NCBI GenBank assembly: GCA_964635715.1
Contig: CAZWNZ010000001.1
Location: 408,616-472,615, forward strand
Length of the DNA stretch: 64,000 bases
DNA from: an uncultured Gammaproteobacteria bacterium
GTDB lineage: Bacteria > Patescibacteriota > Microgenomatia > UBA8517
Reading direction: 5' to 3'
In this document: positions 1 to 64,000 of the stretch, piece after piece
Layout: each line of letters begins with the position of its first letter
How positions within the stretch are numbered: the stretch's first letter is position 1
Made by a program: the position numbers and the translations under genes
The notes under the pieces: generated by a model
What the model was told of the DNA's origin: nothing
The model's input: the letters and a program-made list of their open reading frames with translations, nothing else
The model's database searches: none

Positions 1-1
1 G

Positions 2-268
2 TTGGGAAGAAAATGTCCCGACTGTACAGATGGTGAATTGGTTGTTCGTTTGGGTCGGTTTGGTAAGTTCATTTCCTGTTCAAGATTTCCTGATTGCAAA
101 CACACCGAAAAATACTTAGAAAAAGTTGGGGTAAAATGTCCGGACTGTAAGGAGGGCGATGTAATAGTTAAAAAAACAAGTAAAGGCAGAAAATTCTTCG
201 GCTGTTCCCGTTATCCTGAATGTAAGTATGCGAGTTGGCGTTCTCCAAAGAAGGAAGAAAAGATTTAA
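2..268 (+). CDS. topA: DNA topoisomerase I, C-terminal zinc-ribbon repeats (partial; 5' end lies outside the window)
   Basis: Repeated CPDC...C..FPDCK zinc-ribbon modules (CPDCTDGELVVR...GKFISCSRFPDC, CPDCKEGDVIVKK...FFGCSRYPEC) are typical of the TopA C-terminus. The ORF runs open from the window edge. Confidence 0.6.
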   Translation: MGRKCPDCTDGELVVRLGRFGKFISCSRFPDCKHTEKYLEKVGVKCPDCKEGDVIVKKTSKGRKFFGCSRYPECKYASWRSPKKEEKI

Positions 269-807
269 CCCTTTTGATTTTTATACTTAACAACTTCCTG
301 GGAGAGATAATTTAGCTTTACTCCGGCTTTTCTAAACATCGCCTCACTTTCTGCTCCGTCGTGATATTTATTGGCGGCGACCACTCTTTTGATGCCGGAG
401 TTTATAAGAAGCATGGCGCAAGTCCTGCATGGGGTCATATTGACATAGACAGTGGCTCCGTCTAAAGATACGCCTCTTCTGGCGGCTTGACATATAGCAT
501 TCTGCTCGGCATGAACAGTACGAACACAGTGTTCTGTAATTGTTCCGTCCTCGTGAATTACTTTTCTCAACTGATGTCCCACCTCATCACAATGAGGAAG
601 ACCAACCGGTGAACCAACATACCCGGTGACTAAAATCTGTTTATCTTTTACAAACACCGATGATGCACGGCCCCTGTCACAAGTAGCTCTTTTGGCAACA
701 GATTTCATTATCTCCATGAAATACTCGTCCCAACTCGGACGAATGTATTTCTCAACTTTTTTAATCGATTTTTTGGATAATTTTTTCGACTTGTTCATGT
801 AAATCAT
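265..807 (-). CDS. dCMP deaminase (cytidine/deoxycytidylate deaminase family)
   Basis: Zinc-binding deaminase motifs are present: HAEQNAI and PCRTCAMLLINSGIKRVV. The length is ~175 aa. Confidence 0.8.
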   Translation of the reverse strand: MIYMNKSKKLSKKSIKKVEKYIRPSWDEYFMEIMKSVAKRATCDRGRASSVFVKDKQILVTGYVGSPVGLPHCDEVGHQLRKVIHEDGTITEHCVRTVHAEQNAICQAARRGVSLDGATVYVNMTPCRTCAMLLINSGIKRVVAANKYHDGAESEAMFRKAGVKLNYLSQEVVKYKNQKG

Positions 808-1354
808 TTATTGAACCATTGTTATCAAATTTATAATCTGACAGCAATATGCACTTCGGCAAATTTTGTGCATTAGGGTCTAAATTTTGAGATTCTTTCT
901 CCTCTTGGATTTTAAACTCCTCAAAAGTTACGAAATCTTTTTCGGATGCACGCGACTTAGCTCTCTCATATCTCAATTCTATATTTGCGTCTACTGCGAA
1001 TATTACACCGCCGTTTTTCTTAATAAACTCGACTTCTTTGGGGTTTCTAATGCTTTCAATAACGGCATTCTTATTTTCCCTTTTTGCTTCTTTGAATAAA
1101 ATTTTTGTTATGTAATCAGGCCCGTATTCTGTCCTGATTTTATTGGCAATTTCACGCATACCGTTTCTATCAACTTTTATATTTTGTTTTATCAATTCCT
1201 TTGTAAGATAATCGGAGACGGAATAATGCTTAAACCTTTTTTTGGAGACCAAATAATTAACAATAGTTCCCTTACCTGAACCGAATGTTCCTGTGATGCC
1301 AATTATTAGCATTGGATTATTAATATAATATGGTAAGATATTTTGCAATGGCAT
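761..1354 (-). CDS. P-loop (deoxy)nucleoside monophosphate kinase-like protein
   Basis: A Walker A motif is present: IIGITGTFGSGKGT. It overlaps the dCMP deaminase gene by 47 nt and sits in a dNTP-metabolism neighbourhood. The true start is probably the internal Met, MLIIGITG. Confidence 0.5.
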   Translation of the reverse strand: MPLQNILPYYINNPMLIIGITGTFGSGKGTIVNYLVSKKRFKHYSVSDYLTKELIKQNIKVDRNGMREIANKIRTEYGPDYITKILFKEAKRENKNAVIESIRNPKEVEFIKKNGGVIFAVDANIELRYERAKSRASEKDFVTFEEFKIQEEKESQNLDPNAQNLPKCILLSDYKFDNNGSINDLHEQVEKIIQKID

Positions 1355-1686
1355 TTAACGATTTTGATAAATATCAGGATGAGTGCGGTAAGACAGCCGT
1401 GTATCCAAAAGTAGGTGAGAAATTTGTTTATCCACTTCTCGGTCTTCAGGGAGAAACGGGTGAAGTGTCCGAAAAAATTAAAAAAGTATTTCGTGATGAA
1501 GGCGGAAAATTAACAGAAGAAAAGAGAGCAGAAATCAAAAAAGAATTGGGAGATGTATTGTGGTATCTGGCTCAGCTCTCGACGGAGCTTGGAATAAGTT
1601 TCTCCGAAGTCGCAAAAGGAAATTTGGAAAAACTTTCCTCAAGAAAAGTACGCGGCAAGCTTCACGGAAACGGGGACAATCGGTAG
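1330..1686 (+). CDS. MazG-like nucleoside triphosphate pyrophosphohydrolase
   Basis: The MazG motif ELGDVLWYLAQLSTELGISFSEV is present. It is a small all-alpha protein. Confidence 0.7.
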   Translation: MVRYFAMAFNDFDKYQDECGKTAVYPKVGEKFVYPLLGLQGETGEVSEKIKKVFRDEGGKLTEEKRAEIKKELGDVLWYLAQLSTELGISFSEVAKGNLEKLSSRKVRGKLHGNGDNR

Positions 1687-1767
1687 GTCTGAGACGCTAA
1701 TTATAGAGCGTTTTTAATATTTTTTTGCGTATTGACCTAAGGTTTTTAAGTTGGTAAAAAGTTAAAG

Positions 1768-3486
1768 ATGTTTGACAAGCTCAATTTACCAAAACGATTT
1801 GCCTTCCCTTATAAGCCGGAAAATTTTTCCAGCAAAGAACGAAAAATTCTTCTAAACTTTTTTACAAATATAGACAAACCGGTTTTTGCAATCTATAACC
1901 TACCGCAAGAAGTTGTTGGAGCAATGTTTTCAAGATACTCAAGATCAGAAAAAAGCGTAAGACGTCTTTTTTTGGATGAGTTTTGGGATGCTTCTTTTAG
2001 TCAATATAAAGTTAGTCAGGACAAACTTAATAAGGCAAGGGAAAGAACAGACTCTTTCTATAAAAAAGTTTTCGCCGAGTTTGGCGACGATTCTGTCATT
2101 CAAATGGGGAGTATACATGTTGCATTTGAATTTGTATCGCAGATTGCAAGCAAAGCAATAGAAGATCAAAGAATCGGGGCGTCTTATATAGAGAAATCAA
2201 CTCGCTATGTTGATTTTGGCGGAAAGGTTGGGGGCCACTATCTTTATGTAGATATTCCGGAGATCTCCAAATCGAAATATTTTGAAGAATATAAATCCTG
2301 GAATAATTTTGCATTTGATGCCTATAACAAACACCTGGAAACTGCAGCGAAATTCTTGGAGAAAAAATATCCAATTGCCGATTTTGCCAACATTTCACAA
2401 TCTACCAAAAAGGAAGAAATCGAAATAATAAATAAAGCTTATAAAAGGGCCCTAAAAGCAAAAGCTTTTGATACTGTACGCATTTTTCTTCCCACGACTG
2501 TTGTTACAAACTTAGGTGGTCATTTTTCCGGACAGTCCGCTGAAAACATGATTAACAAAATGCTTATTTCACAGCACGCCGAAGTCCGGCTATTGGGGAA
2601 AATGGCCTATGAAGAATTAACAAAAGTCTCCCCAAATTTTTTGCAGAATATCGATTCAAAATACGGAGAGATTGCAAGAAATTACAGAAATGAAATCAAA
2701 GATCGTTCAAATAAAAATGCAAACAAATATTTAAAAAAGATTAAAAAAGAAGATGACCAAAAAGATGTTCGGGTAATAGATTTTGACCGCGACATGGATA
2801 TTAAAATTGCTTCTCAAATTCTTTATGCTGCTCAAACAAAAACATACTTGTCAAAAAAACAAGTTCTGGATTGGTGTAAGAGAAATCGGAAAGCACTTAC
2901 TGAAATAATTTTTTCATCAATTCCTGATAGGGGTAAGCCCGAAATAAATCGTCGCCACAAACTTCCAAGAGCATTTGAGCAGTCGGAAGTTGAAGTAGAG
3001 TTTTTTAAAGATTTTGGAATTTATCGGGATTTGCAAAGAAACCGTCTGTCTTCAACTGAGAGGTTGTTTTTAAACTCTGAGTTTTTAGAAATTCCGGAAG
3101 AATTTAAAGAATCGGGAATGGAGGAAGTTTTATCCGACTATATTAAACTTCATAGGATGACCAACGCATTAAACAAAAAATTAACAAAAGATAAAGATGC
3201 CGAAATCAGAAACGCGGCTGAGTATGTGACAATTTTGGGCAATAAACTGAGATTTAATATTAGAGCTAATATCAGGCAAATGGTTTTCTTTTCAGAACTT
3301 CGAACCATCGCCGGTGGGCATCCTTCTTACCGTAATGCAATGCAAAAGGCAGTTAACGAGTTAGTCAAAAAAGTTCCTAATTTGAAACCTTTATTCGCAA
3401 AAGTTGATTGGTGCAAGGATTATGGTTTAGGGAGAATGAAATCTGAGGTTAGAACACAGGAGGCTCTGGTGAAAATTAATAAATAA
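1768..3486 (+). CDS. thyX: Long (572 aa) flavin-dependent thymidylate synthase ThyX-like protein
   Basis: The second half carries RRHK-LPRAFEQ-S, matching the ThyX RHR-X7-S signature. It also has a ThyX-like C-terminal block: FFSELRTIAGGHPSYRNAMQKAV. It is flanked by dCMP deaminase, tmk, glyA and folD. The N-terminal half is divergent. Confidence 0.45.
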   Translation: MFDKLNLPKRFAFPYKPENFSSKERKILLNFFTNIDKPVFAIYNLPQEVVGAMFSRYSRSEKSVRRLFLDEFWDASFSQYKVSQDKLNKARERTDSFYKKVFAEFGDDSVIQMGSIHVAFEFVSQIASKAIEDQRIGASYIEKSTRYVDFGGKVGGHYLYVDIPEISKSKYFEEYKSWNNFAFDAYNKHLETAAKFLEKKYPIADFANISQSTKKEEIEIINKAYKRALKAKAFDTVRIFLPTTVVTNLGGHFSGQSAENMINKMLISQHAEVRLLGKMAYEELTKVSPNFLQNIDSKYGEIARNYRNEIKDRSNKNANKYLKKIKKEDDQKDVRVIDFDRDMDIKIASQILYAAQTKTYLSKKQVLDWCKRNRKALTEIIFSSIPDRGKPEINRRHKLPRAFEQSEVEVEFFKDFGIYRDLQRNRLSSTERLFLNSEFLEIPEEFKESGMEEVLSDYIKLHRMTNALNKKLTKDKDAEIRNAAEYVTILGNKLRFNIRANIRQMVFFSELRTIAGGHPSYRNAMQKAVNELVKKVPNLKPLFAKVDWCKDYGLGRMKSEVRTQEALVKINK

Positions 3487-3487
3487 A

Positions 3488-3727
3488 ATGCCGGAAAGAA
3501 AACCTATTGTTCGAAAAGTTGATCGAGTTGTGGAAATTGAATCATTTCAAAAGATAATTCACGGAATTGACGGAAATTTAACAAAAGCTGATTGTCCGAC
3601 ACACGGAAAGGAAGTGTATTTTGAGAGGGTTGGGGGAGATTTATTTCAATGTGCTAACTCGAGTCATTATAAAAAAAGACCAGGGGCAGTAAATCAGGAA
3701 AACAGTTTTTATAAACAAAATGGATAA
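3488..3727 (+). CDS. Small hypothetical protein with Cys/His cluster
   Basis: A 79-aa ORF fills the thyX-tmk gap and overlaps the tmk start by 8 nt. It contains CPTHGKEVYFERVGGDLFQCANSSH. Confidence 0.3.
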   Translation: MPERKPIVRKVDRVVEIESFQKIIHGIDGNLTKADCPTHGKEVYFERVGGDLFQCANSSHYKKRPGAVNQENSFYKQNG

Positions 3728-4355
3728 AAAGACAAACAAACGAATTAAGCAGGGAAAATTAATTGTGATTGAAGGAGGAGTTGGCTGTGGAAAGACAACT
3801 CAAACGGCCCTTTTAATAAAAGATCTCAAAGGGTGGGAACTCTATCATGAGCCGGGTAGTACTCCGTATGGCGAGAAGGTAAGGGATGCAGTTCAGGGAC
3901 TTCATGGTTATGGTGTTGAAGAACATGCGGCAATGTTTGGGTATGCTGCCTCCCGGGCTAATTTAATCCGCGGTCTAGTAATTCCGAAACTCAATAAAGG
4001 AGTAAACATAATATTGGATAGGTATTGGTACACAACATATGCATATCAAGGATCTAATGGAGTTGCTGATGAAATAATAATATCTGTTAATAAAATAGCC
4101 ACTGCTGGCCTAAAACCTGATTTAATTTTGTTTTATGATTTAAATCCAAAGATTGGTATGCAAAGAAAATCTGGAAGAGAAGACACGGATAGGTATGATG
4201 TCAAGAAATTGGAGTTTCATAAAAAAGTCAGAAGACGTTATCATAAATTGGGAAAAAAGATAGGAAAAAACTGGAAAGTAGTAGATGCCTCAAAAACAAT
4301 AGAAGAAGTGCACAGTGAAACATTAAAGATTTTGAAAAAGAGTAAAATAATTTAA
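3720..4355 (+). CDS. tmk: Thymidylate kinase
   Basis: The P-loop LIVIEGGVGCGKTTQ is present, followed by the DRY motif (ILDRYWYTTYAYQG). Its stop overlaps the glyA start. Confidence 0.85.
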   Translation: MDKKTNKRIKQGKLIVIEGGVGCGKTTQTALLIKDLKGWELYHEPGSTPYGEKVRDAVQGLHGYGVEEHAAMFGYAASRANLIRGLVIPKLNKGVNIILDRYWYTTYAYQGSNGVADEIIISVNKIATAGLKPDLILFYDLNPKIGMQRKSGREDTDRYDVKKLEFHKKVRRRYHKLGKKIGKNWKVVDASKTIEEVHSETLKILKKSKII

Positions 4356-5656
4356 TGACAAAAATTCAGGAACTAGTTAAAAAAGAAGAAACTCGTCAGG
4401 AGGAAACTTTAATGATGATTCCTTCGGAAAATTATACTTCAAAAGAGGTGAGAGAGGCGGTTGGTTCCAAATTGATGAATAAATATTCGGAAGGGTATGC
4501 CGGACGCCGCTATTATCAGGGGAATAAAGTTGTTGATGAAATCGAACTTTTTGCAATTGAAAAGGCAAAAGAATTGTTTGGAGTCGAACATGTAAACGTC
4601 CAGCCGTATAGTGGTTCTCCTGCAAACGCAGAAGTTTTGTTTAGCTTACTTGAGCCGGGTGACAAAATAATGGGTTTAAAACTTTCTTCGGGCGGACATT
4701 TAACTCACGGACATCCGGATATTACTTTCTCCGGAAAATTTTTTAAATCGGTTCAATTCGGGACAAAAGATGATGGAATTATTGATTATGATGAAGTAGA
4801 GAAGTTGGCGGAAAGAGAAAAGCCGAAGCTCATGATTATTGGCACTACAGCATACCCCCAAATTCTTAATTGGGAGCGTTTGGGAAAAATTGCTGATGAA
4901 ATCGGAGCGTACTTGGTGGCAGACATTTCCCATGTTTCAGGACTGATTCTCGCCGGGGTTTATCCTTCTCCGGTACCTTTTGTTCATGTTGTGACTACCA
5001 CAACACACAAGACGTTAAGAGGACCGAGAGGTGCAATGATAATGGTTACTAAAAAGGGAGTAGAAAAAGATTCTGAGCTTCCGGTTAAAATTGATAGAGC
5101 AGTTTTTCCAGGACTTCAAGGCGGACCGCACAACAACACAACGGCAGGAATTGGCCAGGCCTTAATTGAGGCGGATTCACCGGAGTTTGTGGAATATGGA
5201 AAGCAAATTGTGGCAAATGCAAAAACTCTGGCAAAAGAATTAAAAAGCGGTGGTTTAACTTTAGTTGCTGGGGGAACGGAGTGCCACCTAATGGTTATTG
5301 ATTTAAGACCGATGGGTTTATCCGGCAATATTGTTGCTGAGGCCTTGGAAGTAGCCGGAATCGTCGTTAACAGGAATTCAGTTCCCAATGACCCTGCGCC
5401 TCCTTTTTATCCTTCAGGAATCCGGCTTGGAACTCCCGGGGTCACAACCCGCGGAATGGGAGAACCTGAAATGAAGATTATTGCTGATTGTATTCTTAAG
5501 GTTATCGAACACGTCAAAAACGAAAAACTTCCGGAAGATAAAGAAGATAGGCGTGAATTTTTAAAAGCGTTTAGAAAAAAAATAGAGAGAGATGAATTTT
5601 TGAAAAATATCGCCCTAGAAGTGAAATATCTTTGCACCAATTTTCCAACTCCATAA
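4355..5656 (+). CDS. glyA: Serine hydroxymethyltransferase
   Basis: Classic SHMT motifs are present: SGGHLTHGHPD and VVTTTTHKTLRGPRGAMI. Confidence 0.95.
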   Translation: MTKIQELVKKEETRQEETLMMIPSENYTSKEVREAVGSKLMNKYSEGYAGRRYYQGNKVVDEIELFAIEKAKELFGVEHVNVQPYSGSPANAEVLFSLLEPGDKIMGLKLSSGGHLTHGHPDITFSGKFFKSVQFGTKDDGIIDYDEVEKLAEREKPKLMIIGTTAYPQILNWERLGKIADEIGAYLVADISHVSGLILAGVYPSPVPFVHVVTTTTHKTLRGPRGAMIMVTKKGVEKDSELPVKIDRAVFPGLQGGPHNNTTAGIGQALIEADSPEFVEYGKQIVANAKTLAKELKSGGLTLVAGGTECHLMVIDLRPMGLSGNIVAEALEVAGIVVNRNSVPNDPAPPFYPSGIRLGTPGVTTRGMGEPEMKIIADCILKVIEHVKNEKLPEDKEDRREFLKAFRKKIERDEFLKNIALEVKYLCTNFPTP

Positions 5657-5733
5657 GCCAGACTTATTTACAAAAACCTCGCACGTGCGGGTAATTTGTA
5701 AATGTTTTGTAAAGGCATCAGGCTGGTTGTAAT

Positions 5734-6417
5734 TTATTTCTGGAGTTCCTGCCATTTCCTACTGACAATAAACTGATTACGGCGATCTTGAGGGGTCAAT
5801 GATTCTATAAAATTGGAAAAACTTTGTGCTTTTTCATACCTTGAGTTGAATTCTTTTTGAATTTGGACGATGCCGTTGGGCAGTGACTCGGAGTTGGTGT
5901 TGTCAATGTCAACGAGAAACTTTCGTGCATCATTAGGATGAGTTGATAGCTTTAATCTGATGACTTTGTAATTTTCAGGAGGGATTCTATCCGCTATCCA
6001 TTCATCACCGTCAAATCCGTTGTTGTATACACCCTGAAGCTCCGGCCTTATCTTAGGTTTTCTAATATCCAGTCCTTTTGTGTCAATTTCCAAAATTACT
6101 CCACAAACGGGAACTTCAACGAGATCTGTTATTACGCCTCTATCGTTAAATTTTTCAGTTTTTATAGATAATCCAGGAATATTAGTTGATGCATATGCAG
6201 TTTCAGACATAATTCTGTTTGTAGACATATATACACCAAGTTCATTTCCATCACCAATTTTAGTTGGATCGTCTTTGTTTACTCTACCTGGCATCAAAGG
6301 TTTATTGAAAAAATCAGGAGACAATTTACGGGGGTCAACACTAAAAGCACGATATAATACTTTGGGCCTTGTTTCAGTTTCCGAAATTTGTTTTCCAGCT
6401 TCAGGATTAACGTCCAT
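5734..6417 (-). CDS. Hypothetical protein (227 aa)
   Basis: A long ORF antisense-oriented between glyA and folD. No recognisable family. Its R...STN...E residue order is noted in findings. Confidence 0.5.
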   Translation of the reverse strand: MDVNPEAGKQISETETRPKVLYRAFSVDPRKLSPDFFNKPLMPGRVNKDDPTKIGDGNELGVYMSTNRIMSETAYASTNIPGLSIKTEKFNDRGVITDLVEVPVCGVILEIDTKGLDIRKPKIRPELQGVYNNGFDGDEWIADRIPPENYKVIRLKLSTHPNDARKFLVDIDNTNSESLPNGIVQIQKEFNSRYEKAQSFSNFIESLTPQDRRNQFIVSRKWQELQK

Positions 6418-6473
6418 TACAGAATATTATCAAATCTATCTAATTTATTCCAGGGTTGTGTTAAAATAGCCTC

Positions 6474-7274
6474 ATGAAGACAATCATTTTTGACGGCCGA
6501 GCCTTTGCCGAAGAAAAAAAAGAGGAAGTGAAGATTGTGGTCGCGGGTTTGAGATCTCGTGGAGTCGTGCCGCATCTTGCATCAATTTTGATAGGACACG
6601 ATCCGGCAAGCACTCTCTATGTTGGTTTAAAGAAAAGGGCGGCGGAGGGCATTGGAGCAGAACTCGATCCTTATTATCTTCCTGAAAGCACAAAGCTTGC
6701 TGATGTTTTATTGCTGATAGACTCACTTAATTTTGATGAAACTGTTCATGGCATTATGGTCCAACTTCCAATCCCAGGGGAACTAGGAAAACATAAGGAT
6801 GAGATATTAGGCGCCATAGATCCTCAAAAAGATGTTGACGGATTAAAAAATGATAGTAAATATTTACACCCAACCAGTAAGGCGGCTGCCGATATCTTAC
6901 ATTCAGCAGAAAAAGAACTAAAATTGGAAAAGAAGGGGAAGATTGCAATTGTTGGAGCAACAGGTATGGTTGGTGCGCCGCTTGTTAAAGAACTTAAAGT
7001 TGAAGGTTACAATGTTGTGACAGCGGATGGAAAGACATCTGATCTATCGGCAATCATAAAAGACGTCGATATTGTAATAAGTGCTACCGGAGTGCCGGAT
7101 TTGATAAAGCCGGAAATGGTGAAAGAGGGAATTATCGCGATTGACGTTGGCTCTCCAAAAGGAGATTTTGATCCTGAAGTTGAAGAAAAAACGGCATTTT
7201 TTACACCAGTGCCGGGAGGGGTGGGACCTGTTACAATTTCCTGCCTACTTGAAAACCTGATTGATGCCTGTTAG
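6474..7274 (+). CDS. folD: Bifunctional methylenetetrahydrofolate dehydrogenase/cyclohydrolase
   Basis: FolD N-terminal motifs are present (ILIGHDPASTLYVGLKKRA) with a Rossmann-like GATGMVG. The start ATG sits 6 nt after the TGTTAAAAT extended -10. Confidence 0.9.
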   Translation: MKTIIFDGRAFAEEKKEEVKIVVAGLRSRGVVPHLASILIGHDPASTLYVGLKKRAAEGIGAELDPYYLPESTKLADVLLLIDSLNFDETVHGIMVQLPIPGELGKHKDEILGAIDPQKDVDGLKNDSKYLHPTSKAAADILHSAEKELKLEKKGKIAIVGATGMVGAPLVKELKVEGYNVVTADGKTSDLSAIIKDVDIVISATGVPDLIKPEMVKEGIIAIDVGSPKGDFDPEVEEKTAFFTPVPGGVGPVTISCLLENLIDAC

Positions 7275-7355
7275 AATACAGTTTACACACGCAGGTTATG
7301 TTTCCTGGAATAACTTCCAACTTGCGGCGGACTAAGGAAACAGCAAACAAATCAA

Positions 7356-8033
7356 ATGTCTAAAGTTACAGTTTCACTTGAAGAATTGGTGGATGCCGGA
7401 GCGCACTTCGGACATCAAACTCGCCGATGGAATCCTAAAATGGAGGAGTATATTTATGGTGCTGAAGATGGGGTCCACGTTTTTGATTTAACAAAAACAA
7501 AACCTTTGATAGAAGAAGCTTTGGAGTTTTTGTCAAAATCAGTTAAGGAAGGTAAAAAGGTTTTGATTCTTGGTACGAAGAAACAGATTAAGGAAAAAGT
7601 TGCTGAAGTTGCCGAAAAGGCGGGTGTTTCTTATGTTAACGAAAGATGGCTTGGTGGAACAATTTCTAATTTCAGCCAGATAAAACGATCTATCAGTAAA
7701 ATGGAAGAAATGAAGGAAAACCTTGCAAGTGGGGCTTATTCAAAGTACACCAAGAAGGAAAGACTCTTAATCGATCGTGAGATTACCCGTTTGGAGAAGT
7801 TTTTCGGTGGTGTGAAATCCTTAACCTCTGCTCCCGATATTCTTTTTGTTATTGATGTAAAAAGAGAAGCATCAGCTGTTCGTGAAGCTCACGCCAAAAA
7901 AATTCCAGTTGTCGGTATTGTTGACTCAAACGCAGACCCAGACCTTGTTGATTACCCGATCCCAATGAACGATGATGCAGCTCGTGCTTTGGAATATATT
8001 TTAAGCTTAGTTGCAGAAACAATTTCAAATTGA
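7356..8033 (+). CDS. rpsB: 30S ribosomal protein S2
   Basis: LVDAGAHFGHQTRRWNPKM is the S2 signature. It is followed by tsf. Confidence 0.95.
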   Translation: MSKVTVSLEELVDAGAHFGHQTRRWNPKMEEYIYGAEDGVHVFDLTKTKPLIEEALEFLSKSVKEGKKVLILGTKKQIKEKVAEVAEKAGVSYVNERWLGGTISNFSQIKRSISKMEEMKENLASGAYSKYTKKERLLIDREITRLEKFFGGVKSLTSAPDILFVIDVKREASAVREAHAKKIPVVGIVDSNADPDLVDYPIPMNDDAARALEYILSLVAETISN

Positions 8034-8497
8034 TAAATAAAATGGCAAAAATCGATATTGAATTAATTAAAAAACTTCGTGAGGAAACTGGTGTAGCAAT
8101 TATCCGAATCCGTGAAGTTCTTGAGGAAGTAAAAGGAGACGAAAAGAAAGCTCTGGAAATTTTAAAGAAAGAAGGAATGGCTAAAGCAGAAAAACGAGAA
8201 GGGCGTTTAACGGGTGAGGGTAGAATTTTTGTCTATGCCCATCACACAGGTAAAGTTGTAGGAATTGTAGAACTTCTTTGTGAGACAGATTTTGTTGCCA
8301 GAACAGAACTTTTTGAAACCACCGGCCGTGATCTTGCTATGCAAGCGGCCAGTATGGGTACGGATGATTTTGAAAAACAGGATTTTGTAAAAGACTCCGG
8401 AAAGAAGATAATGGATCTTGTTAAAGAGCTTATTGCCAAGACTGGTGAAAATGTAAAGCTTGGCAGAGTTGAAAGAATAGAACTCGGGAATAAATAG
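8030..8497 (+). CDS. tsf: Elongation factor Ts (short form)
   Basis: The N-terminal UBA-like IKKLREETGVAIIRIREVLEE is present. It overlaps the rpsB stop. Confidence 0.85.
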   Translation: MINKMAKIDIELIKKLREETGVAIIRIREVLEEVKGDEKKALEILKKEGMAKAEKREGRLTGEGRIFVYAHHTGKVVGIVELLCETDFVARTELFETTGRDLAMQAASMGTDDFEKQDFVKDSGKKIMDLVKELIAKTGENVKLGRVERIELGNK

Positions 8498-8586
8498 TTT
8501 TCATTTATCAATTTTCAAAAAGTTTGATCATTGAATAATTGTGAATTTATTGTAAATTGGTAATTGTAAATTGGTAATTTAATTTT

Positions 8587-9141
8587 ATGGACGAAACTTC
8601 AACACGCTCCAAAATGCAGTCCGCTTTAGATGCTATTGTCTCAGATATCTCCGGAGTAAGAACCGGCAGGGCTACCTCGGCACTTGTGGAAAACATAGTA
8701 TGTCCTGCTTACGGAGGGACTCAAAGATTAAGAGTGATGGAACTTGCTTCAATAACCACTCCTGACCCGACACAAATCGTTATAAACCCTTGGGATAAGT
8801 CGATTATCGGAGATATTAAAAAAGGGATAGTTGGGGCTAACATTGGTCTCAACCCATCAATAGATGGAGAGGTTGTCAGAATTGTCATTCCTCCCATGAC
8901 AACTGAAGATAGGGAAAAATATGTAAAACTCCTTTCAGGAAAGCTTGAGAACGGAAAGGTGGCAATTCGTCAGATTAGAGGGGATACTATGCATGAAATT
9001 AAGGACAAATTTGAAGCTAAAGAGATAACGGAAGATGATAAATTCGGCTTTGAGAAAAAACTGCAGGAAATTACAGATGAATTTGTCGGCAAGATAGATG
9101 AAATGGGTGAGAAGAAAAAAACAGAACTTCTTCAGATCTGA
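8587..9141 (+). CDS. frr: Ribosome recycling factor
   Basis: The Frr N-terminus KMQSALDAIVSDISGVRTGRA is present. The length is 184 aa. Confidence 0.9.
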   Translation: MDETSTRSKMQSALDAIVSDISGVRTGRATSALVENIVCPAYGGTQRLRVMELASITTPDPTQIVINPWDKSIIGDIKKGIVGANIGLNPSIDGEVVRIVIPPMTTEDREKYVKLLSGKLENGKVAIRQIRGDTMHEIKDKFEAKEITEDDKFGFEKKLQEITDEFVGKIDEMGEKKKTELLQI

Positions 9142-9228
9142 TAACAAGAATAATGAATTAAGTATTTGATGTTAAGTATGTAACTGCTCCTTGTTCTCCC
9201 ATAATACATAATTCATAATACTTTATAC

Positions 9229-10341
9229 ATGCTAGTTTCAATATTAGTTTTTATTTTAGTTCTTTCCGTTCTTATTATTTCCCATGAATTTGGGCATTTT
9301 ATTGTTGCCAGAAAATCAGGAGTAAAAGTTGAGGAATTCGGTTTTGGTTTGCCGCCGAGGATTTGGGGCAAAAAGGTGGGCGAGACGATTTATTCGATAA
9401 ATGCGCTTCCATTCGGAGGATTTGTGAGACTTCATGGTGAACAGGAAGAAGCGGACGGGACTAATTTGAGGCGCTCATTTTTACATAAGAGTAAAAAAGT
9501 AAGGGCACTTGTTTCGGTTGCTGGAGTGATTATGAATTTTGTTTTGGCAATATTAATATTTGCAGTTGTTTATTCATTTTCCGGAATACCGAGAGACACA
9601 GGATTGATAAAGGTATTAGAAGTTGCAAATGATTCTCCCGCGCAAAGAGCTGGTATTGTGGTGGGGGACATAATTACCAGAATTAACGGAGAAAAAGTTT
9701 CTTTATCTGATGATTTTGTGGCAAAAACATCAGAAGAAAAGGGTCGTAAAATCCAATACGAGATTCAAAGAACAATTGGTGGTGAGCAAAGTTTGAAGGT
9801 GGTTTCACTTACCCCCAGAGAAAATCCGCCTGAAGGTGAAGGTGCTGTCGGTGTGGTTGTTTCCACTATGGAAATTTATTATCCTCCTATCTGGCAGCGG
9901 CCGTTTTACGGAATATATTATGGTTTTACCGATGCTGTGTTTTGGGGTAAAACAATAGTTGCTGGACTTTCCGACATGGTTGCCGGAGTTTTTCGTGGTG
10001 AAACGATAGAGGGTGTTTCAGGACCCATTGGGATCTATGCGATTACGACAGAAGCTTCAAAAGGCGGTTTTTTGACGCTTATTAATTTTGTCGGAATCTT
10101 GTCAGTTAATTTGGCAATATTAAATATTTTGCCGTTTCCGGCTCTTGACGGAGGGCGCCTTCTTTTTATTGGAATAGAGGCTATATCCAGAAAAAAAGTT
10201 TCCACAAAAACAGAGGCGATAATAAACAACATAGGATTCATTATGCTTATAACCCTGCTTCTTGTTATAACAATCGGAGATATTAAAAGATTGATTACAT
10301 TTAAAGGGATTGAAGGTTTCTTAAATTCGATGGGGCAGTGA
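9229..10341 (+). CDS. rseP: RseP-like site-2 protease (M50 family) with PDZ domain
   Basis: HEFGHFIVAR is an HExxH motif in TM1. A PDZ segment (GIVVGDIITRINGEKV) is present. A C-terminal LDGG motif is present (ALDGGRLLF). Confidence 0.85.
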   Translation: MLVSILVFILVLSVLIISHEFGHFIVARKSGVKVEEFGFGLPPRIWGKKVGETIYSINALPFGGFVRLHGEQEEADGTNLRRSFLHKSKKVRALVSVAGVIMNFVLAILIFAVVYSFSGIPRDTGLIKVLEVANDSPAQRAGIVVGDIITRINGEKVSLSDDFVAKTSEEKGRKIQYEIQRTIGGEQSLKVVSLTPRENPPEGEGAVGVVVSTMEIYYPPIWQRPFYGIYYGFTDAVFWGKTIVAGLSDMVAGVFRGETIEGVSGPIGIYAITTEASKGGFLTLINFVGILSVNLAILNILPFPALDGGRLLFIGIEAISRKKVSTKTEAIINNIGFIMLITLLLVITIGDIKRLITFKGIEGFLNSMGQ

Positions 10342-10356
10342 TACAATAAACGAGAA

Positions 10357-11601
10357 ATGAAACAATCACAACTTTTCCCAAAGACAAGAAAAGAGGCACC
10401 GAAAGATGCTGAGAGTATCAACCACAAACTTCTCGTTAGGGGAGGATTTATGGATCAACTTATGTCCGGTAGCTGGACACTCCTTCCTTTGGGATGGAAA
10501 GTTATTACCAAAATCAATCAAATAATCCGCGAGGAAATTAATGCCGTTGGGGGACAGGAAATGTTAATGCCGCTCTTGCATCCGAAGGAAATTTGGAGTG
10601 AAACGGGTAGATGGGACAAGGCGGATGAGATTATGTATAAACTTTCTGATGCAAGGAAAAAAGAATATGTTCTTTCTTTTACGCACGAGGAAATCGTAAT
10701 GGATTTACTTCGCAAAAATATTAAAAGTTATCAGGATCTACCGGTTTCCATTTATCACTTCTCAACCAAATTCAGAAATGAACCGAGAGCTAAATCCGGA
10801 ATACTTAGGGGCAGGGAATTTATGATGAAGGATCTTTATTCGGCCCATGTAAACGAGCGCGATATGATGGACTATTACGAGAAGGTTAAGGGAGCTTATG
10901 TTAAAATCTTCAAGCGCCTTGGCTTTGATTTCAGAGTGGTGGAAGCTTCGGGCGGCGTATTTACCGATAAGCATACGCACGAATTTCAAGTAATTAACGC
11001 AAATGGAGAGGATACGATCTATTCATGCGATAAATGTGATTATGCCGTAAATAAGGAAATATTTGACATCGGAGATGATGCATCTGGAAAAGAACAAGAT
11101 TTGTGTCCAAAGTGCAAGAAAGGAAAAATAGAAAAATTAGATAAAACTGTGGAGGTCGGTAACATTTTTCCACTTGGAACTTGGTATTCAGAACGGATGA
11201 AAGTTTATTACACTGATGAAAAAGGTTTGAAAAAACCGGTTTGGTTTGCAAGTTATGGAATCGGCCCGACCCGTGTGATGGGTACTTGGGTGGAAGTTTC
11301 GCACGACGAGAACGGAATAATCTGGAGTAAGGAAATTTCACCTTTTGATGTTCACCTTGTCGAACTTCCCGGTGGACGCGGAGAAGAAATTTACAAGAAA
11401 TTAAAAAATGCCGGGGTTGATGTTCTTTGGGACGATAGAAAAGTTCCTGCTGGAGAAAAATTTGCTGATGCAGACCTTATCGGAATTCCAGTCAGGTTAG
11501 TTGTGTCGGAACGCAATGGAGACAAGATTGAATGGAAAGAAAGAGATTCTGAAAAGAGCGAACTTTTAAGTTTGGATGAAGTTATCACCAAGTTAACGTA
11601 A
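10357..11601 (+). CDS. proS: Prolyl-tRNA synthetase, minimal bacterial type lacking INS editing domain
   Basis: The N-terminus SQLFPKTRKEAPKDAE is ProS-like. Class II motif 2 is FRNEPRAKSGILRGREFMMKD. A C-terminal anticodon-binding domain is present. Only 414 aa, with a Cys4 insert (CDKCDY...CPKCKKG) where INS would be. Confidence 0.85.
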   Translation: MKQSQLFPKTRKEAPKDAESINHKLLVRGGFMDQLMSGSWTLLPLGWKVITKINQIIREEINAVGGQEMLMPLLHPKEIWSETGRWDKADEIMYKLSDARKKEYVLSFTHEEIVMDLLRKNIKSYQDLPVSIYHFSTKFRNEPRAKSGILRGREFMMKDLYSAHVNERDMMDYYEKVKGAYVKIFKRLGFDFRVVEASGGVFTDKHTHEFQVINANGEDTIYSCDKCDYAVNKEIFDIGDDASGKEQDLCPKCKKGKIEKLDKTVEVGNIFPLGTWYSERMKVYYTDEKGLKKPVWFASYGIGPTRVMGTWVEVSHDENGIIWSKEISPFDVHLVELPGGRGEEIYKKLKNAGVDVLWDDRKVPAGEKFADADLIGIPVRLVVSERNGDKIEWKERDSEKSELLSLDEVITKLT

Positions 11602-11635
11602 AGACCACGTCTTGACGTATATATAATATTTACAT

Positions 11636-11989
11636 ATGGAAGATTGTATATTCTGCAAAATTGTTAATAAAGAATTACCGTCGAAGATAGAATATGAAGA
11701 TGATGATGTAATTGTGTTTCATAATATCAACCCACTCGCACCTGTTCATCTTTTGATTGTTCCCAAGAAACACATTGTTAATATTTCTCAGATTACAGAA
11801 AAGGACGAAAAACTTATGGGCAAAATGGTTTTAGTAGCAAAGAAAATGGCGGAAAAAATGGGGATTTTGAGTGCCTTTAGAACAGCAACTGCAAATGGGA
11901 AAAACGCGGGACAGTCAGTATTTCATATGCATTTACATTTAACAGGTGGTTGGAAAACGAAGTATAATAGGGACGAAGACAAAGCCTAG
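11636..11989 (+). CDS. HIT family hydrolase
   Basis: The histidine triad HMHLHL is present. Confidence 0.8.
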   Translation: MEDCIFCKIVNKELPSKIEYEDDDVIVFHNINPLAPVHLLIVPKKHIVNISQITEKDEKLMGKMVLVAKKMAEKMGILSAFRTATANGKNAGQSVFHMHLHLTGGWKTKYNRDEDKA

Positions 11990-12007
11990 TTTGTCAAATA
12001 AAATTAT

Positions 12008-12454
12008 ATGTTATCTAAGGATATTACAAAATTAATTGGTGAGGCGATGAAAGCCCACGAAGAGGTAAAAGTCTCAACTTTAAGGCTTCTTTCTTCGGCT
12101 TTCAATTACGAGAAAATTGCCAAGCAGCATGAGTTAACGGAGGAAGAAGAGCTTGCAGTAATAAGACGCGAAGTTAAGCAACGACGCGACTCAATTGAAG
12201 CATACGACAAAGCAGGTAGAGGTGATCTTTCCGAGAAAGAGAAAGCAGAATTAGCCGTACTTTCGGAGTTTTTACCTCCTGAAATGAGCGATGGAGATTT
12301 AGTCAAATTAGTTGAAGAAGCGGTTGCTGCAGTCAAACCCACTGGAATAGCCGATATTGGTAAGGTCATCGGTTTTGTAAAAGGAAAAGCCCCAAACGCA
12401 GATGGAGGCAAAGTTGCACAACTTGTACGACAGAAGCTGGAATCTGGTAGCTAG
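12008..12454 (+). CDS. GatB/YqeY domain protein
   Basis: YqeY-like architecture and length (148 aa). Confidence 0.75.
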   Translation: MLSKDITKLIGEAMKAHEEVKVSTLRLLSSAFNYEKIAKQHELTEEEELAVIRREVKQRRDSIEAYDKAGRGDLSEKEKAELAVLSEFLPPEMSDGDLVKLVEEAVAAVKPTGIADIGKVIGFVKGKAPNADGGKVAQLVRQKLESGS

Positions 12455-12509
12455 AATCTAGTTTCTAATTTCTAACTTCTAATTACTGTTTTTATGAATT
12501 ACTGTTTTT

Positions 12510-12902
12510 ATGATTAAAGTTAATATTACAAAACAATCCAATTATCCTGTTAAAAGTTCAACTATCAAAAAGCGTTTAGTTGAGTTTTTTACTAAACAAG
12601 GCATAGTTTCTGATGCAGAGGTTTCAATTGCAATTATTGGTGAAATAAAGATGATGGAAATTGGAAACAAATATTTGAAAGATAAAAAGCTTCACAATGT
12701 GTTGTCATTTGTTCCCGGAGAGATAAAAGGGGGTTTTGTGTTTCCCCCAGATGGAAAAATTCATCTCGGGGAGATAATTGTTTGTTATCCCTTGGCTGTC
12801 AAAGAGGCGGGGGAAGAAAATATATTGGTTGATGAGAGAGTTTATGAGCTTATTCAGCACGGCGCGCTTCACCTTATGGGTATTCACCACAAAGAAAATT
12901 GA
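12510..12902 (+). CDS. ybeY: Endoribonuclease YbeY (rRNA maturation)
   Basis: The C-terminal HGALHLMGIHH zinc motif matches the YbeY H..HG.LHL.G.DH signature. Confidence 0.75.
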   Translation: MIKVNITKQSNYPVKSSTIKKRLVEFFTKQGIVSDAEVSIAIIGEIKMMEIGNKYLKDKKLHNVLSFVPGEIKGGFVFPPDGKIHLGEIIVCYPLAVKEAGEENILVDERVYELIQHGALHLMGIHHKEN

Positions 12903-12943
12903 TTCACCAGGTACTATTTGATAGTAGTTAAAAGATTAGTAAA

Positions 12944-14470
12944 ATGGTAAAAAGTATTATGACTCTTTATCTTAAATATCGCCCTAGAAATTTAGATGAA
13001 ATCGATGAAACTTCCGTTGCTGAGTCTCTCAAAAAAATAGTTTCCCAAAAAAGCATTCCTCATGCATTTTTGTTTGCCGGACCAAAAGGAACTGGAAAAA
13101 CGTCTACTGCCAGGATTTTGGCGAAGATTGTTAACTGTGAAAACCTTAAAGACGGAAAACCATGTGATAAATGCAAGCAATGTACATCCATTACCAATGG
13201 ATCAAACCTTGATGTTATTGAAATGGATGCGGCAAGCCATCGCGGAATTGATGACGTAAGAATCTTAAGAGATGCAGTAAAACTCTCACCAGTTGCCGGA
13301 AAGAAAAAAATTTATATTATTGATGAGGTCCACATGCTTACAACCGAAGCAAGTAATGCTCTTTTGAAAACTTTGGAGGAACCTCCGGAACATGTGATAT
13401 TTATTTTAGCTACAACAAATCCGGAAAAACTGATTGAAACGATTCGTTCAAGAACGACCTTGATACCATTTAAAAAAGCCACAAGTTCTGAAATAGTAAG
13501 GTCTCTTAAAAGAGTGGCAGAGGCAGAAAAAATCGAGATCAAAGATGATGCGCTGCAAATTATAGCAGAATCTGCAGACGGTTCATTCCGTGATGCGATA
13601 AAAATTTTGGAACAGATAACCTCAGAAGAAAGGGATTTATCCAAGGACTCTTTAGAAGAATTTCTTTTTAAAAACAAATCTTACAATTTAGACGATTTTG
13701 CACATCTTTTGGAAGAAAAAAAGCTTAAAGATCTTTTAGATGAAGTAGATAGTTTAAATTCTAAAGGTGTTGTGTTTGAAGCTTTTTTGGAATCATTAAT
13801 CAAAAAATTAAGATTTGGACTTTTGTCAAAAGTGGGAGTAGGTGAAAATTCTCTGACAGAATTTTCAAAAGGAGAACTTGTTGAATTAATTGATCTTTTC
13901 TCGGAGGCGTATAGAGAAATCAGTTCAAGTCCGATTGCAGAGCTACCGTTTGAATTGGCAATTATTTCCTGGTGTGAAAAAGGAAAAATCGGTGGAAACA
14001 AAGATGAAAACAATAGTTCAGAGCATGAGGAAAAAGAAGAACAGGTTGATGTAAAAGTTGAGGAAAACACGGTGTCGGATGATGTAGTTGAGGATCAAGA
14101 GCAAGTATTAGTGGAAAAAGGAATGGAAGTTCCGGATGATGTATGGAAAGATATACTGGCACTTGTTAAACCGGTTAATGCTTCGATGGAAGCGCTTTTA
14201 AGAGCAGCCAAACCGGTTGCTTACAACGGCAAAGTTTTGACGCTTGGTGTTTATTACAAATTCCACAAAGAAAGAATTGAAGAGGTTAAACACAGAAAAG
14301 TTTTGGAAGAAATTATTGCTAAAGTTTTGCAGTCGCCGACAAAAGTATGTTGTATATTAGTGGAGCCGCCTCCCAAAAAAGTGATTGAAGAGGCAAAGGT
14401 GGAACCAATTTTGACTGAAGGCAAAGACCAGGATATAATCAAGGCAGCTGAAGAAATATTCAGCAATTAA
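12944..14470 (+). CDS. dnaX: DNA polymerase III subunit gamma/tau
   Basis: Walker A GPKGTGKTSTARILAK is present. A zinc module (CENLKDGKPCDKCKQC) is present. The sensor motif SRT/RSRTT is present. The likely start is MTLYLKYRP at 12962. Confidence 0.9.
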   Translation: MVKSIMTLYLKYRPRNLDEIDETSVAESLKKIVSQKSIPHAFLFAGPKGTGKTSTARILAKIVNCENLKDGKPCDKCKQCTSITNGSNLDVIEMDAASHRGIDDVRILRDAVKLSPVAGKKKIYIIDEVHMLTTEASNALLKTLEEPPEHVIFILATTNPEKLIETIRSRTTLIPFKKATSSEIVRSLKRVAEAEKIEIKDDALQIIAESADGSFRDAIKILEQITSEERDLSKDSLEEFLFKNKSYNLDDFAHLLEEKKLKDLLDEVDSLNSKGVVFEAFLESLIKKLRFGLLSKVGVGENSLTEFSKGELVELIDLFSEAYREISSSPIAELPFELAIISWCEKGKIGGNKDENNSSEHEEKEEQVDVKVEENTVSDDVVEDQEQVLVEKGMEVPDDVWKDILALVKPVNASMEALLRAAKPVAYNGKVLTLGVYYKFHKERIEEVKHRKVLEEIIAKVLQSPTKVCCILVEPPPKKVIEEAKVEPILTEGKDQDIIKAAEEIFSN

Positions 14471-14479
14471 TTTAAACAT

Positions 14480-14758
14480 ATGTTTGATAAGGTAAAAAAT
14501 TTAGCAGAAATGAAAAGACAGGCAGGCACTCTTCAGAAAGAGCTTGAAAAGATTATCAAAACTGAAGAAAAGCATGGCTACACAGTTTCTGTTACAGGAG
14601 ACCAAAAGATCCGCTACATTAAGCATGGTGAGGAAGATATGAAAGAACTTGCTGATTTGATAAACGACGCTATGAAAAATGTTCAGAAAGACGCTGCCAA
14701 GAAAATGATGGAGATGGGCGGAGGACTTTCTGGACTTTTGGGAGGATTGGGGAAATAA
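14480..14758 (+). CDS. ybaB: Nucleoid-associated protein YbaB/EbfC
   Basis: 92 aa. Motif MKRQAGTLQKELEK. It sits in the canonical dnaX-ybaB-recR order. Confidence 0.85.
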   Translation: MFDKVKNLAEMKRQAGTLQKELEKIIKTEEKHGYTVSVTGDQKIRYIKHGEEDMKELADLINDAMKNVQKDAAKKMMEMGGGLSGLLGGLGK

Positions 14759-14762
14759 CAAA

Positions 14763-14969
14763 ATGCCTGTCGTAGAGCAATCGAAAAATATAATATATAA
14801 ACAAGCCCCATGTACGCCAGACGGGGAAATTACTTCTGATGGACAACAGGAATCTAAGGAAGGAACTTGCAGGTGCAAACTTAATCCAAGCGGGTGTTGT
14901 GTGGACGGTTTCGGCATTATAATTCCCAAAATACTCAAAGATGAATCTCCTTTGCCGACTGCCAGCTAA
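14763..14969 (+). CDS. Small Cys-rich hypothetical ORF
   Basis: A 68-aa ORF fills the ybaB-recR gap. It contains CRCKLNPSGCCVDGFG. No homology is recognisable. Confidence 0.25.
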   Translation: MPVVEQSKNIIYKQAPCTPDGEITSDGQQESKEGTCRCKLNPSGCCVDGFGIIIPKILKDESPLPTAS

Positions 14970-14985
14970 GTGTTAATATAATCGT

Positions 14986-15600
14986 ATGAAAGTTGCACGC
15001 CCCATTGCTGCTCTTATTGAGAGTTTTCAAAAACTTCCCGGAGTGGGACCTAAAAGCGCTCAACGCTTAACTTATTATCTTCTTCATGTTCCTCAAAGCC
15101 AGTTAGATGATTTTGCAGAGAATCTGGAAAATCTCAAAAAAAACACAAAACTATGTTCAGTTTGTAAAAATGTAAATGAGACAGACCCTTGTTCCATTTG
15201 TTCGGACCAGACACGTGACCACTCTATTGTTATGGTAGTCGAACAACCGCTGGACGTTTTAGCACTTGAAAGGACAGGAAAATTTAAAGGAATTTATCAT
15301 GTTTTACACGGTGCGATTAACCCCTTGGAAAATATCGGACCTGATGAGATATATATCGAGCAATTGTTAGACAGAATCTCGAATTTAGAATCTGGAATTG
15401 CGGAGGTAATAATTGCAACTAACCCGACAATGGAAGGTGAGGCGACGAGTATGTATTTGAAAAGGAAAATTAGTGAACTAGATTCTGGTTCCAAAATTCG
15501 AATCACTAGGTTGGGGATGGGAATTCCTACGGGAGCCGATCTTGAATATGCAGATGAAACAACACTCACTCAGGCGATTGAAGGAAGAAGAGAATTGTAA
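14986..15600 (+). CDS. recR: Recombination protein RecR
   Basis: An HhH motif (LPGVGPKSAQRL) is present. A C4 zinc finger (CSVCKNV...CSICSD) is present. A Toprim domain is present. Confidence 0.9.
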   Translation: MKVARPIAALIESFQKLPGVGPKSAQRLTYYLLHVPQSQLDDFAENLENLKKNTKLCSVCKNVNETDPCSICSDQTRDHSIVMVVEQPLDVLALERTGKFKGIYHVLHGAINPLENIGPDEIYIEQLLDRISNLESGIAEVIIATNPTMEGEATSMYLKRKISELDSGSKIRITRLGMGIPTGADLEYADETTLTQAIEGRREL

Positions 15601-15723
15601 ACTCAAGTAACCAGTGATCAGTTATCAGTAATCAGTTAATTAACAAGTAATTAGTTCACTTTATTCACTTAGTGGTTACTGGTAAACTGGGAACTGATAA
15701 CTAAATACTAAATACTAAATACA

Positions 15724-16266
15724 ATGAAATCTCCACTTGTCCAAGACACTGCCAATTCAGTCAAATCAATGGCTCAGACTATTGCCAAACAGATCGCTCA
15801 GGAACCGTTGGAAATTTTAAAAGACGCGGGAACTCAGGTAAGCGGAATTGAATCAGGACAGCCACATATGGACCAAGCTTCCGGTGAAGCACCCCCAAAA
15901 AGTGAGGATATCAAAAATCAGGAAACAAAAGATCAGGCTTTTACCCAGAGACGTATGCAAGCGCTTCAGAATGAAGTAGATGAGATAAGAAAACAAAGAG
16001 TATTTAAAGACCTTCAGGCAAAGATTTCTGCAGGAGAGATGGTTGCTTTAGAAGATTACCCCGAACTTTCCATGGAGCAAAAACAGGTTCTAAAAGCCCA
16101 AGTTGAAGCAGTGAAGTTTCAGCAGGAACAAGCCAAATACCAAGCAAGTGTTCAGGAAGTTCCCACAGTTCACTCTAAACCCAACCGAAGATTTGGTGCA
16201 GGCCAAAAACACGAAGCGGAAAAACAACAAACTAGAGTTGAAAAACCTGTTCCACCATCGGGATAA
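15724..16266 (+). CDS. Hypothetical Gln/Glu-rich coiled-coil protein
   Basis: A 180-aa ORF with low-complexity Q/E/K-rich sequence. Confidence 0.4.
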   Translation: MKSPLVQDTANSVKSMAQTIAKQIAQEPLEILKDAGTQVSGIESGQPHMDQASGEAPPKSEDIKNQETKDQAFTQRRMQALQNEVDEIRKQRVFKDLQAKISAGEMVALEDYPELSMEQKQVLKAQVEAVKFQQEQAKYQASVQEVPTVHSKPNRRFGAGQKHEAEKQQTRVEKPVPPSG

Positions 16267-16378
16267 TTTACAATTCACAATTAACAATTTATAACGAGCG
16301 TGTGAAGTTATATTAGCTCGCGAAGCGCTCGAATTCCAAGCTCTTGCTTGAATTTGAAATAGCTTCTACAATTAGAGC

Positions 16379-17833
16379 GTGGCTGATATTTATTTAACCA
16401 ATTCATTAACTAGGACAAAAGAAAAGTTTACTCCGTTAAAATCTAATGAAGTCGGCATGTACACTTGCGGTCCGACGGTTTACAACTATGCCACCATAGG
16501 GAATTTTAGAACTTATTTTAGTGCAGATATTTTACTACGTACTCTGAAATATAACGGTTATAAGGTTAACTACATAATGAATTTGACTGATGTAGGGCAT
16601 CTTACCGGAGATAATCTGGGAGATGCAGACACGGGAGAGGATAGGATGGTGAAAGAGGCGGAGAAGGAAAGGAAAAATGCATGGGATATTGCCAAAGAAT
16701 ATACAAATGCTTTTTTGACGGATTTTCATAAGCTTAATCTCGAAGATCCTGAGAACTTCGTTAAAGCAACAGACCACATAGAAGACCAGATTGATTTGGT
16801 TAAAAAGCTTGAAGGAAAAGGACTGACTTACAAAATTTCCGATGGAATATATTTTGACACAAAAACTTATGAGGAAAAAACTGGTTTTAGGTATGGTGAG
16901 CTTTCTAACCTTGATCAAATAAAAGAAGGGGCAAGAGTTGAAGTAAACCCTGAGAAAAAAAACCCAAGGGATTTTGCTTTATGGAAGTTCAGTTATAGGG
17001 ATGGAAGATCCTTCGACTCCGCCCAGGACGACGCTTCCCGTCGGCGCGACATGGAATGGGATTCGCCTTGGGGGGTTGGTTTCCCTGGTTGGCATATTGA
17101 GTGTTCTGCAATGAGTATGAAATATTTGGGCGAGACTTTCGATATTCATGTAGGCGGCGAAGATTTGAAGTCCACTCATCACCCAAATGAAATTGCTCAG
17201 AGCCAAGGGGCAACCGGTAAAAAATTTGTGGACTTTTGGATTCATGGTGCATTCTTAACCGTTGACGGGGGACGTATGGGTAAAAGTTTGGGAAATGCCT
17301 ATACAATTTCTGATTTAGAGAAAAAAGGATTTTCAGCATTAGACCTGAAATATTTTTATCTTTCAGGAAAATATAACGAACCAATTAATTTTACTTGGGA
17401 ATCACTGACTGCTGCTCAAAATGCTATGGATAAACTCAATTCTCAAATATCAAATCTTAGGTCTCAAAAAGGGCGAACTGTTCTTTCCGAAGAGAAGGAG
17501 ATAAAGATTGAAAATTATAGAAATGAATTTACGATAGCGATAAATGATGATTTAAATACACCGAAAGCCCTGGCTGTGCTTTGGTCAATGCTGGGGAGTA
17601 GTATTCCGTCAGAGGATAAATATGATTTAGCTATGAGTTTTGATGAAATATTAGGGTTGAATCTGGAATCTGGAATCTCGAATTTAGAGAATATAATCCC
17701 GGATAATGTAAAAGTTCTAATGGAAAAAAGGGAACAACTGAGGAAGGAAGGTAAATTTGAGGAAGCGGATAAAGTCCGAGATGAAATAACAAAAGCGGGG
17801 TATCAGGTATTTGATAAGCAAGTTAATAAGTGA
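16379..17833 (+). CDS. cysS: Cysteinyl-tRNA synthetase
   Basis: The class I HIGH region [17 protein letters not shown] is present. KMSKS-like MGKSLGN is present. The zinc site WHIECSAM is present. Confidence 0.9.
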
Positions 17834-17874
17834 CCAGTAAACAAGTAACCAGTTAGTTTTTTAGTTATCTAGTT

Positions 17875-18228
17875 ATGGATAATTTAGAGTTCTCCAAAAG
17901 GTTGGAAAAAAGGTTTGCGTTTTTTGCTGATAATGTTTATGCCATTTGCAGAAAACTTGATAAAAACATAGAAAATCGGGAGATTGTCAAACAATTAGTT
18001 AGATCAAGTGGTTCAGTCGGAGCAAACTATATAGAGGCAAATGAAAGTCTAAGTAGAAAGGATTTTTTCCATAGAATCAGAATTTGCCGGAAGGAAGCTA
18101 AAGAATCAAGATTTTGGCTTGAAAGATTATTTGGACTTAATGCTAATTATGGCGAAGAAATTAGTTTATTAATAAAAGAAACAACCGAATTTGTTTTATT
18201 GTTTTCTAAAATCTTAACCAAATCTTAA
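17875..18228 (+). CDS. Four-helix-bundle protein (23S rRNA intervening-sequence protein family)
   Basis: Diagnostic SVGANYIEANESLSRKDFFHRIRICRKEAKESRFWLE is present. It is flanked by perfect 11-bp inverted repeats. Confidence 0.8.
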   Translation: MDNLEFSKRLEKRFAFFADNVYAICRKLDKNIENREIVKQLVRSSGSVGANYIEANESLSRKDFFHRIRICRKEAKESRFWLERLFGLNANYGEEISLLIKETTEFVLLFSKILTKS

Positions 18229-18286
18229 CTATTTACTTGTTTAACTTACTGATTACTGTTAAATTGATTACTGATAACTAACAAGT

Positions 18287-18940
18287 ATGCAAGTTTTTGC
18301 AGTGATTCTAGATTTTGACGGCACAATTATTGACAGTGACTCTGCTTGGAAAAAGGCCTTTATAGGGGTTCTTGGGAACTTGAATGTGAATGTTCCCGTA
18401 GGTGCCATCAATATAACAGGAGCGTCCCTGAAAGATAATTGGAATGCTCTGATTTCAAAATATAACCTTAAAATAGACAAAACTTTTGAGGAATTGAGGA
18501 GTCTTACTTACAACGAGTATAAAAAATTAATTCCGGACATCCATTTAATTGATGGAGCCTGTGAATTTATTGAAAATTTCAAGTATTCAGGAGTTCAGAT
18601 TGCATTGGCAACAAATACAAGTTGGGAAATTGTTGATGATATAACTAAAAAGCTGGAGATAGAACATTTATTCGATTACATAACCACGGGGGACGAAGTG
18701 TTATATCACAAGCCTGACCCTGAAATTTATATTAAAGCAGCTGAAAAGATGAATCTTGAGCCTGATAATTGTATGGTCATAGAAAATACGGAGGTGGGTG
18801 TAAGAGCGGCTAAGGAAGCGGGGATGAAGGTCGTAGCGATATTATCCACCGAATACGAAAACTCCGACTCTCTATCTCAGGCCGACTTGGTTGTTGAAGG
18901 ATTTTCGGAAATAACCCCACAAGCAATAGACCAATTATGA
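18287..18940 (+). CDS. HAD-superfamily hydrolase (beta-phosphoglucomutase-like)
   Basis: HAD motif I (ILDFDGTIIDSD) is present. Motif IV is present (DD in VDDIT). Confidence 0.75.
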   Translation: MQVFAVILDFDGTIIDSDSAWKKAFIGVLGNLNVNVPVGAINITGASLKDNWNALISKYNLKIDKTFEELRSLTYNEYKKLIPDIHLIDGACEFIENFKYSGVQIALATNTSWEIVDDITKKLEIEHLFDYITTGDEVLYHKPDPEIYIKAAEKMNLEPDNCMVIENTEVGVRAAKEAGMKVVAILSTEYENSDSLSQADLVVEGFSEITPQAIDQL

Positions 18941-18977
18941 GATAATGGTTTATTATTAGTGTGAGCCATTTTAATTT

Positions 18978-19637
18978 ATGGAACAAAATAACCCTTCAAA
19001 TTTCAATGTAGTAGTTCCTGGTAAATCAGGTAGGTCAGGTAAAAAGGGACTGATAATTGGTGCAATAGTTGTTTTGTTTTTAGCAATCAGCATTCCGGCG
19101 GGAGTTTATTTGGTCAAACAACAGCAGGATATAAAAGAGAAAGCCCAGGAAGCTCTTGTTTGTCCGGCTGCGGAGGCCTGTCCTGTTGCAGGGGATCCCA
19201 CTCTTCTCAAAAGTTGTTATTCAGTGGTAACAGGAGGAGTTCCTGGGGAGTATAGCTGTTCAACAATTGCCAATGTGGGTACAACAGTTTTGTGTGGCTC
19301 TACATCATACTGCTGTCCATCTCTTGGTGCTTCCTGGACAACAAATCTGACACTGTGTGCAACCCCAACAGCCAGTCCTACACCAACAGAAACCCCAACA
19401 GTTAGTCCTACAGCAACCGCGTCTGCGACTGCTTCTGCCACACCTACTACGACAGCAACAGCAACAGCAACAGCTACATCCACTACTACTGCAACAACCA
19501 CTGCAACATCGAAAGCCACAGCTACATCTACCGCGACAGCGGCTCCAATTCCGGTTACAGGAGTAAATTGGCCAACGTTGGTTGGAACTGGTGTGGGGAT
19601 TTTGGTGATTGTTGGGTCAATACTTCTTGTATTATAA
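18978..19637 (+). CDS. Membrane-anchored surface protein with Cys-rich domain, Thr/Ala/Pro-rich linker and C-terminal IPVTG + hydrophobic anchor
   Basis: An N-terminal TM is present. Eight Cys lie in the domain. The TATATATSTTTATTTATS low-complexity linker follows. The C-terminus is APIPVTGVNWPTLVGTGVGILVIVGSILLVL. Confidence 0.55.
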   Translation: MEQNNPSNFNVVVPGKSGRSGKKGLIIGAIVVLFLAISIPAGVYLVKQQQDIKEKAQEALVCPAAEACPVAGDPTLLKSCYSVVTGGVPGEYSCSTIANVGTTVLCGSTSYCCPSLGASWTTNLTLCATPTASPTPTETPTVSPTATASATASATPTTTATATATATSTTTATTTATSKATATSTATAAPIPVTGVNWPTLVGTGVGILVIVGSILLVL

Positions 19638-19639
19638 AA

Positions 19640-19963
19640 TCACCCCAATTTTATCTTTTTTATAGAGAATTTGTTAACAACTATTCCGACGTGGTCTATT
19701 AGGGGAAAATGGCTTTTGATTTCTGCTTGGAATTTTTCTGCAAGGTTTACTGTATAACTTCCAAAACCAGCTCCTTCAGAAGTTTTGCAAAGTCTATTTT
19801 CCCACTCATGAATTGTATCGAGAACCTTACCTCCAACAGCATTAAATTCTTCTTGGTTCTTGTCTTGATCGATGGAGTATTCAAAGTGTGTTTTTGTAAA
19901 TTTGTCAAAAAGCTCTTTATTTTCAGAAACCATTTTTTCATAATATTCTCTGTATTTAGTCAT
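19640..19963 (-). CDS. Hypothetical protein (107 aa)
   Basis: An ORF on the minus strand with no recognisable domain. Confidence 0.4.
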   Translation of the reverse strand: MTKYREYYEKMVSENKELFDKFTKTHFEYSIDQDKNQEEFNAVGGKVLDTIHEWENRLCKTSEGAGFGSYTVNLAEKFQAEIKSHFPLIDHVGIVVNKFSIKKIKLG

Positions 19964-20057
19964 GGGAAAATTTTGTCTGAAAACTCTTTAAAAATCAACT
20001 GTTGATTTTTCTACTTTCAGCTAATTTTAAGCCTTGAGGGTATAATATAAAGTTCAT

Positions 20058-20726
20058 ATGAGAATTTTAATAATTGAAGATGAGCATAAAATTGCCAATT
20101 CTATCAAGCGCGGATTTGAGCAGGAAACCTGGGCTTGTGACGTCGCCTATGATGGGGAAGAGGGGTATGATTTGGCCAGCTCGGAGGACTATGACGTAAT
20201 AGTTTTGGATTTAATGCTTCCAAAAATGGATGGAATGGAGATTTGCAAAAAGCTTCGAATGGAAGATAAACACACTCCAATTTTAATGCTTACGGCAAGA
20301 GGTGAAATTACTGACCGTGTTGAGGGTTTAAATAGTGGGGCTGACGATTATCTTACTAAACCATTTGCCTTTGAGGAACTTCTGGCCAGAGTAAGGGCCT
20401 TAGTTCGAAGGCCAAAAGAAGTGCAAAGCGGTATATTATCAGTTGGAAATCTAACCTTAGATCCGGCAAATTTTGAAGTAAAGAATGGTGAAAAAAATAT
20501 CGAGTTGTCTAAAAAAGAATTTGCATTATTGGAATACTTGATGAGAAATTCAGGAAAAGTTGTTTCGAAAGATAATATTATTGCCCATGTTTGGGATTAT
20601 GAGGCAGATATTTTACCAAACACGGTAGAGGTTTTTATCGGCTACTTGCGTGACAAAATTGGCAATGATTATATTAAAACAGTAAGGGGTTTCGGATACA
20701 AAATATGTTTAAACGGGCACGATTAA
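20058..20726 (+). CDS. OmpR-family response regulator
   Basis: A receiver domain is present (DVIVLDLMLPKMDG). A winged-helix output domain is present. Confidence 0.9.
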   Translation: MRILIIEDEHKIANSIKRGFEQETWACDVAYDGEEGYDLASSEDYDVIVLDLMLPKMDGMEICKKLRMEDKHTPILMLTARGEITDRVEGLNSGADDYLTKPFAFEELLARVRALVRRPKEVQSGILSVGNLTLDPANFEVKNGEKNIELSKKEFALLEYLMRNSGKVVSKDNIIAHVWDYEADILPNTVEVFIGYLRDKIGNDYIKTVRGFGYKICLNGHD

Positions 20727-21724
20727 AATTAACAGCTTGGTATCTCCTTATTATTATGGTGATAAGTCTGAGCTTTTCTGTGGCAATCTATACGAGTGTA
20801 AATAGTGAATTGGTGCGTATTGATAGAGCTCAAAGTGAAAGACAGGCTAGGGTGGATTCTATGCAGGAATTCATTGCTCAAAAAGGATTTGCTCCTCCCC
20901 AGGGACCACAAATGCCGGAAAATATTACAATTGAACAAACGAGAGTAAAAATTATTACAATGTTGGGATTAATCAATATCTCAATATTAGTTTTGTCTGG
21001 TCTTGGCGGGTATTTTTTGGCCGGGCAAACCCTGGAACCGATTTCTAAAATGCTTGCCGAGCAGAAAAAGTTTGTCAGTAATGCCAGCCATGAGCTTAGA
21101 ACTCCATTGACTTCTCTCAAAACCGAAATAGAAGTTGGCTTAAGAGATAAGAAAATGACACTGGAGTCCGCACAAAAACTTCTCAAAAGCAATCTAGAAG
21201 ACGTAAACGGCATGGAAAAACTTTCGGATTACTTGCTGGATTTAAACAGGTATGAAAATATCGATATAAAATTAGAAACAAAAACAATTGAATTAGGTAC
21301 TCTCGTTATTTCTGCAATTGAAAATTGTGCAGCACTGGCTCACGAAAAAGGTGTCCAAATTTGTAAACACATTTCAAAAACGTATATTAAAAGCGATGAC
21401 CAGGCGACTCTCCAGTTGGCAATGATTTTGATAGATAATGCGATTAAATATTCCGGAAAATCAAAAAAGATTGATGTATATGTAAATAAAGATGGAGAAC
21501 TGGTTGTCAAAGATTATGGTATTGGGATTTCTGAAAAGGAAACTCCGTTCATTTTTGACAGGTTTTACAGGGCAGATATTTCCAGAACAAAACAGAAAGT
21601 AAAGGGTTATGGACTTGGTCTTTCTATAGCCAAATCAATTACCAACAAATTAGGTGCCAAGATTAAAGTTGAAAGTAAGATTGGAAAAGGAAGTACTTTC
21701 AGTGTGCAGTTCCCCACAGCATAA
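20705..21724 (+). CDS. Sensor histidine kinase
   Basis: Two TMs are present. The H-box SHELRTPL is present. N and G boxes are present (IDNAIKYSG, GYGLGLSIAK). The 5' end overlaps the regulator gene. Confidence 0.9.
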   Translation: MFKRARLKLTAWYLLIIMVISLSFSVAIYTSVNSELVRIDRAQSERQARVDSMQEFIAQKGFAPPQGPQMPENITIEQTRVKIITMLGLINISILVLSGLGGYFLAGQTLEPISKMLAEQKKFVSNASHELRTPLTSLKTEIEVGLRDKKMTLESAQKLLKSNLEDVNGMEKLSDYLLDLNRYENIDIKLETKTIELGTLVISAIENCAALAHEKGVQICKHISKTYIKSDDQATLQLAMILIDNAIKYSGKSKKIDVYVNKDGELVVKDYGIGISEKETPFIFDRFYRADISRTKQKVKGYGLGLSIAKSITNKLGAKIKVESKIGKGSTFSVQFPTA

Positions 21725-21873
21725 ATATATCCTATATTATTGACTAATCGTACTTGCGGTGGTAGAATTCCAACATTCTAAGCGTGCGCTTGGAATGTCA
21801 GTTGTTAGCTAGCTCTTTTCGGCTAAAAAATTTCAAAAAAGTTTTAATTCATATTTGTTCAAGGAGGACAAAA

Positions 21874-21975
21874 ATGGGAAACCGAGAAAAATTCAGAAAC
21901 ACCATAGGGTGGATTGTTGTGCCAATTTTCTTGTTTTTCTTGTTGTTTGCGGTATTGTTGTCAACCGTGGATTAG
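21874..21975 (+). CDS. Putative 33-aa single-TM micro-protein
   Basis: A strong SD (AAGGAGGA) lies 5 nt upstream of the ATG. Sequence MGNREKFRNTIGWIVVPIFLFFLLFAVLLSTVD. Below the ORF-track size cutoff. Confidence 0.3.
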   Translation: MGNREKFRNTIGWIVVPIFLFFLLFAVLLSTVD

Positions 21976-22097
21976 TTTTTTGAAATTGTTTTAGCAAATA
22001 CCGGAGCTCTAGCTCATCCCTAAAAAGATGACGTTATCTCCGGTTTTTTGTTGGGAAAAACTTGTTTTTGAACCGAATTTTGTTATATTACTGAATT

Positions 22098-22895
22098 ATG
22101 GCTTCTCGTGAAGGCGAAGGAAGCATTTTAAATAAAGAAGCCTATGCCAATTTGACTTTGGCAAGGTTGAGGGCTGGTGTTTTAAAAAATAGTGATTTAA
22201 CAGATGAAGAAAGGCAGTTTTTGGATATATGGGAGGATATAGTGGAGGAAGACCCCAAGCTTAAGAACTCGGTTGGAGAAACTGTGAGGGAACTGGAAAC
22301 ATCGGGTGTAAAAGTTCCTCTTTTTACTCCCCAGGAACTTCAAGGATTAAAGAAACATAAGAAGAAGCCAAATCAAAGGTTTGAGATGAAGCCTCTCCCG
22401 TTTTGGATAACGAACCCCGAAACGATGGGTGAAGAAAAACATACAAAAAACCCGTCAAATACATTTCTTGATTCCGAGAAAAAAATCCACAAAATTGGGA
22501 AAAATCTTAATGACCGCTTCGGTGATTTGAAAGATGGAGATTCAAGAAAGGAAATTCTGATAAAAAGAGAAGAATTAAGGGAAATTATTAATTTGCCTGT
22601 TGTTAGAGGCAAAGATCCGCATGTTAATGATTCGTTTTATCAATATTTAGTCGAACGGGTGTGTATATGGGATGTTTTTGGTATTTTTTATGAGTATTCC
22701 TGTGCAGTTGCAGGAGTTTCCGAAGAATTACAGCAAAAAATAGATCAAGTGAAGGGTATTATTAATGAAGTTCTTGAGAACAAATCCACTTTTCCGCAAA
22801 GGCGCGAGTGGCTTCAGAAATTAGCTGATGAATATGAGGAAAAGTGGGGCACAAAAGTCCTTTTAGATACCGGCGATCAATTCTTTGCCCTGTAA
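22098..22895 (+). CDS. Hypothetical protein (265 aa), host side of attL
   Basis: A long ORF with no recognised domain. It ends 22 nt before the stranded ychF promoter. Confidence 0.5.
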   Translation: MASREGEGSILNKEAYANLTLARLRAGVLKNSDLTDEERQFLDIWEDIVEEDPKLKNSVGETVRELETSGVKVPLFTPQELQGLKKHKKKPNQRFEMKPLPFWITNPETMGEEKHTKNPSNTFLDSEKKIHKIGKNLNDRFGDLKDGDSRKEILIKREELREIINLPVVRGKDPHVNDSFYQYLVERVCIWDVFGIFYEYSCAVAGVSEELQQKIDQVKGIINEVLENKSTFPQRREWLQKLADEYEEKWGTKVLLDTGDQFFAL

Positions 22896-22917
22896 CAGAC
22901 TCCGTGAGCCAAGGCAT

Positions 22918-22995
22918 TTGTGTTAAAATAGCCTCATGGGATTATCAGTTGGGATACTTATTTCACTGTCCCAACTTTTGATTTTAGATTCTTAG
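22918..22995 (+). pseudogene. ychF: Stranded ancestral ychF promoter plus first codons (ychF-prime) at attL
   Basis: The 21-nt TTGTGTTAAAATAGCCTCATG is identical to the folD promoter/start module. The ORF begins MGLSVGI, matching the YchF N-terminus MGxxxGIVGLPNVGKS. It diverges after codon 7 into a 20-codon ORF. Confidence 0.45.
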
Positions 22996-23061
22996 TCACC
23001 CTTCCTAAGGCTAATAAAGAGAGATTGATTCTTGAACGCAATCAACTAGGACAAATTATTC

Positions 23062-23655
23062 GTGCCGAAGTCCCAGGATTACCATATAAATATGCCCAGC
23101 AACAAAATTACTAAACAAAGGACAATCGAAGAAATCAGAGGTTCTCTAGAAAGCTCAGCTACTGGATACGATTCTACTTACATACTGAGAAAGGCTGACG
23201 AGGAAATATCAAAATGTAAAAAGGAACAACTGTATACTCCCGATACTGCTTATTACAAAGCAATGTCATTGTTCGAGTTTGATAAAGGAATTTTGTTACT
23301 CAATTCTCTACCAGACCTTCATGTAGTGTTTGCATTAGATTTTAATAAAAATCTTCAAAAAGAATATGATTGTAAAACACCATCTGAAAAGTCTTTAGCT
23401 GAAATAGTTACCCTCAACTTTATAAGAATATTGGAAACACAAAGAAAGATTAAAGATTGTCAAAAAAATGTTAGTACTAGATACGATATTCAATACATAA
23501 GCATATTAAGTAAGGAGTTAGATAGAGCTGAAAGACATTACCTGGCTTCACTGCAAGCCCTCAGGACGCTTAGAAACCCTTCTTTTGAAGTGAATATTAA
23601 AGCAAATAATGCTGTTGTAGGAAACAACCAAGCGGTGCAAGTTAAAAATGCTTAA
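23062..23655 (+). CDS. Hypothetical protein (element cargo)
   Basis: A 197-aa ORF with no recognised domain. Confidence 0.45.
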   Translation: MPKSQDYHINMPSNKITKQRTIEEIRGSLESSATGYDSTYILRKADEEISKCKKEQLYTPDTAYYKAMSLFEFDKGILLLNSLPDLHVVFALDFNKNLQKEYDCKTPSEKSLAEIVTLNFIRILETQRKIKDCQKNVSTRYDIQYISILSKELDRAERHYLASLQALRTLRNPSFEVNIKANNAVVGNNQAVQVKNA

Positions 23656-23683
23656 TGATTGTTAGCAATTTAGGTTAATTTAT

Positions 23684-24106
23684 ATGTTTAGCCTTCGATA
23701 CGGAAAAAGACCAGTAATAGAAGAATCTCAAAAGATTGGGGCGGGTGTATGTGTTAGAAACTTTTTGTTTGAAACGAAGAAGAAGTACAACCTTAACAGC
23801 GAAGTTGGCGTTAAGGATTTAATAGGTGATATGGAAATTGGAACAAATATCAATCTAAAACAGGATAACTATGGCAAAGTAGACTATTCAGAACCCAACA
23901 AGATCAAATTAACCTACTCAAAGTCTAATCTTAATAAGGGTTATATATTTTGGTTTATCTGTAACCTTTGCAGTAGGCGAGTGAAGTATCTATATTTCCC
24001 CCCAAACTCAACAGTTTTGGCTTGTAAGAACTGCCACAGGTTAGTCTATAATAAGCAGAATGAAAGTAAGAGATTCAGACCTTTCAGGAAGATGTTAGAG
24101 TTGTAA
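23684..24106 (+). CDS. Hypothetical protein with C-terminal CxxC...CxxC zinc ribbon
   Basis: The C-terminus carries CNLCSRR...CKNCHR. Confidence 0.45.
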   Translation: MFSLRYGKRPVIEESQKIGAGVCVRNFLFETKKKYNLNSEVGVKDLIGDMEIGTNINLKQDNYGKVDYSEPNKIKLTYSKSNLNKGYIFWFICNLCSRRVKYLYFPPNSTVLACKNCHRLVYNKQNESKRFRPFRKMLEL

Positions 24107-24115
24107 TTAAGCTAA

Positions 24116-24526
24116 ATGCAACGACATACCTTGAAGCCAATTCTGGTTTTCAAAGATTTTAATCTTCCTTCTGAACTTTGGGTTAATAAATCTGTAAATA
24201 TATACATAAATCACAAGGGAGAAATTTATTGTGACTACTTTGTTATTAAAGATTTTACAAGAACCGAGAACTTTAAACAGAAATACTGGTTTATAAAGCG
24301 GTATTTAGACAAAAAAAGAAAAGCCTATGATGTAACTGGTATTTATAACATAACAATTGGCGATTTGAGACAAATAATGTGGAGTAAGGACATCAAGTCA
24401 ATTTCAAGAAATAGAATAGAGGGAATCGTTCATAATGAGAACCAGATAGCAAATATAAAGGATGACACGATTCAGAGACTTAAGAAATATCTAGAAAAGA
24501 AATTATCGGAGAAAAGAAATGGCTAG
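24116..24526 (+). CDS. Hypothetical protein (136 aa)
   Basis: An ORF with no recognised domain. Confidence 0.4.
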   Translation: MQRHTLKPILVFKDFNLPSELWVNKSVNIYINHKGEIYCDYFVIKDFTRTENFKQKYWFIKRYLDKKRKAYDVTGIYNITIGDLRQIMWSKDIKSISRNRIEGIVHNENQIANIKDDTIQRLKKYLEKKLSEKRNG

Positions 24527-24575
24527 ATGGAGTTAGCCAACACCTCGACTCACTATTTATATTTTGGGTATATAA

Positions 24576-25439
24576 TTGAAGTTGATGGAAGAATCACCAA
24601 TTAAAAGGTTTTTTCGAGTGTTTTTGGTAATTCTTTACTGTGCTTCTTTCCTTTTTTCCGTTTTGATAGGTTTTAGCCTTCAATCTTTTTGGTTTTTTTT
24701 GATATTCTTCCTTATTAGCTGGTTGGTAATAGATATAGTTAACATTTCCACCAAGTACATTACCTCGGGAAAGACCTCAACAACAAAAAGCTGGATATAC
24801 CGAGGTTTCTTAATACTTTTTAACTACGACTCCTTTCTTGCACTTATAAAAAATGAACTTGATGAAGTAATGGCTGATTTTTATAGCGATTTCGTTGATA
24901 AGAAATTATCGGAGCTCATGAAAATCATTCCAAAGAACAAAATTGTCAATGTATTAAAAATGGATAAGGCAGCAAGTGAACAAGAGGAACAGGCTCTTTC
25001 AAAATTGGCAGAAATTTATAAACGAACCGGTAAAGATGAGAATTTTTTTGGCACCAAGGAAAGTTGGGAGTTGGACTTGGATACTCTCAAATCACAAAAT
25101 GAATACGCAAGACTCTCGAAACAAGCTAGGGGATTCCTAAACTTGACCTCGCCACTTATGGGTGATTTTGTTTTGTTAAATCATAAATTGGATAAGGGCA
25201 AGATAAGCCTGGAGAAAGTTTATTCCAAATTGCATAAGGAAAGTAAAAAAAGATACGACCAATTTTGTAAAGATTCTGTCAATTTTTCAGTATGGGTATC
25301 CTTGAGCAATGCTTTAATAAAAGCAAAAGAAAGTGGAGTCGCTTTTGACAAAGCCAAGATTAAGAACGAAGATATTAAGGAAGAGATACAAAGTTATCTA
25401 GCGGACCAGATTTCAACCGCAGAGTCTTTGGTAATTTAA
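24576..25439 (+). CDS. Hypothetical membrane protein (2 N-terminal TM + soluble domain)
   Basis: Hydrophobic N-terminal helices followed by a charged soluble region. Confidence 0.45.
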   Translation: MKLMEESPIKRFFRVFLVILYCASFLFSVLIGFSLQSFWFFLIFFLISWLVIDIVNISTKYITSGKTSTTKSWIYRGFLILFNYDSFLALIKNELDEVMADFYSDFVDKKLSELMKIIPKNKIVNVLKMDKAASEQEEQALSKLAEIYKRTGKDENFFGTKESWELDLDTLKSQNEYARLSKQARGFLNLTSPLMGDFVLLNHKLDKGKISLEKVYSKLHKESKKRYDQFCKDSVNFSVWVSLSNALIKAKESGVAFDKAKIKNEDIKEEIQSYLADQISTAESLVI

Positions 25440-25557
25440 GGTAAAGTTCTTCAGGTACTCACCAAAGATTCGGAATATTTTTGATGTATTTAATAAGAAG
25501 TAGTTCCACTCCACACCCTAACTCACTATATTTTATTTTGAGTTATAATTAACTATA

Positions 25558-26103
25558 GTGAAAAAGATACTTCTAATTCTGTTCATTTTGGTAGTAGTTA
25601 TCGCTGGGTTATTAGTTTATAAAAATATAACCTCAAACACACAAAATACAGAAATTACAGAAGAGCTAACGAAATGCGGACAGCAAATGGCTAATGAAAA
25701 TGGGAAAGGTGTGACAGATTATGAAGGAGTTGTGATACCCGTTGATTTTTCTTCAATGCCTGAGGCAAAACTTTTTTATACTAGGATTACTGAGACTGTG
25801 AAAGATGGTCCTAATTTCGCTAAACATTTTACCTTAGTCTCTTGGGGTTGTGGTACAGATTGTTTCGGATATTCGATTGTTGACACTAATACGGGGGCAA
25901 TAGTTGCTTATATTCCTTCTAATGAAGAGTATCATTTAAGATCAAGTTACAATTTAGACACTACTTATTTCGTTTTTGATCCCGTAAATGCAGGACAAGA
26001 AAGAAAATATTACAAAATGATTGAAGATGACAAAGGAAATGACCGATTGGAACTAGTATGTTCTGAAATCGCCAAAGAGGATATATATGGATTACCTGAA
26101 TAG
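25558..26103 (+). CDS. Secreted hypothetical protein
   Basis: An N-terminal signal/TM is present (MKKILLILFILVVVIAGLLV). Conserved Cys residues are present (WGCGTDCFGY). Confidence 0.45.
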   Translation: MKKILLILFILVVVIAGLLVYKNITSNTQNTEITEELTKCGQQMANENGKGVTDYEGVVIPVDFSSMPEAKLFYTRITETVKDGPNFAKHFTLVSWGCGTDCFGYSIVDTNTGAIVAYIPSNEEYHLRSSYNLDTTYFVFDPVNAGQERKYYKMIEDDKGNDRLELVCSEIAKEDIYGLPE

Positions 26104-26117
26104 TTTTATCTCCTAGA

Positions 26118-26321
26118 TTGGGGGTGATGTTTATGAAAAAAAGACTAACTCCGATACAACAAATTTTAGTAGGTATAGGTATTTACTTGTTGTCTTCAAT
26201 AATATCTTATCCAATCAACGCAGTATTTGAAGTTGTTGGAGCAATAGCATTTTTAAGCGGGTCAATAACATTAATAGTAAATTTTTTTAAGAAGAAAAAT
26301 AATAAAAAGTTATTGAATTGA
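26118..26321 (+). CDS. Small 2-TM membrane protein
   Basis: 67 aa with two hydrophobic helices and a basic tail. Confidence 0.35.
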   Translation: MGVMFMKKRLTPIQQILVGIGIYLLSSIISYPINAVFEVVGAIAFLSGSITLIVNFFKKKNNKKLLN

Positions 26322-26324
26322 AGT

Positions 26325-26552
26325 GTGGCAAGTTATAATATATGTATGACAATTATCCACGTTCGTATTCTGGGAATAGAGGGTAATTATCGTTTTTGGG
26401 TAAGCAGGGATCCATACGAGATAAATCCAACTCCATCATATGAATCCGAAAGTTTTTATGAAACCAAGAAGGAAGCTAAAGAGGCATTGGGTAGTTTTCT
26501 GAAAGACAAAAAAGAAGATTGGGGAAAGATTGATATTAGATGGTCTAAGTAG
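26325..26552 (+). CDS. Hypothetical small protein
   Basis: A 75-aa ORF. Its start lies 4 nt after the upstream stop. Confidence 0.3.
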   Translation: MASYNICMTIIHVRILGIEGNYRFWVSRDPYEINPTPSYESESFYETKKEAKEALGSFLKDKKEDWGKIDIRWSK

Positions 26553-26764
26553 ACAAGCTCCACTGCGACTCACGATACTTATATTAGATTTTCTTGTTAT
26601 TGCTTCTACTATCAATTTTTATAAGAAGTTCAAAATAATTTACTAAATTGTTGGCTACTTCTTGTGCTTCGGTATCTGAATAAACGACTCCATAGTCTTC
26701 ACGAAATATTTTTTGAAGGCTTTTGATTAGTTTTGGTTTGAAGCGCACAATTTATTTTGGCTAT

Positions 26765-27349
26765 TTAACTATATCCATATATCATCAGACCAACTATGAA
26801 CAGCACAGATATAACAGCAATAATATAAGCAAAAGTACTTGGTTTATCTGTTTGAACAACTACAGTATCGGCCTTTTTATCGTGAAAAGTTTGTTTTTCT
26901 TCATCTTTGCCCATATTCCAATAACCAATTCCAAAAAATAGGCCAGAAAGAATTTGTAGTAATGACCTCTTTAATGCTTGCCCACCTGACAGGTGAGACC
27001 TATCCTTTTTGTCCAATACAATAAGGTTTAACAAACTCTTGCCTGGTGTTCTAGACCAAGTTGAAAGAAAAAAAATACTATAGATGACATATCCAGTTGT
27101 AAATATTAAGCCGTAAGAATCATCTGACGGCTCTCCTTCAAATAACATCAGAATGATTATTAAAAGAATCAGCAGGATGGAGTAGTCAACACAATATGCA
27201 GCCAATCTAATCCAAAAACCAGCGTATGTTACGGCCTCTTTTTTATTTGGTAAATCTTTTTCTTCGTGGTTTTGGGAGAGCTTGTTACCACAGAAACGGC
27301 AGAACTTACTGTTGTCTGGTAACTCTTTCCCACAATATTTGCAAAACAT
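26765..27349 (-). CDS. Zinc-ribbon + RDD-family membrane protein
   Basis: The N-terminus is CKYCGKELPDNSKFCRFCGNKL. An RDD-like polytopic domain follows (RLAAYCVDYSILL..., RTPGKSL). Confidence 0.6.
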   Translation of the reverse strand: MFCKYCGKELPDNSKFCRFCGNKLSQNHEEKDLPNKKEAVTYAGFWIRLAAYCVDYSILLILLIIILMLFEGEPSDDSYGLIFTTGYVIYSIFFLSTWSRTPGKSLLNLIVLDKKDRSHLSGGQALKRSLLQILSGLFFGIGYWNMGKDEEKQTFHDKKADTVVVQTDKPSTFAYIIAVISVLFIVGLMIYGYS

Positions 27350-27354
27350 AATAA

Positions 27355-27732
27355 TTATTTCTTTCCTTCCTCTTTTTTAGATTCTTCCTCAGCTTTTTCT
27401 AAAAGAGACTCTGGATTCATTTTATACCAAAAACCTCTAATAAGTTTGTAAATCCCGTAAATCATTGCTCCCCATAACACATAGTATGTCCCACCTTCCG
27501 AAGCGAAGAGCCAACCTCCACCAGTTATTACTAATCCAATAACAAACCAAATAACACCTTGCTTCATTTCACCCTCTGCTAAAGCTTTAGCTTCTTCGAT
27601 AAGTGATTGTTTTTTATTCTTGAAATATCTATCAACTGAGCCTTCCTCTTCGTTTTTAGTCATCCCTTTTCCACATTTCGAGCAGAACTTTGCATCTGAA
27701 TCGTTGTTTTGACCACAATTAGTACATTCCAT
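27355..27732 (-). CDS. Zinc-ribbon protein with two TM helices
   Basis: The N-terminus is CTNCGQNNDSDAKFCSKCGKGM. Two hydrophobic helices follow. Confidence 0.55.
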   Translation of the reverse strand: MECTNCGQNNDSDAKFCSKCGKGMTKNEEEGSVDRYFKNKKQSLIEEAKALAEGEMKQGVIWFVIGLVITGGGWLFASEGGTYYVLWGAMIYGIYKLIRGFWYKMNPESLLEKAEEESKKEEGKK

Positions 27733-27734
27733 AT

Positions 27735-28394
27735 TTATTTCCTATACTTAGATTCTGTTATCCCACCTAAATAACCCCAAAATATAAGGATAAAAACATC
27801 GGTTTTAATGCGTTCGATTAGCTCGTTTGGCAAATCTTTCACGGAATCGGATGAATCTAGTATAGTATTTAACTCATATTCAAAGAATCTGTTCATCGAA
27901 TGTTCAAGGTCAGGTAAAAATTTTTTTTGATGCTCTTCGAATTTTTGGGCTATTAAAGATTGCCACTCTTTGATAAATGGCTCAAGTTCTATGTGCTTAG
28001 GAGTTTTCAAATCCTTATTTTTTAGTAAAGCCTCAGCCATCCAGAACCAATAACCTCCACTAGCACACCATCCATAAACATTTTTTAACGTTTCTATTAC
28101 TTTATAGGGTTGTTTATTTAGCGAGTCCTTATTGTCTTGAATAAAATTCTCAAACTGGTTTGTAGAGATTCTTTTTATCAGTTCCCAAACTTCATTAGAA
28201 GATAAGTCTTCGTAGACTTTTCGCTCATCACCTGTAGAATCGTATATCTCAGCAAATTTATCCCAAAGGTCCACATTCTTTTTTGGAGCAGAAGTATCTT
28301 TTTTTGTTTTAACCTCTTTATTCACTTGCTCACCACAATAACAACAAAATTTACTATCAGGGTCTATCTGTTTATGACAATTATTACAGTCCAT
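27735..28394 (-). CDS. Zinc-ribbon protein, cytoplasmic alpha-helical domain
   Basis: The N-terminus is CNNCHKQIDPDSKFCCYCGEQV. No TM is predicted. Confidence 0.5.
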   Translation of the reverse strand: MDCNNCHKQIDPDSKFCCYCGEQVNKEVKTKKDTSAPKKNVDLWDKFAEIYDSTGDERKVYEDLSSNEVWELIKRISTNQFENFIQDNKDSLNKQPYKVIETLKNVYGWCASGGYWFWMAEALLKNKDLKTPKHIELEPFIKEWQSLIAQKFEEHQKKFLPDLEHSMNRFFEYELNTILDSSDSVKDLPNELIERIKTDVFILIFWGYLGGITESKYRK

Positions 28395-28989
28395 AATCTG
28401 CTCCTTCTATTTCCCAAACCCACCAATAGTCACCCTGTGGGTAAAAGGTTAGGGGAACCTCAAAACTAAATGCTCCATTAGATACAGCTCCGCTTTCAAT
28501 GATGGTGTTTCTGGTGTCAAAATGCTTTTTTAAGGCTTCATCGTAGTAAAAATCAAGTCTTACCTTTACATTCCGAGCAGCTTTTGAATAGGTGTTTTTA
28601 AGTATTCCTGTAAAGTAACTTTCTCCAGCATCGTCGTACAGAATTTCATAATCCGTTATAGTTAAGTAGCTTATGGGGAAGTTTGTTGGCTCAGAGACTG
28701 ATTGCTCGCTTGTAATGTTTTCATCGGTCGGTATTGCGGCAAGTATAAGTATTCCCACAAAACCCAGCCCCCCCAACACCAAAACACCGATAATTATATT
28801 TTTAAGGGAAACACCTTTCTTCTTAGGTTTGAAAATTATATCGTCAAGGTCTTCAATTTGCTCGTGTAAAGTTTTAGCTTCGCTTTTTTCGGATGCTCCA
28901 CTTTTTTTAGAAAGATCATAACCACAGTTCTGGCAATATTTACTTTTTTCTAAATTACTATAATCGCAATCGGGACATTTTGTCTTCAT
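28384..28989 (-). CDS. Zinc-ribbon, single-TM protein with extracytoplasmic domain
   Basis: The N-terminus is CPDCDYSNLEKSKYCQNCGYDL. A TM follows (IIIGVLVLGGLGFVGILILAAI), then a ~110-aa C-terminal domain. Confidence 0.55.
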   Translation of the reverse strand: MKTKCPDCDYSNLEKSKYCQNCGYDLSKKSGASEKSEAKTLHEQIEDLDDIIFKPKKKGVSLKNIIIGVLVLGGLGFVGILILAAIPTDENITSEQSVSEPTNFPISYLTITDYEILYDDAGESYFTGILKNTYSKAARNVKVRLDFYYDEALKKHFDTRNTIIESGAVSNGAFSFEVPLTFYPQGDYWWVWEIEGADYGL

Positions 28990-28992
28990 AAT

Positions 28993-29760
28993 TTATTTTA
29001 CACCAAAACTTTCTCGCCAAAAACCTATAAGATTTCTAATTCTATTTGTTGTTAGGGGGTGATCTCCCAACAACTCACTAAACTTAACAGAAGTTCTGTT
29101 TGCTGTTTTTATTTGTGATACATATCCCTTAATATCTAGTTTTTCATAGAGAACTTTCCCTATGGATATTTTTATGAGTGCTGAAATTGCACTATCCACA
29201 TCTTTTGTCGCAATCAAACCGCATCTGTCACAGGAGTATTCAGTTTTCCTATTCCAAAATCCAAAAATTAAATTACTTAAGAAATTGTTGCTTCCGATCG
29301 GTACTAATAGGGTAGAAATTTTTGTATGGCCTGCTTTGTAATGTCCCAACTCGTGCCCAATAACAAAATTTAACTCCTTTTGATTTAATTGTTCTACTAA
29401 CGCAGATGTTAGAACAACGGTGCAACTTGTAATGCCGAGTGTGTACGCTTGAAGGTATGGGTCTTGAATGATGTATAGTGAGGCCCTGTTTATTCCAAGT
29501 TTTTCAGCGTTAGTCCTAAAAGTATCGTAAATATCAGGATATTGTTTTGAATGAACTCTAATGGCATTTCCCAAATATTGTGATTGTTGAAGGTGAACAT
29601 AGATTAGGGCGCCTATCAAAAGCAGAACAAAAATATAGATATTAAATGTATAAAGAAAATAACTTATTAGAGAAATAATCAACAAGGTCACTATCAAAGC
29701 GATATTTTCGTAAGGAACACGAAACATCCAAGATTCTATTGTTGTTTTTCTATCTTCCAT
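28993..29760 (-). CDS. M48-family zinc metallopeptidase (HtpX-like), membrane-anchored
   Basis: Two N-terminal TMs are present. An HExxH motif is present (VIGHELGHYKAGH). A downstream E/D and the C-terminal GDHP...RI are typical of M48. Confidence 0.7.
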   Translation of the reverse strand: MEDRKTTIESWMFRVPYENIALIVTLLIISLISYFLYTFNIYIFVLLLIGALIYVHLQQSQYLGNAIRVHSKQYPDIYDTFRTNAEKLGINRASLYIIQDPYLQAYTLGITSCTVVLTSALVEQLNQKELNFVIGHELGHYKAGHTKISTLLVPIGSNNFLSNLIFGFWNRKTEYSCDRCGLIATKDVDSAISALIKISIGKVLYEKLDIKGYVSQIKTANRTSVKFSELLGDHPLTTNRIRNLIGFWRESFGVK

Positions 29761-29959
29761 CTTGCTTTTTAGTATTAGAGTCCTTTCTGGAAAACATTTT
29801 GTAAACCAGATAAGGGAAAAATATAAAAGATGTAAAAGTTAATAAGGTAAATAGAGGTGGCCTTTCGATACCAAAAAAGACAAAGACAAGGGTACCCAGT
29901 GCCCAAAGGACAAACGAGAGAAAAACCCCTATTATTATAGAACCTATGACTTTAATCAT
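29750..29959 (-). CDS. Small 2-TM membrane protein
   Basis: 69 aa and hydrophobic. Overlaps the M48 gene start. Confidence 0.4.
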   Translation of the reverse strand: MIKVIGSIIIGVFLSFVLWALGTLVFVFFGIERPPLFTLLTFTSFIFFPYLVYKMFSRKDSNTKKQDGR

Positions 29960-29960
29960 A

Positions 29961-30263
29961 TTAACTTTTTCTTTCTTTTATTGAATAAGCTGATATAAAA
30001 AATAAGACTGCCGAGATTAAATCTATTCCAACCCAAGAACTCTTATTCATATAAACAGGAATCAGGGGATTGAAAAGAAAGGCTAGGGCACCAAAGATAA
30101 GCACCCAACCTGTTAACTTTGATTTTGAGAACCCAATTGCGTTAAAAATTGCTACTCCGCAAACAACCCATCTGAGGATTATGTAATAGTCGTATGGCCA
30201 AATGTTTAATATTCCCAAGAGCAGAAGGACCCCAGAAATAATTGAAGGCCATTTAATATTCAT
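29961..30263 (-). CDS. Small 3-4 TM membrane protein (first gene of minus-strand cargo operon)
   Basis: 100 aa and hydrophobic. Confidence 0.45.
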   Translation of the reverse strand: MNIKWPSIISGVLLLLGILNIWPYDYYIILRWVVCGVAIFNAIGFSKSKLTGWVLIFGALAFLFNPLIPVYMNKSSWVGIDLISAVLFFISAYSIKERKS

Positions 30264-30399
30264 ATTACATATTTATAAACTGCGAACTAGCCAAATTTTA
30301 CACCCTTTTATTAGAAAAATCTAAGAAATTCGAAATCATTAGTGGTAAAATACAAATATAAACTGCCCGTGATAAACGGGTTTTTTTTGTAAATGTAAT

Positions 30400-31530
30400 A
30401 TGTCAAAGAAAGATGAAGAGATATTGTTGGCTGATGAACTCAGGAAACGGATAGATAATCTTAAGATAATTGATAAGCCTAGTCCATTTTTTAGGGAGGT
30501 TGCACGAACGGCTGAATGGATGGGTGAGATATTGTTATTTGAGCAACCACTTTTTGCCCTAGACCTTCAAAGTAAAAAGCGAGATAAAGAATCATTGCAG
30601 ATATTGAAGGATATGCACTCCAAAGGCAGAGTCATTTGGTCTGCTATAAAAAAAATACCAATTACTCTTGAAAAGACACGGCCAGAAGTTCAACAATCGC
30701 TTGCGAGTTTGCATCAGTATTACGAAATGCCACACCCTCAGTACGGAATCGGGCTATATCACAGTTTGAGGATAGTGGTTGAGTATCTTATTTCTAGTAA
30801 CAATTCAAAAGGGCTTGAGAAATTTGTAGACAGGAATAACCCCGTTAAGTATCCGAATTTTCGAGGTGAAATGTATGATCTACTAATTGCTTACAATAAG
30901 AAACAGGATTTAATAAAAAAAGAACTCGCCCTTAGTCTTTGGGGTGCTTGGGACAATCTTAAGTATGTAAGCTACCTTGCAGGAATAGATAACGACTATC
31001 CACAACTTGAAGATTGGGCTAAGGTTTTTACAAAGGATGAATACTTTGTACATCTTCACAAAGTATCAGATTACTTATTTGATTGGCTGGTGTTAGGTAA
31101 AAAAGGTGACAAATTAAGTGGTGACCCACTGCTCGAATCTGCTGTTTGGGATAAGAAATTTAATTTTGAAATTGACCCTAACACCGAAATTGATAATGCA
31201 AATTTTGGACAGTATGGAGTAGTTAGGTTTTACCCAGGTAAATCTCCAACTAAAGTGGAAGGTGATAGTAAACTAAACGCAAATCAATTATTTCTTAAAA
31301 AATTGTTTGAAGCTGGCGAGAAAGGTGTATCTAGAAAAGAGCTGGCCGAGTATATGGATATAAGAGAGAATGACATTAAAGCCTATGTTAACGGGGCCGA
31401 TAAAGTTTTTCGAAATAGTTACAAAAAACAAAAAGTTAAAGCAAATATTTACGTATCTGCAGATAGCGAGATAATTAGGTTGATTGTTATACCTGTCGAA
31501 AGTGAGAATAATCAAAATACCGAAGCTTAG
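30400..31530 (+). CDS. Hypothetical protein with C-terminal winged-helix-like region
   Basis: 376 aa. The C-terminus is LFLKKLFEAGEKGVSRKELAEYMDIREND. Confidence 0.45.
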   Translation: MSKKDEEILLADELRKRIDNLKIIDKPSPFFREVARTAEWMGEILLFEQPLFALDLQSKKRDKESLQILKDMHSKGRVIWSAIKKIPITLEKTRPEVQQSLASLHQYYEMPHPQYGIGLYHSLRIVVEYLISSNNSKGLEKFVDRNNPVKYPNFRGEMYDLLIAYNKKQDLIKKELALSLWGAWDNLKYVSYLAGIDNDYPQLEDWAKVFTKDEYFVHLHKVSDYLFDWLVLGKKGDKLSGDPLLESAVWDKKFNFEIDPNTEIDNANFGQYGVVRFYPGKSPTKVEGDSKLNANQLFLKKLFEAGEKGVSRKELAEYMDIRENDIKAYVNGADKVFRNSYKKQKVKANIYVSADSEIIRLIVIPVESENNQNTEA

Positions 31531-31566
31531 CTAATCTTCTTTTTATCTTATAACTAATCTTCTCGC

Positions 31567-31839
31567 TTGTTTTATGCTTCAGGCAAGATGTTAAATGTTA
31601 ATGAAGATAGATGGAAGAGCAAAGATTTTTATTTGAGTTGCGTTATTCGTGCCTCTGGGTTTGAACTCATAACCCTTGAAAGGAAAGAACACGACTTCAG
31701 CGTTTTTGTTTTTGACATTTCTCCTCAAAAGGCAGAAGAAATAATTTCTCTTCACTGGTCTAAACAGTTGAAACTTCCCACCAAGGATTTAGTTGAAGCA
31801 ATCAATGAATTAAGAACAAGGTTAAAAAGTGGAGTCTAA
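31567..31839 (+). CDS. Hypothetical small protein
   Basis: A 90-aa ORF. Confidence 0.35.
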   Translation: MFYASGKMLNVNEDRWKSKDFYLSCVIRASGFELITLERKEHDFSVFVFDISPQKAEEIISLHWSKQLKLPTKDLVEAINELRTRLKSGV

Positions 31840-32038
31840 TATGGAAAATTTAAATGTTATCGAAAAAGCATTGGAACTTTATGACGAAGTCGACAATTTG
31901 GCTAAGGACTGGCTAATAAAAAGTTGGAAACTAAAGGACGAGGATAAGGAGATTGCAAGATTGTATTACCAAAAGGCTTGTAAAAAGCGATTAGAACTAG
32001 CGAAAAGATTGGAGGGATTATGCAACCAGACAAAATAA
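31829..32038 (+). CDS. Hypothetical small protein
   Basis: A 69-aa helical ORF that overlaps its neighbours. Confidence 0.3.
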   Translation: MESNMENLNVIEKALELYDEVDNLAKDWLIKSWKLKDEDKEIARLYYQKACKKRLELAKRLEGLCNQTK

Positions 32039-33351
32039 CATTTGATCCAGCAAAAGATATTAAGGATTCGATTTATGAGATTACTAAAGTTGAAAAAGAA
32101 TGGGAAGAAATAACCTCGGAAGACATACTAAAAGTATTAGGTCAGACAATAAAGAAAGATGATTTTAATAAACTCCTAGTCTTTCTGTGCCAGCTTTTAG
32201 CATATTCGGAAAGTAGTCAGATAAATCTTTCTTTTAATGCTCCAAGCAGTAGTGGCAAAAGCTATTTGGCTTTGGAAATCGCAGACTTATTTCCCAAAGA
32301 AGATGTCCTTAAACTTGGTTATGCTAGCCCGACTTCCTTTTTCCATACAACCAGCGAATATTCCAAAGAAAAGAATGGCTATGTAGTGAATCTTGAAAGG
32401 AAAATTGTGGTTTTTCTTGATATGCCACACTCATTACTTTTACAGCATTTAAGACCGCTTCTAAGCCATGATGAAAAGGAAATATTAGTTAAGATTACTG
32501 ACAAATCAGCCAAGGGGGGAATAAGAACAAAAGACATTTTTATTAGAGGTTATCCTGCAGTTCTTTTTTGTTCGGCAAACTTTAACTTAGATGAACAAGA
32601 GTTAACAAGGTTCATCCTTCTTAGCCCAGAAACCAACCAAGAAAAGATAAGAGAAGCAATTTACGAGCGGGTAAAAAAGGAAGCAGATAAAGAAGGGTAT
32701 TTTAAACTCTTAAACGAAAACCCAGACAGACAAGCCTTGAAACAGAGAATTGTTGATGTCAGAGATTCTCTTGTTAGTAAAATTGATTTAGGTAACCCAG
32801 AAAAATTACTTCAGATGTTCTATGAACGCAATGAGATTCTTAAACCTAGACATTCAAGGGACATTCAACGAATCGCTTCCTTGGCCAAGGCATTTGCCTT
32901 ACTTAACCTTTGGACCCGAGAAAGAGTGGGGGATGCAATTAAGACAAATGAAAAGGACCTTGAAAATGCTTTTAAGATTTGGGACGAGATAAGTATTGCA
33001 CAAGATTTAGGGGTTTCTCCTTATATTCTTAATCTCTACAAAGAAGTTATTGTCCCCGTTTATGAAGAAAAAGGTAAAGCAGGACTAACCAGACAGGAGG
33101 TTTTGAAAAAACATTTTGAGGTTTATGGAAGACATATAGCCGATTGGCAGTTGAGGCAAGAAATAGTGCCAATAATGAAGACTTCTGGACTTATTTCTGA
33201 AGAACAGGACCCGCTTGATAAAAGAAAACTTCTTATTTACCCCCTAGTACAGCTCACTACATCTGGAGCTCAAGAAATAGTGAGTGAGAGGGGGGAGGAG
33301 GGTGTAACAGAAGCTCAAATCGAGGATATTTTTGGAGTAAAACCTATATGA
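32020..33351 (+). CDS. P-loop NTPase, possible primase/helicase-like replication protein
   Basis: A Walker A-like NAPSSSGKSYLALEIADL is present. Walker B-like VVFLDM is present. The C-terminal winged-helix region resembles the phage/plasmid primase C-terminal NTPase. Confidence 0.45.
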   Translation: MQPDKITFDPAKDIKDSIYEITKVEKEWEEITSEDILKVLGQTIKKDDFNKLLVFLCQLLAYSESSQINLSFNAPSSSGKSYLALEIADLFPKEDVLKLGYASPTSFFHTTSEYSKEKNGYVVNLERKIVVFLDMPHSLLLQHLRPLLSHDEKEILVKITDKSAKGGIRTKDIFIRGYPAVLFCSANFNLDEQELTRFILLSPETNQEKIREAIYERVKKEADKEGYFKLLNENPDRQALKQRIVDVRDSLVSKIDLGNPEKLLQMFYERNEILKPRHSRDIQRIASLAKAFALLNLWTRERVGDAIKTNEKDLENAFKIWDEISIAQDLGVSPYILNLYKEVIVPVYEEKGKAGLTRQEVLKKHFEVYGRHIADWQLRQEIVPIMKTSGLISEEQDPLDKRKLLIYPLVQLTTSGAQEIVSERGEEGVTEAQIEDIFGVKPI

Positions 33352-33557
33352 ACAAACCACTTTTACCAATAATTACATTTAAGGATATTGTTTCGGATGG
33401 AAAGAGGGTTGAAACTGCCTATTTTAGGATATTTGAGATAGCGAGGAAAAATATTTTGATGAAAAGGATGTTGACAAATCCAATGTCGCAGAAGTACACT
33501 GAAATACATAATGAAAAATCAATATCTAACAATCGAGGAGGTGGCCAAAATGCTTAG
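33348..33557 (+). CDS. Hypothetical small protein
   Basis: A 69-aa ORF. It partly overlaps the better-supported Xis-like ORF in another frame. Confidence 0.25.
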   Translation: MNKPLLPIITFKDIVSDGKRVETAYFRIFEIARKNILMKRMLTNPMSQKYTEIHNEKSISNNRGGGQNA

Positions 33558-33678
33558 AGTTAATAAAAGAACTGTATATAGATTGGCCGTAAAAGGAGAA
33601 ATTCCAGCTTTCAGGTTTGGCAGGTCTTGGAGGATAGATTCTAATAAGTTGGATGGAATATTTAAGAGAAAGAAATGA
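33511..33678 (+). CDS. Excisionase/AlpA-like HTH DNA-binding protein (55 aa), not in ORF track
   Basis: Translation gives MKNQYLTIEEVAKMLRVNKRTVYRLAVKGEIPAFRFGRSWRIDSNKLDGIFKRKK, a classic Xis/MerR-type HTH_17 fold. Its stop overlaps the recombinase start (ATGA). Confidence 0.6.
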   Translation: MKNQYLTIEEVAKMLRVNKRTVYRLAVKGEIPAFRFGRSWRIDSNKLDGIFKRKK

Positions 33679-35327
33679 AAAGCGATAATCAAATACAGGA
33701 ACCGATGAATGTTGCTCTTTATGCAAGGGTTTCAACTGGTAGGCAGGAGAATGAACAGACCATTGAATCCCAATTAGATGAAGTTAAGAGAAAAATAGCG
33801 GATGATGGTAATACTTTATTACCTCAAAACATCTTTATAGACGATGGATGGAGCGGAGAACTTCTAGCAAGGCCTTCACTTGATAACTTAAGGGATGCAG
33901 TTAAAGATAATAGTTTTGAAGCAGTTTATGTTTATGATAGAGGTAGGCTTTCCAGGACCTTCTTTCACCAGGAGCTTGTTATAAGTGAACTAAGCGATTT
34001 AGGAATCCAATTTATTTCACTTCATGATGTTAAAGCCACAACTCCTGAGGAGAAAGTCTTGCAATCAATGCAGGGGGTATTCCACGAATACGAAAGAATT
34101 AAGATTGCAGAGAGAATGAGAAGGGGAAAAATGTATCACGCAAAGGAAGGGAAAATAATAAATGGTCAGGCTTTGTATGGTTACTCTTATAAGAAAAGGG
34201 AGGATGGAAATGTAGACTACCTTATAAACGATGACGAGGCGGGAGTAGTAAGAAAGATTTGGAATTGGTTTGGAAATGATAATCTAGCCGTTCATACAAT
34301 CCAGAGGAGATTATTTGACCTTAAAATTATGCCCCAGAAGGGTAAATCTGATTTTTGGTCCAAAAGTGTTATTACCAGACTTCTTAAACAGGAAACCTAT
34401 GTGACAGGTAAGGCTTTTTATAATAAATCGGAAGCGGTTGTAGCCAAACACCCGATGAACAATGGTAAGTATAAGAAAGTTAAGAAAAGTAGTAGGAAAG
34501 TAAAGTCTCGTGAAGACTGGATTCCTTTTGATGTCCCCAGAATAATTACAGATTATTCACTTTATGAGAAGGTTCAAAAGAAACTTGAATATAACAGAGT
34601 CTATGCAAACAAAAAATCTAAATACGACTACCTACTTTCTGGTTTAATTTATTGTGGTTGTGGGAACAAAAGAGTTGGGGACGGTTGCAGCAAAAACGGG
34701 CACTTTTATTACAGGTGCATTGATAGGATTAGAAGCGGGGTATACGAGAGGAAATGCAAATCAAGTGGTATAAACGCTGCGATTTTGGATGGTCTGCTCT
34801 GGAAAGAACTAAGAAAAAAGCTTTTTAGTTACCCAATAATGAAGAAATATGCCGAAAAGTGGATTAAATCAGTATCGGTTTTAAGTAGTGAAGACTTGCT
34901 TGAGAAGCGAAGACTTAATGAAATGATAGTAAAGACTACAGAAGAAGAAAATCGTTATTCAAAGGCTTACGGAGTTGGAACTTTAGAATTCGACCAATTC
35001 CAGAATTTAATGAAAGACGCCAAAAAGCGAAGAGTTTCTTATCAAAAACAATTATCAGAATTGGCCAATAAATCGGCAGAAGTTAATGTTCAGATAGAGG
35101 TCGATGAGCTATTAGCGGAAGTGATGAGTGTGGTTAAGGATATAGATTTTAGTGATAAATTTAGGGTAATTCGAGATATAATAGACAAAGTTATCGTAAC
35201 AGAAAGGAGCGGTGCAGAAATATGTGCGCATTTACCATTACCAGTCACAATCACCGAAAAGTTGGGATATGAGCCTGAGCGTAGGGATTGTTGGCTTGCC
35301 AAATGTAGGCAAGAGCACTCTTTTTAA
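33675..35327 (+). CDS. Large serine recombinase (serine integrase)
   Basis: The N-terminal resolvase catalytic domain is VALYARVSTGRQENEQTIESQ. A recombinase domain and a zinc-ribbon domain follow (CGCGNKRVGDGC...YYRC). It has a coiled-coil C-terminus. The 3' end spans attR and overlaps ychF by 59 nt. Confidence 0.85.
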   Translation: MKSDNQIQEPMNVALYARVSTGRQENEQTIESQLDEVKRKIADDGNTLLPQNIFIDDGWSGELLARPSLDNLRDAVKDNSFEAVYVYDRGRLSRTFFHQELVISELSDLGIQFISLHDVKATTPEEKVLQSMQGVFHEYERIKIAERMRRGKMYHAKEGKIINGQALYGYSYKKREDGNVDYLINDDEAGVVRKIWNWFGNDNLAVHTIQRRLFDLKIMPQKGKSDFWSKSVITRLLKQETYVTGKAFYNKSEAVVAKHPMNNGKYKKVKKSSRKVKSREDWIPFDVPRIITDYSLYEKVQKKLEYNRVYANKKSKYDYLLSGLIYCGCGNKRVGDGCSKNGHFYYRCIDRIRSGVYERKCKSSGINAAILDGLLWKELRKKLFSYPIMKKYAEKWIKSVSVLSSEDLLEKRRLNEMIVKTTEEENRYSKAYGVGTLEFDQFQNLMKDAKKRRVSYQKQLSELANKSAEVNVQIEVDELLAEVMSVVKDIDFSDKFRVIRDIIDKVIVTERSGAEICAHLPLPVTITEKLGYEPERRDCWLAKCRQEHSF

Positions 35328-36372
35328 TGCGCTTCTAAAAAAGCAACAGGCTTATGTCGCAAACTTCCCGTTCGCGACGATTGAACCGAATATTGGAATA
35401 GTTCCGGTTCCTGACCCACGCTTGGCCAAGCTCGCAGACGTAGTAAAGAGCTCAGATAATCTTGACCATTTTCCACCGGAAGTCCCGGCTACCGTTCAGT
35501 TTGTAGATATCGCAGGGCTTATCGCTGGTGCTTCAAAAGGCGAGGGATTGGGGAATAAATTCCTAAGTCACATAAGAGAAACAAACGCAATTTGCTACGT
35601 TTTGCGAGCTTTTACCGATCCGGATGTTGTTCGCCAGGGTGTGAAAGAACCGGTTGCTGATTTCGAAGTTCTGGAAACCGAGCTTGCCCTTGCCGATCTT
35701 CAAACTTTGGAAAAACAGAAAGATCCGGGGAATACTCCGGATAAAGATCAGATAAAAAAGTGGCAAACTATCCAGAGATTAAAAAAGACATTAGAAGGCA
35801 GTACCATGGTTCGAACTATCGAACTGTCAGAAGAGGAAAATAAAATAGTTAATGAGTTGGGACTTTTAACGGCAAAACCAATACTTGTTGTGTTAAATGT
35901 TGACGAAAAGCAAGTAGCTAGTAGTCAGAATCTAGAATCTAGTTTTGCGAAGGAAATTGGGGTCGCTGAAAATCAGGTGATAGCCATCTGTGCCAAAACA
36001 GAAAGCGAGCTTTCAGAACTTTCAGAAGATGATCAGAAAATTTACATGCAGGACTTGGGAATTGACAAGTCCGGTCTTGAGAGACTAATTCAGAAAGCTT
36101 TTACAACTCTTGGCCTTGCCACATTTTTAACGGCAGGAGAAAAGGAAGTCAGAGCATGGACTATTCAAGCGGGCATTAACGCTCAGGAGGCGGCTGGGGT
36201 GATTCACACTGATTTTATTAAAAAATTTATCAAAGCCGACGTAGTCAGATTTGAGGAGTTCATTAAATCTGGCGGCTGGAAAGCCGCCCGTGAATTAGGT
36301 AAAGTTCGTTCCGAGGGCCGCGACTACATAATGCAAGATGGGGAAGTTGTGGAATTCAAGATTGGGGCGTAA
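35269..36372 (+). CDS. ychF: Ribosome-binding ATPase YchF (Obg family)
   Basis: MSLSVGIVGLPNVGKSTLFNAL is present. A TGS domain is present. The C-terminal YchF domain is present. The first 5-6 codons are supplied by the element. Confidence 0.9.
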   Translation: MSLSVGIVGLPNVGKSTLFNALLKKQQAYVANFPFATIEPNIGIVPVPDPRLAKLADVVKSSDNLDHFPPEVPATVQFVDIAGLIAGASKGEGLGNKFLSHIRETNAICYVLRAFTDPDVVRQGVKEPVADFEVLETELALADLQTLEKQKDPGNTPDKDQIKKWQTIQRLKKTLEGSTMVRTIELSEEENKIVNELGLLTAKPILVVLNVDEKQVASSQNLESSFAKEIGVAENQVIAICAKTESELSELSEDDQKIYMQDLGIDKSGLERLIQKAFTTLGLATFLTAGEKEVRAWTIQAGINAQEAAGVIHTDFIKKFIKADVVRFEEFIKSGGWKAARELGKVRSEGRDYIMQDGEVVEFKIGA

Positions 36373-36418
36373 CTAATTTCTAATTGCTAATTTCTAATTT
36401 CTAATCTATAATCTGAGC

Positions 36419-36706
36419 ATGAACAAATATGAATTGACTTTAGTTTTGGATGGCAAATCAGGAGCTGTCACTAAAAAGAAAGTCACTGAAACTTTGGAAA
36501 AAGTTTTGGGGATTTTTAAAGGTGTAATTAAAGAATCTAAAGAATTGGGAGTTAAAGAACTTGCCTACAAAATAGGTAAAAGTGAGACTGGGATGTATCT
36601 TTTTTTTGAGATAGAGGTTGATCCGAAAGGTGCAAAGTCTCTTAACGAGAAACTTAAGAACGACGCTGATATAATTAGGTATCTGCTAATTAATAAAGAG
36701 AAATAA
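36419..36706 (+). CDS. rpsF: 30S ribosomal protein S6
   Basis: The MNKYELTLVL...LAYKIGK...GMYLFFEIE pattern is present. It sits in the rpsF-ssb-rpsR operon. Confidence 0.8.
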   Translation: MNKYELTLVLDGKSGAVTKKKVTETLEKVLGIFKGVIKESKELGVKELAYKIGKSETGMYLFFEIEVDPKGAKSLNEKLKNDADIIRYLLINKEK

Positions 36707-37198
36707 ATGGCCAAATCATTAAACAAAGTAATGCTAATCGGGAATCTAACCCGTGATCCTGAAATGCGTTATACACCTCAGGGTACGGCTGTTTGTAGTT
36801 TTGGTGTGGCAACGAATAGAAGCTGGACTACCGAAAGTGGTGAGAAAAAAGATGAAGCAGATTTTCACAATATTGTTGCCTGGAATAAACTTGCAGAAAT
36901 TTGTGCACAGCTTTTGAAAAAAGGTAGAAAAGTTTATGTTGAAGGAAGGCTTTCGACAAGATCTTGGCAAGGACAAGATGGAACTCAGAAGCAAAGGACG
37001 GAAGTTGTTATAAACGATATGGTGATTCTTGATAAAAAGGAAGGAACAGGAGAAGCTATCGACGTCCCAGAACCGGCAATTGAAGCTCAAGTCTCACCGG
37101 AAGAGATTGATGAAAAACCGGCAAAAAAAGATAAGAAAAAGGAAGAAAAGAATGATGAATTAAAAGAGGAAGTTGGAGAGGAAGATATTCCGTTCTAA
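36707..37198 (+). CDS. ssb: Single-stranded DNA-binding protein
   Basis: The OB-fold VMLIGNLTRDPEMRYTPQGTAV is present. An acidic C-terminal tail ends DIPF. Confidence 0.9.
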   Translation: MAKSLNKVMLIGNLTRDPEMRYTPQGTAVCSFGVATNRSWTTESGEKKDEADFHNIVAWNKLAEICAQLLKKGRKVYVEGRLSTRSWQGQDGTQKQRTEVVINDMVILDKKEGTGEAIDVPEPAIEAQVSPEEIDEKPAKKDKKKEEKNDELKEEVGEEDIPF

Positions 37199-37206
37199 TT
37201 AATCAC

Positions 37207-37464
37207 ATGGCAAAGAAAAAAGATATCAAAAAAAGAAGAAGAATAGTTGAGATAGTAGTTCCCAAGAACTGTCCTTTTTGCAAGGGTAAAACAGAGCCTG
37301 ACTATAAAGATGTCGATGTGCTTTCTAAGTATTTAAACGATCGTGCAAAAATTCAAGGCAAAAGCAGAACGGGGATTTGTGCTAAACATCAAAGAAGAAT
37401 TAGTGTTGCCGTTAAGAGAGCCAGACATTTAGCTCTTCTACCTTTTATCCCTTCAATCGATTAA
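37207..37464 (+). CDS. rpsR: 30S ribosomal protein S18
   Basis: CPFCKG plus a basic S18 core are present. Its position follows ssb. Confidence 0.85.
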   Translation: MAKKKDIKKRRRIVEIVVPKNCPFCKGKTEPDYKDVDVLSKYLNDRAKIQGKSRTGICAKHQRRISVAVKRARHLALLPFIPSID

Positions 37465-37520
37465 GTTTAGACCCATTTTAAGTATTGAGCACTCAGTTTC
37501 TTAGGCGTAATATGTAGTTT

Positions 37521-38753
37521 ATGTCAAGAAGAATTAATTTCGTTAAAGCCAGAAAAATTGTCTTGTCGGCACTTGTTTTGGCAGGCGTTTTTGTCGGTGG
37601 ATATTACCTCGGTATCAACGGCTATAAAGTAGAAGTTAACAAGGCTTTGACAGTAACAATCAACAGACGAACCCCCGACGATAAAAATGTTGACATGAGT
37701 CTTTTTTGGCAAGTTTGGGATCTTATTAGCGAAAAATACTACGACAAATCAAAACTTGTTCCTTCGCAGATGATTTATGGAGCAATTGAAGGAATGGTAT
37801 CTTCGGTCGGTGATCCTTACACAACATTTCTTATTCCTTCACAGAACAAAGTAGTTAACGAGGATTTAAATGGATCATTCGGCGGAGTCGGTATAGAAAT
37901 TGGTTATAAAGACGGTTACTTGGCAGTAATAGCACCGCTTCCCGGGACACCGGCAGACAGAGCCGGGGTTAAAGCCGGGGACTATATTGTAAAAATTACA
38001 GACACAATAAAAGGTGTTGATCTGGACAGTTCTACTATTAGCACAAACGAAGCTGTAACCTACATCAGGGGTGTTGCGGGAACAAAAGTCACATTAACAC
38101 TTATGAGAGATGGTGTAGACGAACCGATTGTGGTTGATCTTGTTAGGGAGAAGATAGATGTTCCTTCGGTTACGTTATCTTGGGTAGGTGAAGGTTCGGA
38201 TGTGGCAAATATTGAAATAAGTAAATTTGGATCAGAAACAAAGGGCGAGTGGGATAGTGTTGTGAGCGAAATATTAAGTAACGAAAACGTTAAAGGAATA
38301 ATTATTGATCTTAGAAACAATCCTGGAGGATATATGCAGGCAGCAATAGATTTAGCTTCTGACTTTGTTTTGAATGGAACAACAATAGTAATTCAGGATA
38401 GTGGCAACAATGATAAAGAAGAATACAAGTCAATGACTTTACCTCGGCTTGAAGACTATCAAACAGTGGTATTAATCAATGAAGGCAGCGCTTCAGCATC
38501 TGAAATTCTGGCAGGTGCATTAAGAGATCAGGTAGGAATAAAATTAGTAGGTGATAAAAGTTTTGGCAAGGGAACAATTCAGGAACCAGTTGATATGGTC
38601 GGAGGGAGCGGGGTACACATAACTACTGCCAAATGGCTGACACCCAAAGGGACGTGGGTTCATGATTCAGGGTTAGTTCCCGATCTGGAAATTGCCAACC
38701 CGGACGATACTGAGGTAGATGAGCAGCTGGAAGCTGCGATTGAACTTTTTTAA
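37521..38753 (+). CDS. Carboxyl-terminal processing protease (S41 family) with PDZ domain
   Basis: An N-terminal TM is present. A PDZ domain is present ([11 protein letters not shown]). The S41 motifs [10 protein letters not shown] and [13 protein letters not shown] are present. Confidence 0.85.
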
Positions 38754-39448
38754 GAAGAAATATTTTTGGTAAGTTCGATTATACGGTCAAGATCTCCATC
38801 AACTATTACTTCAAGCTTCCCCCAGCTTTTGCCAATTCTGTGATCGGTAACCCTGTCTTGAGGAAAATTGTAAGTGCGGATTTTTTCGGATCTCATTCCA
38901 CGGCCGATTACACTTCTGTATCCGGCCATTGTTTTTTCTTTCTCGGCTTCCTGACGCTCCCAAAGGCGTGATCTCAAGAGAGAGAGGGCTATTTGTCTGT
39001 TTTGTTCCTGGAAGCGTTCCTCGCGGGCTTCTACGACGATACCGGTGGGTTTATGAACAAGTCTCACGGCAGTGGAAACTTTATTAACATTTTGGCCTCC
39101 GTGGCCTCCAGCCCGGGTAAATTGCCATTCCAAATCATTTTGGTTGATTTGGATTTCATCTTCTTTAACTTCCGGTAAAACTACAATAGTAGCAGTGGAA
39201 GTGTGTATTCTGCCTCTTTTTTCAGTAACCGGAACCCTTTGGACTCGGTGAACTCCCGACTCGTTTTTTAGAAGATCAAAAACTTGTGGGCCGGATATCC
39301 TGATTGTTTTTTCATCGATCAAAGCAACTTTCAAGTTTTTCTTTGTAGCATAGCGGATATACATACGTAGGAGATCGGATCCCCAAAGTTTGGCTTCATC
39401 ACCACCCGTGGCACCACGAATTTCAATAAACGCTGTTTGATTATCCAT
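38750..39448 (-). CDS. prfA: Peptide chain release factor 1-like, lacking N-terminal domain 1
   Basis: A PVT tripeptide (RF1 type) is present, then [14 protein letters not shown]. The GGQ motif is present ([19 protein letters not shown]). It starts at the position equivalent to E. coli RF1 residue ~112. There is an in-frame stop 21 nt upstream. Confidence 0.8.
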
Positions 39449-39538
39449 ATTTGTCTAGTTACCAGTAATCAGTTTCCAGTTGTCAGTCAGTTAATTATTT
39501 AATTAGTTACTAACTGATTACTGAATACTGATAACTAT

Positions 39539-39850
39539 CTAACTAGCTTGAGATCGAAGATCACTCAAGCTTTCTGGTCTTTCTGCTTCTTCCTGAAGTC
39601 TCTTTTGTTCTTTAAGTTTGCGTTTTTCGCTCTTACTGATATGTGTAGTGGCTTTAGCCATTTTAGCTTTGAACGCATCGACACGTCCTGCTGTGTCAAC
39701 AAACTTCATTTGTCCGGTATAAAAAGGATGACATGCGGAACAAACTTCAACATGAATTTCCGGAAAGGTGGCTCCTGTTGTGAATACGTTTCCGCAGGCA
39801 CAAACAACTTTTGCCTCCGAAAACCATTTTGGATGGATTGTTGCTTTCAT
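39539..39850 (-). CDS. rpmE: 50S ribosomal protein L31 with Lys-rich C-terminal extension
   Basis: MKATIHPKW...CACGN...[10 protein letters not shown] is present. The preferred start is the second Met. Confidence 0.8.
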
Positions 39851-39965
39851 AGAAGTGTATTTTATCAAATATAGACCAATAATTCAAAGCTCAAAAATAA
39901 TAGCTATAACTTAAATCTAAAAACAATAATATAAGTTATTAAATGTTAACAATGACTATTAATTT

Positions 39966-40880
39966 TTAGTTTTTAGTTATTAATTTAAATTTGCATTCGG
40001 CAAGCAGGACACCTAGCACAATGAGCACGGAGCCGATAATGAAAGGCAAGTCCACCTTTTCCTTTAGCCAAAGGACGGAAAGGGGAGTACCAAATACCGG
40101 GTATAAATAACCGATCAAGTTTACTTCACCAACCTCTATTGTTTTTTCGGCCTTATGCCAAAGGTAGTATGCCAAGGTTCCTGAAAGGATGGCCATATAA
40201 ATTACGCCCAAATGATAGGAAAAAGGGACAGCGGTAATCACTCTCAAATTTGAGCTTATTAGTTGGGAGATGCTTAAAGGGAGAATTGTTACGAATCCAA
40301 TAATAAATGAAAAATTGGATGCAAAACTGGGATCCACCTCTTTTCTTAAAATAAGTTTAGTGAGAATTGCCGTAATCGTTCCTATAATAAGCGAAGCAAA
40401 TATTAAAAGATTTCCTTCGAGTCCTGCAAATTGAATATTCCCATCCAACACAGGGCCCACAATTGTTATAAAAGTTCCCGCAAGAGCTATAAGAATACCG
40501 ACACTTTCCCTTTTTGTAATATGCTCCTTAAGAAAGAATACACCCGCAATGGCAATTAAAATCGGAGACATGGCGGAAATTAAATTTGAATTGATAGATG
40601 TTGTTTTATCCATGCCAAAGAACAGCAAGCCTAAAGAAACTGTAGTTAAAAGAAAGCCGTTTAAAATGGTAACAAAAAGCACTTTCTTATTTTTGGGAAA
40701 CTTGATCCCCGTAATTGCAAAAATTACAACGCCGGCGAGAGCCGAAAGAAAAAGCCGATATGTTAAAAATACGGCAGGGGAAAATCCTCCTAAAGTATAT
40801 TTGATAATCGGAGCAGCAACACCCCAAATAATTGCAACAAGAAGTATTTCAATGTAGGCGCGTTTTCGGGCAGGATTCAT
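39966..40880 (-). CDS. EamA/DMT-family transporter
   Basis: 10 TM helices. Two EamA repeats. Confidence 0.75.
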   Translation of the reverse strand: MNPARKRAYIEILLVAIIWGVAAPIIKYTLGGFSPAVFLTYRLFLSALAGVVIFAITGIKFPKNKKVLFVTILNGFLLTTVSLGLLFFGMDKTTSINSNLISAMSPILIAIAGVFFLKEHITKRESVGILIALAGTFITIVGPVLDGNIQFAGLEGNLLIFASLIIGTITAILTKLILRKEVDPSFASNFSFIIGFVTILPLSISQLISSNLRVITAVPFSYHLGVIYMAILSGTLAYYLWHKAEKTIEVGEVNLIGYLYPVFGTPLSVLWLKEKVDLPFIIGSVLIVLGVLLAECKFKLITKN

Positions 40881-40935
40881 ATATTAAATAGTAGCATGTA
40901 GCAGGTAGTAGGTAGCAAGTAGCAAGTGAAACAAG

Positions 40936-40960
40936 CACTTGCACCCGCGAGGTGCAAGTG
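40936..40960 (-). terminator. Hairpin downstream of hisS
   Basis: CACTTGCACC-cgcga-GGTGCAAGTG is a perfect 10-bp stem. It lies 8 nt after the hisS stop. Confidence 0.45.
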
Positions 40961-40967
40961 TGGAACT

Positions 40968-41852
40968 TTAAGGTAGAAGGTCGATAATGCGGTCAATTCC
41001 GAATGAAAATCCGACTGCAGGAATATCGCGCCCTGCAAACATTCCGATCAAGTTGTCATAGCGACCGCCGGCTCCGATCGTAAGCTTTTCGGTTTTGTTC
41101 AATTTAAGTTCATAAACGGTTGAAGTGTAGTAATCCAAACCTCGGGCGAGATATGGATTAAAAACAAAATCGGTTCCTTCTTTAAATCCTTTATTTTTAA
41201 GTTCTGCAAAAATTTGAGTTAATCTTTCGGTTTTGGGTTCTTTTGAAAGTTTTTCCAAAATATTTTTTCCTACAAGTTTTTCTACTTCCCCTTGTCCGAT
41301 CTTATCAATTTTGTCGATAATTCTAACTTGATCCTGTGTTATGCCTAGTTTATCAAATATCTTTCGGTCATTGATTTGAATGTATGCATCGTTTAGGTCG
41401 ATCGCTCTGACTCCTTCAACTGCCGCAGCAATAACTTGTACATCTTCTTTAAAATCACTTGAACCAACAGTATCAAGATCGAATTGAGTAAATTCTCTGC
41501 GTCTGCCTCTTTGCGGATTGTCCGCACGGAAAGATTGGCCTATTTGATATCTTGAAAATGTCGGTTTTAGAAGGCCTAAGTTATTGGCAATAAAACGGGC
41601 TAGGGGAACGGTGAGATCGTATCTTAGTGCAAGCTTTCGGCCTCCTTTATCCTCGAATGTATAAACCAATTTTTCATCCTCGCCGTATTTACCCAATAAG
41701 GTTTCTGCAAACTCTACAGTTGGGGTTTCGAGCGGGACAAAGCCGTATTTTTCAAGCACGGGGACAATAGCGTTTATCATAAAACGCCTCTTTTTGGTTT
41801 CCTCCGGCATAATGTCACCGAACCCTTTTGGTGTAACTGGTCCTTTTTGCAT
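40968..41852 (-). CDS. hisS: Histidyl-tRNA synthetase catalytic core lacking the anticodon-binding domain (294 aa)
   Basis: The HisRS motifs PKGFGD and LRYDLTVPLARF are present. Motif 2 is FRADNPQRGRRREFTQFDLD. Motif 3 is GAGGRYDNL. The ORF ends right after GFSFGIDRIIDL with no downstream continuation. Confidence 0.75.
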   Translation of the reverse strand: MQKGPVTPKGFGDIMPEETKKRRFMINAIVPVLEKYGFVPLETPTVEFAETLLGKYGEDEKLVYTFEDKGGRKLALRYDLTVPLARFIANNLGLLKPTFSRYQIGQSFRADNPQRGRRREFTQFDLDTVGSSDFKEDVQVIAAAVEGVRAIDLNDAYIQINDRKIFDKLGITQDQVRIIDKIDKIGQGEVEKLVGKNILEKLSKEPKTERLTQIFAELKNKGFKEGTDFVFNPYLARGLDYYTSTVYELKLNKTEKLTIGAGGRYDNLIGMFAGRDIPAVGFSFGIDRIIDLLP

Positions 41853-42161
41853 ATATTTAGTTTACTATGAACATCCTCCTTCGCCAAGGCTTCGAGGGTT
41901 GCACGTTCTTGATGGACAAAAAAAGGAACCTTTCGGTTCCCTGTATTATCGAACACTTAAGTTTTACGCTTCAAGTAAGCGGCCCGTATTTGGCGGGCTC
42001 CGTTTCCGATTATTCAGAAATCCCATCGCGTGACTGATGGTTTAACGGATTTATTTAAAACCTCCCTTTCGTTGTCCCGAAATATATCGGGACAAGGAGC
42101 GAGAGGTTTTCTAACAGATACAAAAGAGTATTATAGCGCTATATTTTTATATGTCAACTGG
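41853..42161 (-). promoter_or_regulatory. ~300-nt structured 5' leader of hisS with intrinsic terminator/attenuator
   Basis: No ORF is present. On the minus strand it has nested hairpins (GTCCCGAtatattTCGGGAC) and a 12-bp perfect palindrome, TATAGCGCTATA. GGAACC-gaaa-GGTTCC plus U7 lies 66 nt before the start codon. Confidence 0.4.
41918..41940 (-). terminator. Leader terminator hairpin (GGAACCGAAAGGTTCC + U7) upstream of hisS
   Basis: The plus strand reads aaaaaaaGGAACCtttcGGTTCC. On the minus strand this gives a GAAA-tetraloop hairpin followed by seven U. Confidence 0.5.
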
Positions 42162-43112
42162 TTAATCAGTTTCTATTTTTAGTATTGAACGGGTAATTGA
42201 AGGTGAGCCTGTAGTATCCGAGACGACGATAAGCATGTCATCCACGTCAATATCAGCAAATTTTATAGTGTTTGTATCACCCTCCGAAAAAGAAGCTATC
42301 CAAGTGTTTTTTCCCGGTGTAACAGTTATTGTCTCGCTGTTATCAATCGGTGCGGCATTAAAAGATTTTTTAGTAAGTTCGGTTACTTTTACAATAGAAA
42401 TATTTACTTGAGGCTGGGAAAGTTCATCGGCAATTAAAATACGGGTTGCTTCGAGTACATCATTTCCGTCGGTGTATCCCATGGCTATTATATAGTCCCC
42501 AATGGCAATATCTGTTAATTTAACAGTTTTGTTGGTTGTGCCAGTAGTGTTTACAACTGCAATGTCATATTTATTTGTAGCTATTTGTTGAATTTGATTA
42601 TCGACACCTTCAATTTGAATTGTAGAATCTGAGATGTCTGTTATTGTTCCCACATATGATTTGGGGGAATTTTTATCTCCTCTTTCATCTGATGTTACAG
42701 GTTCAAAAGATGCCGAATATATAGAAGAAACCTTTTGTGAAGCAGTGTCTCCATGTGTATTGAGAGCTGTTACTTTGATATGGTTTATTCCCGATGTCAA
42801 CTCAACATCCGTCTCAAAAGAACCGTCCTCTGAACTTTTAGTAATATAATCCTCGTCATTTGCAGAAACGATAATCCAAGCTGAAGACTTGGTAATTCCG
42901 GATACAGCAGTAGGACTTTCTGTAATTACATCAAAATCACTTGGTTTAAAAATAGAAATTTTAAATTGTTCGACTGCGTTCAGAGGTTGGGGAGTGGGTT
43001 GAGATTCCTTTTCCTTTAAAGCTACTGAAGAGCGTACCCTCCAAGCTCCGAATCCAATTATTAATCCAAATGAAATTCCGATTATTCCTGCCCAAATAAG
43101 TTCTTTTCGCAT
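42162..43112 (-). CDS. Membrane-anchored extracytoplasmic protein (beta-rich, Ig-like repeats)
   Basis: An N-terminal TM is present (ELIWAGIIGISFGLIIGFGAW). The remainder is Ser/Thr-rich beta-strand-like sequence. The start is taken at MRKEL. Confidence 0.55.
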   Translation of the reverse strand: MRKELIWAGIIGISFGLIIGFGAWRVRSSVALKEKESQPTPQPLNAVEQFKISIFKPSDFDVITESPTAVSGITKSSAWIIVSANDEDYITKSSEDGSFETDVELTSGINHIKVTALNTHGDTASQKVSSIYSASFEPVTSDERGDKNSPKSYVGTITDISDSTIQIEGVDNQIQQIATNKYDIAVVNTTGTTNKTVKLTDIAIGDYIIAMGYTDGNDVLEATRILIADELSQPQVNISIVKVTELTKKSFNAAPIDNSETITVTPGKNTWIASFSEGDTNTIKFADIDVDDMLIVVSDTTGSPSITRSILKIETD

Positions 43113-43221
43113 ATGCAAGACCACAATATAGTAGATTGATCTATTTAAGTCAAGAAAGTGAAGATTTATCAATTGACGAAAACATATATTAATTGTAAAT
43201 TCTAAATTGTAGATTAAACAT

Positions 43222-43875
43222 ATGGATATTACTTATCTTGGCCATTCCAGCTTTAAAATTAAGACAAAGACAGCAACTGTTATCACAGACCCATTCGATT
43301 CTCAAATGGTAGGAATTAAATTTCCGGGAGCAGAGGGTGAAATAGTCACTGTTTCACACAAACACTCTGATCATAATGCGGTTGAAAAAGTATCCGGGGT
43401 GCAAAAAGTTGTTGAAGGTCCGGGCGAATATGAAATAAAGGGCGTATCGATAATCGGGTATCCCAGTTTCCATGATGGAAAACAAGGAGAGGAAAGAGGT
43501 AAAAATACTATTTATGTTTTTGAGGCAGATGGTCTTAGAATTGTTCATTTGGGCGATTTGGGACATGCTCTTAGTGATGAACTTGTCAATGAAATCGGAG
43601 CTGTCGATATTTTAATGATTCCTGTCGGTGGAATTTTCACTTTGGGTCCGAAGGAAGCTGTTGAGGTTGCCAACAAAATTGATCCTTACTTCATAATACC
43701 GATGCATTATAAAGTTCCCGGAATGAATGAGGCCAATTTTACAGGCCTTATGGAGAAAGAAGCTTTTCTAAAAGAAATCGGTAAGACGGTTGAGGTTTTG
43801 CCAAAACTTTCAATCAAAAATAGTGACATAATCGAAGAGCAGAGCACAAAAGTTATTGTGCTTGAGAGAAAATAA
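43222..43875 (+). CDS. MBL-fold metallo-hydrolase
   Basis: HKHSDHN and HLGDLGH metal-binding motifs are present. Confidence 0.75.
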   Translation: MDITYLGHSSFKIKTKTATVITDPFDSQMVGIKFPGAEGEIVTVSHKHSDHNAVEKVSGVQKVVEGPGEYEIKGVSIIGYPSFHDGKQGEERGKNTIYVFEADGLRIVHLGDLGHALSDELVNEIGAVDILMIPVGGIFTLGPKEAVEVANKIDPYFIIPMHYKVPGMNEANFTGLMEKEAFLKEIGKTVEVLPKLSIKNSDIIEEQSTKVIVLERK

Positions 43876-43941
43876 ATAAAAACAGACTACTTTCATCCTT
43901 TACATCCTGCCTTGGAAATAGTAAATAGAAGTTACTAAAAA

Positions 43942-45270
43942 ATGGCAGCTACACAACAAAATTTGCGTGTCCCTCCTCACTCTCAAGAAGCAGAAGAATC
44001 CGTTCTTGGTGCTATGCTAATAGATCGAGATGCGGTGATAGCTGTTGCCGAGTTTTTACTTCCGGAAGATTTTTATGATGAACGTTTAAGAGAGGTGTAT
44101 AAAGCTTGCATTGATCTTTATGAAGAGAGAGTTCCGATAGATGTGTTGACAGTGACCGAACGATTGAAGAAGAACAAGGTTGTAAAAGATATAGCTTCAT
44201 CCTCTTTTTTAGCCGAGCTGGCAAACAACGTGCCAACGGCTGCTCATGTTGAACATTATGGCAGAATCGTAAAAGACACTGCTACAAAAAGGTCTTTGAT
44301 GTCAGTTGCTTCAAAACTGGTTGATGTCTCAATGGATGAAGGTTTGGGAGCAAGTGAAGCGATGGATCAGGCAGAAAGTGCGATTTTTTCATTAAGCCAG
44401 AAGTCTTTAAAAAAAGCTTTTATTTCTGTGCGTGATACATTAGCGGAAAGTTTTGACAGACTTGATGAGCTTCATAAAAGCGGCGGTGGAATAAGGGGAG
44501 TTCCAACAGGTTTTGGTGATTTGGATGATGCGCTAGCGGGGTTACAGCCATCAAATTTGTTAATTTTAGCGGCCCGCCCTGGCGTAGGAAAAACTACACT
44601 GGCTATGAATATTGCCCAATATGTTGCGGTGGAGCTTAAACGGCCGGTTGGATTTTTCTCACTTGAAATGAGCCGTGAAGAGTTGGTTGACAGACTTCTT
44701 GTAGCTCAGGCTGATATCGATGCTTGGAAATTAAAAACAGGAAAACTTTCAGAGGATGATTTTAGCAAACTTAGTGACGCAATGGGCATTTTGGCCGAAG
44801 CTCCGCTTTTTATTGATGACACTCCGGCTCTTTCTGTTCTTGAGATGCGTACCAAAGCCAGACGTCTTCAGGTAGAAAATGGACTGGATCTTCTGGTGGT
44901 TGATTATATGCAGTTGGCTCGATCACGAAATTTAGAAAATAGAGTTCAGGAGGTTTCTGAAATTTCTCAAGGAATGAAAAATCTTGCCCGTGAACTTAAG
45001 ATTCCTGTGATAGTCCTTTCTCAGCTTTCGCGTGCCGTCGAAACGAGAGGTGGTAAAAAACCCCAGTTGGCGGATCTTAGAGAATCGGGAAGTATTGAGC
45101 AGGATGCTGATGTGGTTATGTTTTTGTGGCGTGAGGATGATGAGAATTCCGAAAATATTATGTTGGATATCGCTAAGCATAGAAACGGGCCTTTAAGAAG
45201 TGTTCCTCTTCATTTCAAAGGGGATAGGATCAGGTTTTATAGTCGGGACGTTAAACATTCATCTAAATAA
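43942..45270 (+). CDS. dnaB: Replicative DNA helicase DnaB
   Basis: VPPHSQEAEESVLGAML is present. GVPTGFGDLD is present. Walker A is ARPGVGKTTLA. The RecA-like C-terminus is present. Confidence 0.95.
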   Translation: MAATQQNLRVPPHSQEAEESVLGAMLIDRDAVIAVAEFLLPEDFYDERLREVYKACIDLYEERVPIDVLTVTERLKKNKVVKDIASSSFLAELANNVPTAAHVEHYGRIVKDTATKRSLMSVASKLVDVSMDEGLGASEAMDQAESAIFSLSQKSLKKAFISVRDTLAESFDRLDELHKSGGGIRGVPTGFGDLDDALAGLQPSNLLILAARPGVGKTTLAMNIAQYVAVELKRPVGFFSLEMSREELVDRLLVAQADIDAWKLKTGKLSEDDFSKLSDAMGILAEAPLFIDDTPALSVLEMRTKARRLQVENGLDLLVVDYMQLARSRNLENRVQEVSEISQGMKNLARELKIPVIVLSQLSRAVETRGGKKPQLADLRESGSIEQDADVVMFLWREDDENSENIMLDIAKHRNGPLRSVPLHFKGDRIRFYSRDVKHSSK

Positions 45271-45311
45271 AACCTCGCAATATCATCATATTTTCTTTTT
45301 AATTTATTGAA

Positions 45312-45398
45312 GGTGGCCAAGGAGAGAGTCGAACTCTCACTGGGTGTTAGCCCAACACGATTTTGAGTCGTGCGCGTCTGCCATTCCGCCACTCGGCC
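45312..45398 (-). tRNA. tRNA-Leu (anticodon CAA), type II with long variable arm
   Basis: The reverse complement is GGCCGAG-TGGCGGAATGGCAGACGCG-CACGA-CTCAAAA-TCGTG-TTGGGCTAACACCCAGT-GAGAGTTCGACTCTC-CTTGGCC-ACC. The acceptor stem is 7 bp with one G-U. The anticodon loop is CT-CAA-AA. CC of the CCA end is encoded. Confidence 0.85.
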
Positions 45399-45455
45399 TG
45401 TTCGTATATTTTACCACGAGGCTAATATTTTTGCCGAGGGGTAAGATCTTTTGCT

Positions 45456-45917
45456 TTAGTGACTAATCCAGAATATTGCTGCCAGGACAGTGATGAATTG
45501 AGTAAATAGTCCGGGAATAGGACCGGCATCACTCTGAAGGAATTTTTGAAAAGATATCCACCTTTCAATCTTTTTACTTCTGGCGCGGAGGAAAAAATAC
45601 GGTGCTTCTATCAAGTCGGGCGTTATTGATGCTAAACAGGCAAATAATATTGTAGCTGCGTGATTAACATTCGGTAGTGCGCCGTAGGCAATTGCTGACC
45701 CACAAACAAGAGCTGTCGTTGAATCAAATATTACAAGGGCAGTACTTTTTTGAGTGGGGTAGCCGTACTTTTTGGTTTCGAAGTTTAGGTGGGGATTCCA
45801 GTGGGGGACCATTTCCAAAACAAAGTGACTGGCAAATGCCAGCGGTATGGCGATCCAGGGATTAGGTATTTGAGTTGCAATAGCAGCTCCGACAAACACA
45901 TGGGGAGTTTCTAGCAT
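45456..45917 (-). CDS. Hypothetical polytopic membrane protein
   Basis: 153 aa and hydrophobic, with His-rich motifs (ASHFVLEMVPHW). Confidence 0.4.
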   Translation of the reverse strand: MLETPHVFVGAAIATQIPNPWIAIPLAFASHFVLEMVPHWNPHLNFETKKYGYPTQKSTALVIFDSTTALVCGSAIAYGALPNVNHAATILFACLASITPDLIEAPYFFLRARSKKIERWISFQKFLQSDAGPIPGLFTQFITVLAAIFWISH

Positions 45918-45946
45918 TGTGAAAACAATGTTATTATAATAGTGCC

Positions 45947-46549
45947 ATGATAGTCAAATTAGCTCTCGGTGTCGTCGGGGTAATTTTCTTTCTGTTTATT
46001 TTCTGGAAAAGGCTAAAAGAAGATTATTCCTCCGACATTATTTTTCAAACAGCCAGTACTATTTTGATCGGTATGGGTTTGGGAATATTGGTTTCAAGAT
46101 TATTTTTACCGATGTGGTTTTTTTGGATTTCTTTTGCGGGATCACTTTTGGGAATGTTTTTGATGATTATAAAGTTCAAACTCCGAGTTTATGAGGTGTT
46201 TGAATCGTTTACCTTAGCAGCCATGCCATTTGTTTCTTTAATGTTTTTTAGGGATTCTATTGTAAATTCTTCTCTCAATTCTTTTTTGGCATTCGTTGCC
46301 AGCCTGGTATTAATTTTTTTGGCATATTATATTGATTTAAATTATAGAAGTTTCTCTTGGTACAAATCAGGAAAGATCGGATTTACCGGACTTTTTATAG
46401 CTACTGTATTTTTTTTGATCAGATCGATTATTGCTATCGTCGGATTAAACATGGTATCCTGTGTTGGCAAATTTGATATATTAATCTCAGGCATATTAGT
46501 ACTAGTATTTACGGTATTTTTGATAAATCTTGGTAGAAAAAGAGAATAA
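45947..46549 (+). CDS. Hypothetical polytopic membrane protein
   Basis: 200 aa with ~6 TM helices. Confidence 0.4.
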   Translation: MIVKLALGVVGVIFFLFIFWKRLKEDYSSDIIFQTASTILIGMGLGILVSRLFLPMWFFWISFAGSLLGMFLMIIKFKLRVYEVFESFTLAAMPFVSLMFFRDSIVNSSLNSFLAFVASLVLIFLAYYIDLNYRSFSWYKSGKIGFTGLFIATVFFLIRSIIAIVGLNMVSCVGKFDILISGILVLVFTVFLINLGRKRE

Positions 46550-46947
46550 TGAAAAAAGATAAAAAACATAACAAGAAAAAAACTAGCATAATGAGTTATC
46601 CGATGGAGGTACTGAATCCTGTCAGTAATTTTTTAACAGCTAAACTTCACTCTCTGGAGAAAAGAAAAAAAGAAATAACAAAGCAAGACCCATTTGCAGA
46701 TAAAGATCGTGTGAATGACAATGCAGCAAGTGATATAGAGGCAGATGAACAATTTGGCCATGCAAGAACGTCGGCAATAAATAAAGAAATTTCCAGAAGC
46801 ATTGTAAATATTAGGAAAGCTTTGACCAGACTCAAGTTGGGTAAATATGGTATTTGTGAAGAGTGCGGTCAAATGATCGACACCGATAGGTTAGTAGCTG
46901 TTCCTGAAGCAACTCTTTGTGCTAAGGATGCGGCAAAGAGGGAATAG
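46549..46947 (+). CDS. DksA/TraR-family C4 zinc-finger regulator
   Basis: The C-terminus CEECGQMIDTDRLVAVPEATLCAKDA is present. A coiled-coil N-terminus is present. Confidence 0.75.
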   Translation: MKKDKKHNKKKTSIMSYPMEVLNPVSNFLTAKLHSLEKRKKEITKQDPFADKDRVNDNAASDIEADEQFGHARTSAINKEISRSIVNIRKALTRLKLGKYGICEECGQMIDTDRLVAVPEATLCAKDAAKRE

Positions 46948-47659
46948 TGGGATGGAACCGAAAATTATACACGAAGATGATAGTTTGTTTGTGATCGATA
47001 AACCCTCAGGTTGGATAGTCAATGAAGCTACGACTACTAAAAATCAGCCGGTGCTTCAAACTTGGCTTAGAAAATTTGAATATCCTTTAGTTAATGATAC
47101 AGACAGTAGACACGGAATAGTTCACAGGCTTGATAAGGAAACAAGTGGAGTAATGATCGTTGCTAAAGATAAAGAGGCTTTTGATAAGCTTCAGGCGGAA
47201 TTTAAAGCTCGGGAAGTTCAAAAGACATATGTGGCATTAGTTCATGGAAAGCTGACTCCGTTGGAAGGAGAGATAAATGTTCCTGTAGGTAGGTTGCCTT
47301 GGAGGAGAGACCGTTTTGGAGTTGTTGCGGGAGGAAGAAATTCGCAGACATTTTATAAGGTACTTGAATTTTTTCCGGGTAATAATGCGGGGCATACGTT
47401 GGTTGAATTTTATCCAAAAACGGGAAGAACTCATCAAATTAGAATTCACTGCAAATATATTGGTCACGCAATCGTAGCAGACGATTTTTACGCGGGCAGA
47501 AAGACCTCAAGAAACGACAAAAAATGGTGTCCCAGACTTTTTTTGCACGCAAAATCTATTAAATTTACTCACCCTGTTAGCGGACGAAAAGTTGAATTTG
47601 CTTCCGATCTTCCGGAAGATTTAAAGTTGGTTCTCAATTCTATACACGATATAGTTTGA
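46919..47659 (+). CDS. RluA-family pseudouridine synthase
   Basis: The catalytic motif HRLDKETSGVMIVAKD is present. Confidence 0.85.
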   Translation: MLRMRQRGNSGMEPKIIHEDDSLFVIDKPSGWIVNEATTTKNQPVLQTWLRKFEYPLVNDTDSRHGIVHRLDKETSGVMIVAKDKEAFDKLQAEFKAREVQKTYVALVHGKLTPLEGEINVPVGRLPWRRDRFGVVAGGRNSQTFYKVLEFFPGNNAGHTLVEFYPKTGRTHQIRIHCKYIGHAIVADDFYAGRKTSRNDKKWCPRLFLHAKSIKFTHPVSGRKVEFASDLPEDLKLVLNSIHDIV

Positions 47660-48590
47660 ATATATAAAACGCGTAGGCCGCTAGATACAAAAGCCCGTAG
47701 TATCGGGGAATGTTGGTTCCCATGTATTTATGACTAAGCACAACAATACTTATTACAATTACGGCCATATAAATAAGTGTGAATATATCAATAGAGTAAG
47801 GAGTATTGTTTAAAACAATAAGGATAGCTCCAACTACCGACAGATCATAAATATTACTTCCCTGAATACTGCCATAGAGAAGCTTCCAATCCTGCCTCAT
47901 CCCTGAGGCAATGGTTGCTGCAAGTTCAGGCAAAGAAGTTCCAAGAGCAACTAATGACAGACCAATTATTTCCTGATTTATATTTAGTACTTGTGAGATT
48001 GTTATTACATCAGTAACTAAATATTTACTACTAATGATTAATCCTACAATAGAAACACCGATACCGATAAGATAAAAAACTGGGTTTCCCTTGTTTTTTT
48101 CAAGCTTTGATAGTGCCTTTCTATCCTCTTTATTGCTGCCGTTTCTGCCCCAGACGATTTCAGTTATGATAAAAAATACGTAAAACATCAATAAAAATAT
48201 TCCAAGAGTTTTTCTTAGAGTTTCCGGTAGGAAAAATAAAATAACAAAAAATAATGTAACGAAAAGAAGAAGAATATTATTCTTCTGAGTTTTCTCGGTA
48301 CCAATTCTGACAGGGAAAATTAAAATATTTAAGCCCAAAATGAGACAAATATTTACTATGCTTGAGCCGATGATGTCGCCGAAAGATACCAACGGCGCGC
48401 CTTGAAGTATGGCAGAAATACCAACAGAGGTTTCCGGTAGGGAGGTGCCAATGGCGACTAATGTGGTACCTATAATTAAGGGAGATATTTTTATCCTTGA
48501 AGATAGTTTTTCAGAAAATTTGAGAAGAAGAGACGCTGAAATAATCAAAAGCAGTAGGCAAAATAAAAATTTTATAAATATTTCAGGCAT
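47640..48590 (-). CDS. Ca2+/cation antiporter (CaCA, YrbG-like)
   Basis: Two alpha-repeats with GTSLPE are present (AIGTSLPETSV and ALGTSLPELAAT). ~10 TM helices. Confidence 0.8.
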   Translation of the reverse strand: MPEIFIKFLFCLLLLIISASLLLKFSEKLSSRIKISPLIIGTTLVAIGTSLPETSVGISAILQGAPLVSFGDIIGSSIVNICLILGLNILIFPVRIGTEKTQKNNILLLFVTLFFVILFFLPETLRKTLGIFLLMFYVFFIITEIVWGRNGSNKEDRKALSKLEKNKGNPVFYLIGIGVSIVGLIISSKYLVTDVITISQVLNINQEIIGLSLVALGTSLPELAATIASGMRQDWKLLYGSIQGSNIYDLSVVGAILIVLNNTPYSIDIFTLIYMAVIVISIVVLSHKYMGTNIPRYYGLLYLAAYAFYIFKLYRV

Positions 48591-48683
48591 ACTTTTATAT
48601 TACCAGATTTTTAGATGTTAGTTATTCTATAATGCGTTTCACAACCTCTTTACACGCAGGAAAATAGTCCTTAAACTGAGTTT

Positions 48684-50366
48684 ATGGAACTTATTCTGGG
48701 ACTTTTTTTTGTGATTGTTGCTGCTACTCTCGGAGGATTTTTGGCGAAACTTCTTAAACTTCCAAGTCTTGTTGGGTTTATTATTGCCGGAATTCTAGTC
48801 GGATCAGTTCTTCCTGCAAGTCTTAAGGAAGTTTCGTCACTTGCTGATGTAGGAATAATACTTCTTTTATTTTCAATCGGGCTCGAACTTTCTTTTGACA
48901 GACTTTCAAAATTTCTGAAAATTGCCGTACTGGGCTCTTTAATTCAAATAGTTTTTGCGGTGTTTTTATTTTATCTAATTTTGGGTGTTTTTGGCCTTTC
49001 TGAGCAAGCTTCTCTTGTTTTGGCTCTTGGTTTTTCGGTTTCTTCAACGGCTGTGGTCGTAAAAATGTTGGGTGATAGGGGAGAACTGGATACAATTCAT
49101 GGGGGAATTATTTTTGGGTGGCTCCTGGTGCAAGACCTGGCAGTAATTCCAATGATGGTTATTTTGCCGTTTTTGGCCGGTTCCGGCGGAAACGCAGCCT
49201 TTGATATTTTCTTGTCTTTAGGAAAAGGAGCTTTGGTGATTTTAGGAGTAGTTTTTCTCGGCAAGAAAATTGTTCCTTATATAATCCATCTTTTAGCAGG
49301 AACAAACTCCAGAGAAGTTTTGCTTTTGGCGTCGATTGCACTGGCTTTGGGTACAGCGGCAATAACTTCATTTTTCGGAATTTCACCTGCACTTGGTGCT
49401 TTTTTGGCCGGTATTGTTATTTCAGGTAGCCAGGAGAACCATGCTATTTTTGCCGAAACCAGACCATTGAGGGATTTATTTGTTGCCCTTTTCTTTGTTA
49501 CATTGGGATTTTTGGTCGTGCCGTCGGTAATAATTTCAAATTTGGGCCTGATTTTAATCCTTTCGGCAATCATCCTTTTACTAAAATCAGTTATAGTCTT
49601 TGTTATTAGTATAATTTTTGGTTATCGGGGCAAAACGGCAGTTGCCAACAGTTTTGCTTTGGCGCAGGTAGGAGAATTCGCATTTGTTATATTCTCTGAG
49701 GCCTTAGCACTTAATCTATTGAATAAAACAGAAACATCAATAGGAATTTCAGTTGCTCTTTTGACGTTAGTGATATCACCCATACTTTACAACTTTACCC
49801 TTCCTTTTTGGAGAAAAATGAAATCGCTCACTTCTGGTTCAAAATATTTCTCAAAGCTTTTTTCGGTTGGGGAAAAGTATGAAGTACCTGATGGGGAATA
49901 TAAAGACCATATTATTATTTGCGGATATGGCAGAGTTGGTAGGTGGATTGGTAGAGCGCTTCAGGATTTTGAAGTGCCTTTTGTCGTAGTTGAGTATGAT
50001 CAAAATGTTGTACAGGATCTTAAACAAGCCAATATCCCCGTGATCTATGGAGATCCGACCGAGCCTGAAGTTCTGGAAGCTGTAGGGGTTAGAAGTTCAA
50101 AAGCAGTAATATTGGCAATTCCCGATAGGATCGCTCAGGAAACATTAGTTGCCTATGTACAGACGGTTGCTCCGGCGTCTAAGATTATTTCCAGGGTACA
50201 TCAGGATTCGGATTGGGAAAAGTTGAAAAGTTTGAAGGTCGATAAAATTGTTCAACCGGAATTTGAAGCTGCTATAGCAATTGTTAAAGGTGTGTTGATA
50301 TCAATGGGAAAGAGTAGGGAAGAAATCTCATCGGCTACCAAGAGTTTGAGACTGTCACATAGATAA
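48684..50366 (+). CDS. CPA2 (Kef-type) K+/H+ antiporter with C-terminal RCK/TrkA-N domain
   Basis: A polytopic N-terminal domain is present. The Rossmann motif IICGYGRVGRWIG is present. Confidence 0.85.
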   Translation: MELILGLFFVIVAATLGGFLAKLLKLPSLVGFIIAGILVGSVLPASLKEVSSLADVGIILLLFSIGLELSFDRLSKFLKIAVLGSLIQIVFAVFLFYLILGVFGLSEQASLVLALGFSVSSTAVVVKMLGDRGELDTIHGGIIFGWLLVQDLAVIPMMVILPFLAGSGGNAAFDIFLSLGKGALVILGVVFLGKKIVPYIIHLLAGTNSREVLLLASIALALGTAAITSFFGISPALGAFLAGIVISGSQENHAIFAETRPLRDLFVALFFVTLGFLVVPSVIISNLGLILILSAIILLLKSVIVFVISIIFGYRGKTAVANSFALAQVGEFAFVIFSEALALNLLNKTETSIGISVALLTLVISPILYNFTLPFWRKMKSLTSGSKYFSKLFSVGEKYEVPDGEYKDHIIICGYGRVGRWIGRALQDFEVPFVVVEYDQNVVQDLKQANIPVIYGDPTEPEVLEAVGVRSSKAVILAIPDRIAQETLVAYVQTVAPASKIISRVHQDSDWEKLKSLKVDKIVQPEFEAAIAIVKGVLISMGKSREEISSATKSLRLSHR

Positions 50367-50383
50367 TTGTGTAATTAAAAATT

Positions 50384-51319
50384 ATGAAATCTGCCCGAAG
50401 ACAAGCCTACGTTGCCAGAAAAAATCAAAATCAAAAGAAAGAGAGGAAAAAATCTTCACTCTTCAGATTTTTTATTCCCGCGTTGCTAATTGTTGGTATT
50501 TATCTTTTTATAAAACTAAACACCAATGTTTGGAATGGAAATGACAAAATTTCAGTAGTCTATAAAGATAATAACGGCGATATTGGAATTACCATTTTGG
50601 ATCCGGTGCTTTCCGAAACAACCACCTTAATAATTCCCGGTGATACTCAAGTCGACGTTGCCCGAAACTACGGCACATATCGCATTAGAAATGTTTGGCA
50701 ATTGGGGATTGATGAAAAGATCGGTGGATCACTTTTGGCAGAGACTGTAACTCAGAATTTTCTTTTCCCCGTATCTTTATGGAGCAGTAGACCTCCTGGT
50801 TTGGATAAAGGAAATATGAAGAGTATTCTGGATTTTGTCTTTTTCCCGGGTCAAACAAATATTTCCTTTTGCGACAGGGTACACATGGCGGCCTTTTCAG
50901 TAAAAATGTCCGCTTTGGGAAGAACAGAAATTGATCTTGGGAAAAGCAAATTTTTAGATAAAAAGACTTTGAATGATGGTCAGTCGGGATACTTAATTAG
51001 TGGACAAATTTCTCAGAGATTAACAGTTTATTTTTCAGATAACGATATGGAATCGGGAAATGTAAAAGTAAATATTTCCGACGCGACTGGATCCAGCGGA
51101 GTTTCAGAAAGGTTGGGTGAGATACTTGAAGTAATGGGAGGAAAAATTGTCTCTATAGATAAAAAAGGTTCAGCCGAGGAGATAGATTGTGTTGTCATGG
51201 GGAACAATGCCGATGTTGTAAAAAAAATTGCAAGTTTATTTTCCTGTAAAATTGATAAAAAGGAAACTTCATTTGATTTGGATATTAAAATTGGAACTAA
51301 ATTTGCCGAAAGGTTTTAA
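50384..51319 (+). CDS. LytR-CpsA-Psr (LCP)-like envelope protein with LytR_C domain
   Basis: An N-terminal TM is present. The core LIIPGDTQVDV...YGTYRIRNVW is present. The C-terminus VKVNISDATGSSGVSERLGEILEVMGG is LytR_C-like. Confidence 0.45.
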   Translation: MKSARRQAYVARKNQNQKKERKKSSLFRFFIPALLIVGIYLFIKLNTNVWNGNDKISVVYKDNNGDIGITILDPVLSETTTLIIPGDTQVDVARNYGTYRIRNVWQLGIDEKIGGSLLAETVTQNFLFPVSLWSSRPPGLDKGNMKSILDFVFFPGQTNISFCDRVHMAAFSVKMSALGRTEIDLGKSKFLDKKTLNDGQSGYLISGQISQRLTVYFSDNDMESGNVKVNISDATGSSGVSERLGEILEVMGGKIVSIDKKGSAEEIDCVVMGNNADVVKKIASLFSCKIDKKETSFDLDIKIGTKFAERF

Positions 51320-51325
51320 TAAAAA

Positions 51326-52021
51326 CTAATCTTCTTCCGATACATCTTCTGTGGTACTGGTATCGGGTAGGTCATTGTGAACCAGCTCCGGAGGGGTAAA
51401 AGAAACGTAGTCAACTTTTTCGGGAAGAAAAGAAGGGAATTCTTCATTTCCCGCCGCTTTTTCAACTTCTCTTACAAAAACAGAAACTTCTTTGTTTTGG
51501 ACAGACATAATCAATGTCTGGTATTTATTGCCTTTTTTAATTAGATGTTTTAATCTGGCGGCAATGTCGTCAGGAAGTTTACCGACATATTTTCCTTTAA
51601 GAGTATTAATAGAAACCCTATGGGAGTAGGGAGTAAGTTTTACCTCTTCCCCCGGATCTAAATGGATGTAGTTTTCAGTATCACCCAAATTCATCAGCTT
51701 TATAATTTTTGTTTTTCCGGGTTCTTCCAAAAAAGACTCATTACATGATAGAGATGTAGCTGCCTCTAAATTATTGGCAAGTTTAAGCCGATTGTTAAAT
51801 TTAAGTGCAATCTGGTGTGACGGATCGATTTCTAAAATTTTTTTTGTATACTCTTTTGCTTTAGAGATTTTCCCTACCTCCATAGAAGCATGCGCAAGCC
51901 TACAAAGAGCATCGGTATCATTAGGGTTGTTTTTTAGGATATCTAAATTGACCTCAATGGCCTCGTTCCATTTTCCTGAAAGCGCTAAGTTGACAGCTGT
52001 CTGAGTGGCAGAAGTGTCCAT
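51326..52021 (-). CDS. TPR-repeat protein
   Basis: N-terminal TPR helices are present (WNEAIEVNLDILKNNPNDTDALCRLAHA...). The C-terminal domain is unknown. Confidence 0.55.
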   Translation of the reverse strand: MDTSATQTAVNLALSGKWNEAIEVNLDILKNNPNDTDALCRLAHASMEVGKISKAKEYTKKILEIDPSHQIALKFNNRLKLANNLEAATSLSCNESFLEEPGKTKIIKLMNLGDTENYIHLDPGEEVKLTPYSHRVSINTLKGKYVGKLPDDIAARLKHLIKKGNKYQTLIMSVQNKEVSVFVREVEKAAGNEEFPSFLPEKVDYVSFTPPELVHNDLPDTSTTEDVSEED

Positions 52022-52116
52022 TTTTGTTTTAATTTTACTGTAATTGAGTATAGGGGGGTGGGGGTGAAAGTCAAGATTCTATTTACCTTGCAAGGTATTT
52101 TTGGATCACCTCAAAG

Positions 52117-52145
52117 TTTACTAAAACTCCTTTAAGTAGTATAAT
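52117..52145 (+). promoter_or_regulatory. Consensus-like sigma70 promoter (TTTACT-17-TATAAT)
   Basis: The -35 is TTTACT at 52117-52122. A 17-nt spacer follows. The -10 is TATAAT at 52140-52145. Confidence 0.4.
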
Positions 52146-52159
52146 TGGCCGAAATTGAC

Positions 52160-52231
52160 ATGAAATTATTAACTACATCGGCAATGATGTGGATGCTCAG
52201 AAAGAGCATAAAGGTCTTTTTAAAAGACTAG
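52160..52231 (+). CDS. 23-codon micro-ORF (MKLLTTSAMMWMLRKSIKVFLKD) between promoter and terminator
   Basis: The ATG lies ~8 nt after the predicted TSS. The stop lies 5 nt before the terminator hairpin. The peptide is hydrophobic with a basic tail. Confidence 0.25.
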   Translation: MKLLTTSAMMWMLRKSIKVFLKD

Positions 52232-52235
52232 TATA

Positions 52236-52258
52236 CCCGCCTATATGGCGGGTTTTTT
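52236..52258 (+). terminator. Rho-independent terminator
   Basis: CCCGCC-tatat-GGCGGG is followed by TTTTTT. Confidence 0.55.
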
Positions 52259-52321
52259 GTACCGTCAAGATTAGACTTTAAGAAGGCCTTGTGGAGTGTA
52301 CTAAAGCATTGATAAAATAAA

Positions 52322-54283
52322 ATGACAAAAGAATTTGTAACAAATATGCACGAGGATAAAACAGAGCATGGTGTTAGTCCGTTTAGGTTTGCACGAGAAA
52401 ACATTGTTCCCAAAGGCACAAGAACACCGGAAACTCCCAAAGAGTTTATTGAAGCTGCCACAAATGCCGTTATTGTTGGCAAAGAACCGAAATTAGATAC
52501 TGTTTCGGATGCTTCTTTTGTTGCACGCTCAAAAATAGAAGCGATAGAACAAAACAACAACCTCCCTACAAATGTCAGGAAGTTTGCTGAAGGACTAAAA
52601 GATAATATAAAAGAATGGTCAGACAATGTTGGGGGAGATAAAAAGATAGGGGAAGTTATCAGAGCTGATCAAATAAAAGGTTTGCCGGAGGAGGATTTGA
52701 TAGACGCTAGAGATTTGCCCGGTGCAGGTAAAGCTGTAGAGATTGCAGCTAGGGCTGGTACAGCAGGAATATTGGCATTTCAGTTGGCAGGGTGTACGGA
52801 TCAGACAAATAATAATTCAAACGTCGAAACTCCTGCTTCGGGAGAGGCAGTAGCTGTTGGGCTTCTTGATGAGACAGAAATAGACAGTCTTCCAAATGGA
52901 GAAGTAAAGGATTCACTTCAGACAGAATTAGACAGTGTTAAAAAAGACTGTGCTGAAGTCCCCGGATGTATAGAGGATACAATTCAGATTTACAGAGTTA
53001 ATGTAAATGATGGAAATGAGGGGATAAATGTTTTTTCCTATCGCTTTGCCAATATTGATAATGCCGAAGGTCTACGCACTCAGATTTTGAGCATAATGGA
53101 CGGCAAAACCAAAGAAACTACCACAATTAACAAAGATCTTATAGCAAAAGACACTAAAATTGACGGAATCCCTACAAGAGTTTTTGGATATATCGATGAT
53201 TTGGGTAACAGCCACTACATATTAGTTGACAGACAAACCCAAAACGGAGATATGTTCCAGATATATGATGCGGATGGGGACGTGTACGACGTTATCACCC
53301 AAAACGAAAAAGAAGTTCAGGCATATTCACACCTTTGGCAGGAGCCAAGTATTGTAAAAGCCGAAGCGCTCCCTACAAGCAATCCTACAGAAACTATCAG
53401 TTTTGAAAGATATACATTTCAAAAGGGGGATACAATGGAAAGCTTGGCTGCAAAATATAACATCTCAGTAAGTGATTTGTTAAGTGCTGATGAAGAGAGA
53501 ATCTATCGATTAATTCCTGACGGCGGATATATAGGTAAAGAAATTCTTATACCTAGTAAAGGATTAAGCCAGGAAGCTATTGAGGAGAATCAAAAAGAAT
53601 TGTTAGATAATGCCCCAGAGGTTGAAGGTTATACAAAAGAGAACTGTTTTAACGGTTTTGTCTATTATAGAAATTCTGAAAACCAAAAAATTGACATAGT
53701 TTGGGATAAGGAATCAGGAGAGGTGATGGGGTATTATATTGCCAAAAACGGAACGGTTTTATTAACTGAGGGTACTGTATTGAAAAAGTCTGGACAGCTT
53801 GTGGTAGATAACAATAAGGAAGAGGATTTTGATGAGGCCATAACTCTTTGGAAACAAAGATTTATTGAGCAAGGAAATCCATTCGGAATAACAGAAGACA
53901 CTCCAATTCAACTAGAATATAGAGATTGGTGGTCAGGAATGTGGACAAACAGACTTAGAACAATAATAAATTATGGTGAGGGATATGGTGGGACTGGTTA
54001 CTCAATGACTTGGACACAAAATGGCTCAATTAGATTGATTTTCAGTAGAAGAAGTGAAGGGTTTATTTATTTGGGTGAAGAATTAGCACCAAGTCAGGCT
54101 TCTATTTCAACTGCATCCCTTCTTTTTTATACAGAGCCCAATAATATAAGTGCCTCAAATGAAAAAATTCCCTATCTGGTAAAGGATAACCTCGCTGCAT
54201 ATCTTGAGTATCTTAATCATTTATTTGACGGACAAGATCCTCGAATAGACAAAAACCTCAAAGGGGCTGTGGTGGTTCAATAA
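52322..54283 (+). CDS. Large hypothetical exported protein with LysM-like segment
   Basis: 653 aa. It contains a lipobox-like LAGC and a LysM-like YTFQKGDTMESLAAKYNISVSDLL. Confidence 0.55.
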   Translation: MTKEFVTNMHEDKTEHGVSPFRFARENIVPKGTRTPETPKEFIEAATNAVIVGKEPKLDTVSDASFVARSKIEAIEQNNNLPTNVRKFAEGLKDNIKEWSDNVGGDKKIGEVIRADQIKGLPEEDLIDARDLPGAGKAVEIAARAGTAGILAFQLAGCTDQTNNNSNVETPASGEAVAVGLLDETEIDSLPNGEVKDSLQTELDSVKKDCAEVPGCIEDTIQIYRVNVNDGNEGINVFSYRFANIDNAEGLRTQILSIMDGKTKETTTINKDLIAKDTKIDGIPTRVFGYIDDLGNSHYILVDRQTQNGDMFQIYDADGDVYDVITQNEKEVQAYSHLWQEPSIVKAEALPTSNPTETISFERYTFQKGDTMESLAAKYNISVSDLLSADEERIYRLIPDGGYIGKEILIPSKGLSQEAIEENQKELLDNAPEVEGYTKENCFNGFVYYRNSENQKIDIVWDKESGEVMGYYIAKNGTVLLTEGTVLKKSGQLVVDNNKEEDFDEAITLWKQRFIEQGNPFGITEDTPIQLEYRDWWSGMWTNRLRTIINYGEGYGGTGYSMTWTQNGSIRLIFSRRSEGFIYLGEELAPSQASISTASLLFYTEPNNISASNEKIPYLVKDNLAAYLEYLNHLFDGQDPRIDKNLKGAVVVQ

Positions 54284-54331
54284 TATGTTTTTTTTATTTT
54301 ACTTCAGACACGGTTATATGATACATTAATA

Positions 54332-54916
54332 ATGATGACTCGTAGGGTTTATTTTTTGGCCTTTATTGTTTTAATGGTTATCACCTTTGGGCTTCTAATT
54401 TTTTATTGGAAATTGGGTGGACTGGATGGGTTTATTGCAGATTTTCGTAGTAAATTTAATGTGTTGTTTGGTTGTGGGCGAGTAGATCTAATTAATAATA
54501 TAGAGGGTTCTACCTTTTCAATGGATGAAGAAAAATTTCTCAAAGAAGTTGATGCTATGGGGATTTGGAGTGGAATAGATTTAGACAACAGATCGTCATC
54601 CAATACTATTCAAAGATTTAGACCTTGCAATATAAAAGTGATTTTCACAGACTATATTTATAGTGATTTGCGTGTGCATAGATACTCCAATGATAAATAT
54701 ATTGGATCAACAAAGGTTGATGAAGAGGATAGGAACCTTTTAGTATATGTAGGGGTTGGTTCAGAATTTCTAACTGGGAGTTTAACAGCTGTAAATGTTG
54801 CTGTGGATTATATTATAATGTCGGATCTACATACTAGAATTTTTAATAGTAGTGGGGCTGTCTCTGGTTTTCAAAGGGTTACAGAAGGTAGTATTTTTAC
54901 AATATCTAATTTCTAG
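54332..54916 (+). CDS. Hypothetical membrane-anchored protein
   Basis: An N-terminal TM is present (VYFLAFIVLMVITFGLLIFYW). Confidence 0.45.
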   Translation: MMTRRVYFLAFIVLMVITFGLLIFYWKLGGLDGFIADFRSKFNVLFGCGRVDLINNIEGSTFSMDEEKFLKEVDAMGIWSGIDLDNRSSSNTIQRFRPCNIKVIFTDYIYSDLRVHRYSNDKYIGSTKVDEEDRNLLVYVGVGSEFLTGSLTAVNVAVDYIIMSDLHTRIFNSSGAVSGFQRVTEGSIFTISNF

Positions 54917-54917
54917 A

Positions 54918-56903
54918 ATGAAAAAACGATTGTTATTTTTTATAGCGCTAGGTTGCTTTTTAATGATACAGTTGTTTCTCGATAATTCAGTAAAAGCACA
55001 GTGTATTGGGAACGCGGTTTGTATTCCCCTGATGCCTAATTATTCCCCACCAGACTGTGAGCTTGGTGTTAATTGTGTTGAAACATGGAAATGTCCCGAA
55101 GGTGCGGGTGGGGCAGGTGTGGTAGTAGGATGCACTGAATACAGTTCAAGCTGTGTACCTAGTTGCCCTTATCATTATGCAAACTGTTCTGCTGCAAACA
55201 ATTGTTCAAGTTCAGCAAGCCCAACTCCTACTGGTGGTGGCGGGGCGGGGTGTATCTCCAGTAGAGGGCATACAGAACTTCCTGTTGTTTGCGAAAACAC
55301 AGGTTTTTACGGCCGTACTTATGCCACGGGTCGAAGTACCACGGATCCTGTTGCGGAAACATATTCCTGTGCCCCATATGCCGCGCCAATCGGAGGGGAA
55401 ACATGTCTTTATTGGATGAACAAATGGACCGGCTATCTGAACATTCCCGAGGCGGGGGATTATGAATTCTGGATATCATACCATCCTAAATTGAAGGTGC
55501 AAATCGATGTGAATCAGAATGGGACTTTTGATACTGCATGCGGTTCGGATACTGTCGGTGATAATTACGTTTATATTTCAGGTTCATGTAAAGATAGGTA
55601 CAGATACCAGAGATTGGTTAATTGGGGTCTTGTTACTTCCGCTGGTGGAGGCACTTGCTGGGAAGATTATGCCACTAGGACTTATTGTGATTATGGAAGT
55701 CATTGCCAAAATGCCGACTACAGAACTTACTACAGAAATAGAGATCTCGGGATTAGAACATTTGTCATAGGCGAATATTATCCGGAAGTAATTGTTCCAC
55801 TTGGTGTAGAACAGGTTGGCACTACCGAATGCCCGATTGCTGCGAACAATCAACATGCCGCGAGAGATGGAGGTGATGAACCAAGCTGGTTTTACAAAGG
55901 CACTGGCAATTCTTACTTTACCAGAACTCTTGGATCCGGCTCTGTTTTGGTTGATATGGCTTATACTTCTGCCGTTGATAAAGCCTCGCTCATGAGTCAT
56001 GCTTTGACATTTAAATACCGCAAAGTGGGAAGCACTGAGTGGATTAATTTAAACGATGCTTCCACATACCCGAGTGGTGTTTGCCCTGTAACTCCGTGCC
56101 TCGAAGAAATTTCTTCCATCGACGCCTGGTGGCAGGTCAAAGATGCAGATGTTGTTACCAATGGTGGGATTACAACCAATGTTGCCGAGTCCGGTCAGGT
56201 TTTTGATCTGGAAGGAAACGGTGGGTCACCTGGGGTTGTTGTTTATACTGGCAGTACGGATTTAACTACCTCCAACGTCTCGGAAGAGGGCTGGCTGGCA
56301 AACACTTCCACTTCTCAGGCTAGAGTGTTTAATTCCAAGTTTTTTGAAAATAGAATTCCCTCAGACGCCACCATTAATGAAATAAATTCCAGTTCGATTG
56401 ACGGAACATATTTGGAAAGCGGAACAGTATCGGGCGACGGGTATATTTGGTTTGTTTATGATGCAGGTAGTACAGGACTTGATTTAAATATTACTTCGGA
56501 TGCAAATCTTGGCAGCAATAAGGTTGTACTTTTTGTTAAAAATGCGAACCTTACTATTTCCGGAAACATAAACGTTACTGATGGTGCAGGATTTTTCCTT
56601 GCAGTTTCCGAAGGAAGTGTTTCGGTTGATGCATCTGTCGGTGGGGGGTCAAGTGCCAACCTGGAAGGTATATATATTGCTGACGGGTCTTTTTCATCAG
56701 GTACGGGAGGAAGTTCTTCCGATAGTCAACTTTGGGTAAGAGGAACTGTTGCGGCCTATGGGGGAGCAAATCTTGAACGTGATTTGGGTGCGTCAAATAA
56801 TGATTCACCTGCTGAATTTTTTGAGTATGCGCCTGACCAGGAGCTTCTTTTCCCAATCTCTCTTTCTTCCAGAGTAACAAACTGGAGGGAAATAGCCCCG
56901 TAA
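54918..56903 (+). CDS. Large Cys-rich secreted protein with PA14-like domain
   Basis: A signal peptide is present (MKKRLLFFIALGCFLMIQLF). The N-terminal 300 aa contains more than 30 Cys. The motif YWMNKWTGYLNIPEAGDYEFWISYHPKLKVQID is PA14/GLEYA-like. The start is taken at the internal Met rather than the track start. Confidence 0.55.
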   Translation: MKKRLLFFIALGCFLMIQLFLDNSVKAQCIGNAVCIPLMPNYSPPDCELGVNCVETWKCPEGAGGAGVVVGCTEYSSSCVPSCPYHYANCSAANNCSSSASPTPTGGGGAGCISSRGHTELPVVCENTGFYGRTYATGRSTTDPVAETYSCAPYAAPIGGETCLYWMNKWTGYLNIPEAGDYEFWISYHPKLKVQIDVNQNGTFDTACGSDTVGDNYVYISGSCKDRYRYQRLVNWGLVTSAGGGTCWEDYATRTYCDYGSHCQNADYRTYYRNRDLGIRTFVIGEYYPEVIVPLGVEQVGTTECPIAANNQHAARDGGDEPSWFYKGTGNSYFTRTLGSGSVLVDMAYTSAVDKASLMSHALTFKYRKVGSTEWINLNDASTYPSGVCPVTPCLEEISSIDAWWQVKDADVVTNGGITTNVAESGQVFDLEGNGGSPGVVVYTGSTDLTTSNVSEEGWLANTSTSQARVFNSKFFENRIPSDATINEINSSSIDGTYLESGTVSGDGYIWFVYDAGSTGLDLNITSDANLGSNKVVLFVKNANLTISGNINVTDGAGFFLAVSEGSVSVDASVGGGSSANLEGIYIADGSFSSGTGGSSSDSQLWVRGTVAAYGGANLERDLGASNNDSPAEFFEYAPDQELLFPISLSSRVTNWREIAP

Positions 56904-56936
56904 ATACATCGTAAATAACTAAGGCCTCATTAAATT

Positions 56937-57695
56937 CACTCCGAAACGGTTTCGGTGGAAATGAATTTTGGAAAAATAAATGTGATAATATTAAATTAAT
57001 ATATTAATGTCTGCAAGGAAACAAATATTTGAAACTGGTGATTTTTACCATATTTACAATAGGGCTGCTGCCGGTATTCCTATTTTCAATGACCCAACAG
57101 ATTGCCAAGTCTTTTTAGATTGTGCTAAATATTATCGTTTCAAAAATGTACCGGCAAAATTTTCTGTTTTTCGTCAAGATACAAAAAAATACAAGATTCT
57201 TGACGCACAAAGAATGGTTTCAGTTTTGGCCTATACTATAATGCCAAACCATTTTCATTTTGAGCTAAGACAGGATGGTGATGAAGGGATACAGCAATAT
57301 ATTAAAAAAGTTTGTAATAGTTTTGCTCATTATTACTCCTTGAAATATAAAGAGAAAGGACATGTTTTTCAGGGGAACTTTAAAGCGGCATATATTGAAA
57401 ATGATGATCAATTGCTGCATATATCAAGGTATATTCACTTAAATTCTACAACCTCTTATTTAGTGGAAGATCCCAAAAAATACGCTTTTTCATCATTTAA
57501 CAATTATTTGAATGTTTTAAAAGACGATTTTATAGACGCTGATATTATTCTTAGTCTAGTTGGGTCGAGAGATAGGTATGAGCAGTTTGTGTTGAACCAA
57601 AAGAAATATCAGAGAAAACTCAAAAGGATGAGGGATTTGCTTTTTGATTAACATTTACCGTATCAGCCTCACTCCGAAACCGTTTCGGAGTAGTG
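56937..57695 (+). mobile_element. IS200/IS605-like (HUH Y1 transposase) insertion sequence with hairpin ends
   Basis: The left end is CACTCCGAAACgGTTTCGGtGG at 56937-56958. The right end is CACTCCGAAACcGTTTCGGAGTaGTG at 57670-57695. Both are palindromic hairpins. A single tnpA lies between them. Confidence 0.65.
57007..57651 (+). CDS. tnpA: IS200/IS605-family Y1 (HUH) transposase TnpA-like
   Basis: YHIYNRAAAG is present. The HUH motif is in PNHFHFEL. The catalytic Tyr region is ISRYIHLNS. Confidence 0.7.
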   Translation: MSARKQIFETGDFYHIYNRAAAGIPIFNDPTDCQVFLDCAKYYRFKNVPAKFSVFRQDTKKYKILDAQRMVSVLAYTIMPNHFHFELRQDGDEGIQQYIKKVCNSFAHYYSLKYKEKGHVFQGNFKAAYIENDDQLLHISRYIHLNSTTSYLVEDPKKYAFSSFNNYLNVLKDDFIDADIILSLVGSRDRYEQFVLNQKKYQRKLKRMRDLLFD

Positions 57696-57755
57696 ACAAG
57701 GATAAATAGTAAGGGAAGACTTCCTTCTTGTCCAATTTTTTGTTAAAATAGCTTC

Positions 57756-58493
57756 ATGAGTGGACATTCTCACTTTGCCACAATTAAACGACAGAAGGCT
57801 GTTAATGATGCAGCCAAAGGAAATCTTTTTAGCAAACTTGCCCGTTCTATTATGATTGCAGCCAAGAGTGGTCCTGATCCCGATATGAATTTCAAACTCC
57901 GTTTTGAAATTGATAAGGCCAGAGCCGTCTCTATGCCCAAAGAAAATATCGAGCGTGCAATTGCAAAAGCAACAACAGAAGCCGCAAACCTTGAAGAAAT
58001 TACCTATGAAGGTTTTGGTCCGGGAGGAGTCGGAGTTATGATAGAGGTTGCAAGCGACAACAAAAACAGGACTGCACAGGAAATCGGAAATTTATTCACT
58101 AGGGCAGGGGGGAGCATGGGTGGACCCAATTCTGTTGCCTTTAACTTTGACCATAAGGGTTTTATGACTGTTGTCAAAAATGCGGATCCAGATACTCAAA
58201 TGCTTTCGATAATTGATTCCGGGGCAGAGGATATAGAAGATATAGGAGGCGAATTTGAAGTTTATACCGCTCCTGATAAGCTTGCTCAGGTTCAGAAGGC
58301 CCTTCTTGCTTTAGGTTTTGAAGTCAAAAATATGGAACTAATTATGAAGCCTAAAAACTTTATAGAAATAAATGATGCTGGAGTTGCCGCAAAAATAATG
58401 AAGTTTATTGATGAAGTTGAATCTCACGATGATGTTCAAAATGTATTTACTAATGCAGATATTCCAGATGCTATTATGAATAGTGAATTATGA
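57756..58493 (+). CDS. yebC: YebC/PmpR-family transcriptional regulator
   Basis: MSGHSHFATIKRQKAVNDAAKG is present. The start ATG is immediately after the TTGTTAAAATAGCTTC module. Confidence 0.9.
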   Translation: MSGHSHFATIKRQKAVNDAAKGNLFSKLARSIMIAAKSGPDPDMNFKLRFEIDKARAVSMPKENIERAIAKATTEAANLEEITYEGFGPGGVGVMIEVASDNKNRTAQEIGNLFTRAGGSMGGPNSVAFNFDHKGFMTVVKNADPDTQMLSIIDSGAEDIEDIGGEFEVYTAPDKLAQVQKALLALGFEVKNMELIMKPKNFIEINDAGVAAKIMKFIDEVESHDDVQNVFTNADIPDAIMNSEL

Positions 58494-58562
58494 ATTATGT
58501 ATTAAGCGCACAAATAACTTTCTGTATTATTCTTAATTCATAATACTTAATACTACTAATCT

Positions 58563-59339
58563 ATGTCTAAACGCACACGTTTTGTAATAACTTCATTCAT
58601 TCTTTCCCTTGGTTTTATAGGAATACAATTTTTAAATGACCAGAATAGATTTTGGGCTATTGGGATTTTAGGTCTTTTAACTTCAGCTCTTTTTTTCTGG
58701 TCACTTTTTGAAAATCTGGGTAAGAATATGACACTTTTAACCTTAGTGCTTCCTGTTATGTTTACTTTGGGTGTAGGTTTTTTCTGGTTCCTGCTGCCTA
58801 CTAACATTTTTGCCCGCATACCTATTGTTATTTTTTACGGACTTGGAATTTATATTCTTTGTTTGACTGCGAATATTTATTCTGTTGCATCAGTCAAAGC
58901 AATAGCACTTTTACGGGCGGCTAGGGGAGTAGGTTTTGTTCTCACTTTACTTGCTTCTTTCCTAATTTTCGACGCTATTTTATCGATTCGTACGGAGGTA
59001 TATTTTCTTGTTCCCGCGGTGTTTATCTTATCTTTTCCTCTATATTTTCAGGGTCTATGGTCTATGGTTTTGGAAAAGAAATATTCAAATGATTTACTGG
59101 TTCTTTCTCTTGTCTCATCTCTGGCAACAGCCGAACTTTCGGCGATTTTGTATTTTTGGCCGGTAACAATTGTTGTCGGATCGCTTTTTTTGACGGCATC
59201 ATTTTATATGCTCTTGGGTCTTGGGCAGGCAAAGCTTGAGGGCAGGCTATTTTCTTCAACCATCAGAGAACACCTCCTGGTGGGTATTTTGATCTTTATC
59301 GCAATGACAATTGCGACCCGCTGGGGTAATAATAATTAA
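58563..59339 (+). CDS. Hypothetical polytopic membrane protein
   Basis: 258 aa with 7-8 TM helices. Confidence 0.55.
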   Translation: MSKRTRFVITSFILSLGFIGIQFLNDQNRFWAIGILGLLTSALFFWSLFENLGKNMTLLTLVLPVMFTLGVGFFWFLLPTNIFARIPIVIFYGLGIYILCLTANIYSVASVKAIALLRAARGVGFVLTLLASFLIFDAILSIRTEVYFLVPAVFILSFPLYFQGLWSMVLEKKYSNDLLVLSLVSSLATAELSAILYFWPVTIVVGSLFLTASFYMLLGLGQAKLEGRLFSSTIREHLLVGILIFIAMTIATRWGNNN

Positions 59340-60148
59340 CAACATATAATTATTATTTTTGGAAGACATACGTGAGCAGGGGAGGAGTGGAGTGCATAAC
59401 CCATAATTATCATATATGTTAAATTATAGGATAATGTTTTCACGAAATAATATAGGGTGTTTTCACGAAATGCGACACTGAAGCTTATCGAAGAAATACC
59501 GAACCCTTAGACTACACTTAGAATTGAGCGTAAATGGTATACTTTGATATAGTTCCCAGCCTCAAAATAGTACACTCTCTGTGTAAGACAAGACTCTTTA
59601 CTTATGTGGATAAGATTTTCCATAGCAATACGATATCTACCTATTGGAGAAGTGTTTCTATATAGGCATTCTTCGTAATTAAAATGCACTTATTCCTCTT
59701 AGAAGTGCTGCTAGGTAAATAGCCGAACATATACACCTTCAGGGAGCAATATTGTATATAGTCGCACAATAATACTTTTGCGACGTTGTTTAAAGCCGTG
59801 GAGGGTAGCGTAGTAAATTAGTTAATAACTAATAATTTAAAATTAATAGTTATTTTATGGTTTAGTTATATATTTAAATTCTCTATTTTTGGTTTTCCTT
59901 AAAATTCTTCTCTCCGAAACTTATCCGAATGAATTTTGCCTTTTTGCGACCCCTCCCCTGTTTTTTTGTAAGAAGTTTTAATAAAACATAAATTTTGGCT
60001 AATCTTATTGATTTTCCCAGGAATACGGGATAAATAGACGATACATTATTCATCTTTTTGCCCATGTATGCCTTAAAATCGATTTAGTGAGGTTTCAGCC
60101 TCAAATTAGGCATGGAAAACGCTCAAAAAGTGTGCTAAAAAGGCATTT

Positions 60149-60895
60149 ATGAAGGAATTTGCTCCTTATAGATTAGACAGTCTTTTTTCCGGCGACCGGA
60201 TTTTGTTTAATGAAGTTTTTGGAAATCCTCTGTCTGTTGTTTGTTATGACGGAGACGGAATCTTGTTAAATTCACCAAAAGTTGTTTTAGAAAATTTTAC
60301 TTGTAAAACCGGTATTAACACACATCAAAAAGATATTGATGATTGGAACTATCTAGCCATTTTGGCAAAGAAAAATGGATACTCGACGGAGAGTGCCAAT
60401 AATTTACAAAGCGGTTGGTATGATCCGGAACTTTTGAAGAAAGCGGGAAGATATTTATATATGAGGCCTGTGGTACAGGAGACGGTCAAAAGGTTTGGCC
60501 GTGAGCGCAACTTTGTTTTAACGGCAAGAATGCCTGAATTGATGGATTCAACACGCTATTCTTTAAGAAAAAATTATTCGGATATACCGGTTGAGAATTT
60601 GCTAATAAGAGATGAAACCAATGTGGGCGTAGAATCTTCAATCTTCAAATCTCAAAAACTGAGAGAAAAAGCAGAATTATCCCCATGGGTAATTTTAATT
60701 GACGATACGAGTGAAAATATTCAAGCTGCAATTGAAGCTAAAATTGACAATCTTCTTTTGATTTATGTTCCTTTGGGTAGAATTAGCGTCGATTTCAAAC
60801 ATCCTCAAGTTGTTACTATAAAAAGATTCCCAGAAGAAAGTCAGTCAATGTACCCGTTGATGGATGCAATAGGAAAAGTATCTTTGAATGATTAG
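60149..60895 (+). CDS. HAD-like hydrolase, possible 5'(3')-deoxyribonucleotidase-like
   Basis: A DxDG-like motif is present in VVCYDGDGILLNS. A later ILIDDTSEN matches HAD motif IV. The match is weak. Confidence 0.35.
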   Translation: MKEFAPYRLDSLFSGDRILFNEVFGNPLSVVCYDGDGILLNSPKVVLENFTCKTGINTHQKDIDDWNYLAILAKKNGYSTESANNLQSGWYDPELLKKAGRYLYMRPVVQETVKRFGRERNFVLTARMPELMDSTRYSLRKNYSDIPVENLLIRDETNVGVESSIFKSQKLREKAELSPWVILIDDTSENIQAAIEAKIDNLLLIYVPLGRISVDFKHPQVVTIKRFPEESQSMYPLMDAIGKVSLND

Positions 60896-60948
60896 TTACA
60901 GTGTCGCACATTATTGACACCCTATTTTTATTGGTCTAATATAGATTA

Positions 60949-61926
60949 ATGACTGAAACTGCTCAAAATCAGTCCGAGATAGCGAGAAAAATAGACGATT
61001 TTTTGGAATATCTCCAAGTTGAAAAGGGCTCCTCTCCCCTAACGATACGTGACTATAAACATTACCTGACAAGATTTGTTAATTGGATGGGTGCCGAAGG
61101 AATTCGGGAGGAATTGAAAGATATTAATCCCAATGTGATCAGGAGCTTCAGGATGTATTTGACAACCTTACCCGGTGAGAAAAATACCTTCAGTGGGAAT
61201 AAGCCTCAGATGAGCAGACGTACTCAGGCTTACCATGTAATAGCTCTTAGAAGCTTTCTAAAATGGCTTACACGAAATGATTATGTTGTTATGGCTCCCG
61301 ATAAAATTGATTTGCCAAAAGTCGAAGAAAGACAGGTAAAATTTTTAAATGGCGAACAAGTGGACAGACTTCTAAATGCTCCAACTCTATCTACAATCCA
61401 GGGAAAAAGAGATAAGGCGATTTTGGAAGTTTTGTTTTCAACAGGGCTTCGTGTTAGCGAACTTGTGAAGCTTGATCGTGATAAAGTGGATTTGGACAGA
61501 CGCGAATTTGGAATCATTGGAAAAGGAGGAAAAGCACGTGTTGTTTTTCTTTCTCAAAGAGCCACTGATTGGCTTATTAAATACTTAAATGAAAGAGACG
61601 ACCACTATAAACCTTTATTTATTCACCATAAAGGAATTTCTGCACCAGGTACTCCGGATGAAAAAATGAGGCTTACAGTACGTTCAGTCCAGCGGATGGT
61701 TAAGAAGTACTCCCATAAGATGAAACTACCGGTAGAAGTCACTCCTCACATAATGCGTCATAGTTTTGCCACAGATCTTTTAATGGCAGGAGCAGACATG
61801 AGAAGTGTCCAAGAAATGCTTGGACATAAAAATATTTCTACGACACAGATTTATACCCATGTGACCAATAAACAATTAAGGGATATCCATGAAGCCTTTC
61901 ATGGAAAGGGCGGAACTACAAATTGA
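60949..61926 (+). CDS. xerC: Tyrosine recombinase XerC/XerD
   Basis: An N-terminal SAM-like domain is present. The catalytic box is HIMRHSFATDLLMAGADMRSVQEMLGHKNISTTQIYTHV, with the R..HxxR..Y arrangement. Confidence 0.85.
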   Translation: MTETAQNQSEIARKIDDFLEYLQVEKGSSPLTIRDYKHYLTRFVNWMGAEGIREELKDINPNVIRSFRMYLTTLPGEKNTFSGNKPQMSRRTQAYHVIALRSFLKWLTRNDYVVMAPDKIDLPKVEERQVKFLNGEQVDRLLNAPTLSTIQGKRDKAILEVLFSTGLRVSELVKLDRDKVDLDRREFGIIGKGGKARVVFLSQRATDWLIKYLNERDDHYKPLFIHHKGISAPGTPDEKMRLTVRSVQRMVKKYSHKMKLPVEVTPHIMRHSFATDLLMAGADMRSVQEMLGHKNISTTQIYTHVTNKQLRDIHEAFHGKGGTTN

Positions 61927-61934
61927 TTGTCTAT

Positions 61935-62993
61935 CTAATTATCTATTTTCTCCCAGGGAAATCCGGGGCGGCCAAAATGGCCATAAGTAGCGCTTGCATG
62001 ATAAATTGGTTTTTGTAAATCTAACTTTTCAATAATTGCACGAGGTCTAAAATCAAAATTTTTCGATACATATTTACTCAAATCGTACCCTTTCTCGTCA
62101 AGCGCTGTAATCATCAAAGGTTCAGCTTTCCCGATAGCATAGGCTACCGATACCAGACATTGTCTGGCAAGACCCTTAGCAACAACGTTTTTGGCAACAA
62201 ATCTGCACATGTACGCCCCGCTTCTATCTACTTTTGTCGGATCCTTTCCGGAAAAACATCCCCCGCCGTGGGGAATTAAACCTCCGTATGTATCAACCAT
62301 AATTTTGCGTCCTGTAAGGCCGGTATCTCCCATAAACCCGCCAATTTCAAAGTTGCCCGTTGGATTAACAAGAATATTGATTCCCTTAGTCTCCCCCACT
62401 ACTTTTTTAATTAATTTGTTGGTTATTTCACGGCGGACTGTCTCAATTGGGATTCCTTTTTTGTGTTGGGTGGAAACAAGAACCGTTATAATTTTTCCAT
62501 TCTTCATGGTAATTTGGGCTTTGCCGTCAGGAAGTAACCAGGGAATTTTTTTGCTACGTCTAAGATCTTCCAGTCCTTTTGTCAGTTTGTGAACCATCGC
62601 CACTGCCCTGGGCAGATATTCAGGGGTTTCGTCTGTGGCGAATCCGTACATGATACCCTGATCCCCGGCTCCTCCAGTATCTACTCCCAGAGCAATATCG
62701 GCAGACTGTTTAATAATATTTGTGATTATTCTCAGTTTGTCCTTGTAACCGATATCTTTATAAACTTTTTGGGCAATTTTCGAAGCATCAAATTCTGCCT
62801 TGGTTGTAACTTCCCCACCGATTACAAAAATGCCGTGAGATCCGAAAGATTCGATGGCAACACGGCTTTTTGGGTCCTGACGCAGACATTCATCAAGCAT
62901 CGCGTCAGAAACTTGATCACAGATTTTATCGGGATGGCCCTCAGTTACGGATTCTACTGTATAAGTTTTGAAGTTATTGGTTATTATTCCCAT
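61935..62993 (-). CDS. metK: S-adenosylmethionine synthetase
   Basis: ESVTEGHPDKICDQVSDAMLD is present. GGGAFSGKDPTKVDRS-like GGGCFSGKDPTKVDRSGAY is present. Confidence 0.9.
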   Translation of the reverse strand: MGIITNNFKTYTVESVTEGHPDKICDQVSDAMLDECLRQDPKSRVAIESFGSHGIFVIGGEVTTKAEFDASKIAQKVYKDIGYKDKLRIITNIIKQSADIALGVDTGGAGDQGIMYGFATDETPEYLPRAVAMVHKLTKGLEDLRRSKKIPWLLPDGKAQITMKNGKIITVLVSTQHKKGIPIETVRREITNKLIKKVVGETKGINILVNPTGNFEIGGFMGDTGLTGRKIMVDTYGGLIPHGGGCFSGKDPTKVDRSGAYMCRFVAKNVVAKGLARQCLVSVAYAIGKAEPLMITALDEKGYDLSKYVSKNFDFRPRAIIEKLDLQKPIYHASATYGHFGRPGFPWEKIDN

Positions 62994-63118
62994 ATCGTTA
63001 ATGCAGCTTTGGCACCCATCCTCGATTTACTGGCTATAGCCCTGAGTGAGCTTTAGCGAATCGAAGGGTTGTCGGCGGATCATAGGGCTTGCCCCCTCCC
63101 CGCACTCTTGATACTAAA
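62994..63118 (-). ncRNA. SAM-I (S-box) riboswitch upstream of metK
   Basis: The minus strand reads ...AUCAAGAGUGCGGGGAGGGGGCAAGCCCUAUGAUCCGCCGACAACCC...AUGGGUGCCAAAGCUGCA.... This matches the S-box blocks AUCAAGAG-GGC-GAGGGA, GCCC-AUGA-CC-GCAACC and GGUGCCAA-CC-GCA. Confidence 0.55.
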
Positions 63119-63175
63119 TATATTTTATATTCTTCTATAAATCAGTCAATGGCTACCTGATATAATAGTTTTGTC

Positions 63176-63688
63176 ATGCTTACACTAATTTTACCCGGAT
63201 ATTCATCCACTAATAGAAAATGGCTTGAAGAAACAGCGGCATCCATAAGAACAGATGGTGAGGTGAGGCCTGTTTACTGGGGACACTGGAATGATACAAA
63301 TATTAAATTTGACCCCAAAATAAAAGCAAGCCTTCTTGATGGGGTCGCAGGAAAAAGGGTTGTTGATATTATTGCAAAATCATTGGGAACACTGGCTGCT
63401 TCCTATTTGATTCAAAAATCCCCTGAGAAAATCAGAAAAGTTATTTTTTGCGGATTACCTCTGAATGATATAAGTGAAGAGGAAAAACAAGTTGTTAAGA
63501 CTGCATTAAGAAAATTGCCGTCGCAAAATGTTATTTTCTTTCACAATGATGAAGATCCTCACGGAGGCGTAAATGCTTTGAAGGTTTTTCTTTCCGAATT
63601 TGAAGGTGATTTTACTGTTGCCATCAAACCACGAACAGACCACGAATATTTCTATCAGGACGATTTCAATAAGTTTTTCCTTGGCTGA
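63176..63688 (+). CDS. Alpha/beta-hydrolase-fold protein (YdeN-like serine hydrolase)
   Basis: A nucleophile-elbow-like AKSLG is present. The overall ~170-aa architecture fits. Confidence 0.4.
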   Translation: MLTLILPGYSSTNRKWLEETAASIRTDGEVRPVYWGHWNDTNIKFDPKIKASLLDGVAGKRVVDIIAKSLGTLAASYLIQKSPEKIRKVIFCGLPLNDISEEEKQVVKTALRKLPSQNVIFFHNDEDPHGGVNALKVFLSEFEGDFTVAIKPRTDHEYFYQDDFNKFFLG

Positions 63689-63776
63689 AATTGCATTTCC
63701 CAGATGCAATTATCAGGACGATTTCAATAAATTTCTCCTTGGCTAATTAATATACACCTCGCGGGTGCATGGGGAA

Positions 63777-64000
63777 CTAGCGGATTTCGTAGGATAATGT
63801 AACTACGACTTCTATTTCTGTTTGCCCGGGTTCTATGTCAGGAAGAGCAACTTCTTTTGCGGATAAATCAGCTGCTTGATTTGCATATACCGATCTGGTG
63901 ATACCTCCGCCTGTTTGGTTTTCCGAGATATTGATTATTTTACCGAGTGTTATGCCGGCAGCTTTTGCAAGGCCATCTGCTTTTGTTTTGGCTTCCTCTG
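63777..64000 (-). CDS. SIMPL/DUF541-domain protein, C-terminal part (partial; continues beyond the window)
   Basis: Minus-strand translation gives ...GITLGKIINISENQTGGGITRSVYANQAADLSAKEVALPDIEPGQTEIEVVVTLSYEIR*. Confidence 0.5.
   Translation of the reverse strand, partial: EEAKTKADGLAKAAGITLGKIINISENQTGGGITRSVYANQAADLSAKEVALPDIEPGQTEIEVVVTLSYEIR

Follow-up and report, generated by a model that had tools for sequence, protein, structure and literature searches.

A long two-domain ThyX-family protein with apparently complementary catalytic residues in its halves, encoded in a conserved thymidylate cluster

Results

The window, the whole 64-kb stretch of DNA analysed here, carries a thyX gene of the long, two-domain form at positions 1768–3486 of the forward strand. 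The ORF starts with ATG, ends with TAA and comprises 572 codons, encoding 572 aa plus the stop. NCBI holds a 100% identical protein on a 482-kb contig, and a sequencing run assembled independently in Logan (L081) yields an identical protein as well. Upstream, on the reverse strand, lie the gene of a dCMP deaminase, an enzyme that makes dUMP (265–807; 89 bits to PF00383 and 114 bits to the ComEB model TIGR02571, the latter below its cut-off), and that of an AAA_18/UPF0200-like small kinase-fold protein (761–1354), which overlaps the deaminase gene by 47 nt; the same overlapping pair is found in relative L084. As an anti-phage dCTP deaminase system, the deaminase and kinase pair gave partial matches only, far below the cut-off. 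A small MazG/YpjD-like nucleotide pyrophosphohydrolase follows on the forward strand (1330–1686; PF03819, 50 bits; PDB 5ie9 and 2gta, E ~2e-3), and its gene occupies the slot that dUTPase takes in relatives. Downstream of thyX, also on the forward strand, are tmk, encoding dTMP kinase (3720–4355; PF02223, 137 bits; TIGR00041, 145 bits against a cut-off of 83), glyA, encoding the serine hydroxymethyltransferase that regenerates CH2-THF from ThyX-released THF (4355–5656; PF00464, 484 bits), and folD (6474–7274; PF00763, 105 bits; PF02882, 103 bits).

Profile searches thus bore out the dCMP deaminase, MazG, tmk, glyA and folD named in an earlier sequence-only reading of this DNA, and its dNMP-kinase-like protein became a small kinase fold of the AAA_18/UPF0200 type. 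The row, described there as contiguous, is not strictly so: a 79-aa ORF (3488–3727) separates thyX from tmk, and a 227-aa ORF on the opposite strand (5734–6417) separates glyA from folD. Neither of these two ORFs has a family match or a counterpart in the relatives.

Among the Patescibacteria relatives a gene order recurs that runs mreB-PBP2-dprA-topA, a variable module, and then thyX-tmk-glyA-(folC)-folD-rpsB-tsf-frr. In every case the variable module upstream of thyX has to do with providing dUMP or dTMP. In the window it consists of the dCMP deaminase, the kinase-like protein and MazG; in L084, of a dCMP deaminase, the kinase-like protein, a HAD hydrolase, a deoxyribosyltransferase and a dUTPase; in L083, of a dCTP deaminase and a dUTPase; in L085, of a dCTP deaminase; and in L082, of a deoxynucleoside kinase and a thymidine kinase. 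From this arrangement we infer that the cluster supplies dUMP, recycles folate through glyA and folD, and phosphorylates the product through tmk. ThyX oxidises NADPH rather than folate and releases THF, not DHF (PMC9931769), and linkage to glyA rather than to folA is therefore coherent. No thyA, folA or second thyX lies within the 64-kb window. The best tblastn match of E. coli ThyA, with an approximate query, had an E value of 0.27 in the window, and the ThyA active-site string P[PAS]CH occurs in none of its frames; the look for a thyA that the sequence-only reading had advised thus found none in these 64 kb.

Searches with PF02511 (Thy1), for which the Pfam gathering score of 24.8 bits served as the threshold of membership, gave 78.4 bits for the whole protein. 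The first 330 aa had been regarded as unassignable and the ThyX-like block as confined to the second half. When each half was searched separately, as had also been proposed, both exceeded the cut-off, and residues 1–330 proved to be the better match, with 57.8 bits (E 1.6e-15) against 26.7 bits for residues 331–572. On the forward strand, the N-terminal ThyX domain spans residues ~39–322 (1882–2733), with helical insertions at residues ~60–105 and ~172–240, and the C-terminal ThyX domain spans residues ~334–572 (2767–3483), as located by PF02511, the family profile and the order of secondary-structure elements. An AlphaFold2 model built with 61 relatives (pLDDT 91.8, pTM 0.89) shows the ThyX fold, with strands and helices in identical order in the N-half and the C-half, and the best 50 Foldseek matches in the PDB are all ThyX.

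At the level of sequence the relationship is distant. A phmmer search with the single protein matched nothing among the PDB sequences, and the solved ThyX enzymes were reached by family profiles only: the C-half (profile positions 382–565) matched 17 sequences with a best E of 2.1e-5, and the N-half profile matched M. tuberculosis (Mtb) ThyX with an E of 0.001. Compared directly, the halves show no significant similarity by BLASTP (E 25), and local hhalign aligned them in the expected register with an E of 0.043. A duplication is accordingly supported by the match of each half to ThyX, not by a match of the halves to each other. The NCBIfam thyX equivalog TIGR02170 gave 17.3 bits, below its cut-off of 87.9, and yet relatives are named FAD-dependent thymidylate synthase by both NCBI and JGI despite this failure of the window protein. 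We are practically certain that the 572-aa protein is a two-domain member of the ThyX family.

The protein had been called unusually long, which is true only against the short chains of solved ThyX (~190–270 aa), the norm of its own family being 520–650 aa. A word-indexed search returned 5,409 relatives, of which the best 120 are almost all 520–650 aa long and in many cases named 'FAD-dependent thymidylate synthase' or 'thymidylate synthase ThyX' (NCBI/JGI). An exhaustive search of 1.84 billion cluster representatives yielded 2,475 matches, with 1,257 of them at E<=1e-10 and 346 at E<=1e-30. Most of the top 150 measure 500–620 aa and align in one stretch over the whole query. In a scan of species-representative genomes, 594 loci were confirmed, and all 80 that were kept are single full-length ORFs covering profile positions ~13–587. 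These 80 loci come from archaea (Nitrososphaerales/Thaumarchaeota, DPANN and others) and from bacteria, comprising Chlamydiae, Cyanobacteria (Westiellopsis, Prochloron), Chloroflexota, Dormiibacterota, Actinomycetota, Binatia/Deltaproteobacteria, Rokubacteria, Acidobacteria and Saccharibacteria. Among the matches listed, the closest named relatives are Patescibacteria and Woesebacteria. One relative (P0125 on L087) was considered as a naturally split form and set aside, the split falling on a stretch of Ns, with an internal stop, within a contig covered 3x.

The window protein, a single chain of the ~500–650 aa class that is colinear over both domains, is therefore a normal member of a large and widespread class of long ThyX proteins, and the enzyme class is already known. 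The suggestion of a new fusion finds no support, since thousands of bacterial and archaeal proteins share this architecture. Our copy of the PDB contains no long-form structure, every ThyX chain matched there being 217–270 aa long, and none of the papers covered by a literature search describes a two-domain ThyX.

The string RHK-X7-S, which had been taken for the ThyX motif, is literally present in RRHKLPRAFEQS (residues 395–406; 2950–2985, forward strand) but is not that motif, because in the profile alignment it pairs with IRHKHWSIFETA of PBCV-1 ThyX, the GHxS..E segment upstream of the motif, and because Ser406 is not conserved, being Ala, Thr or Val in most relatives. The AlphaFold2 model supports this register, with helix 401–405 and strand 407–415 matching helix 109–113 and strand 115–124 of the N-half. 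Within the segment, R395 and E404 are invariant in the long-form sequences and R401 is present in 140 of 141. The true RHR equivalent of the C-half is R424-N425-R426 (3037–3045, forward strand), which pairs with R-H-R of PBCV-1.

Each active site of the Mtb enzyme draws on three subunits, with R95 of the RHR motif and R199 contributed by subunit A, S71 and R190 by subunit B, and R87, S105, R107 and Y108 by subunit C (PMC6514825); we refer to these contributions as roles A, B and C. The dUMP uracil is contacted by R199 and R107, the ribose by R95 and the phosphate by R87, R172 and R107 (PMC9571937). The corresponding positions were counted in 141 long-form proteins aligned to the family profile.

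In the N-half, GDDSV (residues 106–110; 2083–2097, forward strand) aligns with 'GHFSV' of Mtb, the canonical G-His-x-Ser-V; G106, D107 and S109 occur in 141/141 sequences and D108 in 140/141. Further along, D133-Q-R135...S144-T-R146-Y147 (2164–2208, forward strand) is a remnant of Mtb R95-H-R97...S105-Q-R107-Y108, which has retained the Ser-x-Arg-Tyr part but neither the first Arg nor the His of RHR. R135, S144, R146 and Y147 are each found in all 141 proteins; position 133 is mostly Asp (105, with Trp in 23 and Arg in 6), and the position of the His is variable. R238 (2479–2481, forward strand), which aligns with Mtb R172, a ligand of the dUMP phosphate, is present in 140/141.

The C-half retains a different set. 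R424 is invariant (141/141), R426 is present in 140/141, and position 425 is His in 102 and Asn in 38. R503, equivalent to Mtb R190 at the FAD phosphate, and R512, equivalent to Mtb R199 and T. maritima (Tm) R174 at the uracil, were located by alignment to 'tiR...eLR' of PBCV-1 (3274–3303, forward strand) and are each found in 141/141; the uracil-binding Arg and the FAD-phosphate Arg are present in the C-half only. At the N-half positions of R190 and R199 stand Gln (77) or Arg (63) and Met or Leu, respectively. Conversely, the C-half positions of Mtb S105, R107 and Y108 are variable, and that of R172 is Gln or Glu (E485 in the window protein).

Other positions are altered in both halves or differ between them. 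Neither half has the flavin/folate-stacking His (Tm H53, Mtb H69), whose position is taken by Asp107 in the N-half (141/141) and by Leu399 in the C-half, where most of the family has Pro or Leu. The S71 position is occupied by S109 in the N-half (141/141) and by R401 in the C-half, and the Glu of GHxS..E by Gln or Glu in the N-half (Q112 here) and by E404 in the C-half (141/141). The position of Mtb R87 is Gln125 in the window protein and Asn or Gln across the family. The window protein has every residue that 140 or more of the 141 sequences share, and its one notable deviation is N425, in keeping with RNR rather than RHR in the C-half of the Patescibacteria clade. Residues that are invariant only in the long-form family include S58, R59, R65, D107, D108, D235 and E259, and R395, R401, Y486, H518, Y521 and R522. 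A purely dead site in the N-half would leave the invariant GDDS and R135 without explanation.

Judged by these alignments, the residues of role A (RHR, R199) are kept in the C-domain only and those of role C (S105-x-R107-Y108) in the N-domain only. Contiguous RHR-X7-S-x-R-Y is found in neither half, and the motif is complete only when both are combined. A single domain also fails the other classical features of ThyX, the stacking His and the TIGR02170 score. Neither half looks self-sufficient.

Discussion

ThyX activity requires the formation of a tetramer (PMC9931769). In the canonical arrangement, four identical subunits form four active sites, each with the RHR and the uracil Arg from a first subunit, the Ser-x-Arg-Tyr loop and phosphate-binding residues from a second, and the Ser and Arg that hold the FAD phosphates from a third. 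In the long form, R-(H/N)-R, R503 and R512 would be supplied by the C-domain, and S144-x-R146-Y147 and R238 by the N-domain. Two long chains would then assemble into a pseudo-tetramer, that is, a homodimer mimicking the tetramer. Within a tetramer of D2 symmetry, the A and C subunits swap roles across their interface and so create two sites; if this pair is replaced by a C-domain and an N-domain, one site should be complete and the other should lack nearly everything. Each N/C interface would thus hold one complete and one vestigial site, and each dimer two catalytic centres instead of four, with about one FAD per chain. It is the complementary retention of catalytic residues in the two domains that leads us to expect a homodimer with two sites, and such a division of labour in long-form ThyX seems to us reasonably probable. 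The residues of role B would most likely come from the other C-domain, because R503 and E404 are invariant, although the retention of the S71 equivalent in the N-half only (S109) points otherwise.

Taking all evidence together, we consider with good confidence that the best explanation of the locus is a long two-domain ThyX that serves as the dTMP synthase of the cell and belongs to a conserved cluster. The function taken by itself, conversion of dUMP to dTMP by the 572-aa ORF product, is predicted from family and context and is highly likely.

One variant of the two-site dimer would give the vestigial sites a new use, such as the docking of NADPH or the allosteric binding of a nucleotide, beside the two composite catalytic sites. 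It takes its basis from the invariant Gly-Asp-Asp-Ser, from Arg135 and, in many members, from an Arg equivalent to R190. We regard it as unlikely; if true, it would represent a division of labour seen in no solved ThyX.

A little less probable still is an active C-terminal ThyX copy that works on its own, next to an N-terminal copy that is a degenerate scaffold or regulatory appendage. The C-half does carry R424-N-R426, R503 and R512, and the N-half lacks the R199 equivalent as well as the first two residues of RHR. However, the C-half lacks the conserved Ser, Arg and Tyr (Mtb S105/R107/Y108) and has Glu or Gln at the R172 position, whereas the N-half keeps the Ser/Arg/Tyr in 141/141, has the phosphate Arg in 140/141 and gives the stronger Thy1 match. 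In T. maritima ThyX, moreover, Ser88 and Tyr91 are critical for activity, and Arg90 is the conserved partner of Tyr91 (PMC11940539). The picture of a degenerate first copy joined to an active second one, which the sequence-only reading had put forward, is thus not supported by what the C-half has lost and the N-half has kept.

We give equally little credence to a dimer in which all four sites are catalytic and family-specific residues replace the lost canonical ones. Many residues are invariant only in the long form and could rebuild such sites, and an Arg stands at the R190 position of the N-half in 63/141. Against this, a site led by the N-half would at the same time miss the first Arg of RHR, the His, the uracil Arg and the entire Ser-x-Arg-Tyr loop, and the clean complementary pattern is what would be expected when one site per pair has been given up.

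It is very improbable that the ThyX fold serves another chemistry here, such as that of a PolB-type UMP/dUMP methylase, or that of a hydroxymethylase making a modified base. The locus is not a nucleoside-antibiotic biosynthetic cluster, the setting that marks the PolB type; instead, thyX has tmk, glyA, folD and the genes of enzymes that produce dUMP as its neighbours, in an order conserved among relatives, and the 64-kb window contains no second thymidylate synthase. The same long form is also the ThyX of Chlamydiae genomes, and Chlamydiae are listed as having ThyX and lacking ThyA (PMC5954106; PMC4913046). Chlamydia trachomatis ThyX has been assayed as such, with dUMP-dependent NADPH oxidation, and used in inhibitor screens (PMC3498832). 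Finally, the idea that an assembly or frameshift error merged two adjacent thyX genes, for which the split appearance of P0125 on L087 might speak, is refuted by the single ORF in all 141 sequences, which come from independent assemblies, and by the identical protein in the Logan assembly.

The value for annotation is small, since the protein is the thymidylate synthase that one would expect in a small genome of the Patescibacteria type, and its relatives already bear that name. The complementary loss of catalytic residues, invariant in 141 sequences from Bacteria and Archaea, goes further in that it predicts a half-the-sites enzyme, a fused pseudo-heterodimer. This half-site asymmetry is a modest but testable structural point. 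As ThyX is under study as a target for antibacterial drugs, with Chlamydia one of the pathogens mentioned (PMC5954106), an asymmetric active site in the chlamydial type would matter for the design of inhibitors. If the proposed division of labour is correct, long-form ThyX would neatly illustrate duplication, fusion and subfunctionalisation in an enzyme that works as an oligomer.

The well-studied homotetramers, namely TM0449, Rv2754c, H. pylori ThyX and PBCV-1 A674R (PDB 1o26, 2af6, 3ah5 and 4fzb), consist of one domain of 190–270 aa, to which the domains of the window protein are ~16–18% identical. They carry the whole extended motif in that domain and form four identical sites, whereas in the window protein the motif is divided over two diverged domains; they also have the stacking His that the window protein lacks. 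Cyanobacterial genomes (Westiellopsis, Prochloron) encode the same long form as the window. A study of cyanobacterial ThyX by Liu & Yang in 2004 (J Bacteriol 186:6316) names 'distinctive ThyX motifs' in its title, as cited in PMC6514825, which suggests that the deviant motifs of the long subfamily were noticed at that time. The Trichodesmium gene differs in carrying both an intein and a group II intron, features that the thyX of the window lacks.

The Chlamydiae enzymes are likewise of the long form, with one chain colinear over both domains and the same invariant residues in both halves as the window protein, which is 31–35% identical over residues ~18–565 to proteins of Anoxychlamydiales, Parachlamydiaceae, Waddlia, Simkaniaceae and other Chlamydiales. 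C. trachomatis ThyX (CT632), of ~529 aa, is presumably a long form as well, going by this length and by the pattern across the phylum; its kinetic characterisation was reportedly given by Griffin et al. in 2005 (J Biol Chem 280:5456), a paper listed among the references of PMC2386288. Unlike the Chlamydiae form, the Patescibacteria clade has Asn for His in the RHR of the C-half (N425; 38/141), and its proteins are somewhat longer, at 570–620 aa.

A variable nucleotide-supply module upstream of thyX

In Patescibacteria, the slot between topA and thyX holds a variable 'dUMP/dTMP supply' module (window 265-1686; relatives' loci L082, L083, L084 and L085). The version in the window comprises a dCMP deaminase, a kinase-like protein and MazG, while other versions among the relatives consist of a dCTP deaminase with a dUTPase (L083), a dCTP deaminase alone (L085), or a deoxynucleoside kinase with a thymidine kinase (L082). 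The place of the relatives' dUTPase is occupied in the window by MazG (1330-1686, plus strand), and this position suggests that it acts as a dUTP/dCTP pyrophosphatase.

Unassigned ORFs within the cluster

Two ORFs interrupt the series of recognizable genes downstream of the module. The first, encoding 79 aa (3488-3727, plus strand), lies between thyX and tmk, starting 2 nt past the thyX stop codon and overlapping tmk by 8 nt. No family match was obtained for it, and a counterpart was absent from all relatives' loci compared, in which thyX is directly followed by tmk or a deoxyribosyltransferase gene. In its predicted product, a CPTH...CANSSH pattern recalls small zinc-binding proteins. The second ORF, encoding 227 aa, is located between glyA and folD on the opposite strand (5734-6417, minus strand); it likewise had no match in Pfam, NCBIfam or PADLOC and no counterpart in the relatives compared. 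In other genomes, the glyA-folD slot contains folC, an ATP-cone protein gene, or nothing.

A fusion and reading-frame irregularities in relatives

One relative with 61% identity (P0032, 741 aa, on a 740-kb contig) has a nucleoside 2-deoxyribosyltransferase domain fused to ThyX (PF02511 + PF05014). The corresponding two genes are separate and lie side by side in L082. A seeming split of thyX into two genes in another relative (L087, 1-2578) was rejected, as it stems from a stretch of N together with a shift of frame; an in-frame stop codon also stands in place of the conserved Tyr of 'SRYSRS'. Since the coverage of this contig is 3x, the most likely cause of the disruption is faulty assembly or sequencing. 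In five actinomycetotal loci (L035, L076, L037, L073 and L036), the stop-to-stop frames containing thyX reach upstream of the ThyX portion by 160-1,140 codons; these extensions probably reflect stop codons missing by chance in G+C-rich DNA, and not a fusion.

Comparison with anti-phage dCTP deaminases

The dCMP deaminase gene (265-807, minus strand) overlaps by 47 nt the AAA_18/UPF0200-like kinase-fold gene upstream of it (761-1354, minus strand). The same pair of genes, likewise overlapping, adjoins thyX in L084, a patescibacterial relative (4293-4808 and 4777-5322). Jointly, the two proteins cover successive segments of models for fused anti-phage dCTP deaminases, namely 151-332 and 432-484 of the 630 positions of PADLOC PDLC02373, and 2-207 and 327-390 of the 437 positions of NCBIfam NF041025, with every score far under the cut-off. 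Because the same overlapping pair adjoins thyX in L084, the window's pair appears to be a split relative of the anti-phage defence enzyme with a housekeeping role.

Follow-up and report, generated by a model that had tools for sequence, protein, structure and literature searches.

Extended −10 elements (TGn), together with the TRTGn −16 region, occur in sigma-A/sigma-70 promoters of E. coli and Firmicutes. The SCC elements of staphylococci use CcrAB serine recombinases, have rlmH (orfX) as their target and form tandem arrays as well as recombinase-less pseudo-SCC arrays. Leaderless gene starts define the 'group C' genomes of GeneMarkS-2, belonging to Actinobacteria and Deinococcus-Thermus (e.g., M. 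tuberculosis and D. deserti), in which a Pribnow-type box lies 6–8 nt before the start codon and 25–50% of the transcripts are leaderless (PMC6028130). The −10 element is separated from the transcription start site by 7 bp, with a Y-R-Y start element, and an enrichment of TG/TRTG at promoters has also been noted (PMC12641261). In CPR/Patescibacteria, which are mostly uncultured, the rules of promoters and translation starts are almost undocumented. Our literature search on leaderless or Shine-Dalgarno (SD) usage in CPR found nothing specific, and for CPR start sites it yielded a single set, inferred from RNA-seq in N. lyticus. The leaderless group C architecture is known and its description in Microgenomates CPR is, by the literature searched, new.

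Here we analyzed a stretch of 64,000 nucleotides (the window) with a G+C content of ~0.38, in which one short sequence recurs before three genes. In our judgment this sequence probably is a complete core promoter fused to the start codon, that is, the standard leaderless design of the host, present in three copies with different histories. Like the group C genomes (PMC6028130), the window carries a Pribnow-type box before the first genes of operons and no SD, and the would-be leaderless share, ~25–40% of first-in-unit genes, is broadly comparable to the 25–50% reported there for transcripts. Unlike them, the host is a CPR/Microgenomates bacterium with ~38% G+C, about half of its putative promoters show the extended −10 TG and a weak −35, and the host genes outside the leaderless set are also nearly devoid of SD motifs.

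Copies of the module in the window

A sequence-only reading of this DNA had reported a 21-mer, TTGTGTTAAAATAGCCTCATG, as identical before folD and before a stranded ychF-prime, and the window search confirmed both exact occurrences, on the plus strand (Table 1). The third copy, TTTTGTTAAAATAGCTTCATG, which precedes yebC on the same strand, had been given one mismatch. This is right for the 17-mer GTTAAAATAGCYTCATG or if a 2-nt gap is admitted; without gaps there are two mismatches (19/21). All three copies lie on the coding strand and end in a genuine start codon, and the gap from TAAAAT to ATG is exactly 6 nt in each of them. Exact occurrences of the core TGTTAAAATAG in the window were restricted to these sites, and no match with up to three mismatches appeared in 100 dinucleotide-preserving shuffles. 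Beyond the edges of the 21-mer there was no identity between the copies. Among the 19 window sites with the pattern TANNNT-N6-start codon, the module trio shared 21, 19, and 19 of 21 positions and the other pairs at most 16. The folD junction was reproduced by an independent assembly (L139, Logan SRR8925806) and thus is not an assembly artefact. The repetition of the module is therefore confirmed.

The copies also adjoin rearrangement points in all three cases, namely the orphan gene at folD, the inserted element at ychF and an IS200-like gene upstream of yebC, as might be expected of a dispersed repeat (REP- or MITE-like) or of a chance recurrence unrelated to gene starts. However, this explanation is scarcely credible, given the empty shuffles, the small number of copies and their invariable place at gene starts on the coding strand. 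In addition, neither flanking inverted repeats nor target duplications were found at the copies, those of ychF and yebC occupy orthologous positions in several genomes, and viral contigs gave 0 module matches.

Table 1. Positions in the window of the module copies, the genes that they precede, the element inserted at ychF and other leaderless-type starts.
Feature	Position	Strand	Basis or remark
Orphan gene	5734..6417	−	Between glyA and folD
Leaderless-type start of the orphan gene, TAATAT-6 nt-ATG	6415..6429	−	Divergent from folD
Module copy 1, predicted folD promoter and start	6456..6476	+	Exact match; Pfam-supported start
Copy 1, TRTG/TG	6457–6460	+
Copy 1, −10 TAAAAT	6462–6467	+
Copy 1, discriminator AGCCTC (6 nt)	6468–6473	+
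Copy 1, ATG	6474–6476	+
Copy 1, predicted start site	A6474	+	Placed by geometry
folD, 266 aa	6474..7274	+	PF00763 and PF02882; homologues
Leaderless-type start, TTGCTT-17 nt-TACAAT-tagagc-GTG, putative cysS	16367..16381	+	Name from synteny
Module copy 2, predicted native ychF promoter and ATG, orphaned	22918..22938	+	−10 at 22924–22929; ATG at 22936
ychF-prime remnant, 19 codons and stop	22936..22995	+	Translation
Hairpin GTTGGGAT-N13-TCCCAAC, then TTTTGATTTT	22948..22985	+	RNA fold −17.7 kcal/mol, z = −3.0
Integrative element, 12,333 bp between two ATGs	22953..35285	.	Empty versus filled site; composition; repeats
Large serine recombinase, 550 aa, at the right edge of the element	33675..35327	+	PF00239, PF07508, PF13408; phrog_95 integrase, E = 4e-75
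Intact ychF, 367 aa	35269..36372	+	tblastn, 79% identity over 1–367 to L004 YchF
Leaderless-type start, TATAAT-ctgagc-ATG, putative rpsF (S6)	36407..36421	+	Name from synteny
Leaderless-type start, TATAAT-agtgcc-ATG	45935..45949	+
Module copy 3, predicted yebC promoter and start	57738..57758	+	Match; Pfam; orthologous conservation
Copy 3, TG	57741–57742	+
Copy 3, TAAAAT, then AGCTTC	57744–57749 (TAAAAT)	+
Copy 3, ATG	57756	+
yebC, 245 aa	57756..58493	+	PF20772 and PF01709
Leaderless-type start, TTGACA-17 nt-TAATAT-agatta-ATG (full −35)	60937..60951	+
Predicted empty attB site			...AGCCTCATGGGATTATCAGTTGGGATTGTTGGC...
Predicted circular attP junction			...AAAAGTTGGGATATGAGCCTGAGCGTAGGGATACTTATTTCACTGTCCCAACTTTT...

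Promoter geometry and translation starts

The ATGs closing the folD and yebC copies are the true starts of these genes, as the Pfam N-terminal domains of FolD and YebC begin at residues 7 and 5, respectively, and both N-termini align with their orthologues from Met1. On crude ORF calls, and with some orthologous and non-independent sites included, the distance from a TANNNT box to the first start codon peaked at exactly 6 nt in the window (16 of 74 ORFs, against 0.8% of internal ATGs at this spacing and no more than 3% at any spacing), and in ten loci from relatives the box was found at 6 nt in 26/141 genes versus 0/685 internal ATGs. Both strands of the window together contain 64 TANNNT-N6-RTG sites; 18 of them provide a start for an ORF of 70 aa or longer, which in 16 cases is the first start of that ORF. 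Among genes that are first in their transcription unit, the box was present at 6 nt in ~13/52 and at 5–9 nt in 21/52. SD-like motifs were detected in only one of 58 host genes and were depleted with respect to internal ATGs both in the window and in the relatives. In the window, GGAG/GAGG preceded 4% of the starts and 11% of the internal ATGs. The AGCYTC hexamer of the module does not contain an SD core either.

A matrix was built from 57 unique sites chosen solely by the TANNNT-N6-start pattern, which left TG, TTG and the base at −1 unselected. It displayed T/T/G/A at −35 to −32 with a 17-nt spacer, T-15/G-14 in 47% of the sites, T at −17, and G at −1 in 2%. When compared with 4,528 control −10-like hexamers, TG at −15/−14 amounted to 49% versus 6% (p = 1e-16), TTG at −35 with a 17-nt spacer to 14% versus 2%, and a pyrimidine at −1 to 76% versus 51%. 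TGT-TAAAAT is present in the three module copies, and their −35 windows (TCTAAT, TCCGTG, and TTCCTT) indicate a weak or absent −35. A sigma-70 scanner called none of the three sites because it requires a −35 element, a result which fits an extended −10 promoter but must also be taken as a caveat. The C-A-T context and the 7 bp from the −10 to the start agree with the published geometry (PMC12641261), which would place a canonical sigma-70 start, +1, on the A of the ATG.

The module is thus most likely an extended −10 promoter with transcription starting on the ATG itself, a reading that is well supported computationally, with the start site placed by geometry. Its core would consist of the TRTGnTAAAAT extended −10, with little or no −35, the 6-nt AGCYTC discriminator and the ATG, whose A would take the usual start position of RNA polymerase within a pyrimidine-purine-pyrimidine triplet (C-A-T). 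The transcript would then begin with AUG and be translated without 5′ UTR or SD. Both the extended −10 (TGnTAAAAT) and the leaderless start without SD had been proposed by the sequence-only reading, and they are supported by the TG, TTG and −1 pyrimidine enrichments, the 6-nt peak, the depletion of SD and the retention of TG and TAAAAT in orthologues while n varies. Its 6–7 nt between the −10 and the ATG narrows to 6.

As regards the E. coli and Firmicutes promoters, the likeness lies in TRTGnTAnAAT, the dispensable −35 and a predicted start 7 bp after the −10 on Y-R-Y. The module would differ from them in drawing its +1 purine, an A, from the start codon, so that the discriminator determines at the same time where the coding sequence begins; moreover, AGCYTC is conserved as a unit at ychF and yebC.

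The absence of SD motifs and the A-rich upstream regions of many non-leaderless genes of the window could also be accommodated by a non-SD ribosome-binding or translation-enhancing role of the A/T-rich box in a longer 5′ UTR (the Bacteroidota-type 'group B'), with transcription starting further upstream. However, the box has companions at promoter distances (TG at −15/−14, TTG at −35 with the 17-nt spacer, and avoidance of G at −1), its spacing is fixed at exactly 6 nt instead of being spread, and it is largely a feature of genes that come first in their transcription unit, which makes such a role very unlikely. From the sequence of the window and its relatives, the leaderless gene-start design appears to be the norm in the host, a Microgenomates/Woesebacteria-like CPR bacterium according to the names of its homologues. 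Among the other starts listed in Table 1, the name of rpsF agrees with the ribosomal protein S6 gene located after ychF in the relatives L155, L157, and L158, and that of cysS with the order recR, tRNA-synt_1e in the relative L141. The window contained no rRNA gene, and its only Rfam match was one tRNA.

Conservation of the module at ychF and yebC

In four lineages with 82–86% identical YebC, the yebC promoter region was TTTTTGnTAAAATAGCTTC(C)ATG. The base at −13 (the n of TGn) was T, G, A, or C across these lineages; TG, TAAAAT and the 6-nt spacer were kept. A more distant yebC lineage presented TATAAT-N10-ATG. At ychF, the sequence was [T]TGTGTTAAAATAGCYTCATG in the window, L004, L001, and L155, CGTGTTAAAATGGCTTCATG in L157 and ATGCTAAAATACGCTCATG in L158, and the gene behind this module is intact in L004, with stranded remnants following the module in L001 and L155. 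The mean pairwise identity was 0.94 at −18..−1, as opposed to 0.49 (yebC) and 0.38 (ychF) at −60..−19 and 0.63 at the third codon positions of yebC; the ychF set represents three independent lineages, since the native copy of L155 is identical upstream to L004. This contrast between the module and its flanks indicates that the whole TG-to-ATG unit, including the discriminator, is under purifying selection at both genes. Hence the ychF and yebC copies can be regarded, on this comparison, as orthologously conserved ancestral promoters.

A scan of species genomes with the 20-mer TKTGTTAAAATAGCYTCATG gave 18 matches, one per genome stretch, seven of them in named CPR records. Ten of these matches lie at the start of ORFs that reach 150 aa or more and have canonical N-termini (YchF, EF-P, YidC, MurB, LepA, LigA, and PolA). 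We also considered that AGCYTC could be the universal optimum of leaderless starts, and this was rejected: in a metagenome sample of TGTGTTAAAAT-N6-ATG sites (n = 121) AGCCTC appeared once and AGCTTC never, with 0 among the sites opening long ORFs. Nor is AGCYTC the consensus of the other promoters of the window. It looks instead like a gene- and clade-specific conserved discriminator. Within the window, the 21-mer is special beyond its architecture; across CPR at large, it is not.

The retention of AGCYTC in ychF and yebC orthologues while their flanks were randomized, together with the presence of the translation factors YchF, EF-P, and LepA among the 20-mer genes of other CPR genomes and of YebC here, hints weakly at a possible shared regulatory role at ychF and yebC. 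On this basis, the 15–21 nt bearing AGCYTC would be a regulatory signature of translation-linked genes, either a common operator or a discriminator-based growth-rate control. We regard this as unlikely. Other translation genes of the window have different spacers (ctgagc in the putative rpsF and aatttt in the putative frr), and folD, murB, ligA, polA, and yidC are non-translation genes. Moreover, the sample of 20-mer genes is small and was picked post hoc by a pattern that fixes AGCYTC, and the octamer TAGCYTCA was not enriched as a dispersed word elsewhere in the window (7 versus 3.5 expected).

The element inserted at ychF and the origin of the folD copy

The description of ychF-prime as stranded proved correct, as an inserted element stands between it and the intact ychF, 12.3 kb further downstream. 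The reading frame that begins at the ATG of the second copy is just 19 codons long, MGLSVGILISLSQLLILDS, and a hairpin and a T-run come after it; it comprises the ATG and host codons 2 to ~6 (MGLSVG) and then element-derived sequence. In L004, the module and ychF are uninterrupted between the same flanking genes, which represents the empty site. The G+C content of the element is lower (0.34–0.35), its boundaries are ambiguous within a shared GGGAT, and 10-bp repeats AGTTGGGATA are located at 22947–22956 and 35260–35269, in addition to an inverted copy. The recombinase, with its resolvase, recombinase, and zinc-ribbon domains, is at the element edge and its 3′ end overlaps the start of ychF. 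The intact ychF has its first 5–6 codons, ATGAGCCTGAGCGTAGG, supplied by the element and now lacks the leaderless module.

The first copy in L155 keeps the first 17 nt of the L004 ychF, which puts the crossover at or after +17, and the CTGAGC codons of the ychF-proximal junction were found only in the window and in the element relic of L162, that is, next to element DNA. Both observations point to a crossover at about codon 6, with the substitute ATG and first codons coming from the element, and led us to reject a crossover right after the ATG. In the reconstructed attP, perfect 11-bp inverted arms, AAAAGTTGGGA and TCCCAACTTTT, are centered on the presumed crossover. The second copy would then be the ancestral ychF promoter, orphaned by the integration of the 12.3-kb serine recombinase element at about codon 6, and would now drive only the remnant up to the hairpin and T-run. 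The hairpin appears, from its sequence, to be the left-end arm of the element attachment site, and the same hairpin architecture was present at five independent left junctions. It is also likely to serve as a terminator for the orphaned promoter, as predicted from its fold; a simple terminator scan admits loops of up to 8, and the longer loop of this hairpin made the scan pass it over. A structured RNA at 22936–23000 was considered and rejected, the tRNA being the only Rfam match of the window, and an apparent compensatory change with respect to L001 is better read as belonging to the attachment-site arm. A phage origin of the element was also rejected, since the viral contigs contained neither a relative of the recombinase nor the module; the recombinase was alone in having a significant PHROG match.

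Filled ychF sites differed in size: 12,333 bp in the window, 1,213 bp in L155, and 818 and 1,002 bp in L158, with L004 empty. L155 and L156 have 1.2 kb with two small genes and without recombinase, L158–L161 two tandem cassettes, and L162 a relic with only the C-terminus of the recombinase; L001 shows the left junction and then the contig end. The L155 and L158 elements bring their own promoter-ATG module, which is found there two to three times in tandem (e.g., GTGTTAAAATAGCTTCATG in L155). It is mobile DNA that multiplies the module in the relatives. As in SCC, there is a large serine recombinase, a single housekeeping target, tandem build-up, target repeats between elements and a target gene that stays intact. 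Unlike SCC, the target is the 5′ end of ychF (~codon 6) and not a 3′ end, and the host is a CPR bacterium. Because of the 5′-end location the elements have to replace the ATG and first codons of the gene, to which those of L155 and L158 add a replacement promoter. The orphaned copy would reveal a leaderless start as a hotspot of integration, which demands of the incoming element that it restore the promoter and the start codon together.

With regard to folD, three relatives with 72–79% identical FolD have this gene 26–32 nt after glyA, and their promoter region, TGTTGTATAAT-ATGCCC-ATG, has a TATAAT box and also the 6-nt leaderless design with a different sequence. The orphan gene between glyA and folD exists only in this lineage, where a 56-nt intergenic region is common to the orphan gene and folD. 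The different promoter and the lack of the orphan gene in the relatives indicate that folD acquired its copy within this lineage; the copy may have recently replaced the ancestral promoter when the orphan gene was inserted. It is to the ychF version that the folD copy is identical (21/21), and not to that of yebC; promoter function alone does not account for such an identity. The exact reuse of the module, regarded by the sequence-only reading as unusual, is consequently explained for ychF and yebC as old orthologous promoters of an architecture found genome-wide; the folD copy needs a separate explanation.

Mobile DNA is a possible vehicle for it. Under this hypothesis, a portable module of the ychF-targeting elements, or else a short stretch of the ychF promoter transferred by gene conversion, would have been captured at the glyA-folD insertion. 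The identity to the ychF version, the different folD promoter of relatives without an intervening gene, and the module copies brought by the L155 and L158 elements favor such a capture, which we hold tentatively as a real possibility. However, neither the element-end motif (GTTGGGAT/TCCCAAC) nor a ychF-like codon is found near folD, and the identity of folD to ychF stops sharply at 21 nt; a longer homology was sought by comparing the flanks, found absent and rejected. In addition, the orphan gene has no homologue in the fetched loci, Pfam, or PHROGs, and the ancestral and new folD promoters are already alike at 11/18 positions, for which a stepwise change is also conceivable. More doubtful is the broader proposal that the module is a portable unit in its own right. 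According to it, Microgenomates serine-recombinase elements and recombinase-less cassettes would target the leaderless ychF start and stack in tandem, each with its own promoter, ATG and first codons and insulated by a hairpin terminator, and unrelated genes, such as folD, would capture the module. If this were true, CPR bacteria would have in the portable module their own equivalent of SCC or of integron-like cassette arrays, with a leaderless gene start at its core.

For the preferred reading of a core promoter fused to the start codon, the finding points to sequences usable in CPR expression constructs and bears on translation initiation by the reduced CPR ribosomes; YchF itself has been linked to the translation of leaderless mRNA (PMC12641178). 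If the extended −10 abuts the starts and SD is rare throughout the clade, gene callers would misplace starts. Displaced starts were seen at the three module genes: folD was called as MPMKT..., yebC began at a TTG further upstream, and ychF was lengthened to 386 aa.

Integration at the 5' end of ychF

The ychF gene has a hotspot of integration at its 5' end, at approximately codon 6. In the window this position is occupied by the 12.3-kb element, which encodes a large serine recombinase; in relatives, short cassettes lacking a recombinase were found there, stacked in tandem. Each of these cassettes was flanked by a copy of the promoter, the ATG and the first codons, and was also bounded by the conserved end GTNGGGAT-N13-TCCCWAC-TTTGATTT. 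The related locus L004 carries the empty site.

As regards the start of ychF after integration, a 10-codon mini-ORF (MTQFIATKNL) in the related locus L155 begins at the ATG of the element-borne promoter-ATG module, and its stop codon overlaps the ychF ATG (ATGA). This arrangement suggests a leaderless upstream ORF whose translation is coupled to that of ychF. In addition, some 86 nt before ychF, the 3'-terminal part of the recombinase gene contains the conserved GATATAAT, which is still present in the relic found at L162. This motif is a candidate replacement promoter, from which the ychF mRNA would be leadered after integration.

Translation starts in the element and in the host

SD-like motifs were found in 5 of the 16 genes within the element versus only 1 of the 58 host genes, and the −10 box at 6 nt from the start codon was present in 1/16 and 15/58 genes, respectively. 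The element bears foreign translation-start signals, SD being scarcely used by the host. Automatic gene calls set the starts of folD, yebC and ychF further upstream than the leaderless ATG, apparently a systematic error in start placement brought about by the leaderless architecture.

Coordinates of the features discussed (L-numbers are loci from related genomes; P0264 is an automatic gene call for YchF)
Feature	Location	Remark
Filled or junction sites at ychF	window 22953-35285; L155 1788-3001; L158 1181-3001; L001 1-123; L162 4113-4303	
Mini-ORF	L155 2954-3003	
GATATAAT	window 35177-35182; L162 about 4210	
Element genes compared	window 23062-35268	
FolD	L140, L142	begun as MPMKT... by automatic calls
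YebC	L149-L154	given TTG start by automatic calls
YchF	P0264; window 35212-36372	called 386-aa automatically
Region with the orphan 227-aa gene	window 5657-6473	gene itself at 5734-6417
IS200-like (Y1 transposase) gene	window 57007-57651	directly upstream of yebC promoter
Hairpin (CTCCGAAAC/GTTTCGGAG)	window 57666-57697	after IS200-like gene
Period-7 arrays (examples)	window 8549-8579, 9200-9230, 12457-12484, 15612-15638, 15700-15722, 16265-16289, 18246-18279, 36373-36405, 39959-39986, 40890-40927, 58473-58504, 58532-58554	
Inteins in DnaB and GyrA	L145 491-3091, 16606-20559	Intein_splicing, LAGLIDADG domains
442-aa gene	window 43942-45270	syntenic position of relatives' DnaB

Surroundings of folD and yebC

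The genes glyA and folD adjoin in relatives, and in the window an orphan gene of 227 aa, for which no homologue was found in Pfam, PHROG or the loci compared, is inserted between them. The divergent leaderless-type starts of this gene and folD share a 56-nt spacer, and the palindrome CGCACGTGCG lies between the 3' end of the orphan gene and glyA. The yebC promoter itself is intact; a homologue of the adjoining IS200-like gene is located further upstream in the related locus L148.

Period-7 arrays, inteins and taxonomic labels

The window contains 18 short period-7 tandem arrays (about 1.6 expected from shuffles), with varied units such as ATTGTAA, CTAATTT, ACTAAAT and AGTAGCA, among others. 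About two-thirds of them are in intergenic spacers, and several reach directly to −10 boxes. A few were present in L147, the closest relative, and almost none in more distant relatives.

Inteins were observed in both DnaB and GyrA of the relative represented by L145; the 442-aa gene of the window appears to lack the DnaB intein. Finally, L005, L008, L016, L017 and L018, with 33–47% G+C, are titled 'uncultured Gammaproteobacteria', labels that are probably wrong; the YidC N-terminus of L016 is nearly identical to that of the Shapirobacteria record L006.

Follow-up and report, generated by a model that had tools for sequence, protein, structure and literature searches.

A four-helix-bundle gene bracketed by inverted heptamer arrays is an IVS-type cassette outside rRNA

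Results

A discrete cassette between cysS and a HAD gene

We found that positions 17834-18286 of the window, the 64-kb stretch of DNA analysed here, are one copy of a discrete cassette of the intervening-sequence (IVS) type that lies outside rRNA. It consists of a four-helix-bundle (4HB) gene set within inverted arms of ~40 nt, each built from about four 7-nt words, and it is gained and lost as a unit. We judge it fairly probable that it represents the non-rRNA counterpart of the ORF-bearing IVS of 23S rRNA, with arms that would pair in RNA and serve RNase III. An earlier note on this DNA had proposed an IVS-like cassette outside rRNA, and the proposal held: the window contains no rRNA (one tRNA only), and homologues carry the same inverted bracket. 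The interval put forward there also proved to be exactly the stretch absent from a syntenic relative. The features of the region are as follows.

16379..17833, + strand: cysS, the upstream host gene (Pfam tRNA-synt_1e, E 1e-85)
17829..17855, + strand: predicted 5' strand of the closing stem, beginning in the last cysS codons (MFE/ensemble fold)
17834..17874, + strand: left arm, the whole cysS-to-4HB spacer (read from the sequence and its inverted-repeat pairs)
17875..18228, + strand: 4HB gene, 117 aa, of the 23S rRNA-IVS protein / Avd-like family
18226..18257, + strand: predicted 3' strand of the closing stem, taking in the 4HB stop codon (MFE/ensemble fold)
18229..18286, + strand: right arm, the whole 4HB-to-HAD spacer (read from the sequence)
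18280..18287, + strand: third copy of AACAAGTA, in direct orientation, overlapping the A of the HAD start codon
18287..18940, + strand: HAD hydrolase, the downstream host gene (Pfam HAD_2, E 2e-30)

The 4HB protein matched PF05635 (E 5e-15, 56.1 bits, cut-off 33.8), TIGR02436 (E 1.5e-19, 70.2 bits, cut-off 24) and PDB entry 2RLD, which has five chains (E 1e-10). The family is large, with at least 7997 matches at E <= 1e-3 among 8000 candidates scored, and we know of no function for it outside diversity-generating retroelements (DGRs). Comparison with orthologues gave dN/dS values of 0.05-0.09, demonstrating purifying selection on the protein. The window holds no further 4HB copy. cysS, the 4HB gene and the HAD gene all lie on the + strand, and the neighbours within ~5 kb are dnaX, ybaB, recR, a hypothetical gene, cysS, HAD, two hypothetical genes, and a response regulator with its kinase. 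PADLOC returned no match for the 4HB protein, and a defence-system reading was dropped on that ground. The cassette had no Rfam match down to E = 1, its + strand carried no sigma-70-like promoter or intrinsic-terminator-like site, and a metagenome scan with the HAD protein gave no match.

The cassette is present or absent as one unit

The gene order dnaX-ybaB-recR-hypothetical-cysS is common to three relatives (L001, L085 and L087), of which L087 is the closest to the window, its 4HB protein being 95% identical. At the syntenic site of L085 and L086, the sequence runs cysS-TAG-T-ATG-HAD, the two genes being 1 nt apart and the left arm, gene and right arm all missing together, whereas the cassette is in place in the window, L087 and L001. 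This comparison indicates that 17834-18286 is gained or lost as a whole. In Nostoc (L094), the limits of the corresponding segment, 319-748 of that locus, coincide exactly with the outer array ends; relatives lacking the 4HB gene bear an unrelated 175-nt segment there, indicating a replacement rather than a clean empty site.

Signs of movement were sought at the same sites. No clear direct repeat indicative of a target-site duplication was seen between the window and L085, which are diverged relatives of a CPR-like lineage, or between L094 and L098, where the difference is a replacement. Among 85 copies, no near-identical cassettes with different flanks, the mark of recent transposition, were found, and the two 4HB copies in L053 are only 73% identical. 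Pfam scans over ~5 kb detected no transposase, recombinase or other mobility enzyme in or beside the window cassette. Two brackets enclose a second ORF (L017 and L051), and in L040 a gene-less doublet at 666-798 retains ATGACCGAA.

The perfect inverted repeat is the core of two heptamer arms

The cassette was originally recognised by a perfect 11-bp inverted repeat, TAAACAAGTAA at 17838-17848 and its reverse complement TTACTTGTTTA at 18233-18243, described as flanking the gene exactly. The coordinates are correct and the fit is looser than described: the left copy ends 26 nt 5' of the ATG (17875), and the right copy starts 5 nt past the stop codon (18226-18228). These are the only two exact copies of TAAACAAGTAA in the 64-kb window, one per strand. 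The third copy of AACAAGTA had been placed at 18271-18278; it is read at 18280-18287, off by 9, and comparison of filled and empty sites gave no evidence that it is a target-site duplication. Composition-preserving shuffling of the two spacers (41 and 58 nt) yielded a perfect inverted repeat of 11 nt or longer in 10 of 5000 trials. Extending the repeat gives 18 nt at 89% (17838-17855 with 18226-18243); another register covers 25 nt at 76% (17829-17853 with 18255-18279). When one mismatch was allowed, the 11-mer had 6 matches in the window against 3.3 expected, a count that 11 of 100 shuffles reached.

The 11-mer is the best-matched part of two ~40-nt arms composed of heptamer words, which are of the CAGT type in the left arm and of the ACTG type in the right one. 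The left arm reads CCAGTAA, ACAAGTAA, CCAGTTA and then AGTT-rich filler, with the 11-mer at 17838-17848 inside it. The right arm reads TTACTTG, TTACTGA, TTACTGT, TTACTGA, TAACTAA, together with the complement of the 11-mer (18233-18243) and a TTGTTT core, and its array stops 6 nt before the HAD ATG. Only 2-3 intact, degenerate CAGT-type heptamers remain in the window's left arm, compared with 4-6 in L087, L001 and L003. L087 has almost the same right arm and L001 a similar one; the left side of L087 has TAAACAGTAA, and its perfect 11-mer falls in another register. What is conserved is not the perfect 11-mer but the pair of ~40-nt heptamer-word arms.

The bracket is typical of the 4HB gene family across phyla

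Among 83 homologous loci from many phyla, inverted complementarity of the flanks was typical of the 4HB family. The median flank z-score was -2.74 in the 83 4HB genes and -0.11 in 221 control genes (Mann-Whitney p 2e-16), and z <= -3 was reached by 45% of the former but only 4.5% of the latter. Both arms showed a lag-7 autocorrelation of 0.46 against a baseline of ~0.28, and the consensus is (AAATnCn)x4-AAACAA-ATTCAA-ATG ... stop-N~20-TTGAAT-TTGTTT-(nGnATTT)x4, in which the left array finishes 6-12 nt ahead of the ATG. Intact arms have about 4-5 words. Within a locus, the words of the two arms all switch their variable base together: left and right word types were concordant in 46 of 49 loci, and words in the canonical orientation outnumbered those in the opposite one by 458 to 55. 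In alignment A1, 75.7% of cells pair, compared with 26-53% when partners are slid, and GC, CG and UA pairs all occur at the four periodic positions; the covariation score was 0.195 versus 0.131 in shuffled data, a value reached by 0 of 500 shuffles. About 70% of the A1 pairs are Watson-Crick, so the arms are imperfect, and some positions are conserved though recurrently unpaired, for example GATATT in the right arm.

The bracket is also linked to the gene and its orientation. Period-7 arrays are ~12-fold denser within 130 nt of 4HB genes, and arrays of the same type seldom occur away from such genes (15 clusters in 325 kb). The gene upstream shares the orientation of the 4HB gene at 74 of 79 loci (94%) and the gene downstream does so at 63 of 76 (83%), compared with 71% in controls. 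Distant homologues on plasmids, mostly cyanobacterial (Nostoc, Planktothrix, Chlorohelix), have the bracket in seven of nine cases, with unrelated words in the same layout and z-scores of -4.5 to -12. Cultivable carriers of such cassettes include Nostoc punctiforme PCC 73102 (pNPUN01, NPUN_RS34315) and Nostoc flagelliforme (pNFSY06, COO91_RS42395). The occurrence of one bracket around relatives in many phyla points to a widespread, self-contained element. Arrays were missing on both sides at 15 of 85 loci (~18%), some others have a one-sided array, and at one Bacteroidota locus the arrays are direct, not inverted. The sarcin-ricin loop motif, a sign of rRNA context, was present in none of the first 88 loci.

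These comparative data contradict the reading of the repeat as a chance match in AT-rich, low-complexity spacers around an ordinary resident gene. The spacers are indeed AT-rich, the one-mismatch 11-mer is not enriched and the fold of the whole cassette has a z-score of only -2.05; nevertheless, the rarity of an equally long perfect repeat in shuffles, the family-wide bracket that extends to distant plasmid homologues, and the indel of the whole interval relative to L085 make coincidence very improbable.

A closing stem is predicted around the ORF

We then considered what the arms may do. The long closing stem anticipated by the earlier note was recovered when 17825-18295 was folded: 24 predicted pairs join 17829-17855 with 18226-18257, with a mean pair probability of 0.93 in MFE and ensemble predictions. 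The duplex between the window's two 70-nt flanks was estimated at -25.4 kcal/mol, against -16.5 ± 3.3 in shuffles (z -2.7), and by this measure the window's own cassette is a weak example of the bracket. For the same-lineage orthologues L001 and L003, the corresponding duplexes came to -41 and -46 kcal/mol (z about -7), and the closing stem is present in both the MFE and centroid folds of each.

We propose that the cassette, having no recognisable promoter, would be transcribed by read-through from the host operon. The two arms may then pair in the operon transcript and enclose the ORF with a long stem, imperfect and rich in AU. This stem would be an RNase III substrate as in the rRNA IVS, so that the cassette RNA could be excised or parted from the neighbouring cistrons, and such cutting would make the insertion tolerated. 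The 4HB protein would be translated and needed by the element, a role suggested by the purifying selection on it. Within this scheme, the step from RNA stem to RNase III cutting is a tentative one, to which we assign somewhat less than an even chance. Some observations run against an RNA stem: a test of sense-strand RNA pairing by G·U-compatible versus A·C mismatches was neutral (100 vs 88 and 62 vs 52), the arms are imperfect, and conserved positions occur unpaired.

The words change in concert with a residue of the protein

A plain stem needs neither 7-nt periodicity nor the concerted change of all words, and these properties suggest protein recognition or templated copying. We found that the residue fourth from the C-terminus of the 4HB protein is R or K in 17 of 21 G-type cassettes but in only 3 of 43 others. 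Among the 21 closest G/non-G pairs, the residue follows the word type in 16, does the opposite in none and is uninformative in five. An artefact at the DNA level, in which an extra word inside the ORF dictates the residue, was rejected: the Arg codons vary (AGA, AGG, CGN), and the codon variation at this position places the signal at the protein level.

These observations bear on an alternative in which the arms act as DNA, namely as terminal inverted repeats of iterated 7-bp binding sites through which a recombinase acting in trans, or a pentameric 4HB protein, moves or maintains the cassette; the RNA stem would then be a by-product and the gene-less palindromes MITE-like deletion derivatives. 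Iterated end-binding sites occur in Tn7 and Mu, and iterons are comparable. Concerted change of the variable base, conserved unpaired positions, the lack of a G·U over A·C bias, gene-less doublets (L040, and 15601-15723 and 39449-39538 in the window), presence/absence borders that coincide with array ends, the tracking of word type by R/K, and the agreement between 4-5 words per intact arm and a homopentameric family all favour DNA-level arms. However, no target-site duplication was seen at filled or empty sites, neither a transposase nor a recombinase is encoded in the cassette or next to it, the sample contains no near-identical copies at different sites, and the strong sense-orientation bias is unusual for cut-and-paste elements; moreover, the residue-word correlation could come from co-inheritance of gene and arms. 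On this evidence, we regard DNA-level arms as somewhat unlikely.

The 4HB family forms homopentamers, according to Lin et al. 2006 as cited in PMC4990558. A more speculative model, which we hold to be unlikely, treats the 4HB protein and its heptamer arrays as one self-contained selfish module: the homopentamer would read the words in RNA or DNA, with roughly one subunit per word and 4-5 words per arm, and would thus help its own cassette to be processed, maintained or spread. Several features are consistent with words being read by a protein: every word of both arms has the same variable base, R/K goes with CG-type words, intact arms have 4-5 words, and Nostoc, Planktothrix and Chlorohelix use unrelated heptamers in an identical layout. 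If the model were true, ORF-bearing rRNA IVSs would be copies that landed in rRNA, and STRR and TAACTGA arrays and the gene-less palindromes of cyanobacteria, Bacteroidota and Beggiatoaceae would be cassette arms or their footprints.

The shared words occur in two gene-less palindromes

The arms had also been suspected of belonging to a general CAGT/ACTG family of intergenic words, which would have counted against a cassette. Membership in this word family is true, and the objection drawn from it does not hold: elsewhere in the window the family occurs in only two spacers, and these are themselves gene-less palindromes.

15601..15723, + strand: gene-less palindrome of CAGT words followed by ACTG words, between recR and the next gene
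39449..39538, - strand: another gene-less palindrome made of these words, with rpmE on one side and a release-factor gene on the other (both - strand)

The first of these has the 12-mers CAAGTAACCAGT and ACTGATAACTAA in common with the cassette arms and folds at -27.1 kcal/mol (z -2.8); the matching spacer in L085 is only 14 nt long. The second folds at -33.9 kcal/mol (z -7.7) on the - strand.

Period-7 arrays of other words lie just 5' of start codons at 12457-12484, 15692-15724, 36372-36415, 40898-40927 and around 8540-8586. Such arrays could suggest that the arms are ordinary gene-leader elements of the TAACTGA/STRR kind, possibly translational regulators, in which case the right arm, a forward TTACTGA/TAACTGA-like array just 5' of the HAD ATG (cf. 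PMC4679880), would be the HAD leader, the left arm an unrelated spacer, and their complementarity incidental to shared words. This account is improbable: the left arm consists of reverse-complement words in mirrored order, canonical orientation prevails across the family (458 vs 55), arrays of this type are seldom met at a distance from 4HB genes (15 clusters in 325 kb) and period-7 arrays concentrate ~12-fold within 130 nt of them, and the HAD gene of L085 has no leader array at all.

Discussion

We compared the cassette with known systems, beginning with the 23S rRNA IVS. ORF-bearing 23S IVSs were recognised some three decades ago (Ralph and McClelland 1993, as cited in PMC4990558). In Coxiella, the terminal inverted repeats of the IVS form a 28-bp stem that is cut by RNase III, and three tandem heptamers plus one degenerate copy stand directly 5' of a sense-oriented ORF; heptamer copy number differs among strains, the distribution of ORF-bearing IVSs is sporadic and suggestive of horizontal transfer, and the Coxiella ORF is reported as decaying and not translated (PMC4990558). 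The IVS proteins of Coxiella, Leptospira and others (S23p / 23S_rRNA_IVP) belong to the same family as the cassette protein, and the cassette shares with the published Coxiella description a sense ORF, a closing stem (predicted in the cassette) and heptamers 5' of the ORF. It differs in its protein, which is under purifying selection, and in its location at the mRNA operon junction between cysS and HAD rather than in an rRNA helix. An rRNA IVS lies within the gene itself, where it takes the place of the loop of helix 9, 25 or 45 of 23S rRNA; insertions of this kind in 16S/23S rRNA have been reported for CPR bacteria as well (PMC11270868). RNase III cleavage has been demonstrated for the rRNA IVS, and the cassette is likened to it from its sequence and predicted stem.

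A second resemblance is to REP/REPIN-RAYT systems, in which a small gene is likewise flanked by inverted short repeats and gene-less doublets occur in intercistronic spacers, as at 15601-15723, at 39449-39538 and in L040. Unlike RAYT, an HUH/Y1 protein of IS200/IS605-like type, the cassette protein matches PF05635 only and is a four-helix bundle; unlike REP, which is a single hairpin, the repeats here are made of 7-nt words in arrays, and only three elements occur in 64 kb here rather than hundreds. Mobile insertion cassettes and cargo-bearing MITEs, whose genes encode no transposase and which are moved in trans, also have terminal inverted repeats around one or two ORFs and gene-less derivatives, but the cargo here is always the same protein family across phyla, with no cognate transposase identified.

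The heptamer repeats of cyanobacteria known as STRR were reportedly described by Mazel and colleagues in 1990. These and the TAACTGA repeats resemble the cassette arms in occurring in cyanobacteria, Bacteroidota and others and in changing copy number in 7-nt steps. TAACTGA repeats are direct heptamer arrays near start codons in Beggiatoaceae, cyanobacteria and Bacteroidetes (MacGregor 2015, PMC4679880), and neither 4HB/IVS proteins nor an associated gene is mentioned with them (PMC4679880). The right arm of the cassette meets this pattern, being tandem, of 7-nt period, intergenic, forward and near a start codon, whereas the left arm is reverse-oriented and falls outside that description (PMC4679880). 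In short, TAACTGA/STRR repeats are direct arrays without a gene, and the cassette arrays are inverted pairs around one gene family. In Planktothrix, CCCCAAT arrays adjoin a cassette.

The cassette protein shares its fold and family with Avd of Bordetella phage BPP-1, a pentameric four-helix bundle that works with nucleic acid, and PF05635, which resembles Avd, is the commonest Pfam family beside DGR reverse transcriptases (PMC10053308). That the gene is the Avd of a DGR, with the repeats as template/variable-region machinery, is scarcely credible, since Pfam scans of the neighbours found no reverse transcriptase within ~5 kb, the region has no template/variable repeat pair and no long direct repeat pair, and the protein is without a PADLOC match.

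Full-text literature searches yielded no description of inverted heptamer arrays around non-rRNA 4HB genes. If the cassette design is common outside rRNA, the rRNA IVS, whose ORF function and spread have so far had no explanation, would be one particular form of a much larger class of elements, open to experiment and spanning operons of many phyla and plasmids of cultured cyanobacteria. The cassette provides a concrete genomic context for the PF05635/TIGR02436 family and suggests a testable source for the STRR and TAACTGA heptamer tandem repeats, of which neither the function nor the patchy distribution has been explained. It also accounts for the presence of genes annotated as "four helix bundle protein" inside otherwise conserved operons, cas and restriction-modification operons among them (PMC3936711; L096/L097).

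The cassette and its predicted closing stem

The four-helix-bundle (4HB) gene of the window is set between two co-oriented neighbours, and the spacers on its two sides (left arm, 17834-17874; right arm, 18229-18286) carry the inverted repeats that are the subject of this analysis.

16379-17833, + strand: cysS, upstream neighbour of the 4HB gene
17875-18228, + strand: 4HB open reading frame, 117 aa; PF05635 E 5e-15, TIGR02436 E 1.5e-19, PDB 2RLD E 1e-10
18287-18940, + strand: HAD hydrolase gene, downstream neighbour

The 11-mer TAAACAAGTAA at 17838-17848 and its reverse complement TTACTTGTTTA at 18233-18243, reported in the earlier note, were both found at these positions, and neither has another exact copy in the 64-kb window (one per strand). 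A third AACAAGTA, placed by that note at 18271-18278, actually lies at 18280-18287, touching the HAD start codon. The 11-mers do bracket the gene, but not exactly as had been claimed, since the left one stops 26 nt short of the ATG (17875) and the right one begins 5 nt past the stop. In 10 of 5000 shuffles the two short spacers shared a perfect inverted repeat of 11 nt or longer, and the repeat in the window reaches 18 nt at 89% match. The long closing stem expected of such an architecture was obtained on folding 17825-18295: 24 predicted base pairs join 17829-17855 with 18226-18257, at a mean pair probability of 0.93.

The left-arm words are of the CAGT type (CCAGTAA, ACAAGTAA, CCAGTTA), and those of the right arm are their complements (TTACTTG, TTACTGA, TTACTGT, TTACTGA, TAACTAA). 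The 64-kb window holds no rRNA and no further 4HB gene copy, no site resembling a sigma-70 promoter or an intrinsic terminator lies on the + strand of the cassette, and neither Rfam nor PADLOC gives a match to it. The 4HB protein is under strong purifying selection (dN/dS 0.05-0.09).

Present and absent states in relatives

The closest homologue on a long contig, P0002 with 79% identity, has the gene order of the window, dnaX-ybaB-recR-hyp-cysS-4HB-HAD, and equal word polarity. In the syntenic locus L087 the site is likewise filled (4HB protein 95% and HAD 83% identical), and in two further loci, L003 and L004, homologues of 74% and 61% identity are set among other genes, the left arm of L003 holding four CAGT heptamers and its right arm ACTG words. 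The loci L085 and L086 share the synteny, with a HAD protein 80% identical, but lack the cassette: a single base separates the cysS stop from the HAD ATG. The interval 17834-18286, singled out in the earlier note, is therefore a precise unit that is present or absent as a whole.

The perfect 11-mer is not a conserved feature; the left side of L087 reads TAAACAGTAA, and another register, CAGTAATCAGT, is perfect there. Flank duplexes reach -41 and -46 kcal/mol (z about -7) in L001, also syntenic, and L003, against -25 (z -2.7) in the window, and the predicted closing stem dominates both the MFE and the centroid folds of those two loci. The window copy is a somewhat eroded example of its class. 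Identity between the window and L001 is 79.5% for the 4HB protein, 57% for cysS and 48% for HAD. Two explanations fit: replacement of the HAD gene, or a cassette that is younger, or under tighter constraint, than the genes beside it.

Among the approximately 60 intergenic spacers of the window, only two besides the cassette arms are rich in CAGT/ACTG.

15601-15723: gene-less palindrome between recR and the next gene; CAGT words then ACTG words; fold z -2.8
39449-39538: gene-less palindrome between rpmE and the release-factor gene; CAGT words then ACTG words; fold z -7.7

The 11-12-mers CAAGTAACCAGT, ACTGATAACTAA and ACTGATTACTG are common to this gene-less group and the cassette arms. The first palindrome is likewise present or absent as a unit, the recR-to-next-gene spacer measuring 14 nt in L085/L086 and 123 nt in the window. 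The proposal that the repeats merely represent a general intergenic word family thus holds in part: the arms do belong to a word family, but that family consists of palindromic elements and is no generic filler. The two gene-less palindromes may be deletion derivatives of the cassette or independent sister elements. The release-factor ORF (38750-39448, - strand, 232 aa) begins right at the edge of the second palindrome; its match to the PCRF domain begins only at profile position 98, and approximately 100 N-terminal residues seem to be missing.

Conservation of the bracket across the gene family

The finding is real, and the window cassette exemplifies a more general pattern. One genome per species was scanned, which yielded 80 loci with 4HB proteins 50-58% identical to the query, from Omnitrophota, Chloroflexota, WOR-3, many CPR groups, Bacteroidota, Planctomycetota, Delta- and Gammaproteobacteria and others. 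Other copies of the gene do carry flanking inverted repeats, as the earlier note's reading implied: at nearly all 80 loci tandem 7-nt words run up to the ATG and reverse-complement words follow the stop. The family consensus is (AAATnCn)x4-AAACAA-ATTCAA-ATG ... stop-N~20-TTGAAT-TTGTTT-(nGnATTT)x4, with four to five words in each intact arm, and the AAACAAG/CTTGTTT within the 11-mer corresponds to the conserved AAACAA/TTGTTT core.

Flank duplexes of 83 4HB genes had a median z of -2.74, compared with -0.11 for 221 control genes of the same loci (Mann-Whitney p 2e-16), and z of -3 or below was reached by 45% and 4.5%, respectively. Autocorrelation in both arms was 0.46 at lag 7 and approximately 0.41 at lag 14, over a baseline of approximately 0.28, and words stood in the canonical orientation 458 times against 55 in the opposite one. 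The variable base differs by locus (CGAAAT, CTAAAT, CCAAAT or the CAGT family) and is uniform in all words of one locus; left and right word types are complementary, and concordant in 46 of 49 loci. Pairing was seen in 75.7% of cells of an anchored 28-locus alignment, against 26-53% when partners were slid by one to three columns; the covariation score was 0.195 against 0.131 in shuffled alignments (0 of 500 reached it), and GC, CG and UA pairs all occur at each of four periodic positions.

Same-type arrays distant from 4HB genes are rare (15 clusters in 325 kb), and within 130 nt of a 4HB gene the density of period-7 arrays, whatever their word, is about 12-fold higher. An array is missing from both sides in 15 of 85 loci and is single-sided in some others. 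Upstream neighbours share the orientation of the 4HB gene in 74 of 79 cases (p 1e-6) and downstream neighbours in 63 of 76 (p 0.02), compared with 71% co-orientation among other adjacent pairs in the same loci. Median gaps to the neighbours are 54 and 80 nt, and therefore the arms fill the spacers.

Variant architectures were also observed. A gene-less doublet of left and right arm (L040, 666-798) lies 2.2 kb from an intact cassette and is probably an internal-deletion derivative, because it retains the start ATGACCGAA (M-T-E), a common start among the sampled 4HB ORFs. In L017 (2951-3901) and L051 (3001-3848) a second ORF accompanies the 4HB gene between the inverted arrays, and the right arm has moved beyond it; this ORF encodes a putative dihydrofolate-reductase-like protein of 174 aa, as judged from its sequence, in the former and a 124-aa protein in the latter.

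Distant homologues on plasmids

A tblastn search of plasmids returned homologues 33-38% identical, mostly from Nostoc, and nine loci were inspected. Seven carry inverted heptamer arrays with unrelated words (GTCGGAG/CTCCGAC; ATTCGTA/TTACGAA; AATCGTA/CGATTTA; ATGAAGG and complement), with duplexes of -54 to -83 kcal/mol (z -4.5 to -12). One has a downstream array alone, and a Bernardetia plasmid (L090, 1430-1488 and 1895-1925) is an exception to the bracket, its AAAATCTAAC-type arrays being direct. All annotated neighbours are co-oriented with the 4HB gene in seven of the plasmid loci. In Nostoc flagelliforme (L094), arrays plus gene (319-748, 430 nt) lie exactly between flanks common to Nostoc sp. 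C057, which has an unrelated 175-nt segment there; the unit ends at the outer array ends, the event is a replacement, and no target-site duplication was found at this site.

In a Planktothrix agardhii plasmid (L097), arrays of CCCCAAT, the classical cyanobacterial STRR1 heptamer, lie outside the AATCGTA/CGATTTA arms on both sides, approximately 60 nt upstream and 95 nt downstream of the 4HB gene. Nostoc plasmid cassettes stand directly upstream of xisH-xisI (L089, Nostoc punctiforme pNPUN01, where the right-arm array stops a few bases short of the xisH ATG), xisI (L092) and xisH (L093). TAACTGA repeats and XisH/XisI have an odd phylogenetic distribution in common (MacGregor 2015, PMC4679880).

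Relation to rRNA intervening sequences and possible mechanism

[quoted passage not shown] Immediately before the ORF come three tandem heptamers (GACAGAT) and a fourth, degenerate one, in a number that differs from strain to strain, and an RNase III site lies at the start of the first repeat (PMC4990558). Judged from its sequence, the window element appears to have all of these features, RNase III excision aside, and differs in sitting outside rRNA. Proteins of the 4HB family are also described inside 16S and 23S insertions of CPR bacteria (PMC11270868), between cas genes (PMC3936711) and as Avd-like partners of diversity-generating retroelement reverse transcriptases (PMC10053308); no reverse transcriptase lies within approximately 5 kb of the cassette.

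The complementarity and covariation of the arms, the shared orientation with neighbouring genes, the lack of a promoter within the cassette and the Coxiella precedent lead us to adopt an IVS-type reading, which we regard as fairly probable. The cassette would be transcribed by read-through from the host operon, the arms would pair into a long imperfect stem, and a double-strand-specific RNase would cut the cassette RNA away from the flanking cistrons, a separation that would render the insertion tolerable. The RNA-stem/RNase III step is the more tentative part, plausible and somewhat short of probable. G·U and A·C mismatches are about equally common (100 vs 88; 62 vs 52), which is neutral for RNA pairing, and approximately 30% of arm positions in the 28-locus alignment are unpaired, some of them conserved, which counts against a stem.

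A stem needs neither the 7-nt periodicity nor a variable base that changes in step across all words; both features fit protein recognition. The main rival is accordingly a DNA-level or protein-bound repeat element, proposed because arms of four to five words meet a family of homopentamers (Lin et al. 2006, as cited in PMC4990558; PDB 2RLD has five chains); we consider it unlikely, and compatible with the IVS-type reading. When 85 4HB proteins were aligned, position 115 of the window protein, the fourth residue from the C-terminal end, proved to be R or K in 17 of the 21 CG-type cassettes and in 3 of the remaining 43 (Fisher p 4e-9). Across the 21 closest G/non-G pairs, the residue follows word type in 16, goes opposite in 0 and is uninformative in 5; its codons vary, and seven residues earlier a K is lost in the same CG-type cassettes. 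This association could reflect specific recognition, in favour of the rival, but co-inheritance of gene and arms could yield it without any binding.

The cassettes appear to form a class that spans phyla and represents a so far undescribed variant of the rRNA IVS. Full-text searches of literature outside subscription journals turned up no account of inverted heptamer arrays bracketing 4HB genes away from rRNA, and earlier work may exist. The class ties a very large 4HB family of unassigned function to the unexplained heptamer repeats of bacterial genomes.

Other heptamer arrays

In Beggiatoaceae, cyanobacteria and Bacteroidetes, heptamer direct repeats of the TAACTGA kind often closely precede start codons; they are unexplained, possibly horizontally spread, and were not tied to the 4HB family (PMC4679880). 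Like them, period-7 direct arrays of other words in the window (TTTCTAA, AAATACT, TAATTTC, GTAGCAA, GAATTAT, AAATTGG/TAATTGT; at 12457-12484, 15692-15724, 36372-36415, 40898-40927, 58477-58504 and ~8540-8586) mostly lie right upstream of start codons. An array within the cysS coding region (GGAATCT GGAATCT CGAATTT, 17656-17688), in a short linker variable among orthologues, has words similar to right-arm words of the common cassette type. In L025, CAGGGAA arrays (2155-2187 and 2583-2621) inside an NAD-dependent epimerase ORF are translated into a pair of similar insertions, …SGNREQGIGNR…SLIPGPSK and …SGNREQGTGNR…SLIPDPSK. Evidently, such arrays can ride in frame inside genes.
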